64,000 nucleotides of DNA from an uncultured Verrucomicrobiae bacterium. Its GTDB lineage: Bacteria; Chlamydiota; Chlamydiia; Chlamydiales; Rhabdochlamydiaceae. Below are positions 1-64,000 of the stretch, one piece after another. The translations under genes and the position numbers were made by a program. The stretch spans positions 2,176,001 through 2,240,000 of the forward strand of contig OY970364.1 in the NCBI GenBank assembly GCA_963718565.1, in the 5' to 3' direction. The notes beneath the pieces are model-generated. The model saw only the letters and a program-made list of their open reading frames with translations, was not told where the DNA came from and did no database searches. The first letter of the stretch is position 1; each line of letters opens with the position of its first letter.

Positions 1-1
1 C

Positions 2-1423
2 GAAAATAAAATTTCAGTTTGCATTGATCATCTCAATCCAAGAGGTTGGGGAGTAGGCCAGTATGCTCCACATTCCTCTGCTCAACCGGGGAAAGTCGAG
101 GTCATCGGTGCTTTGCCCGGCGATGAACTCTCCGTCCGGTTATCGCGTAAGCGCCGGGGAAAATGGCGTGGCGATCTTTTCGATGTGCAACGGCCTTCTC
201 CCTTGCGGGTTCAGCCTCGCTGCGCACATGTTCCTCTTTGTGGAGGCTGCACGTGGCAGCAAATGGATTATCAAGCACAACTTAAAGAGAAAGAAAGAAG
301 GGTCCAGAAGGTATTTGCTGAGCTCATTCAGATCCATCATGCGGAATGCAGACCGATTCTTCCTTGCGAGGAGCCATGGCGGTATCGCAATAAAATGGAA
401 TTTTCTTTTTCCCAAAATCGCGCTGGGGAGCGGTTTTTAGGGCTGGTCATTGCGGGGAGTAAAGGGCATGTCCTCAATGTGAAAGAATGTCATCTTGTCT
501 CCTCATGGTTCACTCAGCTGTTAACCCAAGTCTATTCTTGGTGGGAACAGAGCGGCCTCACCGCTTATCGGATGAATGATACAGGTACATTGAGAACGCT
601 AATCCTTCGCGAAGGAAAAAGGACGGGAGATAAACTGATCATGCTTACTGTCTCGGGAAATCCTGCTTACGCTATCCCTAAATCCGATCTCAATCGGTTT
701 ATTGAGGCTGTAAAAGCGGTGATCCCTGAAAAAGAATGGCCGCGTTTAAGTATCTTTTTACGTATTCAGCAAATCCATAAAAAAATGCCGACACAGTTTT
801 TTGAAATGCATCTGTTTGGTCCTGACCATTTGGTGGAAAAAATGCATCTCTCCCTCGATACACCTGTTGAACTGTCTTTCAAGATCAGTCCCACTTCCTT
901 TTTCCAACCCAATACTTTTCAGGCGGAAAGACTTTATTCGGAAGCATTGAGAATGATTACTTTCCCAAAAAATCATGTTCTAGATCTCTATGCAGGAACT
1001 ACAACGTTAGGAATGGCGATGGCGGCCAGAGCAAAGAAGGTCACGGCAATTGAGCTCAATCCCCATGCCTGTTTTGATGCCGAAAGCAATAAAGCCCTTA
1101 ATCAGTTCACTCATTTAGAGATCTTGTGTGGAGATGTCGGAAAGAAACTGGGAGAGCTTCGGGCTCTCCCCGATTTTATTCCGCCCGACCTCATCGTTGT
1201 TGACCCTCCGCGCACAGGTCTAGATGTGACAGCCCTCAGCCATCTCAAAGCGCTACAAACAGAAGAGATCCTCTACATCTCTTGTAATCACGAGACACAA
1301 GCAGCCAACATTAGAGAGATGTGCACAATGGGCTATCGGCTCGCTTGCATTCAACCTGTGGATCAGTTTCCTCATACACCGCATATTGAAAATATTGCTT
1401 TACTTAAGCGAGATAACTCTTGA
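2..1423 (+). CDS. rlmD: 23S rRNA (uracil-C5)-methyltransferase, RlmD/TrmA family (5' end runs off the window)
   Basis: Frame is open from base 2; CxHxxxCGGC..Q Fe-S motif, SFFQPN, DLYAG, VDPPR, YISCN and DQFPHTPHIE motifs. Confidence 0.9.
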   Translation, partial: ENKISVCIDHLNPRGWGVGQYAPHSSAQPGKVEVIGALPGDELSVRLSRKRRGKWRGDLFDVQRPSPLRVQPRCAHVPLCGGCTWQQMDYQAQLKEKERRVQKVFAELIQIHHAECRPILPCEEPWRYRNKMEFSFSQNRAGERFLGLVIAGSKGHVLNVKECHLVSSWFTQLLTQVYSWWEQSGLTAYRMNDTGTLRTLILREGKRTGDKLIMLTVSGNPAYAIPKSDLNRFIEAVKAVIPEKEWPRLSIFLRIQQIHKKMPTQFFEMHLFGPDHLVEKMHLSLDTPVELSFKISPTSFFQPNTFQAERLYSEALRMITFPKNHVLDLYAGTTTLGMAMAARAKKVTAIELNPHACFDAESNKALNQFTHLEILCGDVGKKLGELRALPDFIPPDLIVVDPPRTGLDVTALSHLKALQTEEILYISCNHETQAANIREMCTMGYRLACIQPVDQFPHTPHIENIALLKRDNS

Positions 1424-1500
1424 TTTCACCTGCATTTTCGGGCAAGCTGGGGAGAGTTTTTCTTTTTAAACATTTTTTTCACTCCCTTAGGACGGTAAAC

Positions 1501-1905
1501 ATGAAAAAATTACTTTCTCTCCTCGCTAGCGGTGCATTCTTAATGACGGCATTCCCTCTTTTTGCACAAGATGGAGGCAGTGAAGCTGCACCCGGTGGCG
1601 GCGGAAGCATGGTCCAAACCTTGATCATGATTGCGATTGCTCTTGTATTCTTTTATTTTATTCTGTGGCGCCCTGAACAGAAACGGCGCAAACAGATGCA
1701 GCAAGTGCGCAGCTCGCTCAAAAAAGGCGACCGCATCACCGCCATGGGGATCATGGGAACTGTTGTGAAAGTTCAAGACAATACGGTGATTGTCTCTCTT
1801 TACGACGGTGCAAAAATGGAAATCCTCAAAGCAGCAATCACAGATGTTCAGGCTTCTGCTGAAGAGAAGGCAGAAAAGTCTGTTGAGGCAAGCGAAACGC
1901 GCTAA
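1501..1905 (+). CDS. yajC: Preprotein translocase subunit YajC
   Basis: FYFILWRPEQKRRK and LKKGDRITAMGIMG; ATG at 1501 preferred over TTG at 1420. Confidence 0.92.
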   Translation: MKKLLSLLASGAFLMTAFPLFAQDGGSEAAPGGGGSMVQTLIMIAIALVFFYFILWRPEQKRRKQMQQVRSSLKKGDRITAMGIMGTVVKVQDNTVIVSLYDGAKMEILKAAITDVQASAEEKAEKSVEASETR

Positions 1906-1926
1906 TGGAATCTTCTCGTCAGGAGT

Positions 1927-1956
1927 AAAAAAAGACCGGTTTATCCGGTCTGTTTT
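1927..1956. terminator. Probable bidirectional intrinsic terminator
   Basis: A7-GACCGG-TTTAT-CCGGTC-TGTTTT between convergent yajC and the 1941-3521 ORF. Confidence 0.55.
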
Positions 1957-3521
1957 ATTAGGTTTTTGTAAGCTTCCTGGAATGCTTCTTCCATCGCTTT
2001 AATTTCTTCTCGATAACGATGACGATGGTATTCCGCAATGCGGTCATTGGTCACACGATGGATAGCGATACTGCGCTCTTGATTTGTCACGCTTAACCTA
2101 TCGACGCCGGCAAATGCATGAGCTGGACCTCGATAGTCATCTCCTTTAGGTTGGATAAACTCCAACTGTGTATAAACGGCATTTTTGTCTTCTTCTGTGA
2201 GCTGCGTAAATCTTTTCATGAGCTCAGGAGGGGGGCATTTTCCCTCGACACTAGCGAAATCATTGGCAAGAGTATCAAGAAGGAAATGGCGAATCGCATG
2301 GGAGCGGACAAGATTCGTTGCGGAGATTGATCGTGGGGTTCCTTCAAAAAGCTTCTGCCCAATCGGCCAGGGTTCCGAGGCGTCCAGAGGGTCAACAAGG
2401 AGGTAGATTTGATAGTAAATAGCATTGCGAGTCGCTTCTGGCAATTTCATGAATATTGTTTTGAGGTCCTCAGGGAACTGAGTAGAGCCAAAAAAATCCG
2501 TTGCGGACAAACTTTGCGATAATTGAATGAATGTCTCGAAGTCCTCGGATGAGATTAAAGGGGTCAGCTTCGGAAGGGGCAACTTGAGCGCTTCATTTTC
2601 ATTGCTTAATGTTTTGACCTTGGGTTCCAAGTTGTTTTTTTGAATATTGGGCAACGCTAGCTCTTCAATCGATGCGCGTGCAGTTGTGGAAGCGTCATCA
2701 GTCACCGATTTGATGGGAGGCTGCTCAGGAAGAGTCTGTAACGACTTTTTGCGTGGTGGTTGAAGGGGAACAAAAGTATGTAAGGGTTTGCGTTTTTTTT
2801 GTCTGTACCCATCCAAGTGTTTTGTTAGAAGAGAGAACTCAAGCTTCCTGCATGCCCCTCTTTCAGTTTCTCGAGAATGAGAGCGTTTTTTAGGAGAAGC
2901 TGTTTGAATGCCTTCTTCTTGGAAAGAAGAAGACTCTCCGTCATCGCTTGAGGAGGTAGTAGAGCGTTCGACTGGCCTGTTCCTGAGGGGGGATGTTTGA
3001 GCGTGCCGTCTAGGCTGGTTGCGTTCGTGCTTTTCAGCCTTTTGATGAAAGAGTTCCTCTTGTCTTTCTCTACGTTCATACGCGGCTCTTCTAGGTCGGA
3101 GAAAACGGCTGCGGTCGCGAGGACGGCGCTCTTGTAAATGGTTTTGATAAATGCGATCGGCCTTGTTGAGAATGGTTTGATTGATATTTTTTACTTGACT
3201 CGCGCCCCTGGAGTTCTCTACATCGTCGAAATCAACTGTTTTGGGTTTCCCAATTTTGGAACCGTTTTTACTGATTTTTTGAACGGAGATATTGTGGTCC
3301 GTGATCCGAATTCGAACGTGAACGTGTTCATTGGGATTGGGTAGAAACCCTTTAAACTGATCTTGAAAAAATTTTTCAGATACAAGCTCATTAAGTTTTT
3401 TTGAGATCGATCCAGAAAGATTCGATTGATGCCTGAGACAAAGGCCGAGCTCACGAGAGTGGGTCTTCCCATTGTAAATATGAATATTCCTGATATCAGA
3501 TGCGCTGATTTTAGAAGACAT
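1941..3521 (-). CDS. Hypothetical protein, candidate secreted effector with a low-complexity middle and two C-terminal helical repeats
   Basis: 526-aa ORF; Ser-rich N-terminus, Arg/Ser-rich middle, repeated NA(I/V)YxQ...RSxAI unit; AT-rich upstream region. Confidence 0.7.
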   Translation of the reverse strand: MSSKISASDIRNIHIYNGKTHSRELGLCLRHQSNLSGSISKKLNELVSEKFFQDQFKGFLPNPNEHVHVRIRITDHNISVQKISKNGSKIGKPKTVDFDDVENSRGASQVKNINQTILNKADRIYQNHLQERRPRDRSRFLRPRRAAYERRERQEELFHQKAEKHERNQPRRHAQTSPLRNRPVERSTTSSSDDGESSSFQEEGIQTASPKKRSHSRETERGACRKLEFSLLTKHLDGYRQKKRKPLHTFVPLQPPRKKSLQTLPEQPPIKSVTDDASTTARASIEELALPNIQKNNLEPKVKTLSNENEALKLPLPKLTPLISSEDFETFIQLSQSLSATDFFGSTQFPEDLKTIFMKLPEATRNAIYYQIYLLVDPLDASEPWPIGQKLFEGTPRSISATNLVRSHAIRHFLLDTLANDFASVEGKCPPPELMKRFTQLTEEDKNAVYTQLEFIQPKGDDYRGPAHAFAGVDRLSVTNQERSIAIHRVTNDRIAEYHRHRYREEIKAMEEAFQEAYKNLIKQTG

Positions 3522-3696
3522 ATAATTGCCAGATTATTATTGATTATTTGCTTAAATTATAATGTATTAACGATAAATAATCAACTTTAGTAATTAACTG
3601 TTAGTTGATTTTTTGTTTTTAATTTTTTGTATATTTCATTAATTTTTTTAATATATAAAAAAGAGCTGCTAGTCGCAAAAAATCGCGCATGGTAGA

Positions 3697-5016
3697 GTGA
3701 ATATTTCCAAAGAAGAGGATCTGAATTCTCGAATGTGTGAAATTAATTTTTTCAAGAAAGCGTTCGCGCGTATTCATTTAAATTTTTTATTTGCGTTTTT
3801 CGTTGGATGTTTATCACTATCGATGCGTAGCGCAGCAGAAAATGCTCCTTCGGTGCTTTATCTCACGTGGATGCATGATCCCACAACGACAATGACAGTC
3901 CAATGGCATACCACCGATGAAGACAAAGTGTCCCAAGTGGCTTATCGGAAAAAAGGAGAGTCACAGTGGCAATTCAAGGAGGGCATTTATGGCGTGCTGC
4001 CCAAAACAAATCTTGTCGTTCACACGGTAGAATTGGACGAGTTGAGCCCAGGGGAAAAATATCAGTTTCGTCTTGTGGGAAAACGCGGCGTTTACAGTTT
4101 CAGCACTCTCCCTAAAACAGTTTCACAGCCTGTGCGATTTGTTGTTGGTGGGGATGCTTATTTTTACCTTTCGGTGTTGCGTAAAATGAACGAACAAATC
4201 GCCTCGAAAGATCCCGATTTTGTCGTTGTTGGAGGAGATATTGCCTATACCAATGGCCGCCGTGCAATCTTTAAAGGAAAGGGATGGGAAATCAAACGCT
4301 GGCGGACCTTTTTAAAAGAATGGAAAAAGCAGATGGTCACCTCGGATGGACGGATGATTCCTATGATTCCTGTCCTCGGCAATCACGATATTAAAGCATC
4401 CACATTGGTCCCGATGTCCCATCACTTTCTTTTTTACGAACTCTTTGCAACCCCTGAAAAAGAGGTTCCTTACCGTGTTCTTGATATGGGAGATTATTTG
4501 AGCCTTTTTTTACTCGATTCTGGCCATAGCTTTCATATTGAGGGCCAGCAAACGCAATGGCTCAGAAAAACACTCTCTGAACGGGAAAATATTCCTTATA
4601 AAATGGCCGCTTATCATATTGCAGCCTATCCTTCTGTCTACCCATTTGGAGGTCAATCTCCTGGAAAAATTCGGGCGCAATGGAATCCGCTTTTCGAACG
4701 GTATCATCTGAATGTCGCCTTTGAACATCATAATCATGCCTATAAGCGCACCCATCCGATGAAAGGAAATAAAATTGACCCGGATGGAGTGGTTTACATG
4801 GGGGATGGATCTTGGGGTGTAACGCCGAGAAAGCCGAAAAAATTATGGTATTTAGCAAGCACTGCACAAGCTAACGCGGTTTGCCTCATCACTTTAAGCA
4901 GCGAATTAGGCCTGATAGAAGCCATAAGCATCCAAGGTGAAATCCTAGATTCGGTCGCGACCTTTCCGACCCATTCGATGGTCGCTTGGCGTGAGGGGCG
5001 CCTTTTGGAGCATTGA
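3697..5016 (+). CDS. Secreted metallophosphoesterase (purple acid phosphatase-like, FN3 plus calcineurin-like domain); start uncertain
   Basis: YLTW..DPTTTMTVQW, GD, GGDIAY, LGNHD and EHHNHAY metal-binding motifs; hydrophobic N-terminal segment. Confidence 0.85.
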   Translation: MNISKEEDLNSRMCEINFFKKAFARIHLNFLFAFFVGCLSLSMRSAAENAPSVLYLTWMHDPTTTMTVQWHTTDEDKVSQVAYRKKGESQWQFKEGIYGVLPKTNLVVHTVELDELSPGEKYQFRLVGKRGVYSFSTLPKTVSQPVRFVVGGDAYFYLSVLRKMNEQIASKDPDFVVVGGDIAYTNGRRAIFKGKGWEIKRWRTFLKEWKKQMVTSDGRMIPMIPVLGNHDIKASTLVPMSHHFLFYELFATPEKEVPYRVLDMGDYLSLFLLDSGHSFHIEGQQTQWLRKTLSERENIPYKMAAYHIAAYPSVYPFGGQSPGKIRAQWNPLFERYHLNVAFEHHNHAYKRTHPMKGNKIDPDGVVYMGDGSWGVTPRKPKKLWYLASTAQANAVCLITLSSELGLIEAISIQGEILDSVATFPTHSMVAWREGRLLEH

Positions 5017-5403
5017 GAACATTTTATACCATTTGGTATTACTCGAAGATCGGGCGATCGGCATTGAAAAATGTCATTTTTGGTAGCATTTTTAGGGCAA
5101 GCATAATAAACTAAATTTTAATAAGTTAAAGAACATCGCGAGTAGATTTAAAGAAACTTTTGCTTAATCTTTGATACTCAGAGAGTTAGATATTATCATA
5201 TTTTTCCACAAATTTTTATCCTTATATCTTTGCTTTTCAGTGAATTAGATCCATAATTAAAGGTGTATTGCATTAATTAATTTTATGTGTTTTTTTATAA
5301 AAAATATACTATAATAGAAATTGTCAAAACAGTTGAATTAATAAATTGTATTTAGCATTAATTTGTAATTAATAATAAAATACAATTAAACAGTGAGCTT
5401 ATT

Positions 5404-6000
5404 ATGAATATTATCGGTAATTTCTTAACATGGTGGTATAAAGGAGATTCTTTAACCAAAGAGGTTATGGACACTATGGGTGGGATGCGAAATAACGGCG
5501 AATTCGACGCATGGGTAAAACAGAAGGAGTTGGTTAATGTGAAGGCCGGGCAGATATTTGATGCTAGTGAAAAACTCCAAAAAGCTTTGTGCAGAGATTC
5601 GATGATAAGTGCAATTAAATCTACGTTTGAACAAATTGCTCGGATAGAAGAAACTTTAGCGATTGCGGAGTTAATCATCGATAATGATGCAAAAACTTTT
5701 AAGCTAGATGATGTTCTTGTAAAGAGATTTGCCTCACAGCCTAGATTTAAGTGTCTCTCAGCAGATTCAGGCATCCGCTGTAATAAAATTTACTGTATTC
5801 TGTTAGAACGGCTAGAAATCGAAAAAATGCTTAAGAAAAATCACATCATTGTCACAGGTAAAGTTAAAATCAAAAACATCGTCGACACAGATAAAGCCAT
5901 TGCCAAAGGTGAAATAAGTGTATCGAAAGTAGTATGGACAAGTGACAGCAAGTTAAACCCAGTTGTAAAACGTTTACTGGAGCATATTGAAAAAAGAGCA
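5404..6000 (+). pseudogene. Hypothetical gene (paralog 1), 3'-truncated by IS256 insertion at 6001
   Basis: Shares WWYKGDSLT, DSMxSAIKST, RIxETLAIAELII and VVWTSDSxLN with paralog 2; similarity stops at IEKRA, where the IS256 end begins. Confidence 0.8.
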
Positions 6001-6352
6001 GGTTGTGTAACATTGTTTCTGTAAATTCAATTTTTCAAGAAAGTGTTTTGATAATTGAAAAAAAAGTTTGAGATCACATTCTCTTAAGTTTAGACAAACA
6101 AACAAAAGGAGAGGTTATGATCTCAAACAGCACATATGCCCCTGTAATCAACGCATTAGTGGAAGAACTCGGACAACAAGGCTTACACGGCCTCAGCGAA
6201 CTCTTGAGCAGGCTCTTCAATGAATTAATGAAGACCGAACGAGAGCAGGTTCTTCAAGCTGGTCCATATGAGCGGACAGAGGCTAGAAAAGGTTATGCTA
6301 ATGGTTTTAAAGATAAAACGGTACAGACTCGTTTTGGAAAATTAGAACTCCA
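6001..6352 (+). mobile_element. IS256-family element, left-end fragment (transposase fragment from 6117)
   Basis: Near-identical to 8569-8920; cut off by the IS3 element at 6353. Confidence 0.9.
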
Positions 6353-6511
6353 TAAAGTGGTTCCTTTTGTCTAGACCAAAAATCGAGAAATCTAAGCTAA
6401 TCTCCTCTGTTGTTTAATCTAACTCCCAGGGCCCTATACAAAAGCCCACGGGTTTGCAAAGGGCAGTCAGCCCTTTGCTGGGGTTCAAGGGGCAAAGCCC
6501 CTTTCTTTTTC

Positions 6512-7350
6512 TTATGTCCCATAATACACCTCTGCTGGGGTTCGATAATCGAGACCCTGATGGGGTCGCTTGTTGTTGTAAAACTCAAAGTACTTTTTCA
6601 GCCCCGATCGAACCTCTTTCATGCTCTCGTATCCTTTCGGGTAAATTTCTTCATACTTCACGCTTCTCCACAGCCTCTCAATAAACACGTTATCAAGAGC
6701 TCGACCCTTCCCGTCCATACTGATTTTAATCCCATTCTCTTCAAGTTTCCCGGTGAATTGACTACTCGTAAACTGCACACCTTGATCAGTATTAAATATC
6801 TCAGGTCTTTTTTGCCAAAGACTCCTTTGCAATGCCTCCATGCAAAATTCTGTATCAAGCAGATTTGAGAGCTCCCACTCAATCACGTACCGACTATACC
6901 AGTCTATGATTGCAAACAGATATCCGAATCCTTTTGTTAATGGAATGTAAGTGATGTCAGCTGCCCAAGCTTGATCGGAACGATCAACAATTAGGCCCCT
7001 CAGTAAATACGGGAACTTTTTATGCTGTTTATTCCCAGCGCTCAGGTTCGGCTTTGGATAGATCGCCTCTATCCCCATCACCTGCATCGCTGTTCGCACT
7101 TTTTTCTGTCCCACGACAAATCCTAGTTTTCTCATTGCCACTGTCATTCGACGCCTCCCATAATAGGGGGTTTCGAGGTACTGTTTGTCGATTGCGCACA
7201 TGAGTCGCAAGTCTTCTTCACCAGGCTGCTGTGGCTCGTAGTACAATCCAGATCGACATACTCCGAGGAGCTTACACTGTGCTCTTTGGGAAAATTTGAT
7301 ATCGTGAGGTTCAATGAGTGCCCGTTTTTCATTCAGGTCAAAGCCCCCAA
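6512..7350 (-). CDS. IS3 OrfB DDE transposase, reached by -1 frameshift from OrfA
   Basis: WAADITY, NTDQGVQF, DNVFIERLWRSVKYE, YNNKRPHQGL; frame is open back to the A9 run at 7351-7359. Confidence 0.9.
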
Positions 7351-7623
7351 TTTTTTTTTAAGCCACTCGTTCTCCATCTTGAGTCTTCCAATCTGTTCGA
7401 ACAGTTCGGCCTTTTCTTTGCCCTCTGCTGTATCCCTAGACCTCCTGGTCTTTACAAAAATCTGAGGTCCTGCCTCAATAAATTGTTTTTTCCATTCCGA
7501 CAGAACTACGGGATGTACCCCCAACTCGCCAGCGAGTTGGGTTGCTGTCTTCTCACCCTTGAGCACTTCTAGTACTACTTTGAGCTTGAACTCCGGTGAA
7601 TATTGTTTTTTTGTTTTGGCCAT
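7333..7623 (-). CDS. IS3 OrfA (HTH)
   Basis: KQYSPEFKLKVVLE...WKKQF...IGRLKMENEWLKKK. Confidence 0.9.
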   Translation of the reverse strand: MAKTKKQYSPEFKLKVVLEVLKGEKTATQLAGELGVHPVVLSEWKKQFIEAGPQIFVKTRRSRDTAEGKEKAELFEQIGRLKMENEWLKKKLGALT

Positions 7624-7688
7624 TTTGGCCTCCTCGCATTGGGAGGATATTAGCTTAGACAGTGGTCTAAATTTTGGGGACCATTATA

Positions 7689-8132
7689 CAATCTGCGAGG
7701 TGTAAGATTGGGCTAGCTTTTGAATCTCTTCTGGATAAGCGAATAACGATTGCGCACTTGTAAGAATATCTTCAATGCATTGAGCGAGAAGTGCATGCTG
7801 TTCTTCTGGGAGGTTGATTTCGGCTCCCATGTATAGAAGCGCGCGTTGGCGCGGGCCTCTATCAGTCCTCACGGATTCAACCAAGTGAAAAGCAGAGTAG
7901 GTTTTTCCGCTCTTACGGTCTGTCTTGAGGGCTTTCCTTATATACATGCCCTCAGATCTTACCGATGGATCGAATTTATTTAAACATGAAATAATTATTT
8001 TACAAATTTTCAGTCACTACAAATTCGCAAAAACAGCAAAGCACTAAAAATAAGGGACTTACGAAAGCAAAGGTTGATTTTAATGTTGTTGATTATGAGG
8101 GACTTAGGTCAGCTCTCTCGGGCGAACTTGGG
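7689..8132 (-). mobile_element. IS1634-family element, 5'-end fragment (transposase fragment 7689-7947)
   Basis: Near-identical to 12466-12909; ends in GCGAACTTGGG followed by TTAA. Confidence 0.88.
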
Positions 8133-8568
8133 TTAAGTAGCATTTTTCTGGAGTTTACTGGAGTTTGGAACCAATTTCACTCGCTGACGCTCGCGAAATC
8201 AGTCAAAACTCCAGGAGTTTAAAGAAATCAAACCTAAGTCTATGATATTCATGGAGTTATATGTCGTCATATTTTTTCCGCAAATTTTTGTCCTTATATC
8301 ATTACTTTTCAATGAATTAGCCTCCTATGACTAAAAAATGTTATTCTGAATTAATATTTATGTTTTTTTTATAAAAATATAGTATAATGATAATTATAAA
8401 AATTAAATTATTATAGTTAGATTAATAATAAAAACGCAATTAAGCAATGAGGTCATTATGATAATCATCAATAGTTTATTAGAATGGTGGTATAAAGGAG
8501 ATTCTTTAACCAGGGCTGTTATGGACACTATAGACAAGATGTCCGAAGACATGCGCAGCTCATTTTTA

Positions 8569-10055
8569 GGTAGTGTAACATTGTTTCTGTAAATTCAATT
8601 TTTCAAGAAAGTGTTTTGATAATTGAAAAAAAAGTTTGAGATCACATTCTCTTAAGTTTAGACAAACAAACAAAAGGAGAGGTTATGATCTCAAACAGCA
8701 CATATGCCCCTGTAATCAACGCATTAGTGGAAGAACTCGGACAACAAGGCTTACACGGCCTCAGCGAACTCTTGAGCAGGCTCTTCAATGAATTAATGAA
8801 GACCGAACGAGAGCAGGTTCTTCAAGCTGGTCCATATGAGCGGACAGAGGCTAGAAAAGGTTATGCTAATGGTTTTAAAGATAAAACGGTACAGACTCGT
8901 TTTGGAAAATTAGAACTCCAGGTTCCACAAACTCGAGAGATTGCATTCTACCCACAGTGCTTAGAGAAGGGAGAGCGATCAGAAAGGGCATTAAAATTGG
9001 CAATTGCAGAAATGTATGTTCAGGGTGTTTCAACGCGGCGAATAGCTCCAATTGCAAAAGAGCTGTGCGGCTTTGATTTGAGTTCAACCCAAGTTTCTCG
9101 GGTTGCAATGATTCTCGATGAGGAGCTTGAAAAATTCCGCAGGAGAAATTTAGGTCACATCGTTTATCTTTATCTCGATGCCGATTATCAAAAGGTGAGA
9201 CACGATGGACACGTCAGAGACATTGCAGTACTAAAAGCTGTTGGAGTGAACAAAGATGGATTTCGAGAAGTGCTTGGCATTTCATGCAGTTTATCTGAGG
9301 CCGAAGTGCATTGGAGGACATTCCTGGAAGACTTACTCTCTCGAGGATTAAGAGGAGTAGAAATGGTGATTAGCGATGATCACTCTGGGCTAAAAGCTGC
9401 ACTAAGGGCAGTGCTTCCATCGGTTCCTTGGCAGCGCTGTCTTTTTCATCTTGCTCAAAACGCTCAAAGCTATGTCCCAAACACGGCAATGCGAGGAGAA
9501 ATTGCACAAGCGGTACGAGATGTTTATCAAGCCTTGAATCAACAAGAGGCTGAAAAACGAGTTAAGGAAACAGTGCAAAGATATGAAAAAAGAGCGCCCA
9601 AATTTTGCAATTGGTTTGAAATCAATGCAATTGAGGCAATGACATTTTATCATCGGCCAAGAAGGCACTGGAAACAGATAAGGACTGTTAATATTGTTGA
9701 AAGGCTTAATGGAGAGATTAAGCGGCGAACAAGAGTAGCAAGATTATTTCCCAATGAAGCGTCTTGTGAAAGATTGGTCACTGCCGTGGTATCTGAGATA
9801 CACGATGAATGGATAAGCGGAAAGAGGTATTTGACGTTAGAATAAAATATTGAGGAAAACAACGCTAACACCGATGGAACACTTTTTGTTTAGGGGTGAA
9901 TTATCTGGCATAAAAAAGTGTCAGATTCGAAAAATTTTTCCTCAAAAGCAAAGTAAAAAGCCGAAGCGTCTCTGACGCGAGAGGCCGTTTTTATAGTAAG
10001 AAATTGACCTAAGTGAAGAAGATTTCAGATTTTACAGAAAAATTGTTGCTTGATC
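8569..10055 (+). mobile_element. IS256-family insertion sequence, complete
   Basis: Imperfect TIRs sharing AACA...TTTCTGTAAA; 8-bp TSD CATTTTTA at 8561-8568 and 10056-10063. Confidence 0.92.
8685..9845 (+). CDS. IS256-family transposase
   Basis: MYVQGVSTRRI, YLYLDA, VISDDHSGL, WQRCLFH and RTVNIVERLNGEIKRRT motifs. Confidence 0.95.
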   Translation: MISNSTYAPVINALVEELGQQGLHGLSELLSRLFNELMKTEREQVLQAGPYERTEARKGYANGFKDKTVQTRFGKLELQVPQTREIAFYPQCLEKGERSERALKLAIAEMYVQGVSTRRIAPIAKELCGFDLSSTQVSRVAMILDEELEKFRRRNLGHIVYLYLDADYQKVRHDGHVRDIAVLKAVGVNKDGFREVLGISCSLSEAEVHWRTFLEDLLSRGLRGVEMVISDDHSGLKAALRAVLPSVPWQRCLFHLAQNAQSYVPNTAMRGEIAQAVRDVYQALNQQEAEKRVKETVQRYEKRAPKFCNWFEINAIEAMTFYHRPRRHWKQIRTVNIVERLNGEIKRRTRVARLFPNEASCERLVTAVVSEIHDEWISGKRYLTLE

Positions 10056-10842
10056 CATTTTTAAGTAAGAAGACGCTTCTTGATGACAAAGCTGATCTGA
10101 TATTTAACAAAAATTTACAACTTCAAAAAGCTTCATACAAAGATTCGATGAAAAGTGCAATTAAATCTACGCTTAAAAGAGTTGCTCGGATAGATGAAAC
10201 TTTAGCGATTGCGGAATTAATCATCAGTGCCAATTCTTCTAAGCCAGAAAAGACGCCTGAAGAGCTTGCAAGCGAGTATGCCTTAAATTCTAGATTTAAC
10301 TGTCTCTCAGTAAATACAAAAATACGCTATAACAAAATATTCTATATTCTATCGAATCAGAAGGAAATTGAAAAAACGCTTAAAAAAAATTATATCATTG
10401 TCACAAATGGCAATGAATCGCGAGTAGTGTGGACAAGTGATAGCGAATTAAACTCGATTGTAAAACCTCTACTGAAAGACATTGAAAAAGGAGCGGCTCC
10501 GGTTCTGTTTGCATTATTTTCAGAAGTCCTGGAAAATGCCTATCCTTATTATCTTCTTAATCGGGCCGAATTTGATGATGATTATTTAGCAAAATACTTA
10601 TCCCTGCTCGACGTAAAAAAAGAGGATATTAAAACTTTAGATGAAATATTAATACAAGACGTAATGTATATCCTTTTAGGTAAATTTTCAGTTGATAATC
10701 AGAAGTTTCTTATCGAAGAGATAAAAGATTTTACCAAAAGAATCGCAATCGACAATCGATGCAATTTCAGAAAAAATATAAGCAACTGGAAAAAAATAAC
10801 TGATCAGTCTAATTTAACTGAGAAAAAAAAGAAAATAATTAA

Positions 10843-12909
10843 CCCAAGTTCGCGGCTTTCCCAGAGGAGCTATGCAAATTCGTCACTACATCTTGAATTA
10901 AACGAGTGTTTTATGACCTCTGAGAATTGAAGACGATAATCCCAGCGCCCTGTAAATCTCTATTTGCTCGCCTTCTGCCTTTGTAGTGCTGCGGTGGTAG
11001 AGCACCCTGCCTTCTGTTGTCTTGGCCCGCACAGTTACTCGGACTCGAGTAATCATGATATTACGTATTGTCTGCCACAAATAGTTTATCCCTTTTCGAA
11101 TTAATTGGTGCCTGCAGTGTTGGATTAGATGGTAGGCAAGTATGGTGATCCATAAATGCCCGTCCACTCGATGTTCCTTCTGGTGATAGACTGGACGCAA
11201 TCCTAATGAGGATTTCATAAATCGAAACGCATCCTCAACGCTTCTGAGAACATTATACAATTGCCATAACTCTTTTGCTTCCAAATCGGTTCGATTTGTT
11301 CTCAGAAAATAGGAGCCAGTGAGCTTTTCTTGCATTTTTTCTTCGATCACCTTCCATTCCACAGCAATTGTGGTGAGCCCATCTTCTGAAGGAATTGCAT
11401 TGACTTCATAGCATCCTGAAATTCTCTTATGCTTTTCCTTGAGCCGACCTACCCGTTCAAGCACTTTGTTATGCTTCTTGCGCCCTTTAGGTTTGGAAAG
11501 ACCATTCGCAAGTTTTTGTAGATCATCTTCAAATCGTTTTCTAAATTTTTTCTTCATCCCTGAGGCGACCGCTGCTTTTGCTTCAGATTCGCAATAGAGC
11601 CAATTTTCCTCATTACCATCCTGACTGATCAAGGCAGCTTTTACTAGGTCATGCTGATCACCTACTGAGACTAATTGTCCTTCAAATTCAACAACGGGAG
11701 GATCTTGTCTTGCTGAGACAACATACGTATATCTATTCTTGCGTAACCAGGTCAGATTCTCTTCGGTAGCAATCCCTGCATCCAATACAATAGTTGGCTT
11801 GATTAGAGACGAGTGAATACTTAGGCTCGCGATCATTGTTTGTAGGGTTTGGGGCTCTGAAGCATTTCCTGCAAGTAATGAGGTTTTGATGAGAAATCCG
11901 TGCTCATTCATGACTAGCCCTATAGTAATGAGAGGGCAATCATTTCGTTTTTCTTTCGAAAGACCATAGGCAGCTTTTGGATTTGCCTCAGCCCGCCCTT
12001 CTGTATACGTATTGGTTAAATCGTAGAGAGCTATTGTACTTTTGTATCCATGAAATTGCTGTTCGATGGTTTCTAAAGCTGTTTCCAACCCGTCTTTATG
12101 AGACAGCAACGTATCGCTGATTTTATAGAGCTTGTGCAAAGTAGTTTTTGTAAAGTCGAAATCAAGTAATTCGCCAAGACCACTGCTAGTGCATAGCCAC
12201 CGATAAGCTTCCCTTTCGCTGCTTGGGTGTACAGCCCTGGCAACGATCGATCCCAAGGCAATTGCGGCATCTGTTTTTGAAAGGCCTAGTTTTTGCAGCT
12301 GTTCCGGCAGTTTGAGTTGATTTCCCATCTGAAGTAAGAGATGTTCCGCACCAACAGACCGTGGTTCAGTCTGTTCAATTGAATGAACGTCGATATTGAC
12401 AAATTCAGGTAGTAGATCTTGTTTTAGTTGTTCCGCGTTGTCTCCTGGGTCGGACAAACGACGCACAATCTGCGAGGTGTAAGATTGGGCTAGCTTTTGA
12501 ATCTCTTCTGGATAAGCGAATAACGATTGCGCACTTGTAAGAATATCTTCAATGCATTGAGCGAGAAGTGCATGCTGTTCTTCTGGGAGGTTGATTTCGG
12601 CTCCCATGTATAGAAGCGCGCGTTGGCGCGGGCCTCTATCAGTCCTCACGGATTCAACCAAGTGAAAAGCAGAGTAGGTTTTTCCGCTCTTACGGTCTGT
12701 CTTGAGGGTTTTCCTTATATACATGCCCTCAGATCTTACCGATGGATCGAATTTATTTAAACATGAAATAATTATTTTACAAATTTTCAGTCACTACAAA
12801 TTCGCAAAAACAGCAAAGCACTAAAAATAAGGGACTTACGAAAGCAAAGGTTGATTTTAATGTTGTTGATTATGAGGGACTTAGGTCAGCTCTCTCGGGC
12901 GAACTTGGG
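10843..12909 (-). mobile_element. IS1634-family insertion sequence, complete
   Basis: TIR CCCAAGTTCGC / GCGAACTTGGG, flanked by TTAA on both sides. Confidence 0.9.
10898..12724 (-). CDS. IS1634-family transposase
   Basis: LVESVR..GPRQR, YDLTNTYTEG, GLSKEKRND, VLDAGI, VEDAFRFMKSSLGLRPVYH, GHLWITILAY; 608 aa. Confidence 0.92.
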   Translation of the reverse strand: MYIRKTLKTDRKSGKTYSAFHLVESVRTDRGPRQRALLYMGAEINLPEEQHALLAQCIEDILTSAQSLFAYPEEIQKLAQSYTSQIVRRLSDPGDNAEQLKQDLLPEFVNIDVHSIEQTEPRSVGAEHLLLQMGNQLKLPEQLQKLGLSKTDAAIALGSIVARAVHPSSEREAYRWLCTSSGLGELLDFDFTKTTLHKLYKISDTLLSHKDGLETALETIEQQFHGYKSTIALYDLTNTYTEGRAEANPKAAYGLSKEKRNDCPLITIGLVMNEHGFLIKTSLLAGNASEPQTLQTMIASLSIHSSLIKPTIVLDAGIATEENLTWLRKNRYTYVVSARQDPPVVEFEGQLVSVGDQHDLVKAALISQDGNEENWLYCESEAKAAVASGMKKKFRKRFEDDLQKLANGLSKPKGRKKHNKVLERVGRLKEKHKRISGCYEVNAIPSEDGLTTIAVEWKVIEEKMQEKLTGSYFLRTNRTDLEAKELWQLYNVLRSVEDAFRFMKSSLGLRPVYHQKEHRVDGHLWITILAYHLIQHCRHQLIRKGINYLWQTIRNIMITRVRVTVRAKTTEGRVLYHRSTTKAEGEQIEIYRALGLSSSILRGHKTLV

Positions 12910-13133
12910 TTAATCTATTTATTGATGCAATTGAGGATGGGGAAAACGACTTTCTTCAAAAACTCGAAATCATTACAAAAATTCAAAAAAAGAATCCTGC
13001 ATTGTTACAAAAGTTTAACGAGGTTGAAATGCAGCTGTTAGGCAGCTTGTTGAGCTTGATGCCTCTCGCTACTGGGATGTGAAAACTTGGCGGCGCGACC
13101 TCCTCTCCCATACTCTTGCGTACAATACCATAA

Positions 13134-13301
13134 TACTGCGCCCGCTTAGGTTTTGCGAATTTTGACACGCTGCGACTTTGCCAAATCGATCCTTCTCGCT
13201 CGCCTTGCTATTCAACAATGGTCTCGCTTGTTCGCCCGCTTCGCTTCGATCTTGCTTCGTCTTGCAGAGTCAAAATTCGCAAAACCTAAGCGGGCGCAGT
13301 A
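13134..13301. mobile_element. MITE, TACYG-ended family (168 bp)
   Basis: Perfect 33-bp TIR TACTGCGCCCGCTTAGGTTTTGCGAATTTTGAC; interior homologous, in reverse orientation, to 58085-58307. Confidence 0.8.
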
Positions 13302-13314
13302 TAGAAGAAATCGA

Positions 13315-15141
13315 TTACAAAAATTGAGCCATCTTTTCGAGGATCTGGTTTGAGCGGGTCACAAATTGCGATAAGGCGCTCGGTTCAAGCTCTCGTTGGG
13401 ATAAGAGCGATAATTCATAGAGATAGTGGACCATTTCTTTGGCCAAAGCAGGGTCTTTATCTTTGAGCTGGTAGATCGCTTGAACGAGTTTGTTGTTCGT
13501 ATTGACGACGAAAGTGCGTTTAGCAGCAAAGCTTGGGGGGAGGGTCTGCTGAGCAAGGGCCATCGTTTCACGCATGCGGCGCATCTCTTCATCGACGACG
13601 AGGAGAGCTGGCACAGAATCGGTCGCCAAACTTTTAGCTTCGACTGTCAGGTTGTCGCTGCCGAGTTTGGAACGAATGAAATCAGCGATTTTGAAACTTT
13701 CCGGTCTGCCTTCAGCATCGAGCATTGTCTTTTCACGGGAAGAGTCGACGATGGATTCATCGATTGCTCCATCAACGCGCTGGAATGTGACACCGTCCAT
13801 TTTGTCTTCAAAAAGATTGATTAAAGGGGTGTCGACAAGAGAAGATGCTGTGAGGATTTCAATGTTTTTTTTCTTGTACAAGTCTAGAACATGGCTTTGG
13901 AGCTGATCTTCTGTGCCATAGAAGACCTTGCCTTTATATTCTTCTTTGTGGCGCTCCAAGTACTCCGCGATTGTCGTCCATTCGCCATTGATATTTTTCC
14001 AAATCAGAAAATCTTTGGACCGCTCATAGAATTTATCGTCTTGCAGCATGCCGAGTTTGATGATCATCTCGATATCGGGCCAAGCTTTGATGAATTGTTC
14101 TCGTTCTGTCGTATGCAGAGAAGAAAGGCGATCCGAGACTTTTTTGGAAATGTGTTGAGAGAGTTGGCGCACTGTGCGGTCCATTTGAAGAGTGCTGCGT
14201 GAAACATTGAGGGGAATGTCAGGACTATCGATCGCCCCGCGCAGGATCATCAAATAATCAGGGATCAGATCTTTACAGTGATCAGAGACGAATACGCGGT
14301 TGCAGAAGAGCTTGATCGTATTTTGATTCCAGTCAAAACGCCGCGTGATTTTTGGAAAATAGAGAATCGCTTTGAGATGAAAAGGGTAATCGACATTGAG
14401 GTGGATCCAGAAAATAGGGTCGGGTTCAGGCGGATAAAGTGAGCGGTAGAATTCAAGATAATCTGCATCTGTGCAATCTGAGGCATTTTTTAACCAGAGA
14501 GGCTGTTTCTTGTTAATTTGCGATCCATTGAGGAAGATAGGAAAAGGTAAAAAGGCGCAATAATGTTGCAAAATCGAACGGAGTCGGCTTTCTTCGAGGA
14601 ATTCTTCATTGTCTTTGTCAATGGACAGTGTAATTTTAGTCCCACGGGATATTTGTTGGCCTTTGTCTAAAGTGTATGAAGTCGAACCATCACAGGTCCA
14701 AAACGCAGGTTCGGAGCCACTACGATAGGAAAGGGTGTCGATAGTGACATTTTCTGCAACCATGTAAGAGGAATAGAAGCCGAGGCCGAAATGACCGATG
14801 ATCTGATCTTTTTCGTTTTGAGTGCTGTATTTTCCGATGAATTCTTCCGCTCCTGAAAAAGCCACTTGCGCAATGTATTTCTCAACCTCCTCTGCCGTCA
14901 TGCCAATGCCGTTATCAGTAAATGTCAAAGTGCGGGCATTTTTATCGGTCTGGATATCGATGCGGAATTCCTCGTCGGGAGTATCGAGCTCGCCATGGTC
15001 GCGCAACACGCGGCATTTTTGGATGGCGTCGCAAGCATTTGAGATGAGTTCTCGGACGAAAATATCCTTATCAGAGTAAAGCCATTTTTTAATGATGGGC
15101 AAAATGTTCTCGGTGTGGATTTTCAAGGTTCCTGTCGTCAT
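13315..15141 (-). CDS. htpG: Chaperone HtpG (Hsp90)
   Basis: LYSDKDIFVRELISNACDA, DNGIGM, IGHFGLGFYS, DIPLNVSRS. Confidence 0.96.
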   Translation of the reverse strand: MTTGTLKIHTENILPIIKKWLYSDKDIFVRELISNACDAIQKCRVLRDHGELDTPDEEFRIDIQTDKNARTLTFTDNGIGMTAEEVEKYIAQVAFSGAEEFIGKYSTQNEKDQIIGHFGLGFYSSYMVAENVTIDTLSYRSGSEPAFWTCDGSTSYTLDKGQQISRGTKITLSIDKDNEEFLEESRLRSILQHYCAFLPFPIFLNGSQINKKQPLWLKNASDCTDADYLEFYRSLYPPEPDPIFWIHLNVDYPFHLKAILYFPKITRRFDWNQNTIKLFCNRVFVSDHCKDLIPDYLMILRGAIDSPDIPLNVSRSTLQMDRTVRQLSQHISKKVSDRLSSLHTTEREQFIKAWPDIEMIIKLGMLQDDKFYERSKDFLIWKNINGEWTTIAEYLERHKEEYKGKVFYGTEDQLQSHVLDLYKKKNIEILTASSLVDTPLINLFEDKMDGVTFQRVDGAIDESIVDSSREKTMLDAEGRPESFKIADFIRSKLGSDNLTVEAKSLATDSVPALLVVDEEMRRMRETMALAQQTLPPSFAAKRTFVVNTNNKLVQAIYQLKDKDPALAKEMVHYLYELSLLSQRELEPSALSQFVTRSNQILEKMAQFL

Positions 15142-15173
15142 GAAATCGCTCCTCTTTCAAAAGTTTGGACTGG

Positions 15174-15306
15174 GAGGGAATTGCAAAACTCCCCGCCACA
15201 TAAAATCGCGCTTTTGGCACCTGTTGCCAGAACCCGCTGTGCGGGTTCTGGCAACAGGTGCCAAAATCATCGACTTTCTGCTAGCGAGGGGTTTTGCAAT
15301 TCTCTC
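15174..15306. mobile_element. MITE, GAGGGAATTGCAAAA family (133 bp)
   Basis: TIR GAGGGAATTGCAAAAC / GTTTTGCAATTCTCTC; internal perfect hairpin GGCACCTGTTGCCAGAACCCGC..GCGGGTTCTGGCAACAGGTGCC; flanks CTGG/CCGG. Confidence 0.8.
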
Positions 15307-15585
15307 CCGGCTTAGCAAGGATACTGGAAAACTGGTTTTGATCGCAACGGGATGAAGGGGATAAATCAGAGACGGCGCATTAAAAATTTTATAGTAAAAC
15401 CCGATTCTTCATGTTGTTTCGGTATACAAGCTTGATAAATTTTAAAAAATCTTAGGGAGTATCAAGTCTTCTTTATTCATTTTCACGAGAAGAAGTAGAA
15501 TTTTCTTTGCAAAAAAACAAGGCAATTTTAACATGACTTTAATATTTCATCGGGTCCCAAGACTTTTAACCAAAAGGAGGTCTTT

Positions 15586-16197
15586 ATGAAAAACATAAAA
15601 TCAGCACCACTTGCGATTACTTGCCTAGTTGCATTACTAGGAGTTGGATGCCCTACCCAGGGAACAGCGAACTCGGATAGAGGCATGGTTAAGGACTGGA
15701 TTGATGACAGTAGTGAATTTCTTAAGAAAGGGATCGATTCTCTTGAAGGCGATGTCAGTGCTATCCAAGATTGTTTAAATAACTATCAATGGAAAGGCCT
15801 TATCCAAGACAAGGCAACCTCTGGACCAGTCACATTAAAACATCTAGAACTTAACGACCATTCTAGAGCAATTGTTGTGAGGCCTGGAGAACAAATAGCC
15901 GCTGAGGTTAAATGTATATTGGATTCAAATGAGGTGGATCCTTTGGGTGTCTACCGCGTTGTCATTGGAATCAAAGGAGAAGGTCCTCAAACCACAATCG
16001 GAAATGAAATAGGCTTTGCCGCTAAGACATCTAGAGAAAAATTCACTCTAAATGCTCCGGATAAGGCAGGAATATATGAAGTTCGTTTTAGATGTGTTGA
16101 CGCTCTCTTCAAATCCACAGGTTTGGAAGCCTGGAAAGATGAGGGAGGGAATGAACCTGATGCGACAACAACGATCGGAATCATCGTTGTGAGATAG
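15586..16197 (+). CDS. Hypothetical exported protein, possible lipoprotein
   Basis: AGGAGG SD; signal peptide with LGVGC lipobox-like site; beta-rich C-terminal half. Confidence 0.75.
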   Translation: MKNIKSAPLAITCLVALLGVGCPTQGTANSDRGMVKDWIDDSSEFLKKGIDSLEGDVSAIQDCLNNYQWKGLIQDKATSGPVTLKHLELNDHSRAIVVRPGEQIAAEVKCILDSNEVDPLGVYRVVIGIKGEGPQTTIGNEIGFAAKTSREKFTLNAPDKAGIYEVRFRCVDALFKSTGLEAWKDEGGNEPDATTTIGIIVVR

Positions 16198-16220
16198 TCT
16201 ACTCTCGATTTCTTAGTACA

Positions 16221-16252
16221 AGGGCCGGGAGAGTTCTCCTGGCCTTTTTTTT
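16221..16252 (+). terminator. Intrinsic terminator
   Basis: GGCCGGGAGA-GT-TCTCCTGGCC followed by T8. Confidence 0.85.
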
Positions 16253-16300
16253 GTGCGCCGGGCAGGGCGCAACTCTAAAGAGTGAGAGTCTCTCGGGCAA
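16253..16300 (+). mobile_element. 5' stub of a group IIC intron
   Basis: GTGCGCCGGGCAGGGCGCAACTCTAAAGAGTGAGAGTCTCT resembles IIC 5' ends (GUGYG start, GUGAGA loop) and starts directly after a terminator U-tract. Confidence 0.7.
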
Positions 16301-16316
16301 AATTGTTTTAGTATTA

Positions 16317-16429
16317 GAGGGAATTGCAAAACTCCTCACCGCATAAAATCGCGCTTTTGGCACTTAACGCACCAAAAATTGCCTCAAAATCCACGACGAT
16401 CTACTATAAAGTAAACCCGAAACTCAGGG
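16317..16429. mobile_element. Chimeric MITE remnant (GAGGGAATTGC left half plus ACCTGAG-family right half)
   Basis: 16317-16363 matches 15174-15219; 16375-16429 resembles 36230-36298. Confidence 0.7.
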
Positions 16430-16444
16430 TTCTTAAGGACTTCT

Positions 16445-18079
16445 ATGCGCGTTCTCGTCGCTCAGCTCAACCCGATTGTCGGAGACTTTGAAGGAAATAT
16501 TCGAAAAATTATTCAAACCCTCGATCGAGCAAGATCCAAGCAGATCGATCTCGTTGTCTTTTCAGAGTTTGTCCTGTGCGGGTATCCTCCAGAGGACTTA
16601 TTGCTGCATTCTGCATTTGTCGATGCTAATAAAAAATATTTAGAGAAAGTGGTTCAAACTTCGACGCATTTAATGGTTGTCCTAGGGATGGTAAGGCGCA
16701 ATCCCGACAAAAAAGAAAAGCCCATCTTTAATAGTGCAGCGATCATTCAAGACGGGAAACTTGTCGGGTTTGAAGACAAGCAACTGCTCCCGACCTACGA
16801 TGTCTTTGATGAGCGCCGTTACTTTGAGCCGGGGACGAGGACTCAAATATGGGAATTCAAAGGGAAAAAAATCGGCGTGATGATTTGCGAGGATATTTGG
16901 CAGCATGCGGGTTTTGTCAGCGACACTTATTACGCGCATGATCCTGTCTTGGATTTTCAAGCTTTAAAACCGGATATTGTCTTAAATCTTTCCTCTTCTC
17001 CTTATCAATATCAAAAGCCAGAGACTCGCGTCCAAGTCTGCGCAAAGTGCGCGAGGACACTGGACTGTCCGGTGATTTTGTGCTGCCAAGTCGGGGCTAA
17101 TGATCAGCTTGTCTTTGATGGCTATAGCCTTTATGTCAATCGGAAGGGACAGCTTGCCCAAGTGGCCAAAGGTTTTGAAGAAGACGAGATGGTGATCGAT
17201 CTCGATGCTCCAGCGCATCCTTGCGCATTTTCCTATGATCCGACCAAAGACCTTTACCACGCTCTTGTTTTGGGAGTGCGCGATTATTTTCATAAGCAGG
17301 GTTTCCAAAAGGGATGTTTGGGTTTGTCAGGAGGAATCGATTCTGCGCTTGTGGCTTGTATTGCCGCTGATGCGCTGGGGAAGGAAAATGTCTTGGCGGT
17401 GACAATGCCTTCTCGTTATAGCTCGCCTGGCAGTGTGACCGATTCGGAAATTTTGGCGCGCAATTTGGGCATAGAATTATTGCATATCTCCATTGAAAAG
17501 CCTTTTCAGGGATTTCTCGAATTGCTCCAGCCTTATTTTCGTGGGAAAGCAGCTGACACTACAGAAGAAAACATGCAAGCCCGAATCCGAGGAATGATCT
17601 TAATGACGATCTCAAACAAGCATGGCTACATCGTGATGAGCACGGGAAATAAGAGTGAAATGGCTCTGGGCTACTGTACTCTTTATGGAGATATGGCTGG
17701 GGGGCTTGGAGTCATTTCCGATGTGACAAAGCAGCAAGTCTACATGCTCTCTCGCTGGCTCAATCGCGAGAAGGAGGTCATCCCGCAATCTATTATCGAT
17801 AAAGTCCCATCTGCTGAGCTTAAGGCTAATCAGAAAGATACCGATTCCCTTCCCGCATACGACATTGTCGACAAAGTTCTGCAAGGTTATGTCGAAGAGT
17901 ACTTAACTCCTGAAGAAATTGCTAGAAAGTATGCCATTCCCATCGATGTCGTATTGAATCTGGTACGCCGCATTCATGGCGCCGAATACAAGCGTCGCCA
18001 AGCCCCACCGGGCATTCGCGTCACTAAAAAAGCTTTTAGTATTGGTAGGCGCTATCCCATCGTTCAAAGCTGGATGTAA
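16445..18079 (+). CDS. nadE: Glutamine-dependent NAD+ synthetase
   Basis: Nitrilase domain (GYPPEDLL, YDVFDERRYF, ICEDIW) plus GLSGGIDS, TGNKSE, PSAEL, AEYKRRQ. Confidence 0.96.
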   Translation: MRVLVAQLNPIVGDFEGNIRKIIQTLDRARSKQIDLVVFSEFVLCGYPPEDLLLHSAFVDANKKYLEKVVQTSTHLMVVLGMVRRNPDKKEKPIFNSAAIIQDGKLVGFEDKQLLPTYDVFDERRYFEPGTRTQIWEFKGKKIGVMICEDIWQHAGFVSDTYYAHDPVLDFQALKPDIVLNLSSSPYQYQKPETRVQVCAKCARTLDCPVILCCQVGANDQLVFDGYSLYVNRKGQLAQVAKGFEEDEMVIDLDAPAHPCAFSYDPTKDLYHALVLGVRDYFHKQGFQKGCLGLSGGIDSALVACIAADALGKENVLAVTMPSRYSSPGSVTDSEILARNLGIELLHISIEKPFQGFLELLQPYFRGKAADTTEENMQARIRGMILMTISNKHGYIVMSTGNKSEMALGYCTLYGDMAGGLGVISDVTKQQVYMLSRWLNREKEVIPQSIIDKVPSAELKANQKDTDSLPAYDIVDKVLQGYVEEYLTPEEIARKYAIPIDVVLNLVRRIHGAEYKRRQAPPGIRVTKKAFSIGRRYPIVQSWM

Positions 18080-18126
18080 AAATATATTGATGCAGGATTA
18101 ATCACTGCAACCAGTGGTCTCACAGG

Positions 18127-18379
18127 GTACGTCCTTAAAAACTTTCTGTGGAACCAGAGCAGTCTAAATATAGGGCGCTCTGTTATCAAGCGAAAGTTTT
18201 ATTAATGGGTCTGGGCGTTTTGTTCTGACTTTACAAGCCGCTCAATTCATACTTCCTCGGAGACCTGTGGCAAGCACTGAATGTCATTTGGATCCATGCC
18301 TGATTGAGATCGATAAATGCAAAGCCTGGCATGGATCCAAATGACATTCAGTGCTTGCCATAGGTTTTTGAGAACGTAC
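18127..18379. mobile_element. MITE, GTACGT-ended family (253 bp)
   Basis: TIR GTACGTCCTTAAAAAC / GTTTTTGAGAACGTAC; 8-bp TSD CTCACAGG; subterminal hairpin with a stem of about 32 bp. Confidence 0.85.
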
Positions 18380-18388
18380 CTCACAGGC

Positions 18389-18971
18389 CTGATCGTTACC
18401 CACAAATCTAAAATTTAGTATCCTGTTTCGCTTTTCACAAGGAGCAGGTATCATGAACTACCAATGGATTCATCAACAATTCTCTAACGTCAATATGAAA
18501 GACACTCGTCTACAGAAGAGGGCTGTTCAGATCGCGCAGGGTTGCGCAGAACATCTTGACAAATCATTGCCTGATCGGTTTGATGATTGGGCTGGGGTAA
18601 AGGCGGCGTATCGTTTTTTTAGTAACCCCAAAGCCTCACATCAGACTCTACAACAGCCCCACTATCAAGCGGTATTAGAAAAAGCTCGCTGGTCCGAAGA
18701 ACTCGTCCTGTTTATTCAGGATGGGTCAGAGCTTTTGTTCAACTCTCATCCATGGACACATGGGCTTGGGCCTACTGCTGACTATACTGGGAATGGACTC
18801 ATGTTTCACTCGTGTCTTGTCGCAAAATATCATGAGTCTAAAGAAACCGAGATCTTAGGACTTAGCTACCAAGAAGCTTGGATTCGTCCCGAGAAAAAAG
18901 CAGTCAATACGAGATTCAAAGACATGTTGTGGGGAGCAGGATATGTTTAAGAGCTTGTGGGTAACGATTAG
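18389..18971 (+). mobile_element. Internally deleted IS4-family (IS50/Tn5-like) element; transposase fragment 18453-18950
   Basis: TIR CTGATCGTTACCCACAA / TTGTGGGTAACGATTAG; 9-bp TSD CTCACAGGC; DTRLQKR, KAAYRFFSNP, IQDGSEL, GLGP, GLMFHS motifs. Confidence 0.88.
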
Positions 18972-19071
18972 CTCACAGGCTCCCTAATAAATGCAAAAAA
19001 ATTATCTTGAACCAATAATCTGTTTTTTGGTTTGTTGGTTGTGAAAGTTTTTATCTAGTCAAAGAGGGAGT

Positions 19072-19591
19072 ATGAAAAAGCTTATTTTTAAGATCCTAAA
19101 AAGTAGCATCGTCTGCGTTTTTTTGTGCAGTTCTGCAATCGCTTTATGCGACAATGCGCAGAAACAGCAATTAATCACAAAGAAAGTGTACATATACCGA
19201 AATGAACTCAAGATTTGGGAATTTGGCAAGGAGGCGCCCTGAATTTGAGCCAGCGTATGCGACGCCGAAGCAGCACAACTTGAATAAGTTGTGCGATGCA
19301 GGTGGGCTCAAATACAGTGGCTGCCCGACGTAGCCAAAAACCAAATCTTGAGTTCATTTCGGTATAGCTCTAGATCAATTATGGATCGATGAAAGAGGAA
19401 TGTTTGTCAATTTTAGTGGAAATATCCAAACTGTTTCAGCAGTTTTTAGAGATGAAGGAGGCCTTTACATAAGTGCCGAAGATCTGGGAAGAGAAAATTC
19501 CCAGCCGCAATACGAATGTCCTAATGGACATCCTTCTCGCCACGGCGATGGTAGATGCAATCAACGAGATTGTCCTTACTTTAGAGGCTAA
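19072..19591 (+). pseudogene. Small secreted Cys-rich protein (115 aa when rebuilt) interrupted by a MITE
   Basis: 19072-19194 + 19367-19591 gives MKKLIFKIL...KKVYI|ALDQLWIDERGMFV...CPNGH...CNQRDCPYFRG; GAGGGAG SD. Confidence 0.8.
19195..19364. mobile_element. MITE with TACCG ends (170 bp)
   Basis: TIR TACCGAAATGAACTCAAGATTTGG / CCAAATCTTGAGTTCATTTCGGTA; TA duplication; nested hairpins. Confidence 0.88.
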
Positions 19592-19607
19592 AGATTCTTA
19601 AGATAGA

Positions 19608-21446
19608 ATGATTTACATCTTTTTATTTTTATTAGCTATCATAAAGCCGACCGCCATTTTGGCGGTCGCAAATGTAGCAATTGCTCCAGTTTCTGAAAAA
19701 GAAGTTCTAGAAACTTTTCTTCGTGATTTATTTGAAAGATCTCAAGCGGGATATGTTCTTTATGGTTCAAAGCCGATTTGTATAGAAGGTGTGCAACCAC
19801 ATGAGACAAACCTTTTCATGTTGGGTGAGGATCTTCATAGGAGAAGTATTATCCTCAAAGAAGGGTACAAGATTTGGCAAAAACTTCCCAACAAAAGCCA
19901 AAACTATTTTATTCATTTTTATGAAACCCAAAGCTATGGTTGGCAGCACGTTCTCTTTATTAATCGAGAAGAATTCATAAAGGTAGTTAAGGAGAATCTT
20001 CCTTTATTTCAATACGTTTTGGGACCCGAGGTTTCTCCCGAAGGGCTCTTTGCAAAATTATTAGATCATGAAGAAAGTTTTTCCTCAGTTTTTAATAATA
20101 ATAAGGTGCTGATAGGCATTGCGCTAGGATTTGGAACGCAAAATGCTTTGCATGTTAGCAGAGAAGAGGAAATTGAGGCATCGCTTGCGAAGAAAGAGAA
20201 AATTCCTTTTAAACCTTCTAGCCTTAAATTAAAGGAGAACAAAAAAAAGGGAAATGTTGATAGTAAAACTCTAGAAATGATCCCAAGTTTTGGGCACCCT
20301 TCTTTAGTGGAAGAACTTGACCATTTGGATGAAATCCTATTTGTTTCAAAAGATCTTGTTGAAAACTCTTCTCCTCTTATTCCTTGGTTTGGATGTCTTA
20401 AAAGTAAAGAAACGCAACAATTACTAAAAACATATATTAAAACACAAAAGAAGGTCCACGAAATATTAGAAGATGAACAGTTTTTAGAGAAAATCTTAAC
20501 GCGTTGTGGAAAAAAAGAAATTCCAAAAATACTCTTTAATCTCTCTTCTCAATATCAAGATTTGGAATTAGAAGAGCATTGTAAATTGCCGGTTGTAATC
20601 GCTAAGTCAATATGCCAAAGCTTGCCCGAGCATGATAGCGAATGGATAGAGTTTTTTACGCAAGGGATGAGAGCTGTTGAGAATGATGATTCAATGCTCT
20701 CTCGTCGTGAATGGTATCGTTTATTAGACAGATATCGAGACATTGAAAACTTTTTAAGGAAAAAGCAGAATCTCATGCAATGTGAAGAATTCTTTTCCAG
20801 GTTAATTGATAGAAGAGATTTAATCTGTTTAGTTCCTGGAAAACTTTATTATAAAATTGTCAAAGAAGGAAAAGGGGAATCTATTGCCACCTCATCCGCG
20901 GTTGTAGAAGTAGCCTACGTCATTAAGAATCATTTAGGAAAAATTCTATGTACTTCTGAGGCCGAAGATGAATCTGTTATTGATTTATCAAGCTGTATTA
21001 CTGGATTTACTGAAGTTATCAAAGGGATGTCCATTGGTGAAGAAAGAGAAACTTATATTCATCCAGCATTTGCATATGGGGAATCTTCACAGTTTCCACC
21101 TAATATAGGTTTGATCGCTGAAGTAAAACTTGTGAGAATCATTAGACAAGAAAAAAAAGAAGAGGAACGGTCTATTCTAGCTCTATCTCTTGATGCTGAA
21201 AGTTCGGATAAATCGGTGCTTCAACAAAAATATCAAGATCTTCGAGATCAATTAGCATTTCAATTGGGAGCAAGAACATGGGCGCATTTCAAAAAGGGAC
21301 AAAATACAGGATATTTTTTAGAGCAAGTGATTGGGTCATTGCTTGAAATTAATGAACATGAGCCCATTGGACTAAACCTAGAAGAGGAAGAGTTGCTGAC
21401 AAGGCTCCATTGGAGGATCTATCATTTTTCCGAAACAAACGGATAA
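19608..21446 (+). CDS. Exported protein with an uncharacterised N-terminal region and a C-terminal FKBP-type PPIase (Mip-like) domain
   Basis: LYYKIVKEGKG, ITGFTEVIKGMSIGEERETYIHPAFAYG, FPPN...EVKLV; N-terminal GYVLYGSKP motif. Confidence 0.8.
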   Translation: MIYIFLFLLAIIKPTAILAVANVAIAPVSEKEVLETFLRDLFERSQAGYVLYGSKPICIEGVQPHETNLFMLGEDLHRRSIILKEGYKIWQKLPNKSQNYFIHFYETQSYGWQHVLFINREEFIKVVKENLPLFQYVLGPEVSPEGLFAKLLDHEESFSSVFNNNKVLIGIALGFGTQNALHVSREEEIEASLAKKEKIPFKPSSLKLKENKKKGNVDSKTLEMIPSFGHPSLVEELDHLDEILFVSKDLVENSSPLIPWFGCLKSKETQQLLKTYIKTQKKVHEILEDEQFLEKILTRCGKKEIPKILFNLSSQYQDLELEEHCKLPVVIAKSICQSLPEHDSEWIEFFTQGMRAVENDDSMLSRREWYRLLDRYRDIENFLRKKQNLMQCEEFFSRLIDRRDLICLVPGKLYYKIVKEGKGESIATSSAVVEVAYVIKNHLGKILCTSEAEDESVIDLSSCITGFTEVIKGMSIGEERETYIHPAFAYGESSQFPPNIGLIAEVKLVRIIRQEKKEEERSILALSLDAESSDKSVLQQKYQDLRDQLAFQLGARTWAHFKKGQNTGYFLEQVIGSLLEINEHEPIGLNLEEEELLTRLHWRIYHFSETNG

Positions 21447-22126
21447 TCTTTTTTGATCTGTTTTAAAACTTGGCAAAGCATGGCCAGATTGAGTTTGCCA
21501 GTGTTTGTATTTTGTGGGCTGGGATGGTAGCAAGAATAAAGTGTAGGGAATCCTTCGATGAGCTGTTTTTCGCCGTGTTGGAAACGATGAAAGATTTTTG
21601 GACCTCCCTGATTTTTCACATAATGAAGATAGCCATTAAAAGCAAATCCACCGAGCGCCAGCACTGCGGTGAGATGTTTCAAAAGAGCACATTCATTGAG
21701 CAGATAGGGAAAACAATTCTTCTGTTCTAATGGGACGGGTCTGTTTTTTGGAGGAACACACTTGACAACCGCGGTCATGTAGCAACCCTGAAGTTTTAGC
21801 CCATCGTCCCTACTTTCTGATGTCGACTGATTAGCAAATCCTTCTTTGTGGAGCGCTTTAAACAAAAAGCGCGCAGATTCATCTCCTGTAAAAATTCTTC
21901 CCGTGCGATTGCCCCCTTGAGCGGAAGGGGCTAGTCCTAAAATCAGTAGAAATGCTTTGGGATCCCCGAAGCCGGGAACGGGGCATTTCCAATACATTTG
22001 ACCTTCGAATTTGGGTTTTTCGGGAACATTTTCGCGAAATGTCACAAGACGCGGACAACGCCGACATTCAGACACGCAAGCATTGAGGGTTTTGAAAGAA
22101 TCAAATTCAAATAGCTCCATCTTCAA
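21422..22126 (-). CDS. Uracil-DNA glycosylase, family 5 (UdgB-like)
   Basis: CRRCPRL, PVPGFGD, GLAP..GGNRTGRIFTGD, YHPSPQNTNTG. Confidence 0.9.
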   Translation of the reverse strand: MKMELFEFDSFKTLNACVSECRRCPRLVTFRENVPEKPKFEGQMYWKCPVPGFGDPKAFLLILGLAPSAQGGNRTGRIFTGDESARFLFKALHKEGFANQSTSESRDDGLKLQGCYMTAVVKCVPPKNRPVPLEQKNCFPYLLNECALLKHLTAVLALGGFAFNGYLHYVKNQGGPKIFHRFQHGEKQLIEGFPTLYSCYHPSPQNTNTGKLNLAMLCQVLKQIKKDYPFVSEK

Positions 22127-23109
22127 CTCTCTTCCCAGATCATGGGAAGCACATTTTTTAGCTCGCTTTCTTTATGTTTAAGCATCATGAGTCGATCGAA
22201 TCCCACAGCAACTCCGCAACAGTCAGGGAGCCCCAGTTCAAGAGCTTCCAAAAAGCGCTCATCGATTTTTAAGGCTTCCTTGCCGGCATTCAGCCGAGCT
22301 TGATTCGAGGCTTCAAGACGTTTGCGCTGTTCTACTGCATCGGTGAGCTCGTAATAGCCATTGGCCAGTTCAATCCCTCGATAATAGACCTCAAAGCGGC
22401 ATGCAACCCGTTCGCCATCAGGAAGAATGATTGTCTTAGAAAGGGCTGCTTGAGAAGCAGGGAAATAACTGAGCACAAACAATTCTGCATGTCCTAATTG
22501 TGGTTCGATGAGAAAGCTGACCAGTAATTGTAAAAGGGTATCTCTATCCCAAGTCGCAGCATCGTTGGGAAGATTGAGACTGCTGCTTTTTGCATGATCT
22601 AAAAGCTCAGAAACTGAAGAAGTTAAATAATCAATTCCCAGATAATGCTTCAATACCTGGCGATAGTTCATCAATCGATGTGGCAAATCGCCTAAAAACA
22701 GCCGAATAAAGTCGAGTGTTTCAGCAATCATCTCTTCAAAACTGATTCCAAGACGGTACCATTCCGTCATTGTGAATTCGGGATTATGCAAAGGTCCAAT
22801 CTCCCCATCGCGAAAAGCATGACTGATCTGATAGATATCTCCGATGCCGGCAGCAATGAGGCGTTTCATTCCATATTCCGGCGAGGTGTGGAGATATCCT
22901 ACTTCAGCATCTTTCATTGCGATCTTCATCACATCGATATGCAAATCGATTGGAGCGCTTTGCGAAAGTGCGGGGCAGTCCACTTCCAGCACATTTCTTT
23001 CGGCAAAGAAAGCGCGAGCTTTCTGGAGCATGAGCGCTCGGTCAACGAGAAAAGGAATTTTGGCTCGCAAAGACAGTTCGAGTTCATTAGACGCGGGAGA
23101 CATATTCAC
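22123..23109 (-). CDS. epmA: EF-P beta-lysine ligase EpmA/GenX
   Basis: LHTSPEYGMKRL, HNPEFTMTEWY, RFE..ELANGY, GLPDCCGVAVGFDRL; adjacent to efp. Confidence 0.93.
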   Translation of the reverse strand: MNMSPASNELELSLRAKIPFLVDRALMLQKARAFFAERNVLEVDCPALSQSAPIDLHIDVMKIAMKDAEVGYLHTSPEYGMKRLIAAGIGDIYQISHAFRDGEIGPLHNPEFTMTEWYRLGISFEEMIAETLDFIRLFLGDLPHRLMNYRQVLKHYLGIDYLTSSVSELLDHAKSSSLNLPNDAATWDRDTLLQLLVSFLIEPQLGHAELFVLSYFPASQAALSKTIILPDGERVACRFEVYYRGIELANGYYELTDAVEQRKRLEASNQARLNAGKEALKIDERFLEALELGLPDCCGVAVGFDRLMMLKHKESELKNVLPMIWEES

Positions 23110-23650
23110 CTGTGCGTGTGTCCACTTTAATTTTTTCCCCTTCTTCGATAAAGATGGGAACTTGAATTTTTGCGCCGCTTTCAGTCACAGCAGGTTTGAG
23201 CACGCGTCCTGAAGTGTCGCCGCGCAACCCTGGAGCTGTTTCGACGATTTTCATCTCCATGAAAGTGGGAGGAACAACTTCAATCGGTTCGCCTTTATAG
23301 AAGACGATAGCATAGACGACCTCTTCCATGAGCCAGTGCTGCTTATCTTGCACGATGGTATTAGAGACCGTGAGTTGCTCAAAAGATTCATCGTCCATGA
23401 ACACAACGCCATCGCTTTCTTTGTAGAGTAGGCGCATTTTTTTCTCTTCGACGTCCGCAGCACCGACTTTTTCGCCAGACTTAAAGGTTTTTTCCACAAC
23501 CCGTCCCGTAAGCAGATGCTTTAATTTGATGCGATTGAAGGGCTGACCTTTGCCCGGTTTGACAAATTCGTTGCTCACAACGGTGTAGGGTTCGCCTTCG
23601 ACTTCCACTTTAAAACCCGTTCGCAAATCGCTTGTACTGTACTGTGCCAT
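23087..23650 (-). CDS. efp: Elongation factor P
   Basis: VKPGKG, PGLRGDT, VPIFIEEGEKIKVDTRTGEYVSR. Confidence 0.97.
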   Translation of the reverse strand: MAQYSTSDLRTGFKVEVEGEPYTVVSNEFVKPGKGQPFNRIKLKHLLTGRVVEKTFKSGEKVGAADVEEKKMRLLYKESDGVVFMDDESFEQLTVSNTIVQDKQHWLMEEVVYAIVFYKGEPIEVVPPTFMEMKIVETAPGLRGDTSGRVLKPAVTESGAKIQVPIFIEEGEKIKVDTRTGEYVSRV

Positions 23651-23810
23651 GCTTAAAATCCTTTAAGTCTTAAAAGTTATGACGTCACGCAAATAGGGCG
23701 ATTTTGATGGGAAAAGGGTTAAAAAGCAAGCTTTCCTGGGAAATTCCAGCAGCTGCCTTACTAGAGTGATGTAAAAAAATAAAATAAAAATTCACTCGCG
23801 AAATACTATA

Positions 23811-23840
23811 GAGGGAATTGCAAACCCCCTCGCCGCAATA
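23811..23840. repeat. Solo end of the GAGGGAATTGCAAA family
   Basis: GAGGGAATTGCAAACCCCCTCGCCGCA; further ends at 27210, about 49675-49689 (reverse) and 60206. Confidence 0.7.
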
Positions 23841-23844
23841 AGCC

Positions 23845-24330
23845 TTCCCGATCATTTATGGTTATGACTCATTAGGGCGTCTTCACCGAATGGTAACAGC
23901 AGAGCTTATGACCATAACGGAGCACGATCTTTTAGATCGAGTCATCGAAGAAAGAAAAGAAGATAGACAAGGCAATGTGTTGTCGCAAATTGCGTATACT
24001 TATGACAGCTCCGGCAACAAAAAAAGCCTCACACGTTTCATCGATGGAAAAGAAGCTACGGAACATTTTGAATATGATTCCTTTAATCGCCTCATCAAAA
24101 AACAAGATCTTTTAGGAAATACCACAACCACAACCTATGATGATGAGAACCATCAACAAACCAGCATCGATCCCCTTGGTCTGGAGACCATCGAATCCTT
24201 TAACACCCACGACCTCACTCAAACAGTTGAAAAACGCTCTTCTCAAAATGAAACACTCCTATGCGAAGAAAACAGTTACGATGGCAATGATAACCTCATC
24301 GCTAAAGAAACCACTCTCCCCAACCAATGA
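23845..24330 (+). pseudogene. Internal fragment of an RHS/YD-repeat protein
   Basis: YGYDSLGR, YTYDSSGN, FEYDSFNR, TTYDDE, YDGNDN repeats; bounded by MITE sequence at both ends. Confidence 0.8.
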
Positions 24331-24479
24331 CGAAGCCATAGTGGAAACTATGGCTGCGGAGACACGAGAAGGTCCGGTGGACCTTCGTAGTGCGGAGCAG
24401 GTGAGCGAAGCGAACTGGGGGGATTGATTGGGCAGAGCCGCAGCCAGTCCAAATTCACAAAACCTAACGGAGCGCGGTA
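24326..24479. mobile_element. Right-hand part of a TACYG-family MITE
   Basis: Closely similar to 58154-58307; its TGA ends the RHS fragment frame. Confidence 0.85.
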
Positions 24480-24543
24480 TAAGATGTTTGGACTAATTTC
24501 GCTCCTTCGTCGCGAAACGCTTGGCTCCCGTCTTCTTTTCCTA

Positions 24544-25671
24544 CTAACGGGACCGATCATTGGATTGAGAGACCTGTGGAACAGCATTGGGAGGAGGTCC
24601 GTAGCGGTTGAGCATTTGTTGGATGCGCTGCCGTTCTGTTGAAAGAGCGGTGATATTTTCTTGGAATTGCTGTTGATTTGCGGAGATGTTGTTTCGGAGC
24701 TGCTGGTTGTTCAACTGCATGTTGGAGACCGCATCGCGAATTGCAGTGTCAAATTGATTGCGAAGTTGAACGAGGGCTTCGTGGATCGCTTGAAAGTTGG
24801 CGCGCTCGGCTGCGTATTGCAGCTGAATGTCATGCAGTTGGGTGGCAGCTTGTTGCACTTGTTGTTGAAGTGTCCCTAGTTCTTGAATTCTTTCATGGAC
24901 ACGATTTTCAGCACGCAGCTCAGACAGATATTGCCTGAGTTGGTTGAGCTGTTCGCCCAGTCCTTGCTGTTGGGTTGTAAGGTGATTTGTGATTTGCTCG
25001 CAGAGCCCTCGCGATGCTAAAATTTGCTGATCGAGCACACGAAGGCTCTGATCAAGTCCTTGGACATTATTGTGCAGATGTGAATTTTCCTGTTGAAAAC
25101 GAAGCATTTCTGTGCGAATCCGTTCGGCGCTTTCGCGCAGTTGCGTGACTTGCAGTGTCAGCTGCGTCACTTGAGTCGTCAGCCTTGTATTTGTCTGCCG
25201 GAATGCCTCATTTGTCGTCTGCAAGTCTCTATTTGTCTGAAGAAAGGCTTGATTGGTGCGTTGCAGATCCCGATTGGTTTCAGCAAGGCGGTTATTTTCT
25301 CCTTCCAGATTCTTTGTGAGTTGCTCTAGTTTTTCTTTTGACTCCCTCAATCCTTTGGCAGTGGCTTCTAAATCATTTAATAGGGAAAAGCGCCGCATAT
25401 AAAAAGCACTGACTCCGGAAGAAATTGCCATGAGGGCAAAGACGGCGCACAGCATGGTCGAACTGGTGAAAAAGGCGATAGCGCAACAACCGACAGCGAT
25501 GATTGTGCTGCAATCCATGAGGATCACTTTCCAATTGTTTGTCACTCTGTCCATCAGAGGATTCGTACAGATATAGCTTTTGCATTTTTGCAATTGAGGG
25601 CACTGAAATTGAGAAGAGAACATATTAGCAAGCTGATCGTAAACCTGTTTAATTGGGAAGCATTCCGCCAT
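24544..25671 (-). CDS. IncA-like inclusion membrane protein (bilobed hydrophobic segment plus long coiled coil)
   Basis: About 45-aa bilobed hydrophobic stretch followed by Q/N/L-rich heptads; GGAGG before ATG 25671. Confidence 0.75.
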   Translation of the reverse strand: MAECFPIKQVYDQLANMFSSQFQCPQLQKCKSYICTNPLMDRVTNNWKVILMDCSTIIAVGCCAIAFFTSSTMLCAVFALMAISSGVSAFYMRRFSLLNDLEATAKGLRESKEKLEQLTKNLEGENNRLAETNRDLQRTNQAFLQTNRDLQTTNEAFRQTNTRLTTQVTQLTLQVTQLRESAERIRTEMLRFQQENSHLHNNVQGLDQSLRVLDQQILASRGLCEQITNHLTTQQQGLGEQLNQLRQYLSELRAENRVHERIQELGTLQQQVQQAATQLHDIQLQYAAERANFQAIHEALVQLRNQFDTAIRDAVSNMQLNNQQLRNNISANQQQFQENITALSTERQRIQQMLNRYGPPPNAVPQVSQSNDRSR

Positions 25672-25808
25672 AGTTACCTCCTGAAAGAAAAAAAAGAATA
25701 AGACCAAAGAAATATTTTAGCAACATATTTGGTTCGCGGTTTTATTCACTTCCTTGGTTGCAGAATGTGAGGCTTTCACGTATTCTTGCAAAAAACAGGA
25801 GCATTGTG

Positions 25809-26624
25809 ATGGCCGGAGAAATTACCGAAGAGCAGTTTGCTAAGGACACCTTGGAGCGGTATTCTGGATGTGAGATCTCGCAGTTCCATTCTAATCTTTT
25901 GCTCACGAATTTTCCGCGCTACGTCGATTACTTTGCTAAGACCCGCGATATTAAAATTATCGAAGGATCGATGTTCAAAGTCGCCCATAGTCCCAAAGAT
26001 GATGTGAGCATCCTCGATTTTAAAATTGGCTCCCCAGCTGCAGCCCTTGTCGTCGATCTCTGTTCTTTCATGCCGATCAAGACGAGCCTTCTTTTAGGGA
26101 TGTGCGGAGGATTGCGCCGCCGTTATCAAACGGGAGATTATCTTGTTCCTGTTGCCAGCATTCGTGGTGAGGGGACATCGGATTTCTATTTTCCTTCTGA
26201 AGTGCCAGCCCTTGCGAATTTTTTGATGCAGAAGGCCGTCACTGAAGTCCTTGAATTGCAAAAAGCTGTCTATCATATCGGAATCACCTATACGACCAAC
26301 ATGCGCTTTTGGGAGTTCAATGAGGAGTTCAAAAGCAGATTGAAAGCGACCAAAGCCCAGGCTATCGAGATGGAGTGCGCGACATTGTTTGCTGCTAGCT
26401 ACAAACGTAAATTCACATTAGGGGCTTTGCTTCTTGTCTCCGATCTGCCTTTAAATGCCGATGGAATTAAGACGAAACGCAGTTCTGAGTCCGTGTATGA
26501 GCGGTACATGGCAGATCATGTGGAAAAGGGCGTGATGATTCTAAAAATAGCCCGCAAGATGCAAGAGCAGCATATCAAAGGGGCTTACCACCGCAACATT
26601 GGCATGGGCCCGCCGAAAACTTGA
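25809..26624 (+). CDS. amn: AMP nucleosidase
   Basis: LLLTNF..YV, IGSPAAAL, LGMCGGL, IRGEGTSDFY, AIEMECATLF, LLVSDLPL. Confidence 0.9.
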   Translation: MAGEITEEQFAKDTLERYSGCEISQFHSNLLLTNFPRYVDYFAKTRDIKIIEGSMFKVAHSPKDDVSILDFKIGSPAAALVVDLCSFMPIKTSLLLGMCGGLRRRYQTGDYLVPVASIRGEGTSDFYFPSEVPALANFLMQKAVTEVLELQKAVYHIGITYTTNMRFWEFNEEFKSRLKATKAQAIEMECATLFAASYKRKFTLGALLLVSDLPLNADGIKTKRSSESVYERYMADHVEKGVMILKIARKMQEQHIKGAYHRNIGMGPPKT

Positions 26625-26697
26625 ATCTAAAAATATTCGCAGGAGTTAGCACAATGAAAGGAGTTTTTTATTCGTTGATAACATTATTGTGATACCT

Positions 26698-27230
26698 TCA
26701 ATGAGGCTTCACGCAATACATGCAGGAATAATGATGATCAAGGAGAGGTAACATTAAGTGTTTGTTGTATACAGTGACTTTCATGTGATGGAGTATGCCA
26801 TCATTTTCAACCAGATCAAAGAAAATATTTCTTCCGCAAAAATGGTGTTTATATTTTTTCCAGACTTCAAAGCCTTTGTGAAAAAGAGCATCATCTTCAT
26901 CAAATCCTTCAAAAAATAAATCTATTCTATCCATCCAATTTAGCTGTCTAAATTGATAGGGATTCAATAATAGCTTTGGTTTGAAATAAGAATAAAAACT
27001 CATAGGTTTACCTCCTAATAAGGTGTAACCTATGACATCTTCTTGAATCAAGGTTCGAAAAAAAAACTCTAATAAGAGACGTTCATCAGAAGACAGTGAC
27101 GAGAGAAATTCTCTTATTTTTATTAATCCTGTAATCTTTTCTTGCGGGTTGGAATTTGAAGTGCATCCAAAAACAAAAAGCAAAAAAAGCAAAGATACAA
27201 CTTTCTTAAGAGGGAATTGAATACAACGCA
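26698..27230 (-). pseudogene. Lipoprotein-like gene related to the N-terminus of 19608-21446, probably truncated; start uncertain
   Basis: FVFGC lipobox; LEFFFRTL..IGYTLLGGKPMS and KGFEVWKK align with LETFLRDL..AGYVLYGSKPIC and EGYKIWQK. Confidence 0.55.
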
Positions 27231-27379
27231 AAGACACAAAGGTGCTAAGACGCCAAGAATGATATCTTAGCGGCTTTGCGTCTTGGCATTTAAACTTTTT
27301 CTCGTTCACGAACTGTATATATCGGAAGTGATTCAAGAGGAAACATCTGCTCGCATTTAAAAACTGCATAGGTAAAAGG

Positions 27380-30300
27380 TTATTTTTTGTGTTTGAGATC
27401 GAAATTGTCGGTCAAAGCAGCGATGACTTGCTTTTCTAGCTCGTCGGGTTTTTTGAGGCGTGGCAAAGCGATTGTTTTTCGAACAACAGTTTTGCCGCTC
27501 TGACGTTCTGCTGTGAACGTGAGATTTTCGAATTTAAGCAAAGTAAAATGATGTGCGGAAGCAAAGAGGCGAAGGCGAGTGAGGTGATAAAGCCACAACA
27601 CTTGGGGAGGATAGGGTCCAAAACGGTCTTTGAGTTCTGCAAGGATGGCATCGACATCGTCTATGCTGGCAGATTCGCCAAGCCGATGGTAGATTTCCAT
27701 GCGCAGCGATGTTTCATTGATGTATTCTTCGGGAAGGCTAGCATCGAAGGAGAATTCCATCTTGACTTCTGTGAAAGATGGGGAGCTTTTTTTCTTCAGA
27801 GCTTCCATCGCTTTTTTGAGCAATTTACAATAAAGATGGAAGCCGATCGATGAGATTTGGCCGGATTGCTGCGTGCCGAGGATATCGCCAGCTCCACGGA
27901 TTTCTAAATCTCGCATTGCGATTTTCATTCCCGCCCCAAAACCTGAGGATTCGGTCAGAGCATGAAGGCGGCGCTTTGTTAATTCAGGGAGTTCACGCGC
28001 CTTAGGGATTAGAAAATAGGCGTAAGCCGGACGATTCCATCTGCCAACGCGTCCGCGCATTTGATAAAGATCTGCAAGTCCAAAAGTATCGGCGCGGTCG
28101 ATGAGAATGGTATTGGCATTGGGAATATCAATTCCATTTTCGATAATTGTCGTCGCGACGAGGATGTCAGCTTGACCGCTCTTAAACGCATGAAAGACCG
28201 AATCGAGCTCATCGGCGGACATCTGCCCATGGCCAGTGACGACGCGTGCTTCTGGAAGCAGGTTTTGGATTTCTTCTGAAATGCGGAAAATCGTCTCAAC
28301 GCGATTATGAATAAAAAAGGCTTGGCCGTCGCGAGAAAGTTCGCGCATTAACGCGTTTTTGATCAGCTGAGGATCGCGTTCGGCGATCAGGGATTTGATG
28401 GGAAGGCGATCTTGAGGGGGGCTGTTGATCATAGAAATTTCTTTAGCGCCGATGAGCGAAAGATAGAGAGTTCGGGGAATGGGAGTTGCCGACAGCGTGA
28501 TGCAATCGACTCCGACTTTAAGCCTTTTGAGATGTTCCTTGGCCCGAACGCCAAAACGCTGCTCTTCATCGATAATCAATAATCCGAGATCTTTGAAGAT
28601 GACATCTTTGCTGATGAGTCGGTGTGTACCGATGAGGATATCGACTTTTCCTTCGGCAGTTTTTTTCAGTGTTTCTTTGATTTCACGGCTGGAGCGGAAG
28701 CGGGAAAGAACGGCGATGTTAATTGGAAAATTGGCCATGCGGGCGGAAAACGTTTCAAAATGTTGGATCGCCAAAACGGTCGTCGGGACAAGGACAGCGA
28801 CCTGTTTTTTTCCATCGACAACGGCCTTGAATGCTGCGCGCATCGCGACCTCTGTTTTGCCGTAACCGACATCGCCACAGATCAATCTGTCCATCGCTTT
28901 GGTCGATTCCATATCTTCTTTAATCGTGGCAACGGCAGTGAGCTGATCTTCTGTTTCAATAAATGGAAAATCGGACTCAAAGAGCTGAACTTCGTGAGAA
29001 TCGGGAGGAAAAAGATAGCCGCCATGGACAGTGCGCTCGGCATACATCCGCAACAGCTGATCCGCATAACCGATGATCGCTTGCTGGGCAGCAGCGCGTG
29101 TTTTTTGCCAGCGGTTGGAACCGAGTTGGCTTAAAGTCGGGATTTCTTCTTTGGCCCCGATGTAACGGCTGACGAGATGGGATTGTGAAACAGGGACGAA
29201 GAGTTTACTGTTTTCAGCGTATTCGAGGATCATATACTCGGTCGGTGTACCCACATGATTGGGCCGTTTTTCAATCCCTAAATACTTGGCGATCCCGTTG
29301 TGAAAATGGGCGACGACGTCTCCAGGGACAAGCTCATGAAAATCAGAAGCGGGAGTGTGGTAGGTGTTGCGCCATTTTTGGCGTCGAGGTTTTAAGCGAT
29401 GATTCAATTCCGTCATGGGGAGAAGCGCGATTTGGGCATCTTCTAACACAAACCCACTGGAGAGATATCCCAAATGGTAATGCGCATTTTTCGGAAGGGA
29501 GATCTGATCGGAGCTCACTTTGTCGATAAACGCACTTTTCTCCGATTCAGTCGAGCAGACAAAATGCACTTCAAATTCCGTGTGCGCATGACGATTTAAA
29601 GCATGTAAAATTTCTTCCTCTGTCGCTGCAGACCTGTTTTCAGAAAGAGAAAAATAATCGGAGATCGGAATGAACGGATGCAAACAGCGTTTGGTTTTAA
29701 TCGTTCTTCCCAGGATGTGAAACTTCAAAGGCTGTGCAGGGGATTTCCCGCTATAAAAGGCCCGTCCCATTCTCTCTTCAATCTGCACCTCGGATAATTC
29801 CTCAACGCGCTGAGCGGACCAAAATAGTCGATGAAGAGATTCTGTGCGTTCAAAGAAACTTTCAAAGCTCGAAAAAAAAGGAGTTTTGAAGCCAGGTAAA
29901 CTTTTCAAGGAGACCCAACGGTCTTCTAGACGGAGCAGATCATTGAAAATCACGAGGGTGTCTTTTCCGAGATAGTCCAAGAGTGTGCACATTTCCTTGT
30001 CCTTCTCTAGCAGTAATGTCAATTCCGAGGCGGGGGGAAGAAAGAATTCTTCCACCTTACCAATCGATTTCTGAGAAACAGGGTCAAATCTGCGGATTTC
30101 ATCAATGTCGTCTCCAAAAAACTCAATGCGGTAAGGGTCAAAGGACGTGAGGGGAAAAATATCGATGATGCCTCCTCTTAGGGAATATTCCCCTTTGTCA
30201 GAAACAACAGGCACGCGTCGATAGCCGAGATCGGAAAGGAGTTCAGGGACAGTTGCGAAAGGAATCGAAGATCCTTTTTTCCACATTTGTGTGAGAGGTT

Positions 30301-30712
30301 TGAGGACTTTCTTTGCTGGAAGCTTTTGGAGCACCGCTTGCAAAGGGGCCAAAATGACGTGAGGAGAGGATGAATTCATCAAAGAATGTAACACTTGCAG
30401 TCGTTTGCCAACGAGATCTGGGCTAGGGAGGATCTCTTCGCCAGGAAGTGTTTCCCAAGAAGGAAAATCGAGGATGTTAGGCAGAGAAAAAAAATTCAGG
30501 TCTTCAAAGAGACGGTCGTCGGCGCTGTCGCTGATGATGAGAAGATGTTTTTTTGTCGCAGAGGCGATCAGCCAGATCAGCGCGGCCTTGGATCCCTCCC
30601 AGAGTTCTTCGATCAAAAGTGAAGGTTCCTTTTGAATCACTTCTAGGAGATGCGCAAGGATGGCGCTTTTTAGCAAAGTTGCGTGTAATTTTAAGTCCTT
30701 GCGGTGAGCCAT
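27380..30712 (-). CDS. mfd: Transcription-repair coupling factor
   Basis: [59 protein letters not shown]. Confidence 0.97.
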
Positions 30713-33324
30713 TCTCTTGCCTTGTCAAGGGCTCGGGATAATCCTTCGGGATTTTTTCCGCCTGCTTGAGCCGATTCTGGTTTTCCACCACCGCTGCCGC
30801 CAACGGCGGGAGAGATCTCTTTGATCAATTGAACCGCCTGAATGCCTTTTTGGACAAGGTCGGAAGACACACGTGCCATGAGTTGGCAGCGCCCCTCTGT
30901 TTTGATTCCAAGCAGAACCACACCGGAGTGCAATGCTGAGATGAGATCTTCCACTAGTTCGGGAAGCATCTCTGCTTCTACCGGGACAATTTCTGCGATG
31001 AAGGAGATAGAACCGGCTTTTTGCGCTTTTAATACTAAATCTTTTGCGAGCTGTTTTAACGTCGCCTTTTTAAATTGCTTGAGCTCATGCGCGAGATGTT
31101 TGTGCTCTTCTAGAAAAGCGGTCACACGTTCGATGAGTTTAGCGGGGGATACTTTCAGTAGTTCGGCGGCTTTTTCCACATGATTTTCATTTTCGTAAGT
31201 GAACATTTCGGCTTCTTTTCCAGTGACAGCTTCGATGCGGCGTACGCCGGAGGAAATGCTCCCTTCTTTAGCAATCCTAAAGTATCCGATTGTGCCGACA
31301 TTGTGTGTATGTGTCCCACCGCAAAGTTCTTTAGAATAGTCAATGTCAATGACGCGCACTTTAGTGCCATATTTTTCACCAAAGAATTGTTTAATCTCCG
31401 GGTGGCGTTGGGCTTCTTCATAAGAGAGCTCATAAGCTTTAACGGGAGTCTCATTGCGAATCTTTTCGTTGACGAGCATCTCAACGTGGCGGATTTCCTC
31501 TTTAGAAAGCGCTTTGTGATGATTGAAATCAAAGCGGAATCGACCTGTTTCCACGAGCGACCCTGCTTGGCGGATATGTGCGCCTAAAACTTTTTGCAGC
31601 GCCCAATGCAACAGATGAGTTGCGGTGTGATTATTTGCAATCTTTTGACGCCTTTGTGCATCGACTTGAGCATTGACGGGCTCCCCGAGGATCATGGTGC
31701 CGTTTTCCATTTTTCCGATATGGGCGATGACGCCTGGATAAGGCGCGTGGCAGTCGCTGACTTTAAACTGACCTTTATGATGAGAGAGAATGCCGATATC
31801 GCTGATTTGTCCGCCTTTTTCAGCGTAGAAAGGTGTGCGATCGAGGATGACGATGCCTTCCTGACCCTCGGCGATGGAGTCCACGAATTTTCCATTCACG
31901 ACAAGCGCCATGACGGTCCCTTCAGCAGTTGTCTGTTGATATCCCAAAAATTCGCAAGACCCATGTGTTTCGATGTAATTTTTAAACAGACTTTCTTCCA
32001 CTTCTTGGATGTGGACAGCTTGTGCACTGCGCGAGCGCTCTTTGGCTTGCTCTTCGAGAAGCTGATAAATATCGAGATTGACTTGAAGTCCAGTGTCTTT
32101 GGCGATCAAGAGAATTTCTTCAATCGGAAAACCGTAAGTGTCCTTGAGTTTGAAAGCGTCAGCTCCTGTGATTTGTTTCTGAGGACTTTTTTGGGCCTGT
32201 TCAATGATATTGTTTAAGATATTCCCACCGCGTTTAAGCGTGCGAATGAAAGCTTCTTCCTCAAGAGTGAGGATTTCGGCGATACGTGCTTGAGAGCTGA
32301 TGAGCTCTCGATAGTCAGGTCCCATCGTTTCGATAAGGCGCGGTAAAATTTTTGCCAAAAAAGGATCTTGTAATCCTAACATCCTCCCGTAACGGACTGC
32401 ACGGCGAAGCAGCTTGCGCAAAATGTATCCGCGTTCTACATTGCTTGGCTGAGCGCCGTCTGCAATGGCAAAAGAAAGCGAACGGATATGATCGGCGATG
32501 ACGTGGTAGGCCGGAGCAAGATGGGGATCATGGGGATTGTATTTTTTGCCACAGATGTTTTCGATCTGTGCAATCAGGCTGCGCAAAATGTCCGTTCCGA
32601 AGAGGGTGTCGACATCGAGTTTTAGTGCAGCAACGCGCTCTAGTCCTGAACCTGTATCGATGGACTGTTTAGGTAAAATCATCATGTTTCCCGCGGCATC
32701 GCGATTGAATTGCATGAAAACAAGATTCCAGAATTCCAGGAAGCGTGTGCCTTCAGTATCGTCCTTGGGGGAAGTCGCATTGCCATATTTGTTGCCGCGA
32801 TCGAAGTAGAGTTCAGAACATGGCCCGCAAGGACCAGTATCACCCATGGCCCAGAAGTTGTCTTTTTCGTCCATGCGCACAATTTTCTTTTCAGGAACGA
32901 TCTGTTTCCAAAGTTCGAAGGCTTCATCATCTTCGCGGAAAACAGTGATCCAGATTTTCTCAGGATCGAGGCCAAAGACTTTTGTCGAAACTTCCCAAGC
33001 ATAGGCAATCGCCTCTTTCTTGAAGTAATCACCGAAAGAAAAGTTGCCGAGCATTTCAAAAAAAGTGAGATGGCGTGCTGTATGGCCGACGTTATCCAGA
33101 TCGTTGTGTTTGCCGCCAACGCGAATGCATTTTTGAGAAGTTGCAGCGCGCGAATAATCGCGTGTGCTTTTCCCTAAGAAAACATCTTTGAACTGGTTCA
33201 TGCCCGCGTTTGTGAACAGTAGGGTGGGATCATCGTGGGGAACGACGGGGGATGAAGCGATGACAGTATGCCCACAATCTTTAAAATATTTGAGAAAATT
33301 CCGACGAATCTCTTGTGAAGTCAT
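30691..33324 (-). CDS. alaS: Alanine--tRNA ligase
   Basis: [62 protein letters not shown]. Confidence 0.98.
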
Positions 33325-33469
33325 GTTTAATTCCTAGAAGATAACAATGAGGAAAAAAGGATAACACAAAAAGACCAGGAATGTCAAAGCAGGAACAACG
33401 GACGGCAGGGCGCAGGAAATTAAGAAGATTTTTTTAAACTTAGTAAAGGTTTTTAAAGTGTCTCTTTTC

Positions 33470-33829
33470 CACATGTCGGGGACAAAGCACTGCGTGTCCT
33501 TTATCCCCTGCTGGCCCCCTTGGGACTCATCTCGCTTTGCCAAATCGCGTGCTCGTCGGGGGGCCGTGCAAAGCACTGATCCCCCCATGCGCTGACCGCG
33601 CTCTCCTGCGCTGCGATTTTGCTTTGCGATCTGAGTCCATCGGCTGCTCATGCGCTCACTTCCCGCCCTGGCTTCGCCCTTTCGGGCGGGTCCCTTTTCG
33701 CGTCGACTCGCAGAGCAATTCTGAATGCAAAACAACCCCGGTCTTCTCTTATCAACAAAAAATATACGTTGAGATTGTTCCTGATCAAGACTCTTACACC
33801 GGTGCATCTTGTCATTGGGACAAGTACCA
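33470..33829. mobile_element. GC-rich multi-hairpin segment, probably one end of an IS
   Basis: Several hairpins, e.g. GGACTCA..TGAGTCC and CGCCC-TTTC-GGGCG; ends in ...GGGACAAGTACCA at the point where the next remnant breaks off. Confidence 0.45.
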
Positions 33830-34111
33830 CCGAAAAAAGTGTTCCTTGAATTTTGCTCCAATATTGTGATAACGTGACTGTCAGTTGACTCATTTGAGTT
33901 GTCCCTTTGGCTGATGTGTGTTGATTTTGCAAGAAGAAATCATATCAGCCATAAGGATTTTGCATTGGTAAATGAAGACAAAATCGCGGTTATTTTTCGA
34001 GCGAGTTGCGAGATTAACAAAACGGGGTGATTTTCTGAGGGAGATTGAGCTGGTTGGCTAAATAATCTCCCTCAGAAAATCGCCCCGTTTTGTTAGTTTT
34101 GCAATTCCCTC
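33830..34111 (-). mobile_element. Left end and first about 20 codons of a DDE transposase (IS5/IS1182-like)
   Basis: Starts with the GAGGGAATTGCAAAA TIR (minus strand), then a subterminal hairpin and MSQLTVTLSQYWSKIQGTLF, which resembles transposase N-termini I recall. Confidence 0.6.
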
Positions 34112-34149
34112 TAAAATAAACCCATCACTTCAGGTTAGGAGTTTTTAGC

Positions 34150-36138
34150 ATGGACGCAGAGTTAAAAAAGCAGCTGAGCAAAATCGCCAATACTATTCGA
34201 GAGCTTTCGATGGAGGCGGTCCAAAAAGCAAATTCTGGCCATCCGGGTCTACCGATGGGCTGTGCCGAGTTTGGAGCTTATCTATACGGAACCTTGCTTC
34301 GCCACAATCCTAAGAATCCTAAATGGCTTAACCGCGATCGATTTGTCCTCTCTGCCGGCCACGGCTCGATGCTCCTCTATTCTTTATTGCATTTGTCCGG
34401 CTTTGGTCTTTCCATGGATGAGATCAAACGGTTCCGCCAGATCCACTCCAAGACTCCGGGTCATCCGGAATATCATGTGACGACCGGTGTTGAGGCAACG
34501 ACGGGACCTCTGGGGCAGGGTGTGGGTAATGCTGTTGGGCAAGCATTAGGGTTGAAAATGTTAGCTGCGCGGTTTAACAGCGATGAGTTCCCTCTGTTCA
34601 ATAATAAAGTGTATTGTTTGGCAGGAGATGGATGCATGATGGAAGGTGTGTCTTCTGAAGCTTCATCTCTGGCAGGACATCTGGGGTTGGACAACTTGGT
34701 CCTCATTTATGATGCCAACAAGGTGACCTTGGATGGGTTCCTGGCTGAATCGGACTCGGAAGATACCAAGCTTCGTTATTTGGGCTATAATTGGGATGTC
34801 TTTGAACTCGATGGCTATGATTTTGATCAGATGGAAAAAATCTTTACGCATATTCGCGAACATCAGACAAAACCGACCCTTGTGATCATGCATACAATTA
34901 TTGGAAAAGGCTCTCCAAATAAGTCTGGGACGCATAAAGTTCACGGTTCGCCGCTAGGCTCTGAAGAAGTTGAGGCGACAAAAAAAGCTCTCGGACTTCC
35001 CGAAGAAGAATTTTATGTTCCTCAGTCGGTCTACACGTTCTTTGAGCAGAAACTAGCAAAAGATGTTGCTTTAGAACAAAAGTGGAAAGAGATGTTCCGC
35101 CGATTTTCTGAAACTAAGGCTGATTTGGCAAAAATGTTCATGCAAATGGTAGAAAAAAGGCTTCCCGACGATCTTGAGGCGGAGCTGCGCAAGATTGAAA
35201 TCAAAAATCCAATCGCAACGCGCAGCGCGTCTCAAGTTATTCTCAATACTCTCGGAGAACTCCTCCCTCAGCTTATCGGCGGTTCCGCCGACCTTTCTGG
35301 CTCGGATATGACGATGATGAAAAAATATCCGATGATCTCGAAAGGTAATTTCTCGGGCCGTAATATCAAATACGGGGTTCGCGAGTTCGGCATGGCAACT
35401 ACAGCCACTGGTCTTGCGGAGACAGATATGATTGTTCCCTTCATTGGAACATTTTTGACATTTTCCGATTACATGCGCAATGCCGTGCGCCTAGCTGCGC
35501 TTTCAAAAATACAAGTGATCTATCAATATACCCATGATTCGATCTTTCTGGGAGAAGATGGTCCTACCCATCAGCCGATTGAGCATTTAGCTGCTTTGCG
35601 CGCTATGCCAAACCTGCATGTCATCCGTCCTGCTGACAGTTGGGAGATGAAGATGGCATGGATTGCGGCGCTTCGCTACCACGGGCCAACGGCGCTCGTA
35701 CTTTCGCGGCAAAATCTTCCTGAACTTTCTTGCTGTAATGTTTCTTACGATCAAGGAATGGCCAAAGGCGCGTACATTATAAAAAAAGAAACAGCAAAGC
35801 CTGATTTTACACTCATGGCGACAGGTTCTGAGGTTTCTCTTGCTATCGACGTAGCCGTAGCTTTGGAAAAACTGGGAAAATCGGTGCGTGTGATTTCGAT
35901 GCCTTGTTGGGAAATTTTTGAAGAACAAAGTGATGAATATAAGCGCAACGTTGTCGGAGGAGACTTGGGGCGCCGTGTCAGCGTTGAAGCTGCTGTCAGC
36001 TTCGGTTGGTCAAAATGGATCGGTCATGAAGGGATCTCAATCTCCGTAGAGACATATGGCGAATCCGCTCCGATCAGCGATCTTGCTGAAGAGTTTGGTT
36101 TTACTGTCGATTCGATTTTAGATCGTCTTTTAACCTGA
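34150..36138 (+). CDS. tkt: Transketolase
   Basis: SGHPGLPMG, NRDRFVLSAGHGSM, GPLGQG, GDGCMMEG, GVREFGM, GEDGPTHQP. Confidence 0.98.
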   Translation: MDAELKKQLSKIANTIRELSMEAVQKANSGHPGLPMGCAEFGAYLYGTLLRHNPKNPKWLNRDRFVLSAGHGSMLLYSLLHLSGFGLSMDEIKRFRQIHSKTPGHPEYHVTTGVEATTGPLGQGVGNAVGQALGLKMLAARFNSDEFPLFNNKVYCLAGDGCMMEGVSSEASSLAGHLGLDNLVLIYDANKVTLDGFLAESDSEDTKLRYLGYNWDVFELDGYDFDQMEKIFTHIREHQTKPTLVIMHTIIGKGSPNKSGTHKVHGSPLGSEEVEATKKALGLPEEEFYVPQSVYTFFEQKLAKDVALEQKWKEMFRRFSETKADLAKMFMQMVEKRLPDDLEAELRKIEIKNPIATRSASQVILNTLGELLPQLIGGSADLSGSDMTMMKKYPMISKGNFSGRNIKYGVREFGMATTATGLAETDMIVPFIGTFLTFSDYMRNAVRLAALSKIQVIYQYTHDSIFLGEDGPTHQPIEHLAALRAMPNLHVIRPADSWEMKMAWIAALRYHGPTALVLSRQNLPELSCCNVSYDQGMAKGAYIIKKETAKPDFTLMATGSEVSLAIDVAVALEKLGKSVRVISMPCWEIFEEQSDEYKRNVVGGDLGRRVSVEAAVSFGWSKWIGHEGISISVETYGESAPISDLAEEFGFTVDSILDRLLT

Positions 36139-36298
36139 GTTTGGGGTTCATTTTATAGTAGATTGCCGTATCTTTCGGGCACTTTTTGCAAATTTTGGCG
36201 CGTCCATAGGTGCCCCCAGCTATCGAACGCGCCAAAATTTGCAAAAAGTGCCTCGAAACCTACGACAATCTACTATAAAATGAACCCCAAATTCAGGT
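36133..36298. mobile_element. MITE, ACCTGAG-ended family (166 bp, one long hairpin)
   Basis: ACCTGAGTTTGGGGTTCATTTTATAGTAGAT...ATCTACTATAAAATGAACCCCAAATTCAGGT; 5-bp TSD TTTTA. Confidence 0.88.
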
Positions 36299-36304
36299 TT
36301 TTAC

Positions 36305-37342
36305 ATGAATGATCTCCTGTTAAAAGCACTGCGCTGCGAAAAAGTGTCTCGTCCGCCTGTTTGGTTAATGCGCCAAGCAGGGCGTTACATGCCCCAGTAT
36401 CGAGCGCTGCGCAAGCAACATTCGCTTTGGGAAATGTTCCATCACCCTGAAATCGCTGCGGACGTCACCTGTCTTCCTCTTGAGCTTTTAAAGGTGGATG
36501 CGGCCATCCTTTTCTCTGATATCCTCGTGATTGCAGAAGCGTTAGGGCTTGCGGTTCGTTTCCCTGAAGGCAAGGGACCGTATGTTGAGCCGCGGATCAC
36601 AACTCAAAGCCAAGTCGATTCCTTGAACTACATTCCCGTCGAAAAGTCATTAGATTATGTGTTCAAAACAATCATGACTGTTAAAGAAAAGATGGATGTT
36701 CCTCTCATTGGGTTTAGCGGAGGTCCATTTACAGTGGCAAGCTACTTTATCGATTCGGCAAGTCAATATGCTTTTGAGCAGACAAAGCGCTGGATCAAGA
36801 CAAGCCCTAAGACACTTCACTGCCTTCTGACAAAAATTACCGAAGCGACAATTGCTTATTTAGAGGGGCAAATTCGAGCAGGAGCGGATGTGATCCAAGT
36901 CTTTGACTCCTGGGCAAATGTTCTCAATGATGAAGAGTTTGCACTGTTTTCACTTCCCTATTTGCACCAGATTGTGAAAGCTCTTCAGCCGAGCGGCGTC
37001 CCTGTCATTCTTTTTTGCCGAAATTCTAGCCTTCGTGCAGAAGCATTGGCAGCATTGCTCCCCACAGGGATTAGCTTTGATTGGCACCTGCCGATGTGCG
37101 AACTAAGGCAAAAAGTGCCGCTTCCTATTGCTGTACAAGGAAATTTCAATCCCGAGTTTTTAAAATCGCCTCCAGAAAAAATCCGTGCAGGCGTAAAAGA
37201 ATTATTAGTCTCGATGCAAGACCAACTGGGATTCATTGTCAATCTCGGCCATGGCATTACACCAGACATTCCTTTAGAAAATGTCCGTACATTTGTCGAA
37301 GCAGTTAAAGAGGAAAAGTGCGGGAAAGAATTTATCACGTGA
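36305..37342 (+). CDS. hemE: Uroporphyrinogen decarboxylase
   Basis: PVWLMRQAGRY, AILFSDIL, IGFSGGPFTVASY, QVFDSW, NLGHG. Confidence 0.96.
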   Translation: MNDLLLKALRCEKVSRPPVWLMRQAGRYMPQYRALRKQHSLWEMFHHPEIAADVTCLPLELLKVDAAILFSDILVIAEALGLAVRFPEGKGPYVEPRITTQSQVDSLNYIPVEKSLDYVFKTIMTVKEKMDVPLIGFSGGPFTVASYFIDSASQYAFEQTKRWIKTSPKTLHCLLTKITEATIAYLEGQIRAGADVIQVFDSWANVLNDEEFALFSLPYLHQIVKALQPSGVPVILFCRNSSLRAEALAALLPTGISFDWHLPMCELRQKVPLPIAVQGNFNPEFLKSPPEKIRAGVKELLVSMQDQLGFIVNLGHGITPDIPLENVRTFVEAVKEEKCGKEFIT

Positions 37343-38289
37343 TTGGCGCCGCAACAGGATGGGGCGCCCAGATTAGGACATGCGAAGATGGCCCTGTCGT
37401 TCTCAAAGAAGCAGGGTGCTTAGAATGGCTAAAAAGTCAAAAAGTCCCCATTGAGGGCTGGGATATTCTTTATCCAAAAGAACGATTTAAAGAAAAAGAT
37501 ATTCCACTTGCAGAGTCGTTGCCATTGATCGTCGATTTCAATCAACGTTTTGCGGGTAAAGTATTTGATGTGATGCAGCGCGGATATTTTCCCATCGTTG
37601 TCGGGGGAGATCATAGCATTGCTATTGGAACGTGGAATGGCGTAGGCTGTTTTTTGTCTGATCAGAGTCCAAAGCCTTTGGGCCTGATTTGGATCGATGC
37701 GCATATGGATGCTCATACGCCTCAGACGACTCCCTCCGGAGCATGGCATGGCATGCCGCTCGCTGCGCTTTTAGGGTATGGCTTAAAGGATCTCGTAGAG
37801 ATCAAACGCCGAGCGCCCATTCTCAGCCCTCAGCGTTTGTGCCTGATCGGTGTTCGTTCGTTTGAAGAGGGTGAAGCTCAATTGCTTGAAAGTCTGAATG
37901 TGCGCATTTATTTTATGCAGGAGGTTGAGAAGCGCGGTTTTGAAACTGTTGTGCGCGAAGCAATCGACTATGTTTCCCAAGGGGCTATTGGCTATGGAGT
38001 GAGTCTGGACATCGATGTCATCGATGTTTCCGAAGTTCCAGGGACGGGCAGCCCTGTTTCTGAAGGAATAAGTTCTCGAGAACTTCTCCAATGCCTTCCT
38101 TTATTTGCCAATGATCCACGGCTTAAAGCTTTAGAGCTGGTTGAATTCAATCCTCATCTCGATATTGGAGGTAAGACACGCAAGCTTTGCCAGGAGATTC
38201 TTTACCATTTGACCAGCGGCGGCAGCGAACAAAGGACCGCATCGGGATTCCCCCCGGAAAGAAAGCCAAATTTTGTCCCGCGGTCGTAG
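37318..38289 (+). CDS. rocF: Arginase
   Basis: GGDHS, WIDAHMDAHT, SGAWHGMP, SLDIDVID, ELVEFNP. Confidence 0.88.
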   Translation: MRERIYHVIGAATGWGAQIRTCEDGPVVLKEAGCLEWLKSQKVPIEGWDILYPKERFKEKDIPLAESLPLIVDFNQRFAGKVFDVMQRGYFPIVVGGDHSIAIGTWNGVGCFLSDQSPKPLGLIWIDAHMDAHTPQTTPSGAWHGMPLAALLGYGLKDLVEIKRRAPILSPQRLCLIGVRSFEEGEAQLLESLNVRIYFMQEVEKRGFETVVREAIDYVSQGAIGYGVSLDIDVIDVSEVPGTGSPVSEGISSRELLQCLPLFANDPRLKALELVEFNPHLDIGGKTRKLCQEILYHLTSGGSEQRTASGFPPERKPNFVPRS

Positions 38290-39005
38290 AGAAGATTGAA
38301 CTCGACATAATGTGCCCGCATTTCTAGCTGCTTGTCTTTTTGGATGGGGGTAAAGGACAAGCCAACACGCCGATCATAAATGGGGAGGATTGTCTCTAGG
38401 AACGTATCGCCGACTCGCTTCCATAGCGCAAAATCCTTTTCAAAATCATCCGTGTTGTAATGGTCAAAAAAAATTCCTCCGACACCGCGCTCTTTTTGGC
38501 GATGAGGGATATAAAAATACTCTTGAGCATTCTTTGAGAAGAGGGGATAGATTTCTTTTCCGAAAGGATCGAGTGCTTTTTTAGCGACATTGTGAAAATG
38601 CAATGTGTCCTCCTCATAAAAGAATCCCATGGGAGTTAAGTCGTAGCCTCCGCCAAACCAGCTTTTGTCATCCGTTGAGATGTAACGAATATTGAAGTGA
38701 ACAGTGGGTGCATGGGGATTGAACATGTGTGTGATCAGGCTGATCCCTGTGGCAAAAAAGGGGCCCATGCCATCTGCCATCGGGAATTGATCTCCGCTCA
38801 CTCCGGACCAATTGATCGCAGCTTTTTCAAAGATCGATCCGCGCAAGACAGCCATTTCTCCGCCTCCGCCTCCTTTTTGGTATTTCCACGATGTGCGTTG
38901 AAAACGTTTTAAAGGTTCATATGCTTCAAAGGCGTTTATCATTTTTTCGCGCAGCTCTTTGAGATAAAGAACAATCTCGCCTTTTATTTTATTGCTTTGA
39001 TTCAC
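38202..39005 (-). CDS. hemF: Oxygen-dependent coproporphyrinogen III oxidase (compact form)
   Basis: FEKAAINWS, HMFNPHAPTVHFNIR, WFGGGYDLTP, ERGVGGIFFD, YVEFNLLYDRGTKFG, SLPP..W. Confidence 0.95.
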   Translation of the reverse strand: MNQSNKIKGEIVLYLKELREKMINAFEAYEPLKRFQRTSWKYQKGGGGGEMAVLRGSIFEKAAINWSGVSGDQFPMADGMGPFFATGISLITHMFNPHAPTVHFNIRYISTDDKSWFGGGYDLTPMGFFYEEDTLHFHNVAKKALDPFGKEIYPLFSKNAQEYFYIPHRQKERGVGGIFFDHYNTDDFEKDFALWKRVGDTFLETILPIYDRRVGLSFTPIQKDKQLEMRAHYVEFNLLYDRGTKFGFLSGGNPDAVLCSLPPLVKW

Positions 39006-39041
39006 TACACTACCTCAGAACAATCTTGGTCATCATCCCAT

Positions 39042-40400
39042 ATGCAGAAAAAGAAGGTCATTATCCTAGGCGCAGGAATTTCCGGCCTGTCTACAGCATG
39101 GTACTTGAGCCAAACGGGGCTACCGCTTGAGATCACCCTTCTTGAAAAAAGTTCCCGTGCTGGCGGTTGGATGCATACGGATCATACGACAGGGTTTCAT
39201 TTCGAAAAAGGACCGCGTACATTTAAAGTGGATAAAGCCCCTTCCACGATGCGCTTAATTTCTGAACTTGGGCTCCAAAACGAGGTGATCTGGTCGGAAG
39301 CAAAGCCCCATCATCGTTATCTATGGCATGAAGGAGAGCTACATCGTTTTCCCTCCAATCCTATTTCTTTTGTGTTATCTCCGATTACAAGAGGGTTTAT
39401 TCGAGCCTTGCTCACGGAATGGAAAAAGCCCATCAAAGTGGGGGATGAGACAGTTTGGGAATTTGTTCTCCGCCGTTTTAATTATGATGTCGCTCGTCTT
39501 TTTTTTGACCCCTTGGTCGTCGGCATTTTTGGAGGAGATATCCGCAAAATTTCCGTTCGCGCCTGTTTTCCCAATTTGAAACATTGGGAAGAAAAATATG
39601 GCTCTGTGACCAAAGGATTTTTTGCGCAAATGAAAGAAAAGAAAGGGCAATCTCGCTATTCTCAAGAAATGGAACAGGTCCCCTTATCTGCGATGTTTTC
39701 TTTTCGTTGCGGCATTGAACAGCTCCCCCAGACTATTGTCAATCAAATCCCAGCGACGATCTGTTACAATCAGAAAGCCAAGCAGATTGTCTTCGAAAAA
39801 GACCGTGTGATTGTTAAAACGGAAAACGAACAGTTCTCAGCAGATTTTCTTTTTTGTGCTCTTCCTGTGACAGAGGCAGGCCATCTTTTTGCACATCATG
39901 CTCCCGAGCTTTCCAAAGAACTCCTGAAAATTCCCTCAGAGGGAATCGCTGTCGTTAATTTCGGCTACGATGCCCAGGTTCTTCCTGTGCAGGGATTTGG
40001 TTATTTGACGGCGACTTATGCCAATGAGGATATTTTAGGGGTTGTCTTTGATTCTTCCATCTTTTCTGAACACAATCGTAGACCTCAAGAGACGCGGCTC
40101 ACGATCAAATTACAGGAAATGGGGCGTAGCGAGGAGAAAAACATTGATATGGCGCTTAAGGGAATCCGCCGCCATTTGGGCATTTCCCAAATGCCAAAGG
40201 CGATCTCTTTCAAATCCTCTCCGCACGCGATTCCTCAATATGGAGTCGGGCATTTAGAAAAAATGGCCGAATTGAAAAATCAATTGTGCAAAATAGTTCC
40301 GCAATGCCAATTAGTCGGCAATTACCTGGAAGGGGTGAGCGTAAACGCGTGTATTTCCCGTGCAAAAAAAGCTGTAGATGAGTTTTCAAAAATTTTCTAG
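39042..40400 (+). CDS. hemY: Protoporphyrinogen oxidase, FAD-dependent HemY type
   Basis: GAGISGL, FEKGPRTF, GFGYL, AIPQYGVGH, GNYLEGVSVNACI. Confidence 0.92.
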   Translation: MQKKKVIILGAGISGLSTAWYLSQTGLPLEITLLEKSSRAGGWMHTDHTTGFHFEKGPRTFKVDKAPSTMRLISELGLQNEVIWSEAKPHHRYLWHEGELHRFPSNPISFVLSPITRGFIRALLTEWKKPIKVGDETVWEFVLRRFNYDVARLFFDPLVVGIFGGDIRKISVRACFPNLKHWEEKYGSVTKGFFAQMKEKKGQSRYSQEMEQVPLSAMFSFRCGIEQLPQTIVNQIPATICYNQKAKQIVFEKDRVIVKTENEQFSADFLFCALPVTEAGHLFAHHAPELSKELLKIPSEGIAVVNFGYDAQVLPVQGFGYLTATYANEDILGVVFDSSIFSEHNRRPQETRLTIKLQEMGRSEEKNIDMALKGIRRHLGISQMPKAISFKSSPHAIPQYGVGHLEKMAELKNQLCKIVPQCQLVGNYLEGVSVNACISRAKKAVDEFSKIF

Positions 40401-41150
40401 ACTCATTTTCATGATCTGATGAGTAATTTCGCTTTTCCCTTGCGGGCCATGCCAATGTAAGATCACCGCTTCAGGATTGGACTGATTACATCGGCTCCAG
40501 TTATAAATCGCAGGGATCTCTGTGATTGTGACATTCTGTTCATCAATGATCGCTGAGAGCAGATCTTGGTCACCGCGAAATTCATGATTACGCTCAAAGG
40601 CATGATCCGCCCAAGTTTCTATGACGTTCAGCCCATGTTTAAAGACCATCACTCCAGAGTTGTAAGAAAGGGGATGACAAGAATCTACAGCGATCGCAAG
40701 CGACCCTTCGCAACAATCAAACAGTTTGCTTATAGATCCACGGACTTGACAGTCCAAATCGATCCAGATCGATGTGCGAAAAGGGGATTGTAAGCACGCT
40801 AAGGGCTTTTTAAACCAGGCATGACGGCAAGGCCAGAAATTCTTCCCGCAAGCCCCTTCCATCTCCCCTACAAGGACAGGATCGATTTCATGTCTTTCTG
40901 CGACAAAAACGTCAGCCACCAAAAGAGGAATCAATTCTCCATGCTCCCGGCACCATGCTTTCATTTTTTCCGACATTCCGAAATCGACAAAAGCCACAGG
41001 ATAGGAATTACATGTGCTATAATGTTTCCACCACCAAGGTAGAAGCCATTCTTGAGTCAGATCTGCTCCAACCACAATCCCCTCTTTTTCACTGAGGCGA
41101 TCAGATTGCCAGCGTCGATATTGAGCATAGAGCTTGTTTTTTTGCAGCAT
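40386..41150 (-). CDS. Putative GT-A fold glycosyltransferase
   Basis: WFKKP, WIDLD (DxD), YNSGV, GDQD, YNW, ILHWHG motifs reminiscent of GT8. Confidence 0.65.
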   Translation of the reverse strand: MLQKNKLYAQYRRWQSDRLSEKEGIVVGADLTQEWLLPWWWKHYSTCNSYPVAFVDFGMSEKMKAWCREHGELIPLLVADVFVAERHEIDPVLVGEMEGACGKNFWPCRHAWFKKPLACLQSPFRTSIWIDLDCQVRGSISKLFDCCEGSLAIAVDSCHPLSYNSGVMVFKHGLNVIETWADHAFERNHEFRGDQDLLSAIIDEQNVTITEIPAIYNWSRCNQSNPEAVILHWHGPQGKSEITHQIMKMSLENF

Positions 41151-41520
41151 AAGTCCGCTTAGGAACCAAAAAGTCTTTCGTGGACAGATTCTTAAGATGA
41201 TACGTCTTCATGCGAAGACATGCGCACATTATGCAGTCAAGCAAAATTTTTTGCATTCAAATTTTTCATCCACGAAGGTGTAGTAACTGTTCAACCAGGC
41301 ATTCATATAATCTCTACTTTTAATGCTTTCGGTCTTGCAAATTTATGTTTGAAAGTTGCGAAAAAAGACTAATAAATGTTACATTCCCATTTTATGGAGC
41401 ATTTAAATTTCTTTTTTAGTCATTTCGTTGCCACTGTCTTCTCGGCACCGCAAAGGTGCTAATATTGTTTGTTTATCTTAATTTATCCCATCAAATCATC
41501 TAAAAACGAGAAGGAATATT

Positions 41521-42879
41521 ATGGATTTAAAAGGTTTCTTGGAAAGCTTTAATCAAAACTTCACACTATTCGCTGTGTTCCCTGGGATTATCCTGGTAGG
41601 GATTTATCTCACTCTCAAGCTGCGTTTCGTACAGGCTTCGCAACTTAAAAAAAGTTTCAGTTCTCTCTTAAGTAAAAATGTGGATGGCAAAGGAAGTATC
41701 AGCCGTTTTGGGGCGCTTTCCACAGTGTTGGCAGGGAATTTCGGAACCGGAAATATTTCTGGAATGGCAATCGCCATTGCTACAGGGGGGCCAGGCGCTT
41801 TAGTGTGGATGTGGATCATGGCGTTTTTTGGAGCGGCCATTCAGTATGCCAGCTGCATTTTAGGAATTTCATTTCGCAGCAAATTACAAAATAATGAATA
41901 TGCCGGCGGCCCGATGTATTACTTACGCGATGGCCTTGGCTTTAAAAAACTAGCCATGATATTTTGCGCCTTTACGATTTTTGGAGCGATCACTGTCGGT
42001 AACTTTGCCCAGATTAACTCCATTGTTCTTCCTTTGCAGAGGATGGGATTCAATCCCTTATATGCTAGCCTTGCTATCGCTGGGCTGGTCGGTGTGGTCA
42101 TCCTTGGTGGAATCAAGCGTTTAGCGAATTTCGCTTCCCTCATCGTTCCTTTTAAAGCGTTTCTTTACCTGGGAACGGCTGCTATCATCATCGGTATGAA
42201 CTACGACAAAGCCTTTGAGGCCCTGGGCATTATGTTCAAGCATGCTTTTGGTCTTTCATCAGTAGCGGGTGGGGTCATGGGTTTTAGCATTGTTAAAATC
42301 ATCACAACAGGATTTGACAGGGGACTTTTTGCGACCGATGCCGGCACCGGGATTGTGCCGATTCTCCAATCCAATGCCCGGTCGGACCATCCCGTGATGG
42401 ACGGGATTGCAACACTTGTCGCACCCTTAATAGTGATGGTCGTCTGTACAGCGACAGGATTGGTGCTGATTTTGACAGGCGCTTGGTTAGAGCCCGGACT
42501 GCAGAGTACAAATATGGTGACGTATGCTTTCTCTAAAGGTCTTGGCACCCCCATTGGCGGCTATATTGTCATTGCGTCTCTTATTCTCTTTGCCTACACA
42601 ACAATCTTGGCATGGTCTTATTGTGGAGAAAAGGCGCTAGAGTTTTTAGTTGGCCCCAATCAACAAAAATGGTTTCGCTACACTTATATCGCGCTTGTTC
42701 CGATCGGCAGCTTGTTGCGGGTCGATATGATCTGGACACTTGCGGATATCGCGATTACTTTTATGTTGTTTATCAATTTGATCGGGGTGATGGGACTTTC
42801 TAGACATGTGATCGATTCCAGCCGTGAGTTCAGATTGTCTACACGTGATGTTTTTGTCGAGAAATTAATCGGAGAGTGA
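41521..42879 (+). CDS. Alanine/glycine:cation symporter (AGCS family)
   Basis: GTGNISG.AIAIATGGPGALVWMW, GGPMYY, GGIKR, VCTATGL. Confidence 0.92.
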   Translation: MDLKGFLESFNQNFTLFAVFPGIILVGIYLTLKLRFVQASQLKKSFSSLLSKNVDGKGSISRFGALSTVLAGNFGTGNISGMAIAIATGGPGALVWMWIMAFFGAAIQYASCILGISFRSKLQNNEYAGGPMYYLRDGLGFKKLAMIFCAFTIFGAITVGNFAQINSIVLPLQRMGFNPLYASLAIAGLVGVVILGGIKRLANFASLIVPFKAFLYLGTAAIIIGMNYDKAFEALGIMFKHAFGLSSVAGGVMGFSIVKIITTGFDRGLFATDAGTGIVPILQSNARSDHPVMDGIATLVAPLIVMVVCTATGLVLILTGAWLEPGLQSTNMVTYAFSKGLGTPIGGYIVIASLILFAYTTILAWSYCGEKALEFLVGPNQQKWFRYTYIALVPIGSLLRVDMIWTLADIAITFMLFINLIGVMGLSRHVIDSSREFRLSTRDVFVEKLIGE

Positions 42880-42901
42880 AGCTCTCTTGAAGAGCTTCAT
42901 T

Positions 42902-42975
42902 AGACATCTTGCGTAACCTGCTTTACCTGAAAAAATCGATGATTTTCCAGGTAAAGCAGGTTACGCAAGATGTCT
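42902..42975. repeat. Short palindromic element with RPE-like ends (74 bp)
   Basis: AGACATCTTGCGTAACCTGCTTTACCTG...CAGGTAAAGCAGGTTACGCAAGATGTCT; ATT on both flanks; lies between convergent genes. Confidence 0.8.
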
Positions 42976-42978
42976 ATT

Positions 42979-43659
42979 CTAACTTCTTCTAAAAACGATC
43001 GGGTGAATCGAGTCTTTAAGCTGTTCGTTAAAAGCATAGCCGAGTTTTTTTAAAGAAGCCGCGTGCGGATCGTGAGAATCCGCACGAAAAATCGCTTTTT
43101 CCATCGCGTAGGCAATCAGCAAAAAGCAGAGTCCGCAAGTGGAGAAAAGATGTGGCCAGGGTAGAGAAAAAGTCGGCGAAATAAATAGGCCATTCCCTGC
43201 TTTTAGCGGCATGGGGAAAAATGTTGGGGGAGAGGGAAGATCTTGCAAAGGCAAAACTAGTCCGCCAGCAAGAGGATGGATGCACGAGATTTCTTGAAGA
43301 GAATAGGGGATATCGTAGGGTGAAGCGACGTTGCAGTGATATGTGGCAAAATATTGATCAAAGCAAAAGCGAAGAGGTACTGCTTGCATCAATTCTGAAC
43401 CCAGTGATGCAAAAGCTTGCTTATGGGAAATTTTTTTGATTTCTTCATTATCGCGCCAAAGATCATATCCGGCAAAATAGAGTTCGGGAGCACTTTTTCC
43501 TTTTAGCTTTTCGGGAGGTGTGCGCAAACGCTTGGCGACCGTTTCTTCGACATTTTTTTTAAGGGAAGAGACTTGATCGATAGGGAGAATCCCTTCAAAT
43601 TCGATATAATGGTTTTTGGTGAAAAATTCTTTGTGGTCAGCAGTAATCGCAAAGCGCAT
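42979..43659 (-). CDS. Conserved chlamydial protein, CT296/DcrA-like
   Basis: HKEFF..NHYIEFE and GYDLWR; position upstream of and opposite to rnc-radA-hemC, as I recall for C. trachomatis. Confidence 0.6.
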   Translation of the reverse strand: MRFAITADHKEFFTKNHYIEFEGILPIDQVSSLKKNVEETVAKRLRTPPEKLKGKSAPELYFAGYDLWRDNEEIKKISHKQAFASLGSELMQAVPLRFCFDQYFATYHCNVASPYDIPYSLQEISCIHPLAGGLVLPLQDLPSPPTFFPMPLKAGNGLFISPTFSLPWPHLFSTCGLCFLLIAYAMEKAIFRADSHDPHAASLKKLGYAFNEQLKDSIHPIVFRRS

Positions 43660-43682
43660 AGTTTTAGCCTGAGTTTTAAGAC

Positions 43683-44870
43683 TTAGAGGGTATTAAATCG
43701 TTCTAGGGCTAAGGTTGTTTGATCAGGAGTGGTGAAAGCAGAAAGGCGAACGTACCCTTCTCCATGTACGCCAAATCCTCTTCCAGGAATAGAGATCACA
43801 TGGCATTTTTTCAATAAGAGATCAAAAAATTCCCAAGAAGATTGCCCCTCGGGAGTTTTCCACCAGATATAAGGAGCGTCCGTTCCCCCGTAGCAGGTAA
43901 ACCCTAGTCTTTCAAGGCCTTCTTTCAAACGCTTTGCTTGTGTGAGGTAGAGGGCGATTTGAGCGCGTGTTTCTTCTCGGCCATCTTTTGTGTAAATCGC
44001 TTCGGCACCGCGCTGGATCGGATAGGCAACGCCATTGAATTTAGTCGCTTGGCGGCGGTCCCAGTAGGGGTGGAGAGAGATGAATTTGCGCCCAAGCTGG
44101 GCCTTGACGGCCTTCGGCAAAATAGCATAAGCGCAGCGCAATCCCGTAAAGCCAGCAGTTTTAGAAAAACTGCGAAATTCAATCGAACACTCTTTGGCGC
44201 CAGGAAGTTCAAAGATGCTCCGAGGAACCTCGGGAGAGGTGATAAAGGATTCATAAGCGTTATCGAGAAGAAGGAGCGCCCGTTCTTTGAGGGCATAATC
44301 GATCCATTCCTGCAGTTCGCTGCGCGTCATGGCGACACCTGTTGGATTACTAGGTGAACATAGATAAATGAGGTCGCAGTGTTCTTTGGGCGGTTTGGGA
44401 GCAAAACGGTTTTCTGGCAGGCAGGGAAAGAGGAGAATTTTTTTTCTTCCTGAGAGGATCGTCGCATCTAAATAGGCGGGATAAGTAGGATCGTTGATCC
44501 CAACAACGCTCGAAAGACTGAAGAGGTCTAGAATGTTGACGGTATCACTATTGGCTCCGTCAGAGACAAAAATTTCTTCAGGAGTGAAGCCGAGATGTGA
44601 AAATTCATTGTTAACAATCGCTTCGCGTAAAAAAGCATATCCATTGTGCGGCCCATACCCTCGTCGCTCGCTTTCGGTTGTCATTTCTTCGACAGCCTTA
44701 ACAATAGCTTTTGCGATGGAAGGGGCAAGAGGAAGAGCGACATCGCCGATTCCCAAATTGAGGACTGTGATGTCCGGATGTCCGCTTTTGAGTTCGGAAA
44801 GCTTTTGCTCGATCACCGGAAAGATATATTCACGCTTTAACTGTTTAAAATGGGGATTTAACTTGGCCAT
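43683..44870 (-). CDS. dapL: LL-diaminopimelate aminotransferase
   Basis: LGIGD, EIFVSDGA, YLCSPSNPTG, SFSKTAGFTGLRC, PG.GFG..GEGYVRLSAF. Confidence 0.93.
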   Translation of the reverse strand: MAKLNPHFKQLKREYIFPVIEQKLSELKSGHPDITVLNLGIGDVALPLAPSIAKAIVKAVEEMTTESERRGYGPHNGYAFLREAIVNNEFSHLGFTPEEIFVSDGANSDTVNILDLFSLSSVVGINDPTYPAYLDATILSGRKKILLFPCLPENRFAPKPPKEHCDLIYLCSPSNPTGVAMTRSELQEWIDYALKERALLLLDNAYESFITSPEVPRSIFELPGAKECSIEFRSFSKTAGFTGLRCAYAILPKAVKAQLGRKFISLHPYWDRRQATKFNGVAYPIQRGAEAIYTKDGREETRAQIALYLTQAKRLKEGLERLGFTCYGGTDAPYIWWKTPEGQSSWEFFDLLLKKCHVISIPGRGFGVHGEGYVRLSAFTTPDQTTLALERFNTL

Positions 44871-44991
44871 AGATTGCGCTTTAAGTGAAAAATCCTGAGT
44901 ATGTGTCTGTGCAAGAATAAAGTAAAGCTACTTGATAATCTTTGTAAACTTAGAGATAATTATTCATTACGAAAGGTAAACTCAAAAAATT

Positions 44992-45711
44992 ATGAATCCA
45001 GTTGAAGAGCTAATCGTTCGCATTCCTGCGATCGAGGAAAAAATTAAATACACATTTAAGAATAAGCAATTGCTTATCCTTTCTTTTGTTCATCGTTCTT
45101 TTTTCAATGAACATCGCGACCTTGTCCAGCAGCATAATGAACGGCTTGAATTTCTTGGAGATTCGGTGTTGGGATTGATGATCTCAGACTATCTTTATGC
45201 GCAGCTGCCCACGGAACCAGAAGGATTTCTTTCCCATTTGCGCTCCCATATCGTCGAAGCGAGTAGTTGTGCAGCTCTCCTCAATCAGCTCGGTATTGGG
45301 CAATCTGTGTTGTTGGGAAGAGGGGAGCGCATGAACGATGGCCGTGGCCGCGAGACAATTTTAGCTGATCTCTTCGAAGCTTTGATTGGAGCGATCTATC
45401 TCGATTCAGGGATTGAATCTGCAAAGAAATTTTTCTTTTTTCATTTTTCTCAGCAAATCGAAGAACATTTGAGAAAGCCACTCAGAAATTGGAAGGCGGA
45501 ACTGCAGGATTATTCGCAAAAAAAATACCAAAAGCCACCTGCGTATAAAATTCTCAAGGAATCTGGACCTGATCATAGCAAAATGTTTCACGTGATCGCT
45601 TATGTTGACGACAAAGAAGCGGGAGAAGGCACAGGATCCTCAAAAAAAGAAGCAGAGCAAGCTGCAGCAGAAGATGCCCTAAAAAAACTGGGAGTCATGC
45701 AAAATGCCTAA
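44992..45711 (+). CDS. rnc: Ribonuclease III
   Basis: NERLEFLGDSVL, ADLFEALIGAIYLD, dsRBD with GSSKKEAEQAAA. Confidence 0.97.
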   Translation: MNPVEELIVRIPAIEEKIKYTFKNKQLLILSFVHRSFFNEHRDLVQQHNERLEFLGDSVLGLMISDYLYAQLPTEPEGFLSHLRSHIVEASSCAALLNQLGIGQSVLLGRGERMNDGRGRETILADLFEALIGAIYLDSGIESAKKFFFFHFSQQIEEHLRKPLRNWKAELQDYSQKKYQKPPAYKILKESGPDHSKMFHVIAYVDDKEAGEGTGSSKKEAEQAAAEDALKKLGVMQNA

Positions 45712-47074
45712 ACAAAAAGTGCTTTGGAGTTGCTGCGAATGCGGTCATCGACAGGCGAAATGGACAGGGAGTTGCACAGTCTGCCAAAAATGGAATACTT
45801 TTGAGCAAGAGATCGAGGTTGAGGATAAAGGAAAGCGCTTTGAATCGCTCAAAAATGAATCGGCAAAGCCGATGCGGGTCAAAGAAGTTACCGTGAATGA
45901 ATTTCGTCGGATCTCGACTAAAATGCCAGAATTCGACAGACTTCTTGGGGGGGGAATTGTCCCGGGTTCTTTGACATTGATCGGGGGAGATCCTGGGATT
46001 GGTAAATCGACGTTAATGCTGCAGCTTGCCCAAGCTCTTGCAGAGCAAGGACTGACAATCCTCTATGTCTGCGGAGAGGAATCTGTGGAACAGACATCGA
46101 TGCGTGCAAGCCGTCTGGGGGCTGGCGACGACCGCCTTTATTTGCTCAGCGATACTCTTTTCTCAAATATCAAAGCGCAAATTGATCATCTCAAGCCTGA
46201 CGCCATGATCGTCGATTCGATCCAGATTCTTTACAAAAGCGAACTGCCTTCAGCGCCGGGTTCTGTGAGCCAAGTCCGAGAATTAGCGACCGAATTTATG
46301 CATATTGCTAAAGGAATAGGGATCGCCACGTTCTTGATTGGTCACGTGACAAAATCAGGTGAGATCGCGGGTCCACGCGTTCTCGAACACATTGTCGATA
46401 CCGTTCTCGACTTCGAAGGCGACCGTCAGCATGGCTATCGCTTGTTGCGATCCGTAAAAAATCGTTTTGGACCGACCGATGATATCGCGCTCTTTCAAAT
46501 GGGAAGCCAAGGGCTTTCCGAAGTGAGCAATCCTTCTATCATTTTTTTAGAAGAGCGACTCAAAGAGGTGTCTGGGTCTGTGATCATTCCGACCGTCGAA
46601 GGATCCCGTGCACTTTTAATCGAGGTCCAAGCGCTTGTTGCGACGTCAGCTTTTTCTACTTCAACACGCAAGTCGACCGGCCTTGACCAGAACCGACTAG
46701 CACTCTTGCTTGCTGTTTTGGAAAAAAAGATGGGATATCAGCTTCATCATTGCGATGTGTTTGTCTCCGTTGCAGGAGGGCTTAAAATTTTTGAACCCGC
46801 GATTGATCTCGGTGTCCTCATGGCAATCGGGTCTTCATTTTGCAATCGTCCGATCGATCCCGAAACAGTCATTCTTGGCGAAGTAGGCCTCAGTGGTGAA
46901 GTGCGCGGCGTCCCGCGTATTGAAAGCCGCATGCGCGAGGCGATCCACATGGGTTTTCGGCGCTGTGTATGTCCTAAGCGCAATTTAAAAGGGATCTCTT
47001 CTGATCTTTCCCAAAAGATTTCTCTCATCGGCGTCGAAGTTGTCGAGGAGGCCATTCGTGAATTACTCCATTGA
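45704..47074 (+). CDS. radA: DNA repair protein RadA/Sms
   Basis: C4 zinc finger, GGDPGIGKST, KNRFG, GEVGLSGEVR. Confidence 0.97.
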   Translation: MPKQKVLWSCCECGHRQAKWTGSCTVCQKWNTFEQEIEVEDKGKRFESLKNESAKPMRVKEVTVNEFRRISTKMPEFDRLLGGGIVPGSLTLIGGDPGIGKSTLMLQLAQALAEQGLTILYVCGEESVEQTSMRASRLGAGDDRLYLLSDTLFSNIKAQIDHLKPDAMIVDSIQILYKSELPSAPGSVSQVRELATEFMHIAKGIGIATFLIGHVTKSGEIAGPRVLEHIVDTVLDFEGDRQHGYRLLRSVKNRFGPTDDIALFQMGSQGLSEVSNPSIIFLEERLKEVSGSVIIPTVEGSRALLIEVQALVATSAFSTSTRKSTGLDQNRLALLLAVLEKKMGYQLHHCDVFVSVAGGLKIFEPAIDLGVLMAIGSSFCNRPIDPETVILGEVGLSGEVRGVPRIESRMREAIHMGFRRCVCPKRNLKGISSDLSQKISLIGVEVVEEAIRELLH

Positions 47075-47729
47075 ACTGACGGTCGGGGCGCGGAACTCTC
47101 CTCTTTCACAGGCGCAATGCGAGGAAGTGTTACAAGAATTGAGGCAGTGCCATCCGCATGTGGTGTTTCAATGCGTTTGGGTGGAAACAACGGGTGACAA
47201 AGACTTAAAAACCTCACTTCGAACACTGGAAAAGACCGATTTTTTTACGAAAGAGATCGATGCTCTTCAACTCGCAGGCAGTTGTCGCATTAGCATTCAT
47301 TCTGCAAAAGATTTGCCTGACCCTTTGCCAAAAGGATTAAAACTTGTTGCGCTCACTCAAGGAGTCGATCCTTCGGATTCGATTGTGCTGCGCGGGCCTC
47401 ATACAACTCTCGAGAGTTTGCCATTTGGGGCCACAATCGGGACATCGAGTATGCGACGCGAAAAAAATATCCATGATTTACGCTCAGACCTTGTTTGTGT
47501 CGATGTCCGCGGGGCAATTCATACCAGACTGGCCCTTTTAGATCAGGGCATTGTCGATGGGCTGGTCATAGCCGAGGCAGCTTTGATCCGACTAAAACTG
47601 ACACATTGCACGCGCATCCCGCTTTCCGGAGAGTGCGCCCCTTTGCAAGGACAGCTCGCGATTATTGCTCTGGAAAATGATCAAGAGATGAGAGAACTTT
47701 TTCACTGTATGGATGTGAGGAGAGGATGA
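47058..47729 (+). CDS. hemC: Hydroxymethylbilane synthase (short chlamydial form)
   Basis: GARNSPLS, TTGDKD, FFTKEID, HSAKD, GTSS.RR; GTG start chosen. Confidence 0.9.
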   Translation: MNYSIELTVGARNSPLSQAQCEEVLQELRQCHPHVVFQCVWVETTGDKDLKTSLRTLEKTDFFTKEIDALQLAGSCRISIHSAKDLPDPLPKGLKLVALTQGVDPSDSIVLRGPHTTLESLPFGATIGTSSMRREKNIHDLRSDLVCVDVRGAIHTRLALLDQGIVDGLVIAEAALIRLKLTHCTRIPLSGECAPLQGQLAIIALENDQEMRELFHCMDVRRG

Positions 47730-48403
47730 AAACGATTTTATATCTTGGAACAGACCCTACGATGTTTGAAAACCAAGGCCATGCCAAGGGCCATCTCATT
47801 CATTATCCGGTGATAAAGATTATTCCGCGACCTTTGGAACATCCCGAGGTCAAACAAGCTTATGCTGAGCTTCATGCGTTTACGCACCTGATCTTTACAA
47901 GTAAAAACGCCGTGAATGTTTTCTTTCAACACTGTGCAGATTTAAAACAGTCCCTAGAAGCTTTAAAGGCAAAAACCGTGATCGCAATCGGCACAGTGAC
48001 GGCCTTACATCTTTCCATGCGAGGCTTTGCGCCTCAGCTGGTCGCGAAAAATGAGACACAAGAAGGCGTTATAGAATTGTTAACTCCGATGTCTTTAAAG
48101 AATGCTTATTTTTTTATGCCGCGCTCCTCATTATCGCGTCCTCTCCTTGCGAAGTTTTTTCAAGAAGGAAGCATTTGTTTTCAGGCCTGCGACCTTTATG
48201 ATACAGTGACGCAAACCTTGGAACCCAAACCTGATTTAGATAGGGTTGATGAAATCATATTTACTAGTCCTTCAACGGTCAATGCGTTTATCGCTATTTT
48301 TGGAAGCTTGCCCAACAACAAAAAACTGATTGCGATCGGCCTCGTCACTGAGCAAGCTTTAAAGACTCAAGTAGGAAGGGATATCGCATCAAACTTTCTT
48401 TGA
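47726..48403 (+). CDS. hemD: Uroporphyrinogen-III synthase
   Basis: IFTSKNAV, AIG..TA, LYDT, IFTSPSTV; coupled to hemC. Confidence 0.88.
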   Translation: MKTILYLGTDPTMFENQGHAKGHLIHYPVIKIIPRPLEHPEVKQAYAELHAFTHLIFTSKNAVNVFFQHCADLKQSLEALKAKTVIAIGTVTALHLSMRGFAPQLVAKNETQEGVIELLTPMSLKNAYFFMPRSSLSRPLLAKFFQEGSICFQACDLYDTVTQTLEPKPDLDRVDEIIFTSPSTVNAFIAIFGSLPNNKKLIAIGLVTEQALKTQVGRDIASNFL

Positions 48404-49077
48404 CCAAGCACACTATCTCTATCTTTGTCCAACGGTCTGCATGCGATGAAAAGCCCAAGAATGGAGTTGAATGAGATATGTGCGGCAAAGGATGCTCCAA
48501 TACCAAACTGAGCAGAAATGCATCCCAGCATTAACCCACCGACTGTGCTAGTTACAGCTTGGATATGGACATTTTTGTGGGGATTGAAGTAATGGAATGC
48601 ACCAAATAAGACAGATGTTGCGACAACAGAAACAGCTGTTGCCACGCTCGGTCCAGTTCCAAATAAGGCTGCAGCTGCAGCAGGAACAAGGATCTGAATG
48701 GATTTTGTGACCAGCGGCTGGATCACTCCGCGAAACACTCCTTCTTCAACGATCGGGCCAAAAAGAGAGGCTTGGAGTAGCGATTTGCGGAGGAGCTTAT
48801 CATATTCGCTATTGTTGTCAGGTAAAGAAGTGAGGATTCCCGCTTTTCTTAAAAAAACTAAGGAAATAAGCATAACCGTGAGCTCTATGGCACCAAAAGC
48901 CAATCCCAGCCCAAAATGAGGGAGAAACAAGATTCCCAAAGCGATTCCAGTGATTGTCGGAATCAAATGAAGAAAATTGCTCGGCTGGATGATACATTCG
49001 ATGGTATCCATGTCGGAAGTATGCGGAACATGAACATTTGTGATGGGCGGGTGTTGTGTGACAGAAGAAATAGCCAT
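48367..49077 (-). CDS. CPBP/Abi (CAAX protease-like) intramembrane metalloprotease
   Basis: PIVEEGVFRG, FGAFH, AHISFN motifs; multiple TM segments. Confidence 0.85.
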   Translation of the reverse strand: MAISSVTQHPPITNVHVPHTSDMDTIECIIQPSNFLHLIPTITGIALGILFLPHFGLGLAFGAIELTVMLISLVFLRKAGILTSLPDNNSEYDKLLRKSLLQASLFGPIVEEGVFRGVIQPLVTKSIQILVPAAAAALFGTGPSVATAVSVVATSVLFGAFHYFNPHKNVHIQAVTSTVGGLMLGCISAQFGIGASFAAHISFNSILGLFIACRPLDKDRDSVLGQRKFDAISLPT

Positions 49078-49201
49078 GCGTTTTCCTTACTCACCTAAAA
49101 ATTAAAAATGGCACAAATCGTACCATATCAAACCATTTATTGCAGTATTAAAGGGCTTTGTGGGTGTAAATAAAAGTGTTGAGGCTAGGCATTGAAGTAA
49201 T

Positions 49202-49575
49202 GTACGTCCTCAAAAACCTATGGCAAGCACTGAATGTCATTTGGACCCATGCCAGGCTTTGCATTTATCGATTGGCATCTCTTCCAATGTGGCGTTGCAG
49301 AGGTGCATGAACTATATGACCAACTGGTTGCAATGAAAAGCACAAGCCCAGTGGTTTCGAGGGGATCCGATCGATTTAGCACAATTTGTTCATGAGCGTT
49401 ATCAAACAGCCTCTCCGGCCACACCTTGACTGGTAGCACGTACATTAACTTCCTTGAAGACTCTGGCAAAAGTTGAGGACCATTTCGATCCGTGCCCAAT
49501 CAAGATCGATAAGTGGTAAGTTTGGCATGGATCAAAATGGTCTTCAACTTTTGCCATGAGTTTTTAAGGACGTAC
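49202..49575. mobile_element. MITE, GTACGT-ended family (374 bp)
   Basis: TIR GTACGTCCTCAAAAAC / GTTTTTAAGGACGTAC; 8-bp TSD GAAGTAAT. Confidence 0.85.
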
Positions 49576-49774
49576 GAAGTAATGCCTCCATTTCATATGT
49601 CGGAAACACGGCATTGGCGTGTCCGCGTTTCCCGCTAGCCTTCTTGAGAATCATCTCGCTTGTATTAAAGAGAAATTTTGCAATTCCTCTAAAAATAAAT
49701 TTTCCTAAACACTCTCTTACAAAATATGCGGAGAAAAAGTATAATCTTGACGGCCCTTGAAAAGGAGTTTTACT

Positions 49775-50392
49775 ATGTCCAATTTTGCCCCTTATAAGCT
49801 TCCTGACCTCCCCTATGATTTTTCAGCACTCGAACCTGTGATTTCAGCTGAGATCATGCAGCTGCATTACTCTAAGCATCACCAAGGTTACGTTACTAAT
49901 CTCAACACTGCCTTAGAAAAATACCGCGATGCCGAAGCAAAAAGTGATATCGCAGCGATGATCGGACTACAACAGGCCATTAAATTCAATGGGGGAGGAC
50001 ATGTAAATCATTCGATTTTTTGGACGACCCTGGCTCCTGAAAGCAAAGGCGGTGGAGGAGCTCCTAAAGGAGAACTTGCGCATGCGTTGCAAGCGGAATT
50101 TGGCTCTTTTGATGCTTGTGTAGAAAAATTAAGCGCGGCTTCTGTGGCGATTCAAGGTTCTGGATGGGGATGGTTGGGCTTTAATCGGGCAAATGGAAAA
50201 CTCGTGATTGCCTCCTGTTCGAATCAAGACCCCTTAAGTACGTTAGGGTCTGTCCCCTTATTTGGGATTGACGTGTGGGAACACGCTTACTATTTACAGT
50301 ATAAGAATGTGCGCGCGGAGTATGTAAAAAATATTTGGAAAGTTGTGAATTGGAAGAGCGTCGAGGAACGCTACTCACAGGCCAAAATGTAA
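49775..50392 (+). CDS. sodA: Fe/Mn superoxide dismutase (probably Mn type)
   Basis: [38 protein letters not shown]. Confidence 0.95.
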
Positions 50393-50495
50393 AGTGAATT
50401 ATTTTATTAACTTGTCTTTGATATTATTCTATATTGAAGACAGGTCTCCAATGTGTTAAATTAGATGGCACTTTTAAAAAAAATGATGGATGTTT

Positions 50496-51452
50496 ATGGG
50501 ATTGTTTTCGCGTAACAAGCCGAAAATTAAAGTCCAAACGACCAAAAAAGATGGCTATAGCGGGTGGGTCAAATGCACGCATTGTAACGATATGGTGCAT
50601 GCCAATGAACTGCAGCAAAATCTGCATTGTTGCCCGAAATGCAATTATCATTACCGTTTATCTGCAACGCAGCGTATTCAGCTATTAGTAGACCCTGGAA
50701 CATTTGTAGAAATGTTCAACGAATACAAATCGGTCGACCCTCTTCAATTCGTCGATACAGAGTCTTATGTCAAACGCGTAGAAAATGCCAAGAAAAACTC
50801 AGGGCGCGATGAAGCTGCAATGGTAGGACCTTGTAAAATTTTGGGCAAAGCAGTTGCGCTGGGTGTTTTAGATTTTTCTTTTATGGCGGGATCCATGGGT
50901 TCGGTGGTTGGAGAAAGGCTCACATTGATCATCGAATATGCAATCGCGCATCGGCTTCCTCTCATCATTATTTCTGCATCGGGCGGAGCGCGGATGCAGG
51001 AATCCGCCCTTTCACTCATGCAAATGGCTAAAACATCAGCTGCGCTTGCGAAATTGCATGAAAAAGGACTGCTTTACATTTCGGTGATGACCAACCCCAC
51101 TACGGGAGGTGTCACTGCATCGTTTGCTTCCTTAGGAGACATCATTATTGCTGAGCCCGATGCCTTGATCGGTTTTGCTGGGCCGCGCGTTGTCGAGCAG
51201 GCGATGCGACAAAAACTTCCCCCTGGCGCCCAACGTTCCGAATTTTTGCTTGAAAAAGGAATGATCGATTGCATTGTTAATCGCCATCAATTAAAAGAGA
51301 GACTATTCCAATTGCTGGAATTTCTGACAGGAAATGAGCGCGATTATCAAGAACCTTCGGCCTATAGGGTTCTATATGGTCAATCGCTTGGGAAGTTACC
51401 ACAGAAACTCAAAGAATTAATGACTCTAGCCGAAGCTGAAACATTGAAATAA
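50496..51452 (+). CDS. accD: Acetyl-CoA carboxylase carboxyltransferase beta subunit
   Basis: Zinc finger, [31 protein letters not shown]. Confidence 0.96.
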
Positions 51453-51463
51453 CAAGATTTTCT

Positions 51464-51907
51464 ATGACAGAGACCGAAATCCCAACTGTTGCAAGTGACT
51501 CCGGATCTCTTCCCGTTTATGCCTCGGCTTTTGCTGCAGGAGCTGATGTCAAGGCCTGCATTAAAGAACCTCTTGCCATCGAGCCCGGTACTTCTGCATT
51601 AATCCCTACGGGGTTGCGTTTTGCCATACCCGAGGGATATGAAATCCAGGTGCGTCCGCGTAGCGGACTGGCTTTGAAGAATCAAATTACGGTGTTAAAT
51701 TCTCCTGGCACGATTGATGCGGATTATCGTGGAGAGGTCAGCGTGATCTTGATCAATCATGGAAAAAATACTTTTATCATCACCCCCGGCATGCGCATTG
51801 CGCAAATAGTGCTTGCACGTGTAGAAAGAGCCATTTTTACCCTTGAGGAGTCCTTAGTATCAACTTCACGTGGAGAGGGCGGTTTTGGCCATACTGGCAC
51901 GCATTAA
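51464..51907 (+). CDS. dut: dUTPase
   Basis: [34 protein letters not shown]. Confidence 0.97.
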
Positions 51908-51965
51908 TCATCAGATTGTCGTTAGCATTAGCGACTTTAAAAAAATCTTTAAGAAAGGAGCGTGT

Positions 51966-52415
51966 GTGGCGATCTCCAATTATTTGGATGAGCGTCTCGT
52001 CCTATTTTTAAATGCCGATTCCCGTGACGAAGCTCTTGAACAATTGATCGGACTTTTGGAAAAAGGTGGAAAATTGAAAAACGCCAAAGTTTTTCATGAA
52101 GCCATATTAGAACGCGAAAAAATCGTTTCTACAGGAATAGGGTTGGGAGTGGCCGTTCCCCACGCGAAATTGCAAGGATATGATGATTTTTTCATTGCGA
52201 TTGGCATCCAGCCTAAAGGGGGAATTGAGTGGAATGCGCTGGACAGTTCACCTGTGCGTTTGATCTTTATGATCGGCGGCCCCGAAAATAAACAAACCGA
52301 GTATTTGAAAATTTTGTCCCATCTCACAATGGCCATTAAAAATGAAGAGCGGCGCAAAAAATTGCTCAAAGCGTATGATGCAAAAGAAGTGATAGCCCTA
52401 TTTGCTGATTGTTAA
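51966..52415 (+). CDS. ptsN: PTS IIA(Ntr)-like protein
   Basis: EREKIVSTGIG.GVAVPHAK; GTG start behind AAGGAG. Confidence 0.9.
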   Translation: MAISNYLDERLVLFLNADSRDEALEQLIGLLEKGGKLKNAKVFHEAILEREKIVSTGIGLGVAVPHAKLQGYDDFFIAIGIQPKGGIEWNALDSSPVRLIFMIGGPENKQTEYLKILSHLTMAIKNEERRKKLLKAYDAKEVIALFADC

Positions 52416-52464
52416 TCTGTAAGAAGCTATCGTTCGAACCAAAGAATATCATGAGCGGTGCTTT

Positions 52465-53202
52465 ATGGACCTCAAGATTAAAGATGTCGCAGAATTGCTA
52501 AATGTTTCCGAGACGACAATCCGTCGTTGGCTCTCCGATGGAAAAATCCCTGCTTATCGCATTAACCATCAATACCGTTTCAGTCGGATCGAAATTGAGA
52601 ATTGGATGATGCGCTGCAAAATCAAGTCTCCCGAAGAAGGTTTTTCTCCTTTCCATGAAGTCCAAATCTATCCTCCACTCGAAGTAGAAAAAGACCCTCA
52701 GGAGGCAGCTTCTCGCGGAGGCATGCATCATTTTTGCCTTTATCGAGCCATCCATCAAGGGGATGTTTTCTCCAATATTCCTGCAAAGACAAAAGAAGAA
52801 TTGATTCGCTGGACAACGAAGGCTGTGAGCCAGAAATTAGGCGTCGATGCGGAAATGCTTTCCGAGCTTCTTCTCGATCGCGAGAAACTCATGCCTACAG
52901 CACTCAACAATGGAATTGCTGTCCCGCATACGCGCGACTTCTTGCGCAAAGGACCGCTTGACACAGTCTTTGTGGTGTATCCCAAGGACTCCCTCGACTA
53001 TGGGGCTCTTGATGGAAAATCTGTCCATACCTTATTTTTCCTTTTTGCTAGCAACGACAAGGGCCATTTGCAATTGCTCGCCAAGCTTGCCCATCTGGGC
53101 AGTAATCCAAAGGCACTCGAATTTTTAAGCACAAAGCCAGACAAAAAATCTCTGCTCGATTTCATCCGCAGCTGGGAAGGTCAAGTACGGGCGGTTGTTT
53201 AA
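52465..53202 (+). CDS. ptsN: HTH-fused PTS IIA(Ntr)-like protein
   Basis: N-terminal excisionase-like HTH (VAELLNVSETTIRRW); PTALNNGIAVPH. Confidence 0.9.
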   Translation: MDLKIKDVAELLNVSETTIRRWLSDGKIPAYRINHQYRFSRIEIENWMMRCKIKSPEEGFSPFHEVQIYPPLEVEKDPQEAASRGGMHHFCLYRAIHQGDVFSNIPAKTKEELIRWTTKAVSQKLGVDAEMLSELLLDREKLMPTALNNGIAVPHTRDFLRKGPLDTVFVVYPKDSLDYGALDGKSVHTLFFLFASNDKGHLQLLAKLAHLGSNPKALEFLSTKPDKKSLLDFIRSWEGQVRAVV

Positions 53203-53261
53203 GCTTTTATTTTATCCTATTTTTAGGTATCATTTAACACACTCTTACACGAACAGGAAGT

Positions 53262-54728
53262 ATGGCAAAAGGATTATTTATCAAGAAATCGATTAAGACG
53301 CTGCTCGATGAAGCTCAAGAGAGCCAGCATACGATGAAGCGTTCCCTAGGAGCAACGACACTGACTGCAATGGGAATTGGCGCAATTATTGGCGCCGGTA
53401 TTTTTGTTCTCACAGGTCAGGCCGCCGCGGAATATGCCGGTCCCGGTATTCTCATTTCCTTTATTTTGGCCGCACTCATCTGCGTGTTTGCTGCACTCTG
53501 TTACGCTGAGTTTGCTTCGTTGATCCCGATTTCCGGTAGTGCTTATACTTATGCCTACGCAACGATGGGGGAATTGACAGCCTGGATCATTGGCTGGGGG
53601 CTGACCATGGAATACCTTTTCTCTGCGTCAACTGTGGCCGTAGGTTGGTCGGGATATTTTGTCAGCCTGCTCCAAGATCTTGGAATTAAGATTCCCTCCC
53701 ATTTTGCCAATGCCCCGATCAGCTATGATATTGCTCAGGGGTGGATGAAAACAGGGGCGATCATTAATCTTCCTGCGATGTTGATCGTCGTTTTGATGGG
53801 AACTCTAGTGGCTGTTGGGATTAAAGCAGCTGCAAGTTTCAATAATGTAATGGTGATCATTAAATTAGGGGTCATCGCCCTATTCATTGCTTGCGGTATC
53901 GCCTATATTAATTCCGACAATCTCACGCCTTTTATTCCGCAAAATGCGGGAACTTTTGGTCAGTTTGGTTTTAGCGGGGTGCTCCGGGGAGCAGGAGTTG
54001 TCTTCTTTGCCTTTATCGGCTTTGACGCGCTGTCGACGATGGCGCAGGAATGCCGAAATCCGCAAAAGCACATGCCGATTGGAATGTTGGGCTCATTGGG
54101 AATTTCCACGGTGGTCTACATCATTGTCGGGATCGTCCTTCTCGGTGTAGTGAGCTATACAACGCTCAATGTCCCTGATCCGATTGCGGTCGCCGTCAAC
54201 GCATTGGGGCCAAACTTTATATGGCTGCGTTTTGTCATAAAAATCGCAATCTTAGCTGGCCTTACCTCTGTTGTACTCGTCATGCTGCTCGGTCAAGCGC
54301 GTATCTTTTATACGATGTCGAAAGATGGTCTTTTGCCAAAATCTTTTTCGAAAATCAGCCGTCGTTTCCATACGCCCTTTTTTTCGACCGTCATTGTTTC
54401 GATTGTTGCCCTTTTTTTCACAGGAATCTTTCCGGTGGGAATTTTAGGCCAGTTAACGTGCATGGGGGCGCTCCTTGCTTTTGCGATCGTCTGCTTTGGA
54501 ATTCTAGTATTGCGCTATAAACAGCCCACTTTGCATCGGCCGTTCAAAACGCCATTTGTCCCTTGGGTTCCGCTACTCGGAACGATTGTTTGCGTGATTC
54601 AAATGATTGCTCTTCCAGGTGTCACTTGGGTACAATTTGTGATTTGGATGATTGTGGGATGCATCATTTATTTTGGCTATAGCATCAAACACAGCAAGGC
54701 CCGCGCTCTGCTGACTAAAAAGAGATGA
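53262..54728 (+). CDS. APC-family amino acid permease (cationic amino acid transporter-like)
   Basis: GAIIGAGIF, CYAEFAS.IP.SGSAYTY, FFAFIGFD, RPFKTP. Confidence 0.92.
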   Translation: MAKGLFIKKSIKTLLDEAQESQHTMKRSLGATTLTAMGIGAIIGAGIFVLTGQAAAEYAGPGILISFILAALICVFAALCYAEFASLIPISGSAYTYAYATMGELTAWIIGWGLTMEYLFSASTVAVGWSGYFVSLLQDLGIKIPSHFANAPISYDIAQGWMKTGAIINLPAMLIVVLMGTLVAVGIKAAASFNNVMVIIKLGVIALFIACGIAYINSDNLTPFIPQNAGTFGQFGFSGVLRGAGVVFFAFIGFDALSTMAQECRNPQKHMPIGMLGSLGISTVVYIIVGIVLLGVVSYTTLNVPDPIAVAVNALGPNFIWLRFVIKIAILAGLTSVVLVMLLGQARIFYTMSKDGLLPKSFSKISRRFHTPFFSTVIVSIVALFFTGIFPVGILGQLTCMGALLAFAIVCFGILVLRYKQPTLHRPFKTPFVPWVPLLGTIVCVIQMIALPGVTWVQFVIWMIVGCIIYFGYSIKHSKARALLTKKR

Positions 54729-54759
54729 GTGTAATAAGGTATTAACGAGGGTTTCTTGT

Positions 54760-55392
54760 ATGGTCGACATCAGTAAATTCAAGGAAGAGGAAGCAGAAGG
54801 ATATCGCGTCGATATTATCGGCAGAAATATTCAAGTCACTGAACCGATCCGCATGTATGTCTGGGACAAGTTGTCTAAAATCGAACGGTTCCACAATCAC
54901 ATTATGCACTTGCACATGACGCTTGAAATTCAAAAGCTTGAGCATGTCTGCACCATTGTCCTCAAGATCGACCATACTGAAGTGAAATGCCAATCTAAAA
55001 GTACGGACATGTATGCTTCGATTGACAAGGCAATTGATCGTTTGCACTCTCTTTTAGCGCGTTATAAGAGTCGCCTTCAAGATCACCATCGGAAGAAATC
55101 GTCTGTCATCGACGTCCAAGTGAATGTTTTGCACCGGCCCTATAATGAAGTTGATGAGATCAATGCGGCAATCGAAGAGGTAAATGCTCAATCTAAGATT
55201 GAAGCTTTTGGTCCGCTAAAAATTATCGGTACGGAGACTAAGCCCCTTAAGACATTGACCATCGATGAAGCTGTGATGAAGATGGATCTTTCTGGAGATT
55301 CATTTTTAATTTTCCGTGCCGAAGAAGATATGAAACTGAAAGTTCTCTATCGTAGGAAAGATGGGAATTATGGGCTCATCCAGCCCGAATAG
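54760..55392 (+). CDS. hpf: Ribosome hibernation factor, long HPF/RaiA
   Basis: GRNIQVTE, DMYASID, EAVMKM..F.IF..VLYRRKDGNYGLI. Confidence 0.92.
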   Translation: MVDISKFKEEEAEGYRVDIIGRNIQVTEPIRMYVWDKLSKIERFHNHIMHLHMTLEIQKLEHVCTIVLKIDHTEVKCQSKSTDMYASIDKAIDRLHSLLARYKSRLQDHHRKKSSVIDVQVNVLHRPYNEVDEINAAIEEVNAQSKIEAFGPLKIIGTETKPLKTLTIDEAVMKMDLSGDSFLIFRAEEDMKLKVLYRRKDGNYGLIQPE

Positions 55393-55855
55393 CTCCCTTG
55401 TCTTCGATGAGGTGCGCCTTTGCTGGGTAAAGGCAACCCCTGAAGAACGAGTTCGTCAGCGTTGGCTAAAATGGATGATCCATGGACTTCACTACCCCAA
55501 AGAACTTTTAGTTGTAGAAAAAGGACTCAAGGAACTTCCCCATCTCCACGGAAAAAATGTTCCAGAGCGCAGGCTTGACATTCTATGTTACGGAAAAGGG
55601 ATCCATCCCTCCTTTCCGCTGTATCCTTTGGTGATGATCGAGTGCAAGAAGGACGGACGACTAACCGATGAAGCAGTCGATCAAGTGATCGGTTATAATC
55701 ACTATGTTAAAGCCTATTTTATTGCTATTGTGAACCTTGAGGAAGTAAGATTTGGTTGTTTTCAAACGAATGAGAAGGAATATCAATTTTATTCTGTTCT
55801 TCCCTCATTTAAGGAGTTAATGCAGTGGGTCAAGCCCTCATCAGCGATCTTTTAA
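55361..55855 (+). CDS. Stand-alone HsdR N-terminal-like PD-(D/E)xK domain protein
   Basis: TPEERVRQ, YPKE..VEK, RLDI, IECK, Q...YN. Confidence 0.75.
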   Translation: MGIMGSSSPNSSLVFDEVRLCWVKATPEERVRQRWLKWMIHGLHYPKELLVVEKGLKELPHLHGKNVPERRLDILCYGKGIHPSFPLYPLVMIECKKDGRLTDEAVDQVIGYNHYVKAYFIAIVNLEEVRFGCFQTNEKEYQFYSVLPSFKELMQWVKPSSAIF

Positions 55856-57387
55856 TTCCAGACTTGAAATTCATCGATCTCAAATCAAACCTTGAAGAGA
55901 TCGATGTTTTGTTTATTTTTGGCGTCGGCGATGGCTCTTTGCCTCATTATCTTTCGGCATGGTTAAAAAAAAAGGACAATCGTTTCATCGTTTTCATTGA
56001 AGAAGAGGAAGAACTTTTTTTAAGGGCAAAAGAGCTTACAGTAAAGAATGGTCCCAAAGTCCGCCTTTTTTATTGGAAAAGAGACGATGAAGAGATTTTT
56101 CAACATATTGCTTGGGAATTTATTTTTTTACGCTTTGGATACATCCTTCCAGAACCCCATTATAAACAAGCAGCCAAAGACTTTTTTATCCCATTAGAGC
56201 ATTACCATCGCGGGGTGGATTTGCTGGCATCAGATAGCGAGGACATGGGAGTCAAAGTGCTAAAGAATGCCATGAAGAATTTATCAGCACTCCCTAAAGC
56301 GCGCCTTGGCTCCTCTCTTGAAGGGAAGTGTACACACATCCCAGCCATTGTGTGCGGAGCGGGCTCCACACTTGATCAAGCGGCGCCGCTACTGGCTAAA
56401 ATGAGAGACAACGCGCTGATTATCGCTGGCGGATCGAGCGCTGCCGCCCTCAATGCGCATGGAATCGTCCCTCATATTTTTGCTAGCATTGATCCCCATC
56501 CTCCTTATCGGCGTTTTTTAGAGCAGGACTGCTTCGAGGTGCCCTTTTTCTATCAGGGCCGATTTTGCTACTCTTTATTGGAAAGGGTCCAAGGACCTTT
56601 GATTGTCATGTCCGATAGCGGCAACTATCCTTTAGAGGCTTGGGCTTCAGCTGAAGCCGGTATTTTCGCAGAGCGATTCGATGGAGGATGGACTGTGGCT
56701 AACTTTTGCACGTCGATTGCCGCCCATTTGGGCTGCAATCCCATTATTTTTGTCGGGATGGACTTTTCCTGCGGACCCGATGAAATGTATGCCTCGAAAA
56801 TCGGAGGCGATGAAAACCGAGGGTGTTTGGTCGAGTTGGAAAAAGGCAAGCTTTATTCTAAACGCGATTGGTTAATGAGCGCTGAATGGACAGTCTCGTT
56901 TGCCAAGAAGAATCCGCACATTCATTGGATCCATGCTTCTACAGGTGGCATCGATCTTCCGGGAATCGAACGCAGAGAACTTTCCGAGGTCGCGATGTCT
57001 TTGCTTGAAACGCCATTTGATATGGCGGGGATCGTCCATTCGCTCGTTTCCAATGCCGCACCTTCTCAAGTCGCTTCCGAAAAAGTCGAGAATGTGAGAA
57101 AGAAAGTAAAAGCGAGCTTTGAAAAATGCCTTGAGGTTTGTGAGGGAATGCTCAAAGTGTGGGAAAAGTATTATCCAAATTCTCCTCTAGAGAAAGGAGA
57201 GTATGCTGTTTTGGACATTGAACTTGAACAAGAGGTTTGTCATCATCATTTTCTCCTTCCCCTTTGGAATGTGTGGAAACATCCCATTGTGCGATCTTCG
57301 TTTCACCCACTGGGTGCCCATATCCACAGATTACTCTTTTTTAAGAAGGCTGTCGAAATGCATTTACCCTACTTGAGGTCATTGTGA
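55825..57387 (+). CDS. DUF115/Maf-like (MptE-like) glycosyltransferase-domain protein
   Basis: PAIVCGAGSTL, IIAGGS, GIVPH..SIDP, TVAN..HLGCNPIIFVGMDFS. Confidence 0.8.
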   Translation: MGQALISDLLIPDLKFIDLKSNLEEIDVLFIFGVGDGSLPHYLSAWLKKKDNRFIVFIEEEEELFLRAKELTVKNGPKVRLFYWKRDDEEIFQHIAWEFIFLRFGYILPEPHYKQAAKDFFIPLEHYHRGVDLLASDSEDMGVKVLKNAMKNLSALPKARLGSSLEGKCTHIPAIVCGAGSTLDQAAPLLAKMRDNALIIAGGSSAAALNAHGIVPHIFASIDPHPPYRRFLEQDCFEVPFFYQGRFCYSLLERVQGPLIVMSDSGNYPLEAWASAEAGIFAERFDGGWTVANFCTSIAAHLGCNPIIFVGMDFSCGPDEMYASKIGGDENRGCLVELEKGKLYSKRDWLMSAEWTVSFAKKNPHIHWIHASTGGIDLPGIERRELSEVAMSLLETPFDMAGIVHSLVSNAAPSQVASEKVENVRKKVKASFEKCLEVCEGMLKVWEKYYPNSPLEKGEYAVLDIELEQEVCHHHFLLPLWNVWKHPIVRSSFHPLGAHIHRLLFFKKAVEMHLPYLRSL

Positions 57388-58109
57388 TGAACTTCACGGA
57401 CAAGGATCAATATCTCTTTTCTAAAGATGAGCTGATTATTCGCGATCATGAGCTCAATATTGCGATTACTTTTCCCTCTTTTCTTCCTCGGCTTCCGCTT
57501 GAGATGTCAGGACAGGGTGTCGTTCAAGATCGGGACCAAGAGGGCAACCTTCAGTCCGTATATCTTGTTTGCGATGGAAGGCGTCATGGAGAGTGCCGTC
57601 TTTTTGCTGAAGGGAATAAACTCTGCGCTGAAATGTTCTATCTTCACGGCAAGCTGCACGGCCCTTCTATCCTGTATTCTGAACAGGGCAAAATCCTTGC
57701 AAAAACATGGTACTGCGAAGGAAAACGCGTCGGCAAAGCTCATTACTATTTCCTCTCGGGCTTGCTCTCGAGTTTACAGCGATTTAAAGAGGGAGAGTGG
57801 GAAGGATTGCAAGAATACTTTTATGAAGATGGGTCCAAGAAAAGTTTGATTCCTTTCTTTCATGGAAAACTCCACGGTGAGGTCCAGCTGTTTTGGGAGT
57901 CCGGCAAACCCAAACGCTCTGTGCATTATGTAGAGGGGCTTCGCGAGGGGCCGGACAAATTATGGAATGAAAAAGGCATTTTAATCGATGAAGGAGAATA
58001 CCGGTCAGGGCTGCCTGTGGGTATTCACCGCCATTATTTTGCCGACGGCAAACTGAAAGAAGAGTCGAATTTCCATGGGAAATATACCGCGCACAGGAAG
58101 GTTTTGTGA
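57384..58109 (+). CDS. MORN-variant repeat protein (YwqK-like)
   Basis: Repeated Y..GK.HG / F.EG..EG units; last 8 codons derive from the MITE insertion. Confidence 0.85.
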   Translation: MMNFTDKDQYLFSKDELIIRDHELNIAITFPSFLPRLPLEMSGQGVVQDRDQEGNLQSVYLVCDGRRHGECRLFAEGNKLCAEMFYLHGKLHGPSILYSEQGKILAKTWYCEGKRVGKAHYYFLSGLLSSLQRFKEGEWEGLQEYFYEDGSKKSLIPFFHGKLHGEVQLFWESGKPKRSVHYVEGLREGPDKLWNEKGILIDEGEYRSGLPVGIHRHYFADGKLKEESNFHGKYTAHRKVL

Positions 58110-58307
58110 ATTTGGACTCAGCGAGGCAAAGCACAATCGAAGCTTGCGGTCCGAATGACGAAGCCATAGTGAAAACTATGGCTGCGGAGACACGAGAAGG
58201 TCTAGTAGACCTTCGCAGTGCAGAGCAGGTGAGCGAAGCGAACTGGGAGGATTGATTGTGCAAAGCCGCAGCCAGTCCAAATTCACAAAACCTTCCTGTG
58301 CGCGGTA
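58085..58307. mobile_element. MITE, TACYG-ended family (223 bp)
   Basis: Perfect 34-bp TIR TACCGCGCACAGGAAGGTTTTGTGAATTTGGACT; TA duplication; nested hairpins. Confidence 0.92.
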
Positions 58308-60114
58308 TAACATCCAGGATCACGTTCATTTATTAGAACGTTATCCTGAACTGGTTTTCTTATTGAGTTACACGCCATATATTCCTTATCCCCTCATCAC
58401 CAGTGTAGATCACAAGCTGAGCGCTGAAGAACTCCATTCCGGTTCTATTTCACAAGAGATTGCGGACTTTAAAACAAAACTGCATTTAGAGGGCGTCGAT
58501 ATTCTCTATGTCTATGGCCTTGGGCTTGGATATCATTATGCTGCATTAAAAGGGTGGCTAAAGGAAAAACGAGAAAGGCGTCTGATTTTCCTTGAGGATG
58601 AACTGGCCGCTGTCTATGCCCTGCTCTCTTCGGAACACGCGCAGGATCTCTTCTACGATCCCCAAGTCGTCGTGCGTTTCATTCCCGATCCTAAACGACT
58701 TCAAGAGCATTTAGAAGAACTTACAGCTTCTTATTCTTGCGATCGCATCGAAGTGGCAGCAATTGCATCCTACCAGAAGAAAAAAAAGCGCCGCTTTCTT
58801 CAGATCCGCCTAAAATTGCTTAGACTTTCCGCTGTCCATCACGCCATCCTCACCGAAGCGCTTTACTCTCATAAGATGCTTGTCAATCTCTTGCGCAATA
58901 TTCGACGCTGGCCAGGTTCATTCCTCGCTGGAGGTCTCAAAGGGAAATTTTGTGGCATCCCTGCAGTGGTCTGTGGCGCGGGCCCTTCGCTTCAAGCAAG
59001 TTTGCCGCACCTAAAAAAAATAGAGGACCGCGCCTTGATCATCGCCGGCGGTTCGACAATTGCTGCTTTAAGCAATCAAGGGATTCAACCTCATCTTGGA
59101 ATTGCTTTGGACCCTAATGCCGAAGAGTTCGGTAGATTGAAAATTGCCTCAGCTTATGAAATGCCTTTGATTTATGCCACACGCCTTCAACCCGATGTCT
59201 TCAACGCCTTGAACGGGGAACGAGGCTACCTCGTTTCAGACACTGGCGGATCGTGTGAACGTTACTTTGAAAGACAGATGGAAATCGAAGAAGAGCCCGT
59301 AGGTCCAGAGTTAGGGTCGGAAGCGCTTTCTGTCACCACGCTTGCCATTGCGCTTGCAGTGGAAATGGGCTGCCATCCTCTCTTCTTGAACGGGATTGAT
59401 CTCGCGTACACCGGAACACAGCGCTATGCAGAGGGGATTCTGCCCTCCTCGCACATCGACATATCTGAAAAGCGCCGTGAGAAAAAATCACCGGAGCGTC
59501 TGCTCAAGCGCAAGGACATCCGTGGCCATTATGTGCATACGCTTGTCAAATGGGTGATGGAGTCCGAATGCATTGCCGCTTATGCCAAAGCTCATCCAGA
59601 GACAGGTTTTATCAATGTCTCCGAAGGAGGAATCGGATTTCCCGGGATTCCCAACGTGCCGCTCCTCGAAGCCGCACAAGGGCTCAACCAACAGCTTGAC
59701 CTGCGCGCTCTTCTCCATGCGGAAATCCAGAAACTCAAAATCCCTCTTTCCAAAGAAAAGATCTTTCGCGAGATGAAGGAGGTGGGTGAAAGTTTGCTCC
59801 GCCTGGGCAGCATTGCGGAAGAAATGCTCGAGGAGCTAGAAAGAGTAAAACATCTGTTTCCCTTTGGGCAGCTGGTTCTTCCTACAGGAAAAATGACGAT
59901 CCTCGAGATCGATTTTCAAGAGGAAAAAGCTTTTGAATGCCTGTTTCCCTCTTTGGGGCCAGCTCTTGATAAACTCTTAGAGCGCGCCTTCTATGTTCCT
60001 GCCCACTGTACAGAAGAACAGCAGCGGCACATCTCTTTAGAATGCAAGATTGCAAAATGGCGGCAATGGAAAGAGATTATCGATAGCGAAATTGGCCTCT
60101 TTCAGATGCATTAA
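58258..60114 (+). CDS. Second DUF115/Maf-like protein; native ATG 58075 displaced by the MITE, likely new GTG start
   Basis: YGLGLGYH, PAVVCGAGPSL, IIAGGS, LDPN, SVTT..MGCHP..GIDLAY, INVSEGG. Confidence 0.8.
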   Translation: MQSRSQSKFTKPSCARYNIQDHVHLLERYPELVFLLSYTPYIPYPLITSVDHKLSAEELHSGSISQEIADFKTKLHLEGVDILYVYGLGLGYHYAALKGWLKEKRERRLIFLEDELAAVYALLSSEHAQDLFYDPQVVVRFIPDPKRLQEHLEELTASYSCDRIEVAAIASYQKKKKRRFLQIRLKLLRLSAVHHAILTEALYSHKMLVNLLRNIRRWPGSFLAGGLKGKFCGIPAVVCGAGPSLQASLPHLKKIEDRALIIAGGSTIAALSNQGIQPHLGIALDPNAEEFGRLKIASAYEMPLIYATRLQPDVFNALNGERGYLVSDTGGSCERYFERQMEIEEEPVGPELGSEALSVTTLAIALAVEMGCHPLFLNGIDLAYTGTQRYAEGILPSSHIDISEKRREKKSPERLLKRKDIRGHYVHTLVKWVMESECIAAYAKAHPETGFINVSEGGIGFPGIPNVPLLEAAQGLNQQLDLRALLHAEIQKLKIPLSKEKIFREMKEVGESLLRLGSIAEEMLEELERVKHLFPFGQLVLPTGKMTILEIDFQEEKAFECLFPSLGPALDKLLERAFYVPAHCTEEQQRHISLECKIAKWRQWKEIIDSEIGLFQMH

Positions 60115-60246
60115 AATTTTTCTTGATTCTATTCCATAACTGCAGTTAAATGGTCATCTCAAAAAAAGAATGAGATCAAGTCGATGAGAGATTTAATAAA
60201 CTCCAGAGGGAATTGCAAAACTCCTCTCCAATAAGGGGGTATTGAT

Positions 60247-61911
60247 ATGGCCACTATCACCGGAATGAAAACTGTTTTTCAATTAGCAGTTGACATGACA
60301 CACAATGCAATGGATGTCGCCTATTTGCATCGCGCAATTTCAGAATGCGAAATTATGGCTCATGAAAATCCAACGCAAGAATCTCTTATCGATCGGCTTA
60401 TTGACATCTTCAATATGATCAGTCGTCGAAGAGAAAGATTGGAATCCATGAATAGAGAAATCTCCTCGCTACGAGATGTTCTCCCTTCTTATTTTAGGCA
60501 TCCATTTGAGACCATTGTGATGCCTTCTTTTCACAACGCGAAAGAGATTGCTTTTAGCTTGGTAAAGCCCATCGTTGATGCTCAACATCAATTGATCGTA
60601 GAACAGTTCCAAATGGCTATTGAGAAGTTAAATGCGTTTCGAAAAAATCCGTTAAAAAGAAATTTACTGTCAGAAGTGGAATGTAAAAATCTCATTCTTT
60701 TTGATCGGATTAAAAATATCCAAGAATTGGGAACTCGCTGTCGCGTGCTTACTCAAAACGATACGGAGAGAATGGATGAACTCGCAAGCAGAAGTATTCG
60801 TCTTTCTAAGATCCTCGCGCTCCAACAGCCCCGTAAAATAGGATATCTTTTTGCATGTCTGGATCAACTCATTGAAGATCCCTCTCAATTTAGTTCTGAC
60901 TTTATCACAGGATTTTATGCTCAATTCGATGGGATCATCAATAATATGTCAAAGGAATCTATTGAGGAACTCGATGACATGATCCTTAAGCATGAATCCA
61001 CCCTTGACAATCTAGAGGGAAAAATGCATCGCTACGATGATCTTGCTTTTTTCAAACAAGCGATAACGACTGTCATTCGTAATCAGTTTGAAAGGATAGT
61101 TGCAGATGAAATCCCTCCGGAACAGCTCAATGAGTTTTATCAAATGCTATTTGAGGAGGCATTTGGTCCTAAAGATGAAGACTCCCAAAATTGGGCTAGA
61201 GCGGAACTTCCCTCTCTCTCAAGCATTGTGAGTAAAACTTTTCAAAGATTTGTGTTTAAAAAAATAGGCGTTGAAGTATGCGACTCATCTTCTTCCGAGT
61301 TCTCTGAAGATGAGGATAAAGCTTTAGACCCTTTGGGGATCACAAACAACAATGCTCTCACCTCAACGGCAAACAGTCTTTCTCCCAAAGTCGAGCAACT
61401 CAACCTTTTGCTCCAAAAGATCAGCCTCGTTTTTGAGGAATCTTCTGTTTCTGAAGGATACGACTCATCTTCTTCCGAGTTCTCTGAGAATACTAAAAAT
61501 GAGAATAAAACCTTTTTAGGTCCTTTGAGGGTAACGTGCAACAGTATTCTTGCCTTAACGGCCAACAATCCTTTCCCTGAAGTCGGACGACTCAACCTTT
61601 TGCTCAAAAAGATTAATATTATAGAAGAATTAGCTGAATCCGGCCCAAATTTTAGGGGAAGGATCGATAGAGATACCGTCAAACGAGTTATCGTTGGAAC
61701 GCTTTCTAGCAAGATGCTCGGATCTTTATATGGAATGATTGCTTATCTTGCGCCTGACGACTATGAAGGCAAAGGAGGATGGGGTGAAAAACATTGTGCA
61801 GATGACATTAGCCGTTTACGTCGTGCAATCTCCTATCTGAAGGATCCGAATCTTCTTTTTCCGAGACCTCACTTGAAGACGAGGATAAGGTTTCAGGGTG
61901 CTCCGATATAA
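60247..61911 (+). CDS. Hypothetical protein, candidate effector with internal repeats
   Basis: 554-aa ORF with GGGGG SD; duplicated DSSSSEFSE...LNLLL.KI block. Confidence 0.7.
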   Translation: MATITGMKTVFQLAVDMTHNAMDVAYLHRAISECEIMAHENPTQESLIDRLIDIFNMISRRRERLESMNREISSLRDVLPSYFRHPFETIVMPSFHNAKEIAFSLVKPIVDAQHQLIVEQFQMAIEKLNAFRKNPLKRNLLSEVECKNLILFDRIKNIQELGTRCRVLTQNDTERMDELASRSIRLSKILALQQPRKIGYLFACLDQLIEDPSQFSSDFITGFYAQFDGIINNMSKESIEELDDMILKHESTLDNLEGKMHRYDDLAFFKQAITTVIRNQFERIVADEIPPEQLNEFYQMLFEEAFGPKDEDSQNWARAELPSLSSIVSKTFQRFVFKKIGVEVCDSSSSEFSEDEDKALDPLGITNNNALTSTANSLSPKVEQLNLLLQKISLVFEESSVSEGYDSSSSEFSENTKNENKTFLGPLRVTCNSILALTANNPFPEVGRLNLLLKKINIIEELAESGPNFRGRIDRDTVKRVIVGTLSSKMLGSLYGMIAYLAPDDYEGKGGWGEKHCADDISRLRRAISYLKDPNLLFPRPHLKTRIRFQGAPI

Positions 61912-62903
61912 GCCTGGAGTTTATTGCGCAAAGTGCGGATGCTGATGCCGAGCAATTGGGCGGTTTTCGTCCGATTGTTTTTTTCTCGCGCCAAGGTCTC
62001 CAGAATGAGACGTTTTTCCAACTCGGCAATCGTCATTCCAATGGGAAAGGCGTAAGAGGGGGCCTCTTTGATTGGGCAGGCCAATTCGATATAGATCTGG
62101 TGAGCTTCTAGAACATCAGAGGCGTTCATCACGACACTTCGTTCGATGACATTGGCGAGCTCCCGAATGTTGCCTGGCCAATTGTAATGGATCAGTTTTT
62201 GTTTAGCGTCTGTGGATAAACGTGTCATGGGTTTTTGATTCTCTTCACAGAGCCGTTTTAGAAAAAATTCAGCAAGAGGGAGGATGTCTTCTTTACGCTC
62301 TCTCAAAGGAGGGATATGGACTGGGACGACATTGAGCCGATAATAGAGGTCTTCGCGGAAAAGTTTTTGTTCCACCGCATCTTGCATCGGGCAGTTGGAA
62401 GTAGAAATCAAGCGGACATCGACATAAATAGGACGCATCCCACCGACGCGCTCAAACTCCATCTCTTGGACCGCACGCAGGAGTTTTGCTTGTAACTCAA
62501 GCGGAATTTCCGAGACTTCATCGAGCAAAAGCGTCCCTTTATCGGCAAGTTCAAAACGCCCGAGTTTTTTATTGATCGCCCCGGTGAAGGCGCCTTTTTC
62601 ATGGCCAAAAAACTCAGATTCGAGGAGGGTTGTTGGAATGGCAGCACAATTCACTTTGATAAAAGATTGTAGATTGCGATGAGACTGCGCGTGAATCGCA
62701 TGGGCGATGACCTCTTTTCCGGTGCCAGACTCTCCGCTGATGAAAACAGAAGACGAACTTTTGGCAATTTTGCCCACATCATTTAAGATTTTTTGCATGA
62801 TTTCGCTTTCAGCGATGAGACATTGTTTTTTGCGGGGAATCCCTTCACGTAAATTGCAATGGGAAGCATCCGCATCGCCAATGGGCACGTTTTCAATTGC
62901 CAT
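61893..62903 (-). CDS. Sigma54-dependent activator (AtoC/CtcC-like AAA+ and Fis HTH) lacking a complete receiver domain
   Basis: GESGTGKE, ESEFFGHEKGAFTGA, LLDE, DLYYRLNV, WPGNIREL, TAQLLGISIRTLRNKL. Confidence 0.9.
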   Translation of the reverse strand: MAIENVPIGDADASHCNLREGIPRKKQCLIAESEIMQKILNDVGKIAKSSSSVFISGESGTGKEVIAHAIHAQSHRNLQSFIKVNCAAIPTTLLESEFFGHEKGAFTGAINKKLGRFELADKGTLLLDEVSEIPLELQAKLLRAVQEMEFERVGGMRPIYVDVRLISTSNCPMQDAVEQKLFREDLYYRLNVVPVHIPPLRERKEDILPLAEFFLKRLCEENQKPMTRLSTDAKQKLIHYNWPGNIRELANVIERSVVMNASDVLEAHQIYIELACPIKEAPSYAFPIGMTIAELEKRLILETLAREKNNRTKTAQLLGISIRTLRNKLQAYIGAP

Positions 62904-62930
62904 ACTTAATTGCTGTTTTTTATATAGTTG

Positions 62931-63026
62931 CACTACGCCCAGTCTAAAAACGTGAATTTAGGGGGCCATTCAAACCTGGACTGTTCTAAGACCCCCTAAA
63001 TTCACATTTTTAGACTGGGCGCAGTG
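62931..63026. mobile_element. Short MITE/hairpin related to the TACYG family (96 bp)
   Basis: CACTACGCCCAGTCTAAAAACGTGAATTTAGGGGG...CCCCCTAAATTCACATTTTTAGACTGGGCGCAGTG. Confidence 0.75.
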
Positions 63027-63053
63027 TATTCTCTTAATTCCGGATTATAGGCA

Positions 63054-63896
63054 ATGGCGAGTTTTAAAAAAGTTTTTATTTGTTTTGTTTTTTTTCTTGG
63101 GGGTTGTTCTGGAATGGAGCAGTCCGAACAAGAAAAACTTAGACGGCAAAATGCCAAAGGAGAATTTGTCCATCGGCAGCATCATGAATACCATGATGTC
63201 TTGAAAACACCAGAGCACCGTGTCCGTGAGAAATATCCTTGGGAAATGGCGTATATTGGGAAACATTCCAAAATTACCAAGGAATACTTTCGCTGCAAAG
63301 GATCCAGCCTTAATCCGCCGCACATCGATCATAAAGATCCTTCTCGTCCAGCAAACTATTTTGATTGCGGGGGATTTCAAAAGCATTCGCTTCCCATCCG
63401 AGGAGACAAGGAGTTTGTGTATCCAATTTTGATCGATTTGCTCAATTATGTTCAGGCAAAAACAGGGTGCAAAGCAGTGATTACATGCGGGCATCGCTGC
63501 CCAGTCCATAATGCTTATGCGGATCATTCTGCTTACAACCAAAATTCCAAGCATATGATGGGTGCTGAAGTCGATTTCTACTTTCAGGGGATGGAGCAGC
63601 GCCCGGAAGAGATCATCAAACTTCTCATGAACTATTATCAAGAGATGTCGATTTACAGAGGAGATAAACAGTACCAAGAATTTCAACGGTTGAACAAAGG
63701 AAAGTTAAACGTTTCAACACCGCCTTGGTATAATAAAGAAATTCTCATCAAGCTCTATCTGAAAAATGAAGGGAGAGATTTTGATAACCGGCATCCTTAT
63801 CCCTACATTTCGGTTCAGGTGCGCTTTGATCAAGAACTCAATGAAAAAGTCATTTGCAGCTGGCCTAAGGCCTTCAATGGATATCGAAGATTTTAA
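63054..63896 (+). CDS. Chlamydial lipoprotein with a peptidase M15-like motif
   Basis: LGGC lipobox; ITCGHRCPVHN...SKHMMGAEVDF resembles the M15A SGYRC..HN..S.H..G.A.D pattern. Confidence 0.7.
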   Translation: MASFKKVFICFVFFLGGCSGMEQSEQEKLRRQNAKGEFVHRQHHEYHDVLKTPEHRVREKYPWEMAYIGKHSKITKEYFRCKGSSLNPPHIDHKDPSRPANYFDCGGFQKHSLPIRGDKEFVYPILIDLLNYVQAKTGCKAVITCGHRCPVHNAYADHSAYNQNSKHMMGAEVDFYFQGMEQRPEEIIKLLMNYYQEMSIYRGDKQYQEFQRLNKGKLNVSTPPWYNKEILIKLYLKNEGRDFDNRHPYPYISVQVRFDQELNEKVICSWPKAFNGYRRF

Positions 63897-63936
63897 AAAT
63901 GCGAAGGAGGCCGCATATCCCCCTTTTTTTTCCTAA

Positions 63937-64000
63937 GAGGGAATTGCAAAACTCCTCGTCAGCAGAAAAGCGCGATTTTATGCGGCGAGGAGTTTTGCAA
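63937..64000. mobile_element. Short GAGGGAATTGCAAAA-family MITE (runs off the window end)
   Basis: GAGGGAATTGCAAAACTCCTCG...CGAGGAGTTTTGCAA. Confidence 0.8.

What the first reader, a model, noticed from the sequence alone, without database searches (positions are those of the whole stretch)
58071..58320. MITE lands in a stop/start overlap and supplies a new stop plus an in-frame SD and start
Seen: the empty site rebuilds as TTC CAT GGG AAA TAA (MORN stop) overlapping ATG GGA AAT AAC ATC CAG GAT CAC (Maf start). The insertion adds 225 nt, exactly 75 codons. It gives the upstream gene a new TGA (58107-58109) and carries GGAGG-7nt-GTG (58258) in frame with the downstream gene. From the old ATG the frame has a single stop (TGA 58156), followed 3 nt later by a stem-loop. 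Inference: a self-mitigating insertion that leaves both genes translatable, one substitution away from an RPE-style in-frame peptide insert.
Basis: partly seen in the sequence, partly recalled or inferred. Interest (0 to 1): 0.75.

Follow-up and report, generated by a model that had tools for sequence, protein, structure and literature searches.

The report
MITE plus deletion remodels a gene overlap
A small palindromic mobile element sits in the stop codon of one gene, where that gene used to overlap the next, and a neighbouring 156-base deletion removed the next gene's original start, so that gene can now begin only at a start signal inside the element.

Summary
The sequence facts hold. A 223-nt palindromic element (58085-58307) is flanked by TA on both sides, so 225 nt were added. 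It has 33-nt exact terminal inverted repeats. It gives the upstream MORN/YwqK-like ORF a new TGA (58107-09). It carries GGAGG-7 nt-GTG (58258) in frame with the downstream MptE-like/DUF115 ("Maf") gene. Relatives of the element occur in two other genomes, so it is MITE-like.

The proposed ancestral site is wrong. None of 119 Maf orthologs starts MGN; the closest start MEPAFVGNN. All 35 best MORN orthologs carry about 52 more C-terminal residues. In 16 of 16 ortholog pairs the two genes overlap, mostly by 26 nt. The window therefore also has a 156-nt deletion ending 6-8 nt left of the element. It removed the MORN tail and the native Maf start. ATG 58075 is a by-product of the deletion junction.

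The element did land in the MORN stop codon inside the old overlap. The GTG and most of its SD are paired in a -131 kcal/mol hairpin. Translation would need ribosomes to open that hairpin. A 49-codon bridging ORF (58106-58255) could do this, but that is inferred. This is an ordinary kind of event with an instructive twist.

The parts
55825..57387 (+). Upstream MptE-like/DUF115 paralog. Its stop TGA 57385-87 overlaps the MORN start (GTG 57384 or ATG 57387).
   Evidence: Pfam PF01973, E = 1.4e-35; junction sequence; ORF list.
57384..58109 (+). MORN_2 / YwqK-like ORF, truncated. Native sequence runs to about 58082. The last 9 codons (58083-58109, stop included) come from the TA duplicate plus the element's left terminal repeat.
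   Evidence: Pfam PF07661, E = 6.4e-17. The alignment to 14 orthologs ends at ..NFH, and the orthologs go on for 54 more residues.
58074..58079 (+). Junction of a 156-nt (52-codon) lineage-specific deletion. ATG 58075-77 is formed here.
   Evidence: Window ..NFH-GK versus orthologs ..NFH-(52 aa)-WK. The missing tail is not found elsewhere in the window: best tblastn E = 2.2.
58083..58084 (.). Left TA of the target-site duplication.
   Evidence: Sequence. TA/TA also flanks the L028 copy, and CA/TA flanks the L038 copy.
58085..58307 (.). 223-nt palindromic MITE-like element. It is inverted relative to the copies in L028 and L038.
58085..58117 (+). Left terminal inverted repeat. It contains AGGAAGG-4 nt-GTGA, that is, the new MORN stop TGA 58107-09 overlapping GTG 58106-08.
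58106..58255 (+). 49-codon ORF in the third frame. It bridges from the new MORN stop to 2 nt before GTG 58258 and is a possible translational relay. No family match.
   Evidence: ORF list; no Pfam hit. The role is inferred.
58156..58158 (+). The only stop in the frame that runs from ATG 58075 into the downstream gene.
   Evidence: Translation.
58159..58186 (+). Small internal hairpin of the element.
   Evidence: Inverted repeat I4, 12-nt arms, 92% complementary; fold.
58246..58260 (+). GGAGG (58246-50), 7 nt, then GTG (58258-60): the element-borne SD and start. The GTG pairs with 58132-34 in the hairpin.
58275..58307 (-). Right terminal inverted repeat. Read outward on the + strand it encodes ..SKFTKPSCARY, part of the new N-terminus.
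58308..58309 (.). Right TA of the target-site duplication.
58258..60114 (+). Downstream MptE-like/DUF115 ('Maf') gene as it can now be read. 17 element-coded residues replace the native first 8.
   Evidence: Pfam PF01973, E = 3.1e-33. 429 homologs; own entry P0001 of 618 aa.

Best explanation
A TA-targeting, non-coding palindromic mobile element (MITE-like, 223 nt) is inserted in the TAA stop codon of a MORN/YwqK-like gene. In all sampled relatives that stop lies inside codons 8-9 of the next gene, an MptE-like/DUF115 'Maf' gene, and the two genes overlap, mostly by 26 nt.

In the same lineage a 156-nt deletion ends 6-8 nt to the left of the element. It removed the last 52 codons of the MORN gene and, with them, the native start and first six codons of the Maf gene. 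These two steps are shown.

Consequences read directly from the sequence:
- MORN now ends 8 element-coded codons later, at a TGA inside the left terminal repeat.
- The Maf frame has no native start.
- ATG 58075 is an accident of the deletion junction and runs into TGA 58156.
- The only SD-led in-frame start is GTG 58258 inside the element. It swaps the native MEPAFVGN for 17 element-coded residues.

Inferred mechanism: Maf is still made from GTG 58258. That start and most of its SD are locked in the element's long hairpin, so initiation depends on ribosomes that unwind the left arm. The most likely route is termination-reinitiation at the GTGA overlap (58106-09), then translation of the 49-codon bridging ORF, then release at TGA 58253-55, 2 nt before the GTG. 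This would re-create the translational coupling that the operon uses at its other junctions.

My odds: structural and evolutionary part about 0.9; Maf translated from GTG 58258 at all about 0.45; relay through the bridging ORF as the route about 0.25. The single confidence figure given (0.5) weighs the shown structural part together with the inferred claim that Maf is still translated.
For: Element:
- Exact termini, with 0 of 100 shuffles matching, and fold z = -15.3.
- Relatives with the same termini in L028 (1865-2024, TA/TA) and L038 (1856-2024, CA/TA), plus a remnant in L016.
- Translated relatives P0216, P0217 and P0219 among 6 hits in 1.84 billion representatives.

Ancestral overlap:
- 16 of 16 MORN/Maf ortholog pairs can be encoded by one DNA in two frames. 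The overlap is 26 nt in 10 pairs, 23 nt in 3 and 56 nt in 3.
- Shuffled N-termini did so in 0 of 240 and 0 of 400 trials.

Deletion:
- The alignment stops at ..NFH, and 35 of the 35 best MORN orthologs carry the C-terminal VRKGxW-type motif that the window lacks.
- The missing tail is absent elsewhere in the window.

Native start:
- None of 119 orthologs starts MGN. The nearest relatives (85-87% identity) start MEPAFVGNN.

New start:
- GGAGG-7 nt-GTG is in frame.
- The only other in-frame ATG/GTG/TTG between TGA 58156 and the right junction is TTG 58252, 1 nt after the GGAGG. In the first ~60 native codons I saw one in-frame start codon, a TTG without an SD (my reading).
- A gene caller chose the same GTG for the window's own database entry, P0001.
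- The operon's other junctions overlap, and the upstream paralog also appears to use AAGGAG-8 nt-GTG.

Coupling:
- P(unpaired) of the GTG is 0.0 when the RNA is free, and also with the RNA held open up to 58122.
- It rises to about 0.25 (SD 0.03-0.86) once the left arm is held open up to 58160.

Gene state:
- Maf is intact over about 600 codons and no more diverged from relatives than they are from each other.
- N-terminal leaders of orthologs vary from 0 to more than 60 residues before the LLERYPE block, so a swapped leader is plausibly tolerated.
Against: - There are no expression data of any kind.
- The start codon sits in a very stable duplex.
- The genome encodes RNase III (44992-45711). 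Long MITE duplexes are known RNase III substrates in Neisseria (passages of PMC10969869). A cut in the terminal stem would fall downstream of GTG 58258 and detach it from the gene body.
- MORN has lost 52 conserved residues, which suits a decaying locus as well as an adapted one.
- The bridging ORF being open has roughly a 10% chance expectation ((61/64)^49, my arithmetic), and it was noticed post hoc.
- The SD is not conserved in the family: L028 has AGAAGA and L038 has GAGGAT at that place.
- Only one copy lies in the 64-kb window, and the host genome was not found in the genome collection. Copy number, the defining property of a MITE, is therefore unknown for this genome.
- The order of insertion and deletion is unknown.
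Confidence: 0.5

Rival explanations
1. Young double knock-out. The insertion plus the deletion have in effect inactivated both genes. MORN is truncated. Maf is untranslated because its only start is buried in the hairpin and the mRNA is cut by RNase III. The intact Maf ORF merely reflects how recent the events are.
For: - GTG 58258 has P(unpaired) = 0.0.
- The terminal stem is perfect, which suggests a recent insertion.
- 52 conserved MORN residues are lost.
- An RNase III gene is present.
- The native Maf start is gone.
- The genome is rich in insertion sequences (IS3, IS256, IS4 and Tn5-like genes at 6.5-19 kb).
Against: - There are no stops or frameshifts in about 600 Maf codons, and no excess divergence in Maf or in the retained part of MORN.
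- A strong SD at ideal spacing occurs in only 2.4% of shuffles.
- A continuous chain of overlapping or adjacent ORFs could deliver ribosomes to the GTG.
Confidence: 0.3
2. One reading: a clean insertion into an existing short overlap whose start was ATG 58075 (protein MGNNIQDH..). This could be true only as the immediate pre-insertion state, if the deletion came first and the junction ATG had already taken over as the start.
For: - Removing 58085-58309 does leave an ATG in frame with the Maf gene and overlapping the MORN stop.
- The deletion is a multiple of 3, so both frames survive it.
Against: - None of 119 orthologs starts MGN, and the conserved start lies six codons upstream.
- The overlap in relatives is 23-56 nt.
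- Only a weak purine run precedes ATG 58075.
- Nothing shows which event came first.
Confidence: 0.12
3. Read-through or recoding. Translation starts at ATG 58075 and passes TGA 58156, helped by the hairpin 3 nt downstream. The result is Maf with a 75-residue element-coded insert, as in Rickettsia palindromic elements (RPEs).
For: There is a single in-frame stop followed by a 9-bp hairpin.
Against: - TGA is used as an ordinary stop by the neighbouring gene (57385-87).
- No Rfam family, including SECIS elements, matches the window at gathering thresholds.
- ATG 58075 is not a native start.
Confidence: 0.03
4. Assembly artefact: the palindrome and the adjacent deletion were created by misassembly.
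For: Long palindromes are hard to assemble, and I could not see reads.
Against: - The clean TA/TA borders are the same as in the independent copy in L028.
- The flanks are colinear with ortholog proteins on both sides.
- The protein database holds the same 618-aa protein from a 2.28-Mb contig.
Confidence: 0.02

Closest known systems
QMITE1/QMITE2 of Coxiella burnetii (PMC5896051; passages read)
   Same: Small palindromic MITEs that overlap the 3' ends of functional genes by 1-50 bp. They supply the last residues and/or the stop codon. The authors raise RNase III processing of the stable stem as a possible consequence.
   Different: That paper reports only 3'-end effects; 'start codon' and 'N-termin' have 0 occurrences in it. 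Here the same element also supplies the SD, the start and 17 N-terminal residues of the next gene. It lies in a gene-gene overlap and is accompanied by a deletion. There is no sequence relationship.
Rickettsia palindromic elements (RPEs), as summarised in PMC10969869 (passages read)
   Same: A palindromic element of about 150-225 nt whose length is a multiple of 3 and which has an open frame. On the minus strand the window copy is open over all 75 codons. In the opposite orientation it would have been an in-frame insert.
   Different: In its actual orientation the frame is broken by TGA 58156, so it is not an in-frame peptide insert. The translated relatives found (P0216, P0217, P0219, P0222) lie in ORFs with no Pfam domain, so no RPE-like habit is shown for this family.
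Correia elements of Neisseria (PMC10969869, passages read; that they duplicate TA is recalled, not checked)
   Same: A MITE of about 100-230 nt with long terminal inverted repeats, co-transcribed with neighbouring genes. Its hairpin is cut by RNase III and it carries outward-facing promoter-like hexamers. Here a TTCACA-18 nt-TATATT match lies on the minus strand at the left junction.
   Different: No sequence similarity was tested or seen. Correia effects are described at the level of transcription and RNA stability, not as donors of SD and start. The copy number here is unknown.
Translational coupling at overlapping stop/start signals (NTGA; termination-reinitiation); established knowledge, recalled
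   Same: The new MORN stop overlaps a GTG (GTGA) preceded by AGGAAGG. The bridging ORF ends 2 nt before GTG 58258, with the GGAGG just upstream. The native junctions of this operon overlap in the same way.
   Different: Here the signals are supplied by a mobile element, and whether they are used is untested.

Membership tests
MITE (miniature inverted-repeat transposable element) | Small (under about 500 bp) and without a transposase gene | tested here: met
   223 nt. The only internal ORFs are 49 codons (+) and a read-through frame (-), with no Pfam match.
MITE (miniature inverted-repeat transposable element) | Terminal inverted repeats | tested here: met
   33 nt exact, and a 36-bp uninterrupted stem when the TA is included.
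MITE (miniature inverted-repeat transposable element) | Target-site duplication | tested here: met
   TA/TA in the window and in L028; CA/TA in L038. That is 2 of 3 DNA copies exact.
MITE (miniature inverted-repeat transposable element) | Several to many copies within one genome | not testable with these tools
   - There is one copy in the 64-kb window.
- The host genome was not hit in genome contigs.
- Family members were seen in 2 other assemblies: 3 real loci among 39, the rest being 18-24-nt matches I take as chance.
- A few translated copies were found.
MITE (miniature inverted-repeat transposable element) | A related autonomous insertion sequence with the same termini | tested here: not met
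   No second occurrence of the termini in the window. The transposases present are IS3, IS256, IS4 and Tn5-like types. The rest of the genome was not seen.
IS630/Tc1-mariner-derived MITEs | TA target duplicated, and termini matching an IS630-family element | tested here: inconclusive
   The TA duplication is met. The termini were not compared with any IS630 element, and no such transposase lies in the window. The link between TA and IS630 is recalled.
RPE-type in-frame peptide insert | The element is read through as part of the host protein | tested here: not met
   TGA 58156 interrupts the frame from ATG 58075. That ATG is not the native start.
Translationally coupled gene pair | Stop of the upstream ORF overlapping or next to the start of the downstream ORF, with an SD in the upstream coding region | tested here: met
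   At the sequence level only: GTGA at 58106-09; TGA 58253-55 followed by GTG 58258; GGAGG at 58246-50. Use by ribosomes is not testable here.
MptE-like / DUF115 'motility accessory factor' family (downstream gene) | Pfam PF01973 domain above the gathering score | tested here: met
   115.4 bits against a cut-off of 34.6, covering profile positions 2-170 of 171.
MORN_2 / YwqK-like family (upstream gene) | PF07661 repeats and full ortholog length | tested here: inconclusive
   The repeats are present: 60.1 bits against a cut-off of 29.6. The protein lacks the last 52 residues that 35 of the 35 best orthologs have.

The most novel reading that the evidence does not exclude
The element family is built to be tolerated inside operons.
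- Its terminal repeat carries a ready-made coupling junction (AGGAAGG-4 nt-GTGA), which stops one incoming frame and restarts another.
- One arm carries an outward-facing purine-rich SD plus an NTG start 51 nt from the end. The start is GTG in the window and TTG at the same place in L028. The SD position reads GGAGGA, GAGGAT or AGAAGA in the three copies.
- One strand is fully open.
An insertion in either orientation would then keep the downstream gene translatable, which would make this a MITE that avoids polar effects by design.
Probability: 0.07. Interest if true: 0.7.

Novelty: new member of a known kind. Interest (0 to 1): 0.36.

Why it matters
- It is a concrete case in which a mobile element replaces both the stop of one gene and the SD, start and N-terminus of the next, at a junction that was translationally coupled. 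The reviewed MITE literature describes 3'-end overlaps, in-frame fusions, promoters and RNase III sites (passages of PMC10969869 and PMC5896051). It does not describe donated start signals in the passages I read.
- It shows how an 'empty site' rebuilt from one genome can mislead. Comparison with orthologs revealed a hidden adjacent deletion and a start codon that is only a junction by-product.
- I found no description of a MITE family in Chlamydiota. Searches gave no relevant paper. The census paper PMC11602168 has 0 occurrences of 'Chlamydi' in its main text; its supplements were not read.
- If the relay through the 49-codon ORF works, it would be a natural example of hairpin-gated reinitiation created in one step by transposition.

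Tried and rejected
- **Other copies in the window:** none with up to 3 mismatches in the 33-nt terminus.
- **Rfam:** no family matches at gathering thresholds in the whole window, so there is no known RNA, SECIS element or riboswitch.
- **Genome-collection scan with an 18-nt piece of the terminus:** 39 loci.
  - Only L028, L038 and L016 are real relatives.
  - L034 lies in an unrelated G+C-rich stretch that reads like coding sequence.
  - L005 and the rest match over only 18-22 nt, and I take them as chance.
  - The window's own genome did not appear, so copies could not be counted and the test of whether copies sit in frame more often than chance could not be run.
- **Third protein search with the element's 76-codon minus-strand frame:** only P0219 and P0222.
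- **Exhaustive representative search:** 6 hits. P0220 and P0221 are unrelated repeat proteins. P0218 matches only in part.
- **Pfam on the element-bearing proteins:** no domains, so there is no evidence of insertions inside real genes. My first impression that the L028 copy interrupts an RHS-type gene got no Pfam support and is dropped.
- **Missing MORN tail moved elsewhere:** rejected, best tblastn E = 2.2.
- **Faster evolution of the window's Maf or MORN:** not seen.
- **Intrinsic terminator in or after the element:** none found.
- **Outward promoter on the + strand:** the right junction gives TTCACA-18 nt-TATAAC, which fails the scan's rule (my reading). It would in any case start downstream of the GTG.
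- **TGA read as an amino acid:** rejected, because TGA ends the neighbouring gene.
- **Ortholog DNA:** The deletion breakpoints and the order of the two events stay open.
Full report
**1. What is there**

The stretch 58085-58307 is a 223-nt palindromic element.
- Its outer 33 nt are exact inverted repeats. They are the only two matches in the 64-kb window even with 3 mismatches allowed, and 0 of 100 shuffles gave two or more matches.
- Complementarity continues inward: 71-nt arms at 79%.
- As RNA the region folds at -131.3 kcal/mol, z = -15.3 against 200 shuffles.
- TA lies on both sides (58083-84 and 58308-09), so 225 nt, or 75 codons, were added.
- No Rfam family matches anywhere in the window.

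Upstream lies a MORN_2 (YwqK-like) ORF, 57384-58109. Downstream lies an MptE-like/DUF115 ORF that sources name 'motility associated factor glycosyltransferase family' in relatives. A second DUF115 paralog (55825-57387) precedes the MORN gene.

The junctions of this gene string overlap. TGA 57385-87 overlaps the MORN start. The paralog's start, GTG 55825, lies 31 nt inside the preceding HSDR_N_2-like ORF and follows AAGGAG by 8 nt.

Homolog names place the organism in Chlamydiota, near Rhabdochlamydiaceae.

**2.
- The MORN frame ends at TGA 58107-09.
- GGAGG 58246-50 lies 7 nt before GTG 58258, in the downstream frame.
- The frame from ATG 58075 has one stop, TGA 58156-58.
- A hairpin follows that stop.
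- The database copy of the window's own protein, P0001, has 618 residues and starts MQSRSQSKFTKPSCARYNIQDH. A gene caller therefore also chose GTG 58258.

**3. It belongs to a family of elements**

One genome-collection scan with an 18-nt piece of the terminus gave 39 loci. A comparison with the whole element showed that three are real relatives.
- L028 (titled 'MAG: bacterium isolate ZJ1.bin9'): element 1865-2024, flanked by TA/TA.
- L038 (titled 'Verrucomicrobia bacterium isolate SZAS-9'): element 1856-2024, flanked by CA/TA.
- L016, from the same assembly as L038: a short remnant.
- The other 36 loci match over only 18-24 nt, and I take them as chance.

The copies are 160-169 nt long. The window copy has about 60 extra central bases. 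It aligns better when reverse-complemented (113 invariant columns of 242, against 89 of 240). The family therefore has polarity, and the window copy is inverted relative to the other two.

An exhaustive search of 1.84 billion representative proteins with the element's open minus-strand frame found 6 hits. P0216, P0217 and P0219 carry the same end peptides, IPR..RF.EFGL and ..AESKFTKPSCARY. Their ORFs have no Pfam domain.

The host genome itself did not turn up in the collection, so its copy number is unknown. No IS630-like transposase lies in the window. IS3, IS256, IS4 and Tn5-like genes lie at 6.5-19 kb.

**4. The rebuilt 'empty site' is not the ancestral site**
- None of 119 Maf orthologs starts MGN. 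55 start M-x4-[VAGSC]-G, and 8 more have that motif behind an annotated extension.
- The nearest relatives (P0002-P0004, 85-87% identical) start MEPAFVGNN(I/V)(H/Q), where the window has ..GNNIQDH. The native start therefore lay six codons upstream of the GNN.
- The MORN orthologs are 279-288 residues long, against 241 here.
- The alignment shows that the window follows them up to ..KLKEESNFH and then has only GK. The orthologs continue for 54 residues, TPTRFDR ... VRKG.WDG....WK. 35 of the 35 best hits have that tail motif.
- The missing tail is nowhere else in the window.
The overlap is 26 nt in 10 pairs, 23 nt in 3 and 56 nt in 3. Shuffled N-termini never allowed this: 0 of 240 and 0 of 400.

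In relatives, therefore, the MORN stop lies across Maf codons 8-9. The element's TA target is the TA of that stop.

The window also carries a 156-nt (52-codon) deletion whose right end is 6-8 nt left of the element. It removed the MORN tail and the native Maf start together with its first six codons. ATG 58075 is made of the CAT of ..NFH plus the next G. It is a junction by-product.

**5. Consequences**

MORN now reads ..NFH-GK plus 8 element-coded residues. A stop that soon arises in 32% of shuffles.

For Maf:
- The only in-frame ATG/GTG/TTG codons between TGA 58156 and the right junction are TTG 58252, 1 nt after the GGAGG, and GTG 58258, at 7 nt.
- Further downstream, in the first ~60 native codons, I saw one in-frame start codon, a TTG without an SD (my reading).
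- A start with a 5-nt SD core arises in 2.4% of 20,000 shuffles, and with a core of 4 nt or more in 11%.
- In the opposite orientation the same frame would have been open over all 75 codons.

In the predicted RNA the GTG pairs with 58132-34, and four of the six SD-region bases scored (58245-50) are paired. P(unpaired) of the GTG is 0.0. It stays 0.0 if a ribosome stopping at 58107-09 holds the RNA open up to 58122. It rises to about 0.25 once the left arm is open up to 58160.

Two short ORFs could open the left arm.
- ATG 58075 to TGA 58156, 27 codons.
- GTG 58106 to TGA 58255, 49 codons. This one starts in a GTGA overlap with the new MORN stop, behind AGGAAGG, and ends 2 nt before GTG 58258.

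This chain would restore the coupling typical of the operon. It is an inference, found post hoc.

**6. Is the locus alive?**

For:
- Maf is intact, and neither Maf nor the retained part of MORN is more diverged from relatives than the relatives are from each other.
- Annotated ortholog leaders before the LLERYPE block vary from 0 to more than 60 residues.

Against:
- The start codon is buried in the hairpin.
- A conserved MORN tail is lost.
- An RNase III gene lies in the window. MITE duplexes are RNase III substrates in Neisseria (passages of PMC10969869). A cut in the terminal stem would separate GTG 58258 from the gene body.

The data cannot separate 'still expressed' from 'recently silenced'.

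**7. Comparison with known cases**
- MITEs that overlap gene 3' ends and donate residues or the stop codon are described for Coxiella (PMC5896051, passages).
- In-frame fusions, RPEs, promoters and RNase III processing are described in the review PMC10969869 (passages).
- In those passages I found no case of a MITE donating SD, start and N-terminus to the next gene.
- Searches found no description of a chlamydial MITE or of this locus.
- The census paper PMC11602168 has no 'Chlamydi' in its main text. Its supplements were not read.

**8. Verdict**

The element did land in a stop codon within a gene overlap and does provide the new stop and the only usable start. But the ancestral junction was different, an adjacent deletion was missed, and 'both genes remain translatable' is unproven. 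The event is of a known kind, with modest novelty.

Noticed in passing
window 6512-12724 and 18453-18950: A cluster of transposase genes: IS3-type orfA/orfB (7333-7623 and 6512-7246, minus strand), an IS256/Mutator type (8685-9845), a DDE_Tnp_1 type (10898-12724) and a Tn5-like DNA-binding fragment (18453-18950). The genome is rich in insertion sequences, but none of these is an obvious partner for a TA-targeting element.
   Followed up: partly
window 55361-60114: A string of four + strand genes whose junctions overlap, or ancestrally overlapped: HSDR_N_2-like, DUF115, MORN and DUF115. The first DUF115 starts 31 nt inside the HSDR_N_2-like ORF. The MORN-DUF115 pairing with overlap is conserved in 16 of 16 ortholog pairs. 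The function of this DUF115-MORN module in chlamydiae is unknown to me.
   Followed up: partly
window 58081-58110, minus strand: A promoter-like match (TTCACA, 18 nt, TATATT; 10 of 12) formed by the left terminal repeat plus the TA and flank. It points outward, antisense into the MORN gene. The region holds 1 such site, against 1.6 expected from shuffles, so this is not evidence of function.
   Followed up: no
window 57784-58329, minus strand: A 181-codon ORF antisense to the MORN 3' end runs through the whole element without a stop. It is probably not a gene, but it shows that one strand of the element is fully open.
   Followed up: partly
window 44992-45711: An RNase III gene (Ribonuclease_3 plus dsrm domains). 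It is relevant because the element's 36-bp perfect duplex is a plausible substrate.
   Followed up: no
window 60247-61911: A 554-residue ORF with no Pfam match. It contains an internal duplication: two stretches of ..SSSSEFSE.. followed by ..LLL(Q/K)KI...
   Followed up: no
window 36305-40400 and 47040-48403: Haem biosynthesis genes in two groups. The first holds uroporphyrinogen decarboxylase, coproporphyrinogen oxidase and an amine-oxidase-type (protoporphyrinogen oxidase-like) gene. The second holds porphobilinogen deaminase and uroporphyrinogen-III synthase.
   Followed up: no
window 23890-24330: A short ORF with a single RHS-repeat match, possibly a fragment of a larger RHS/YD gene.
   Followed up: no
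L028 1865-2024 and L038 1856-2024: - The two related copies have unequal termini. The left end reads ..CGCGCTCCGTC(A/G)GG.. and the right end is the complement of ..CGCGCACAGGAAGG... In the window copy both ends are of the second kind.
- The L038 copy sits between a terminator-like hairpin and a 2Fe-2S ferredoxin gene.
   Followed up: partly
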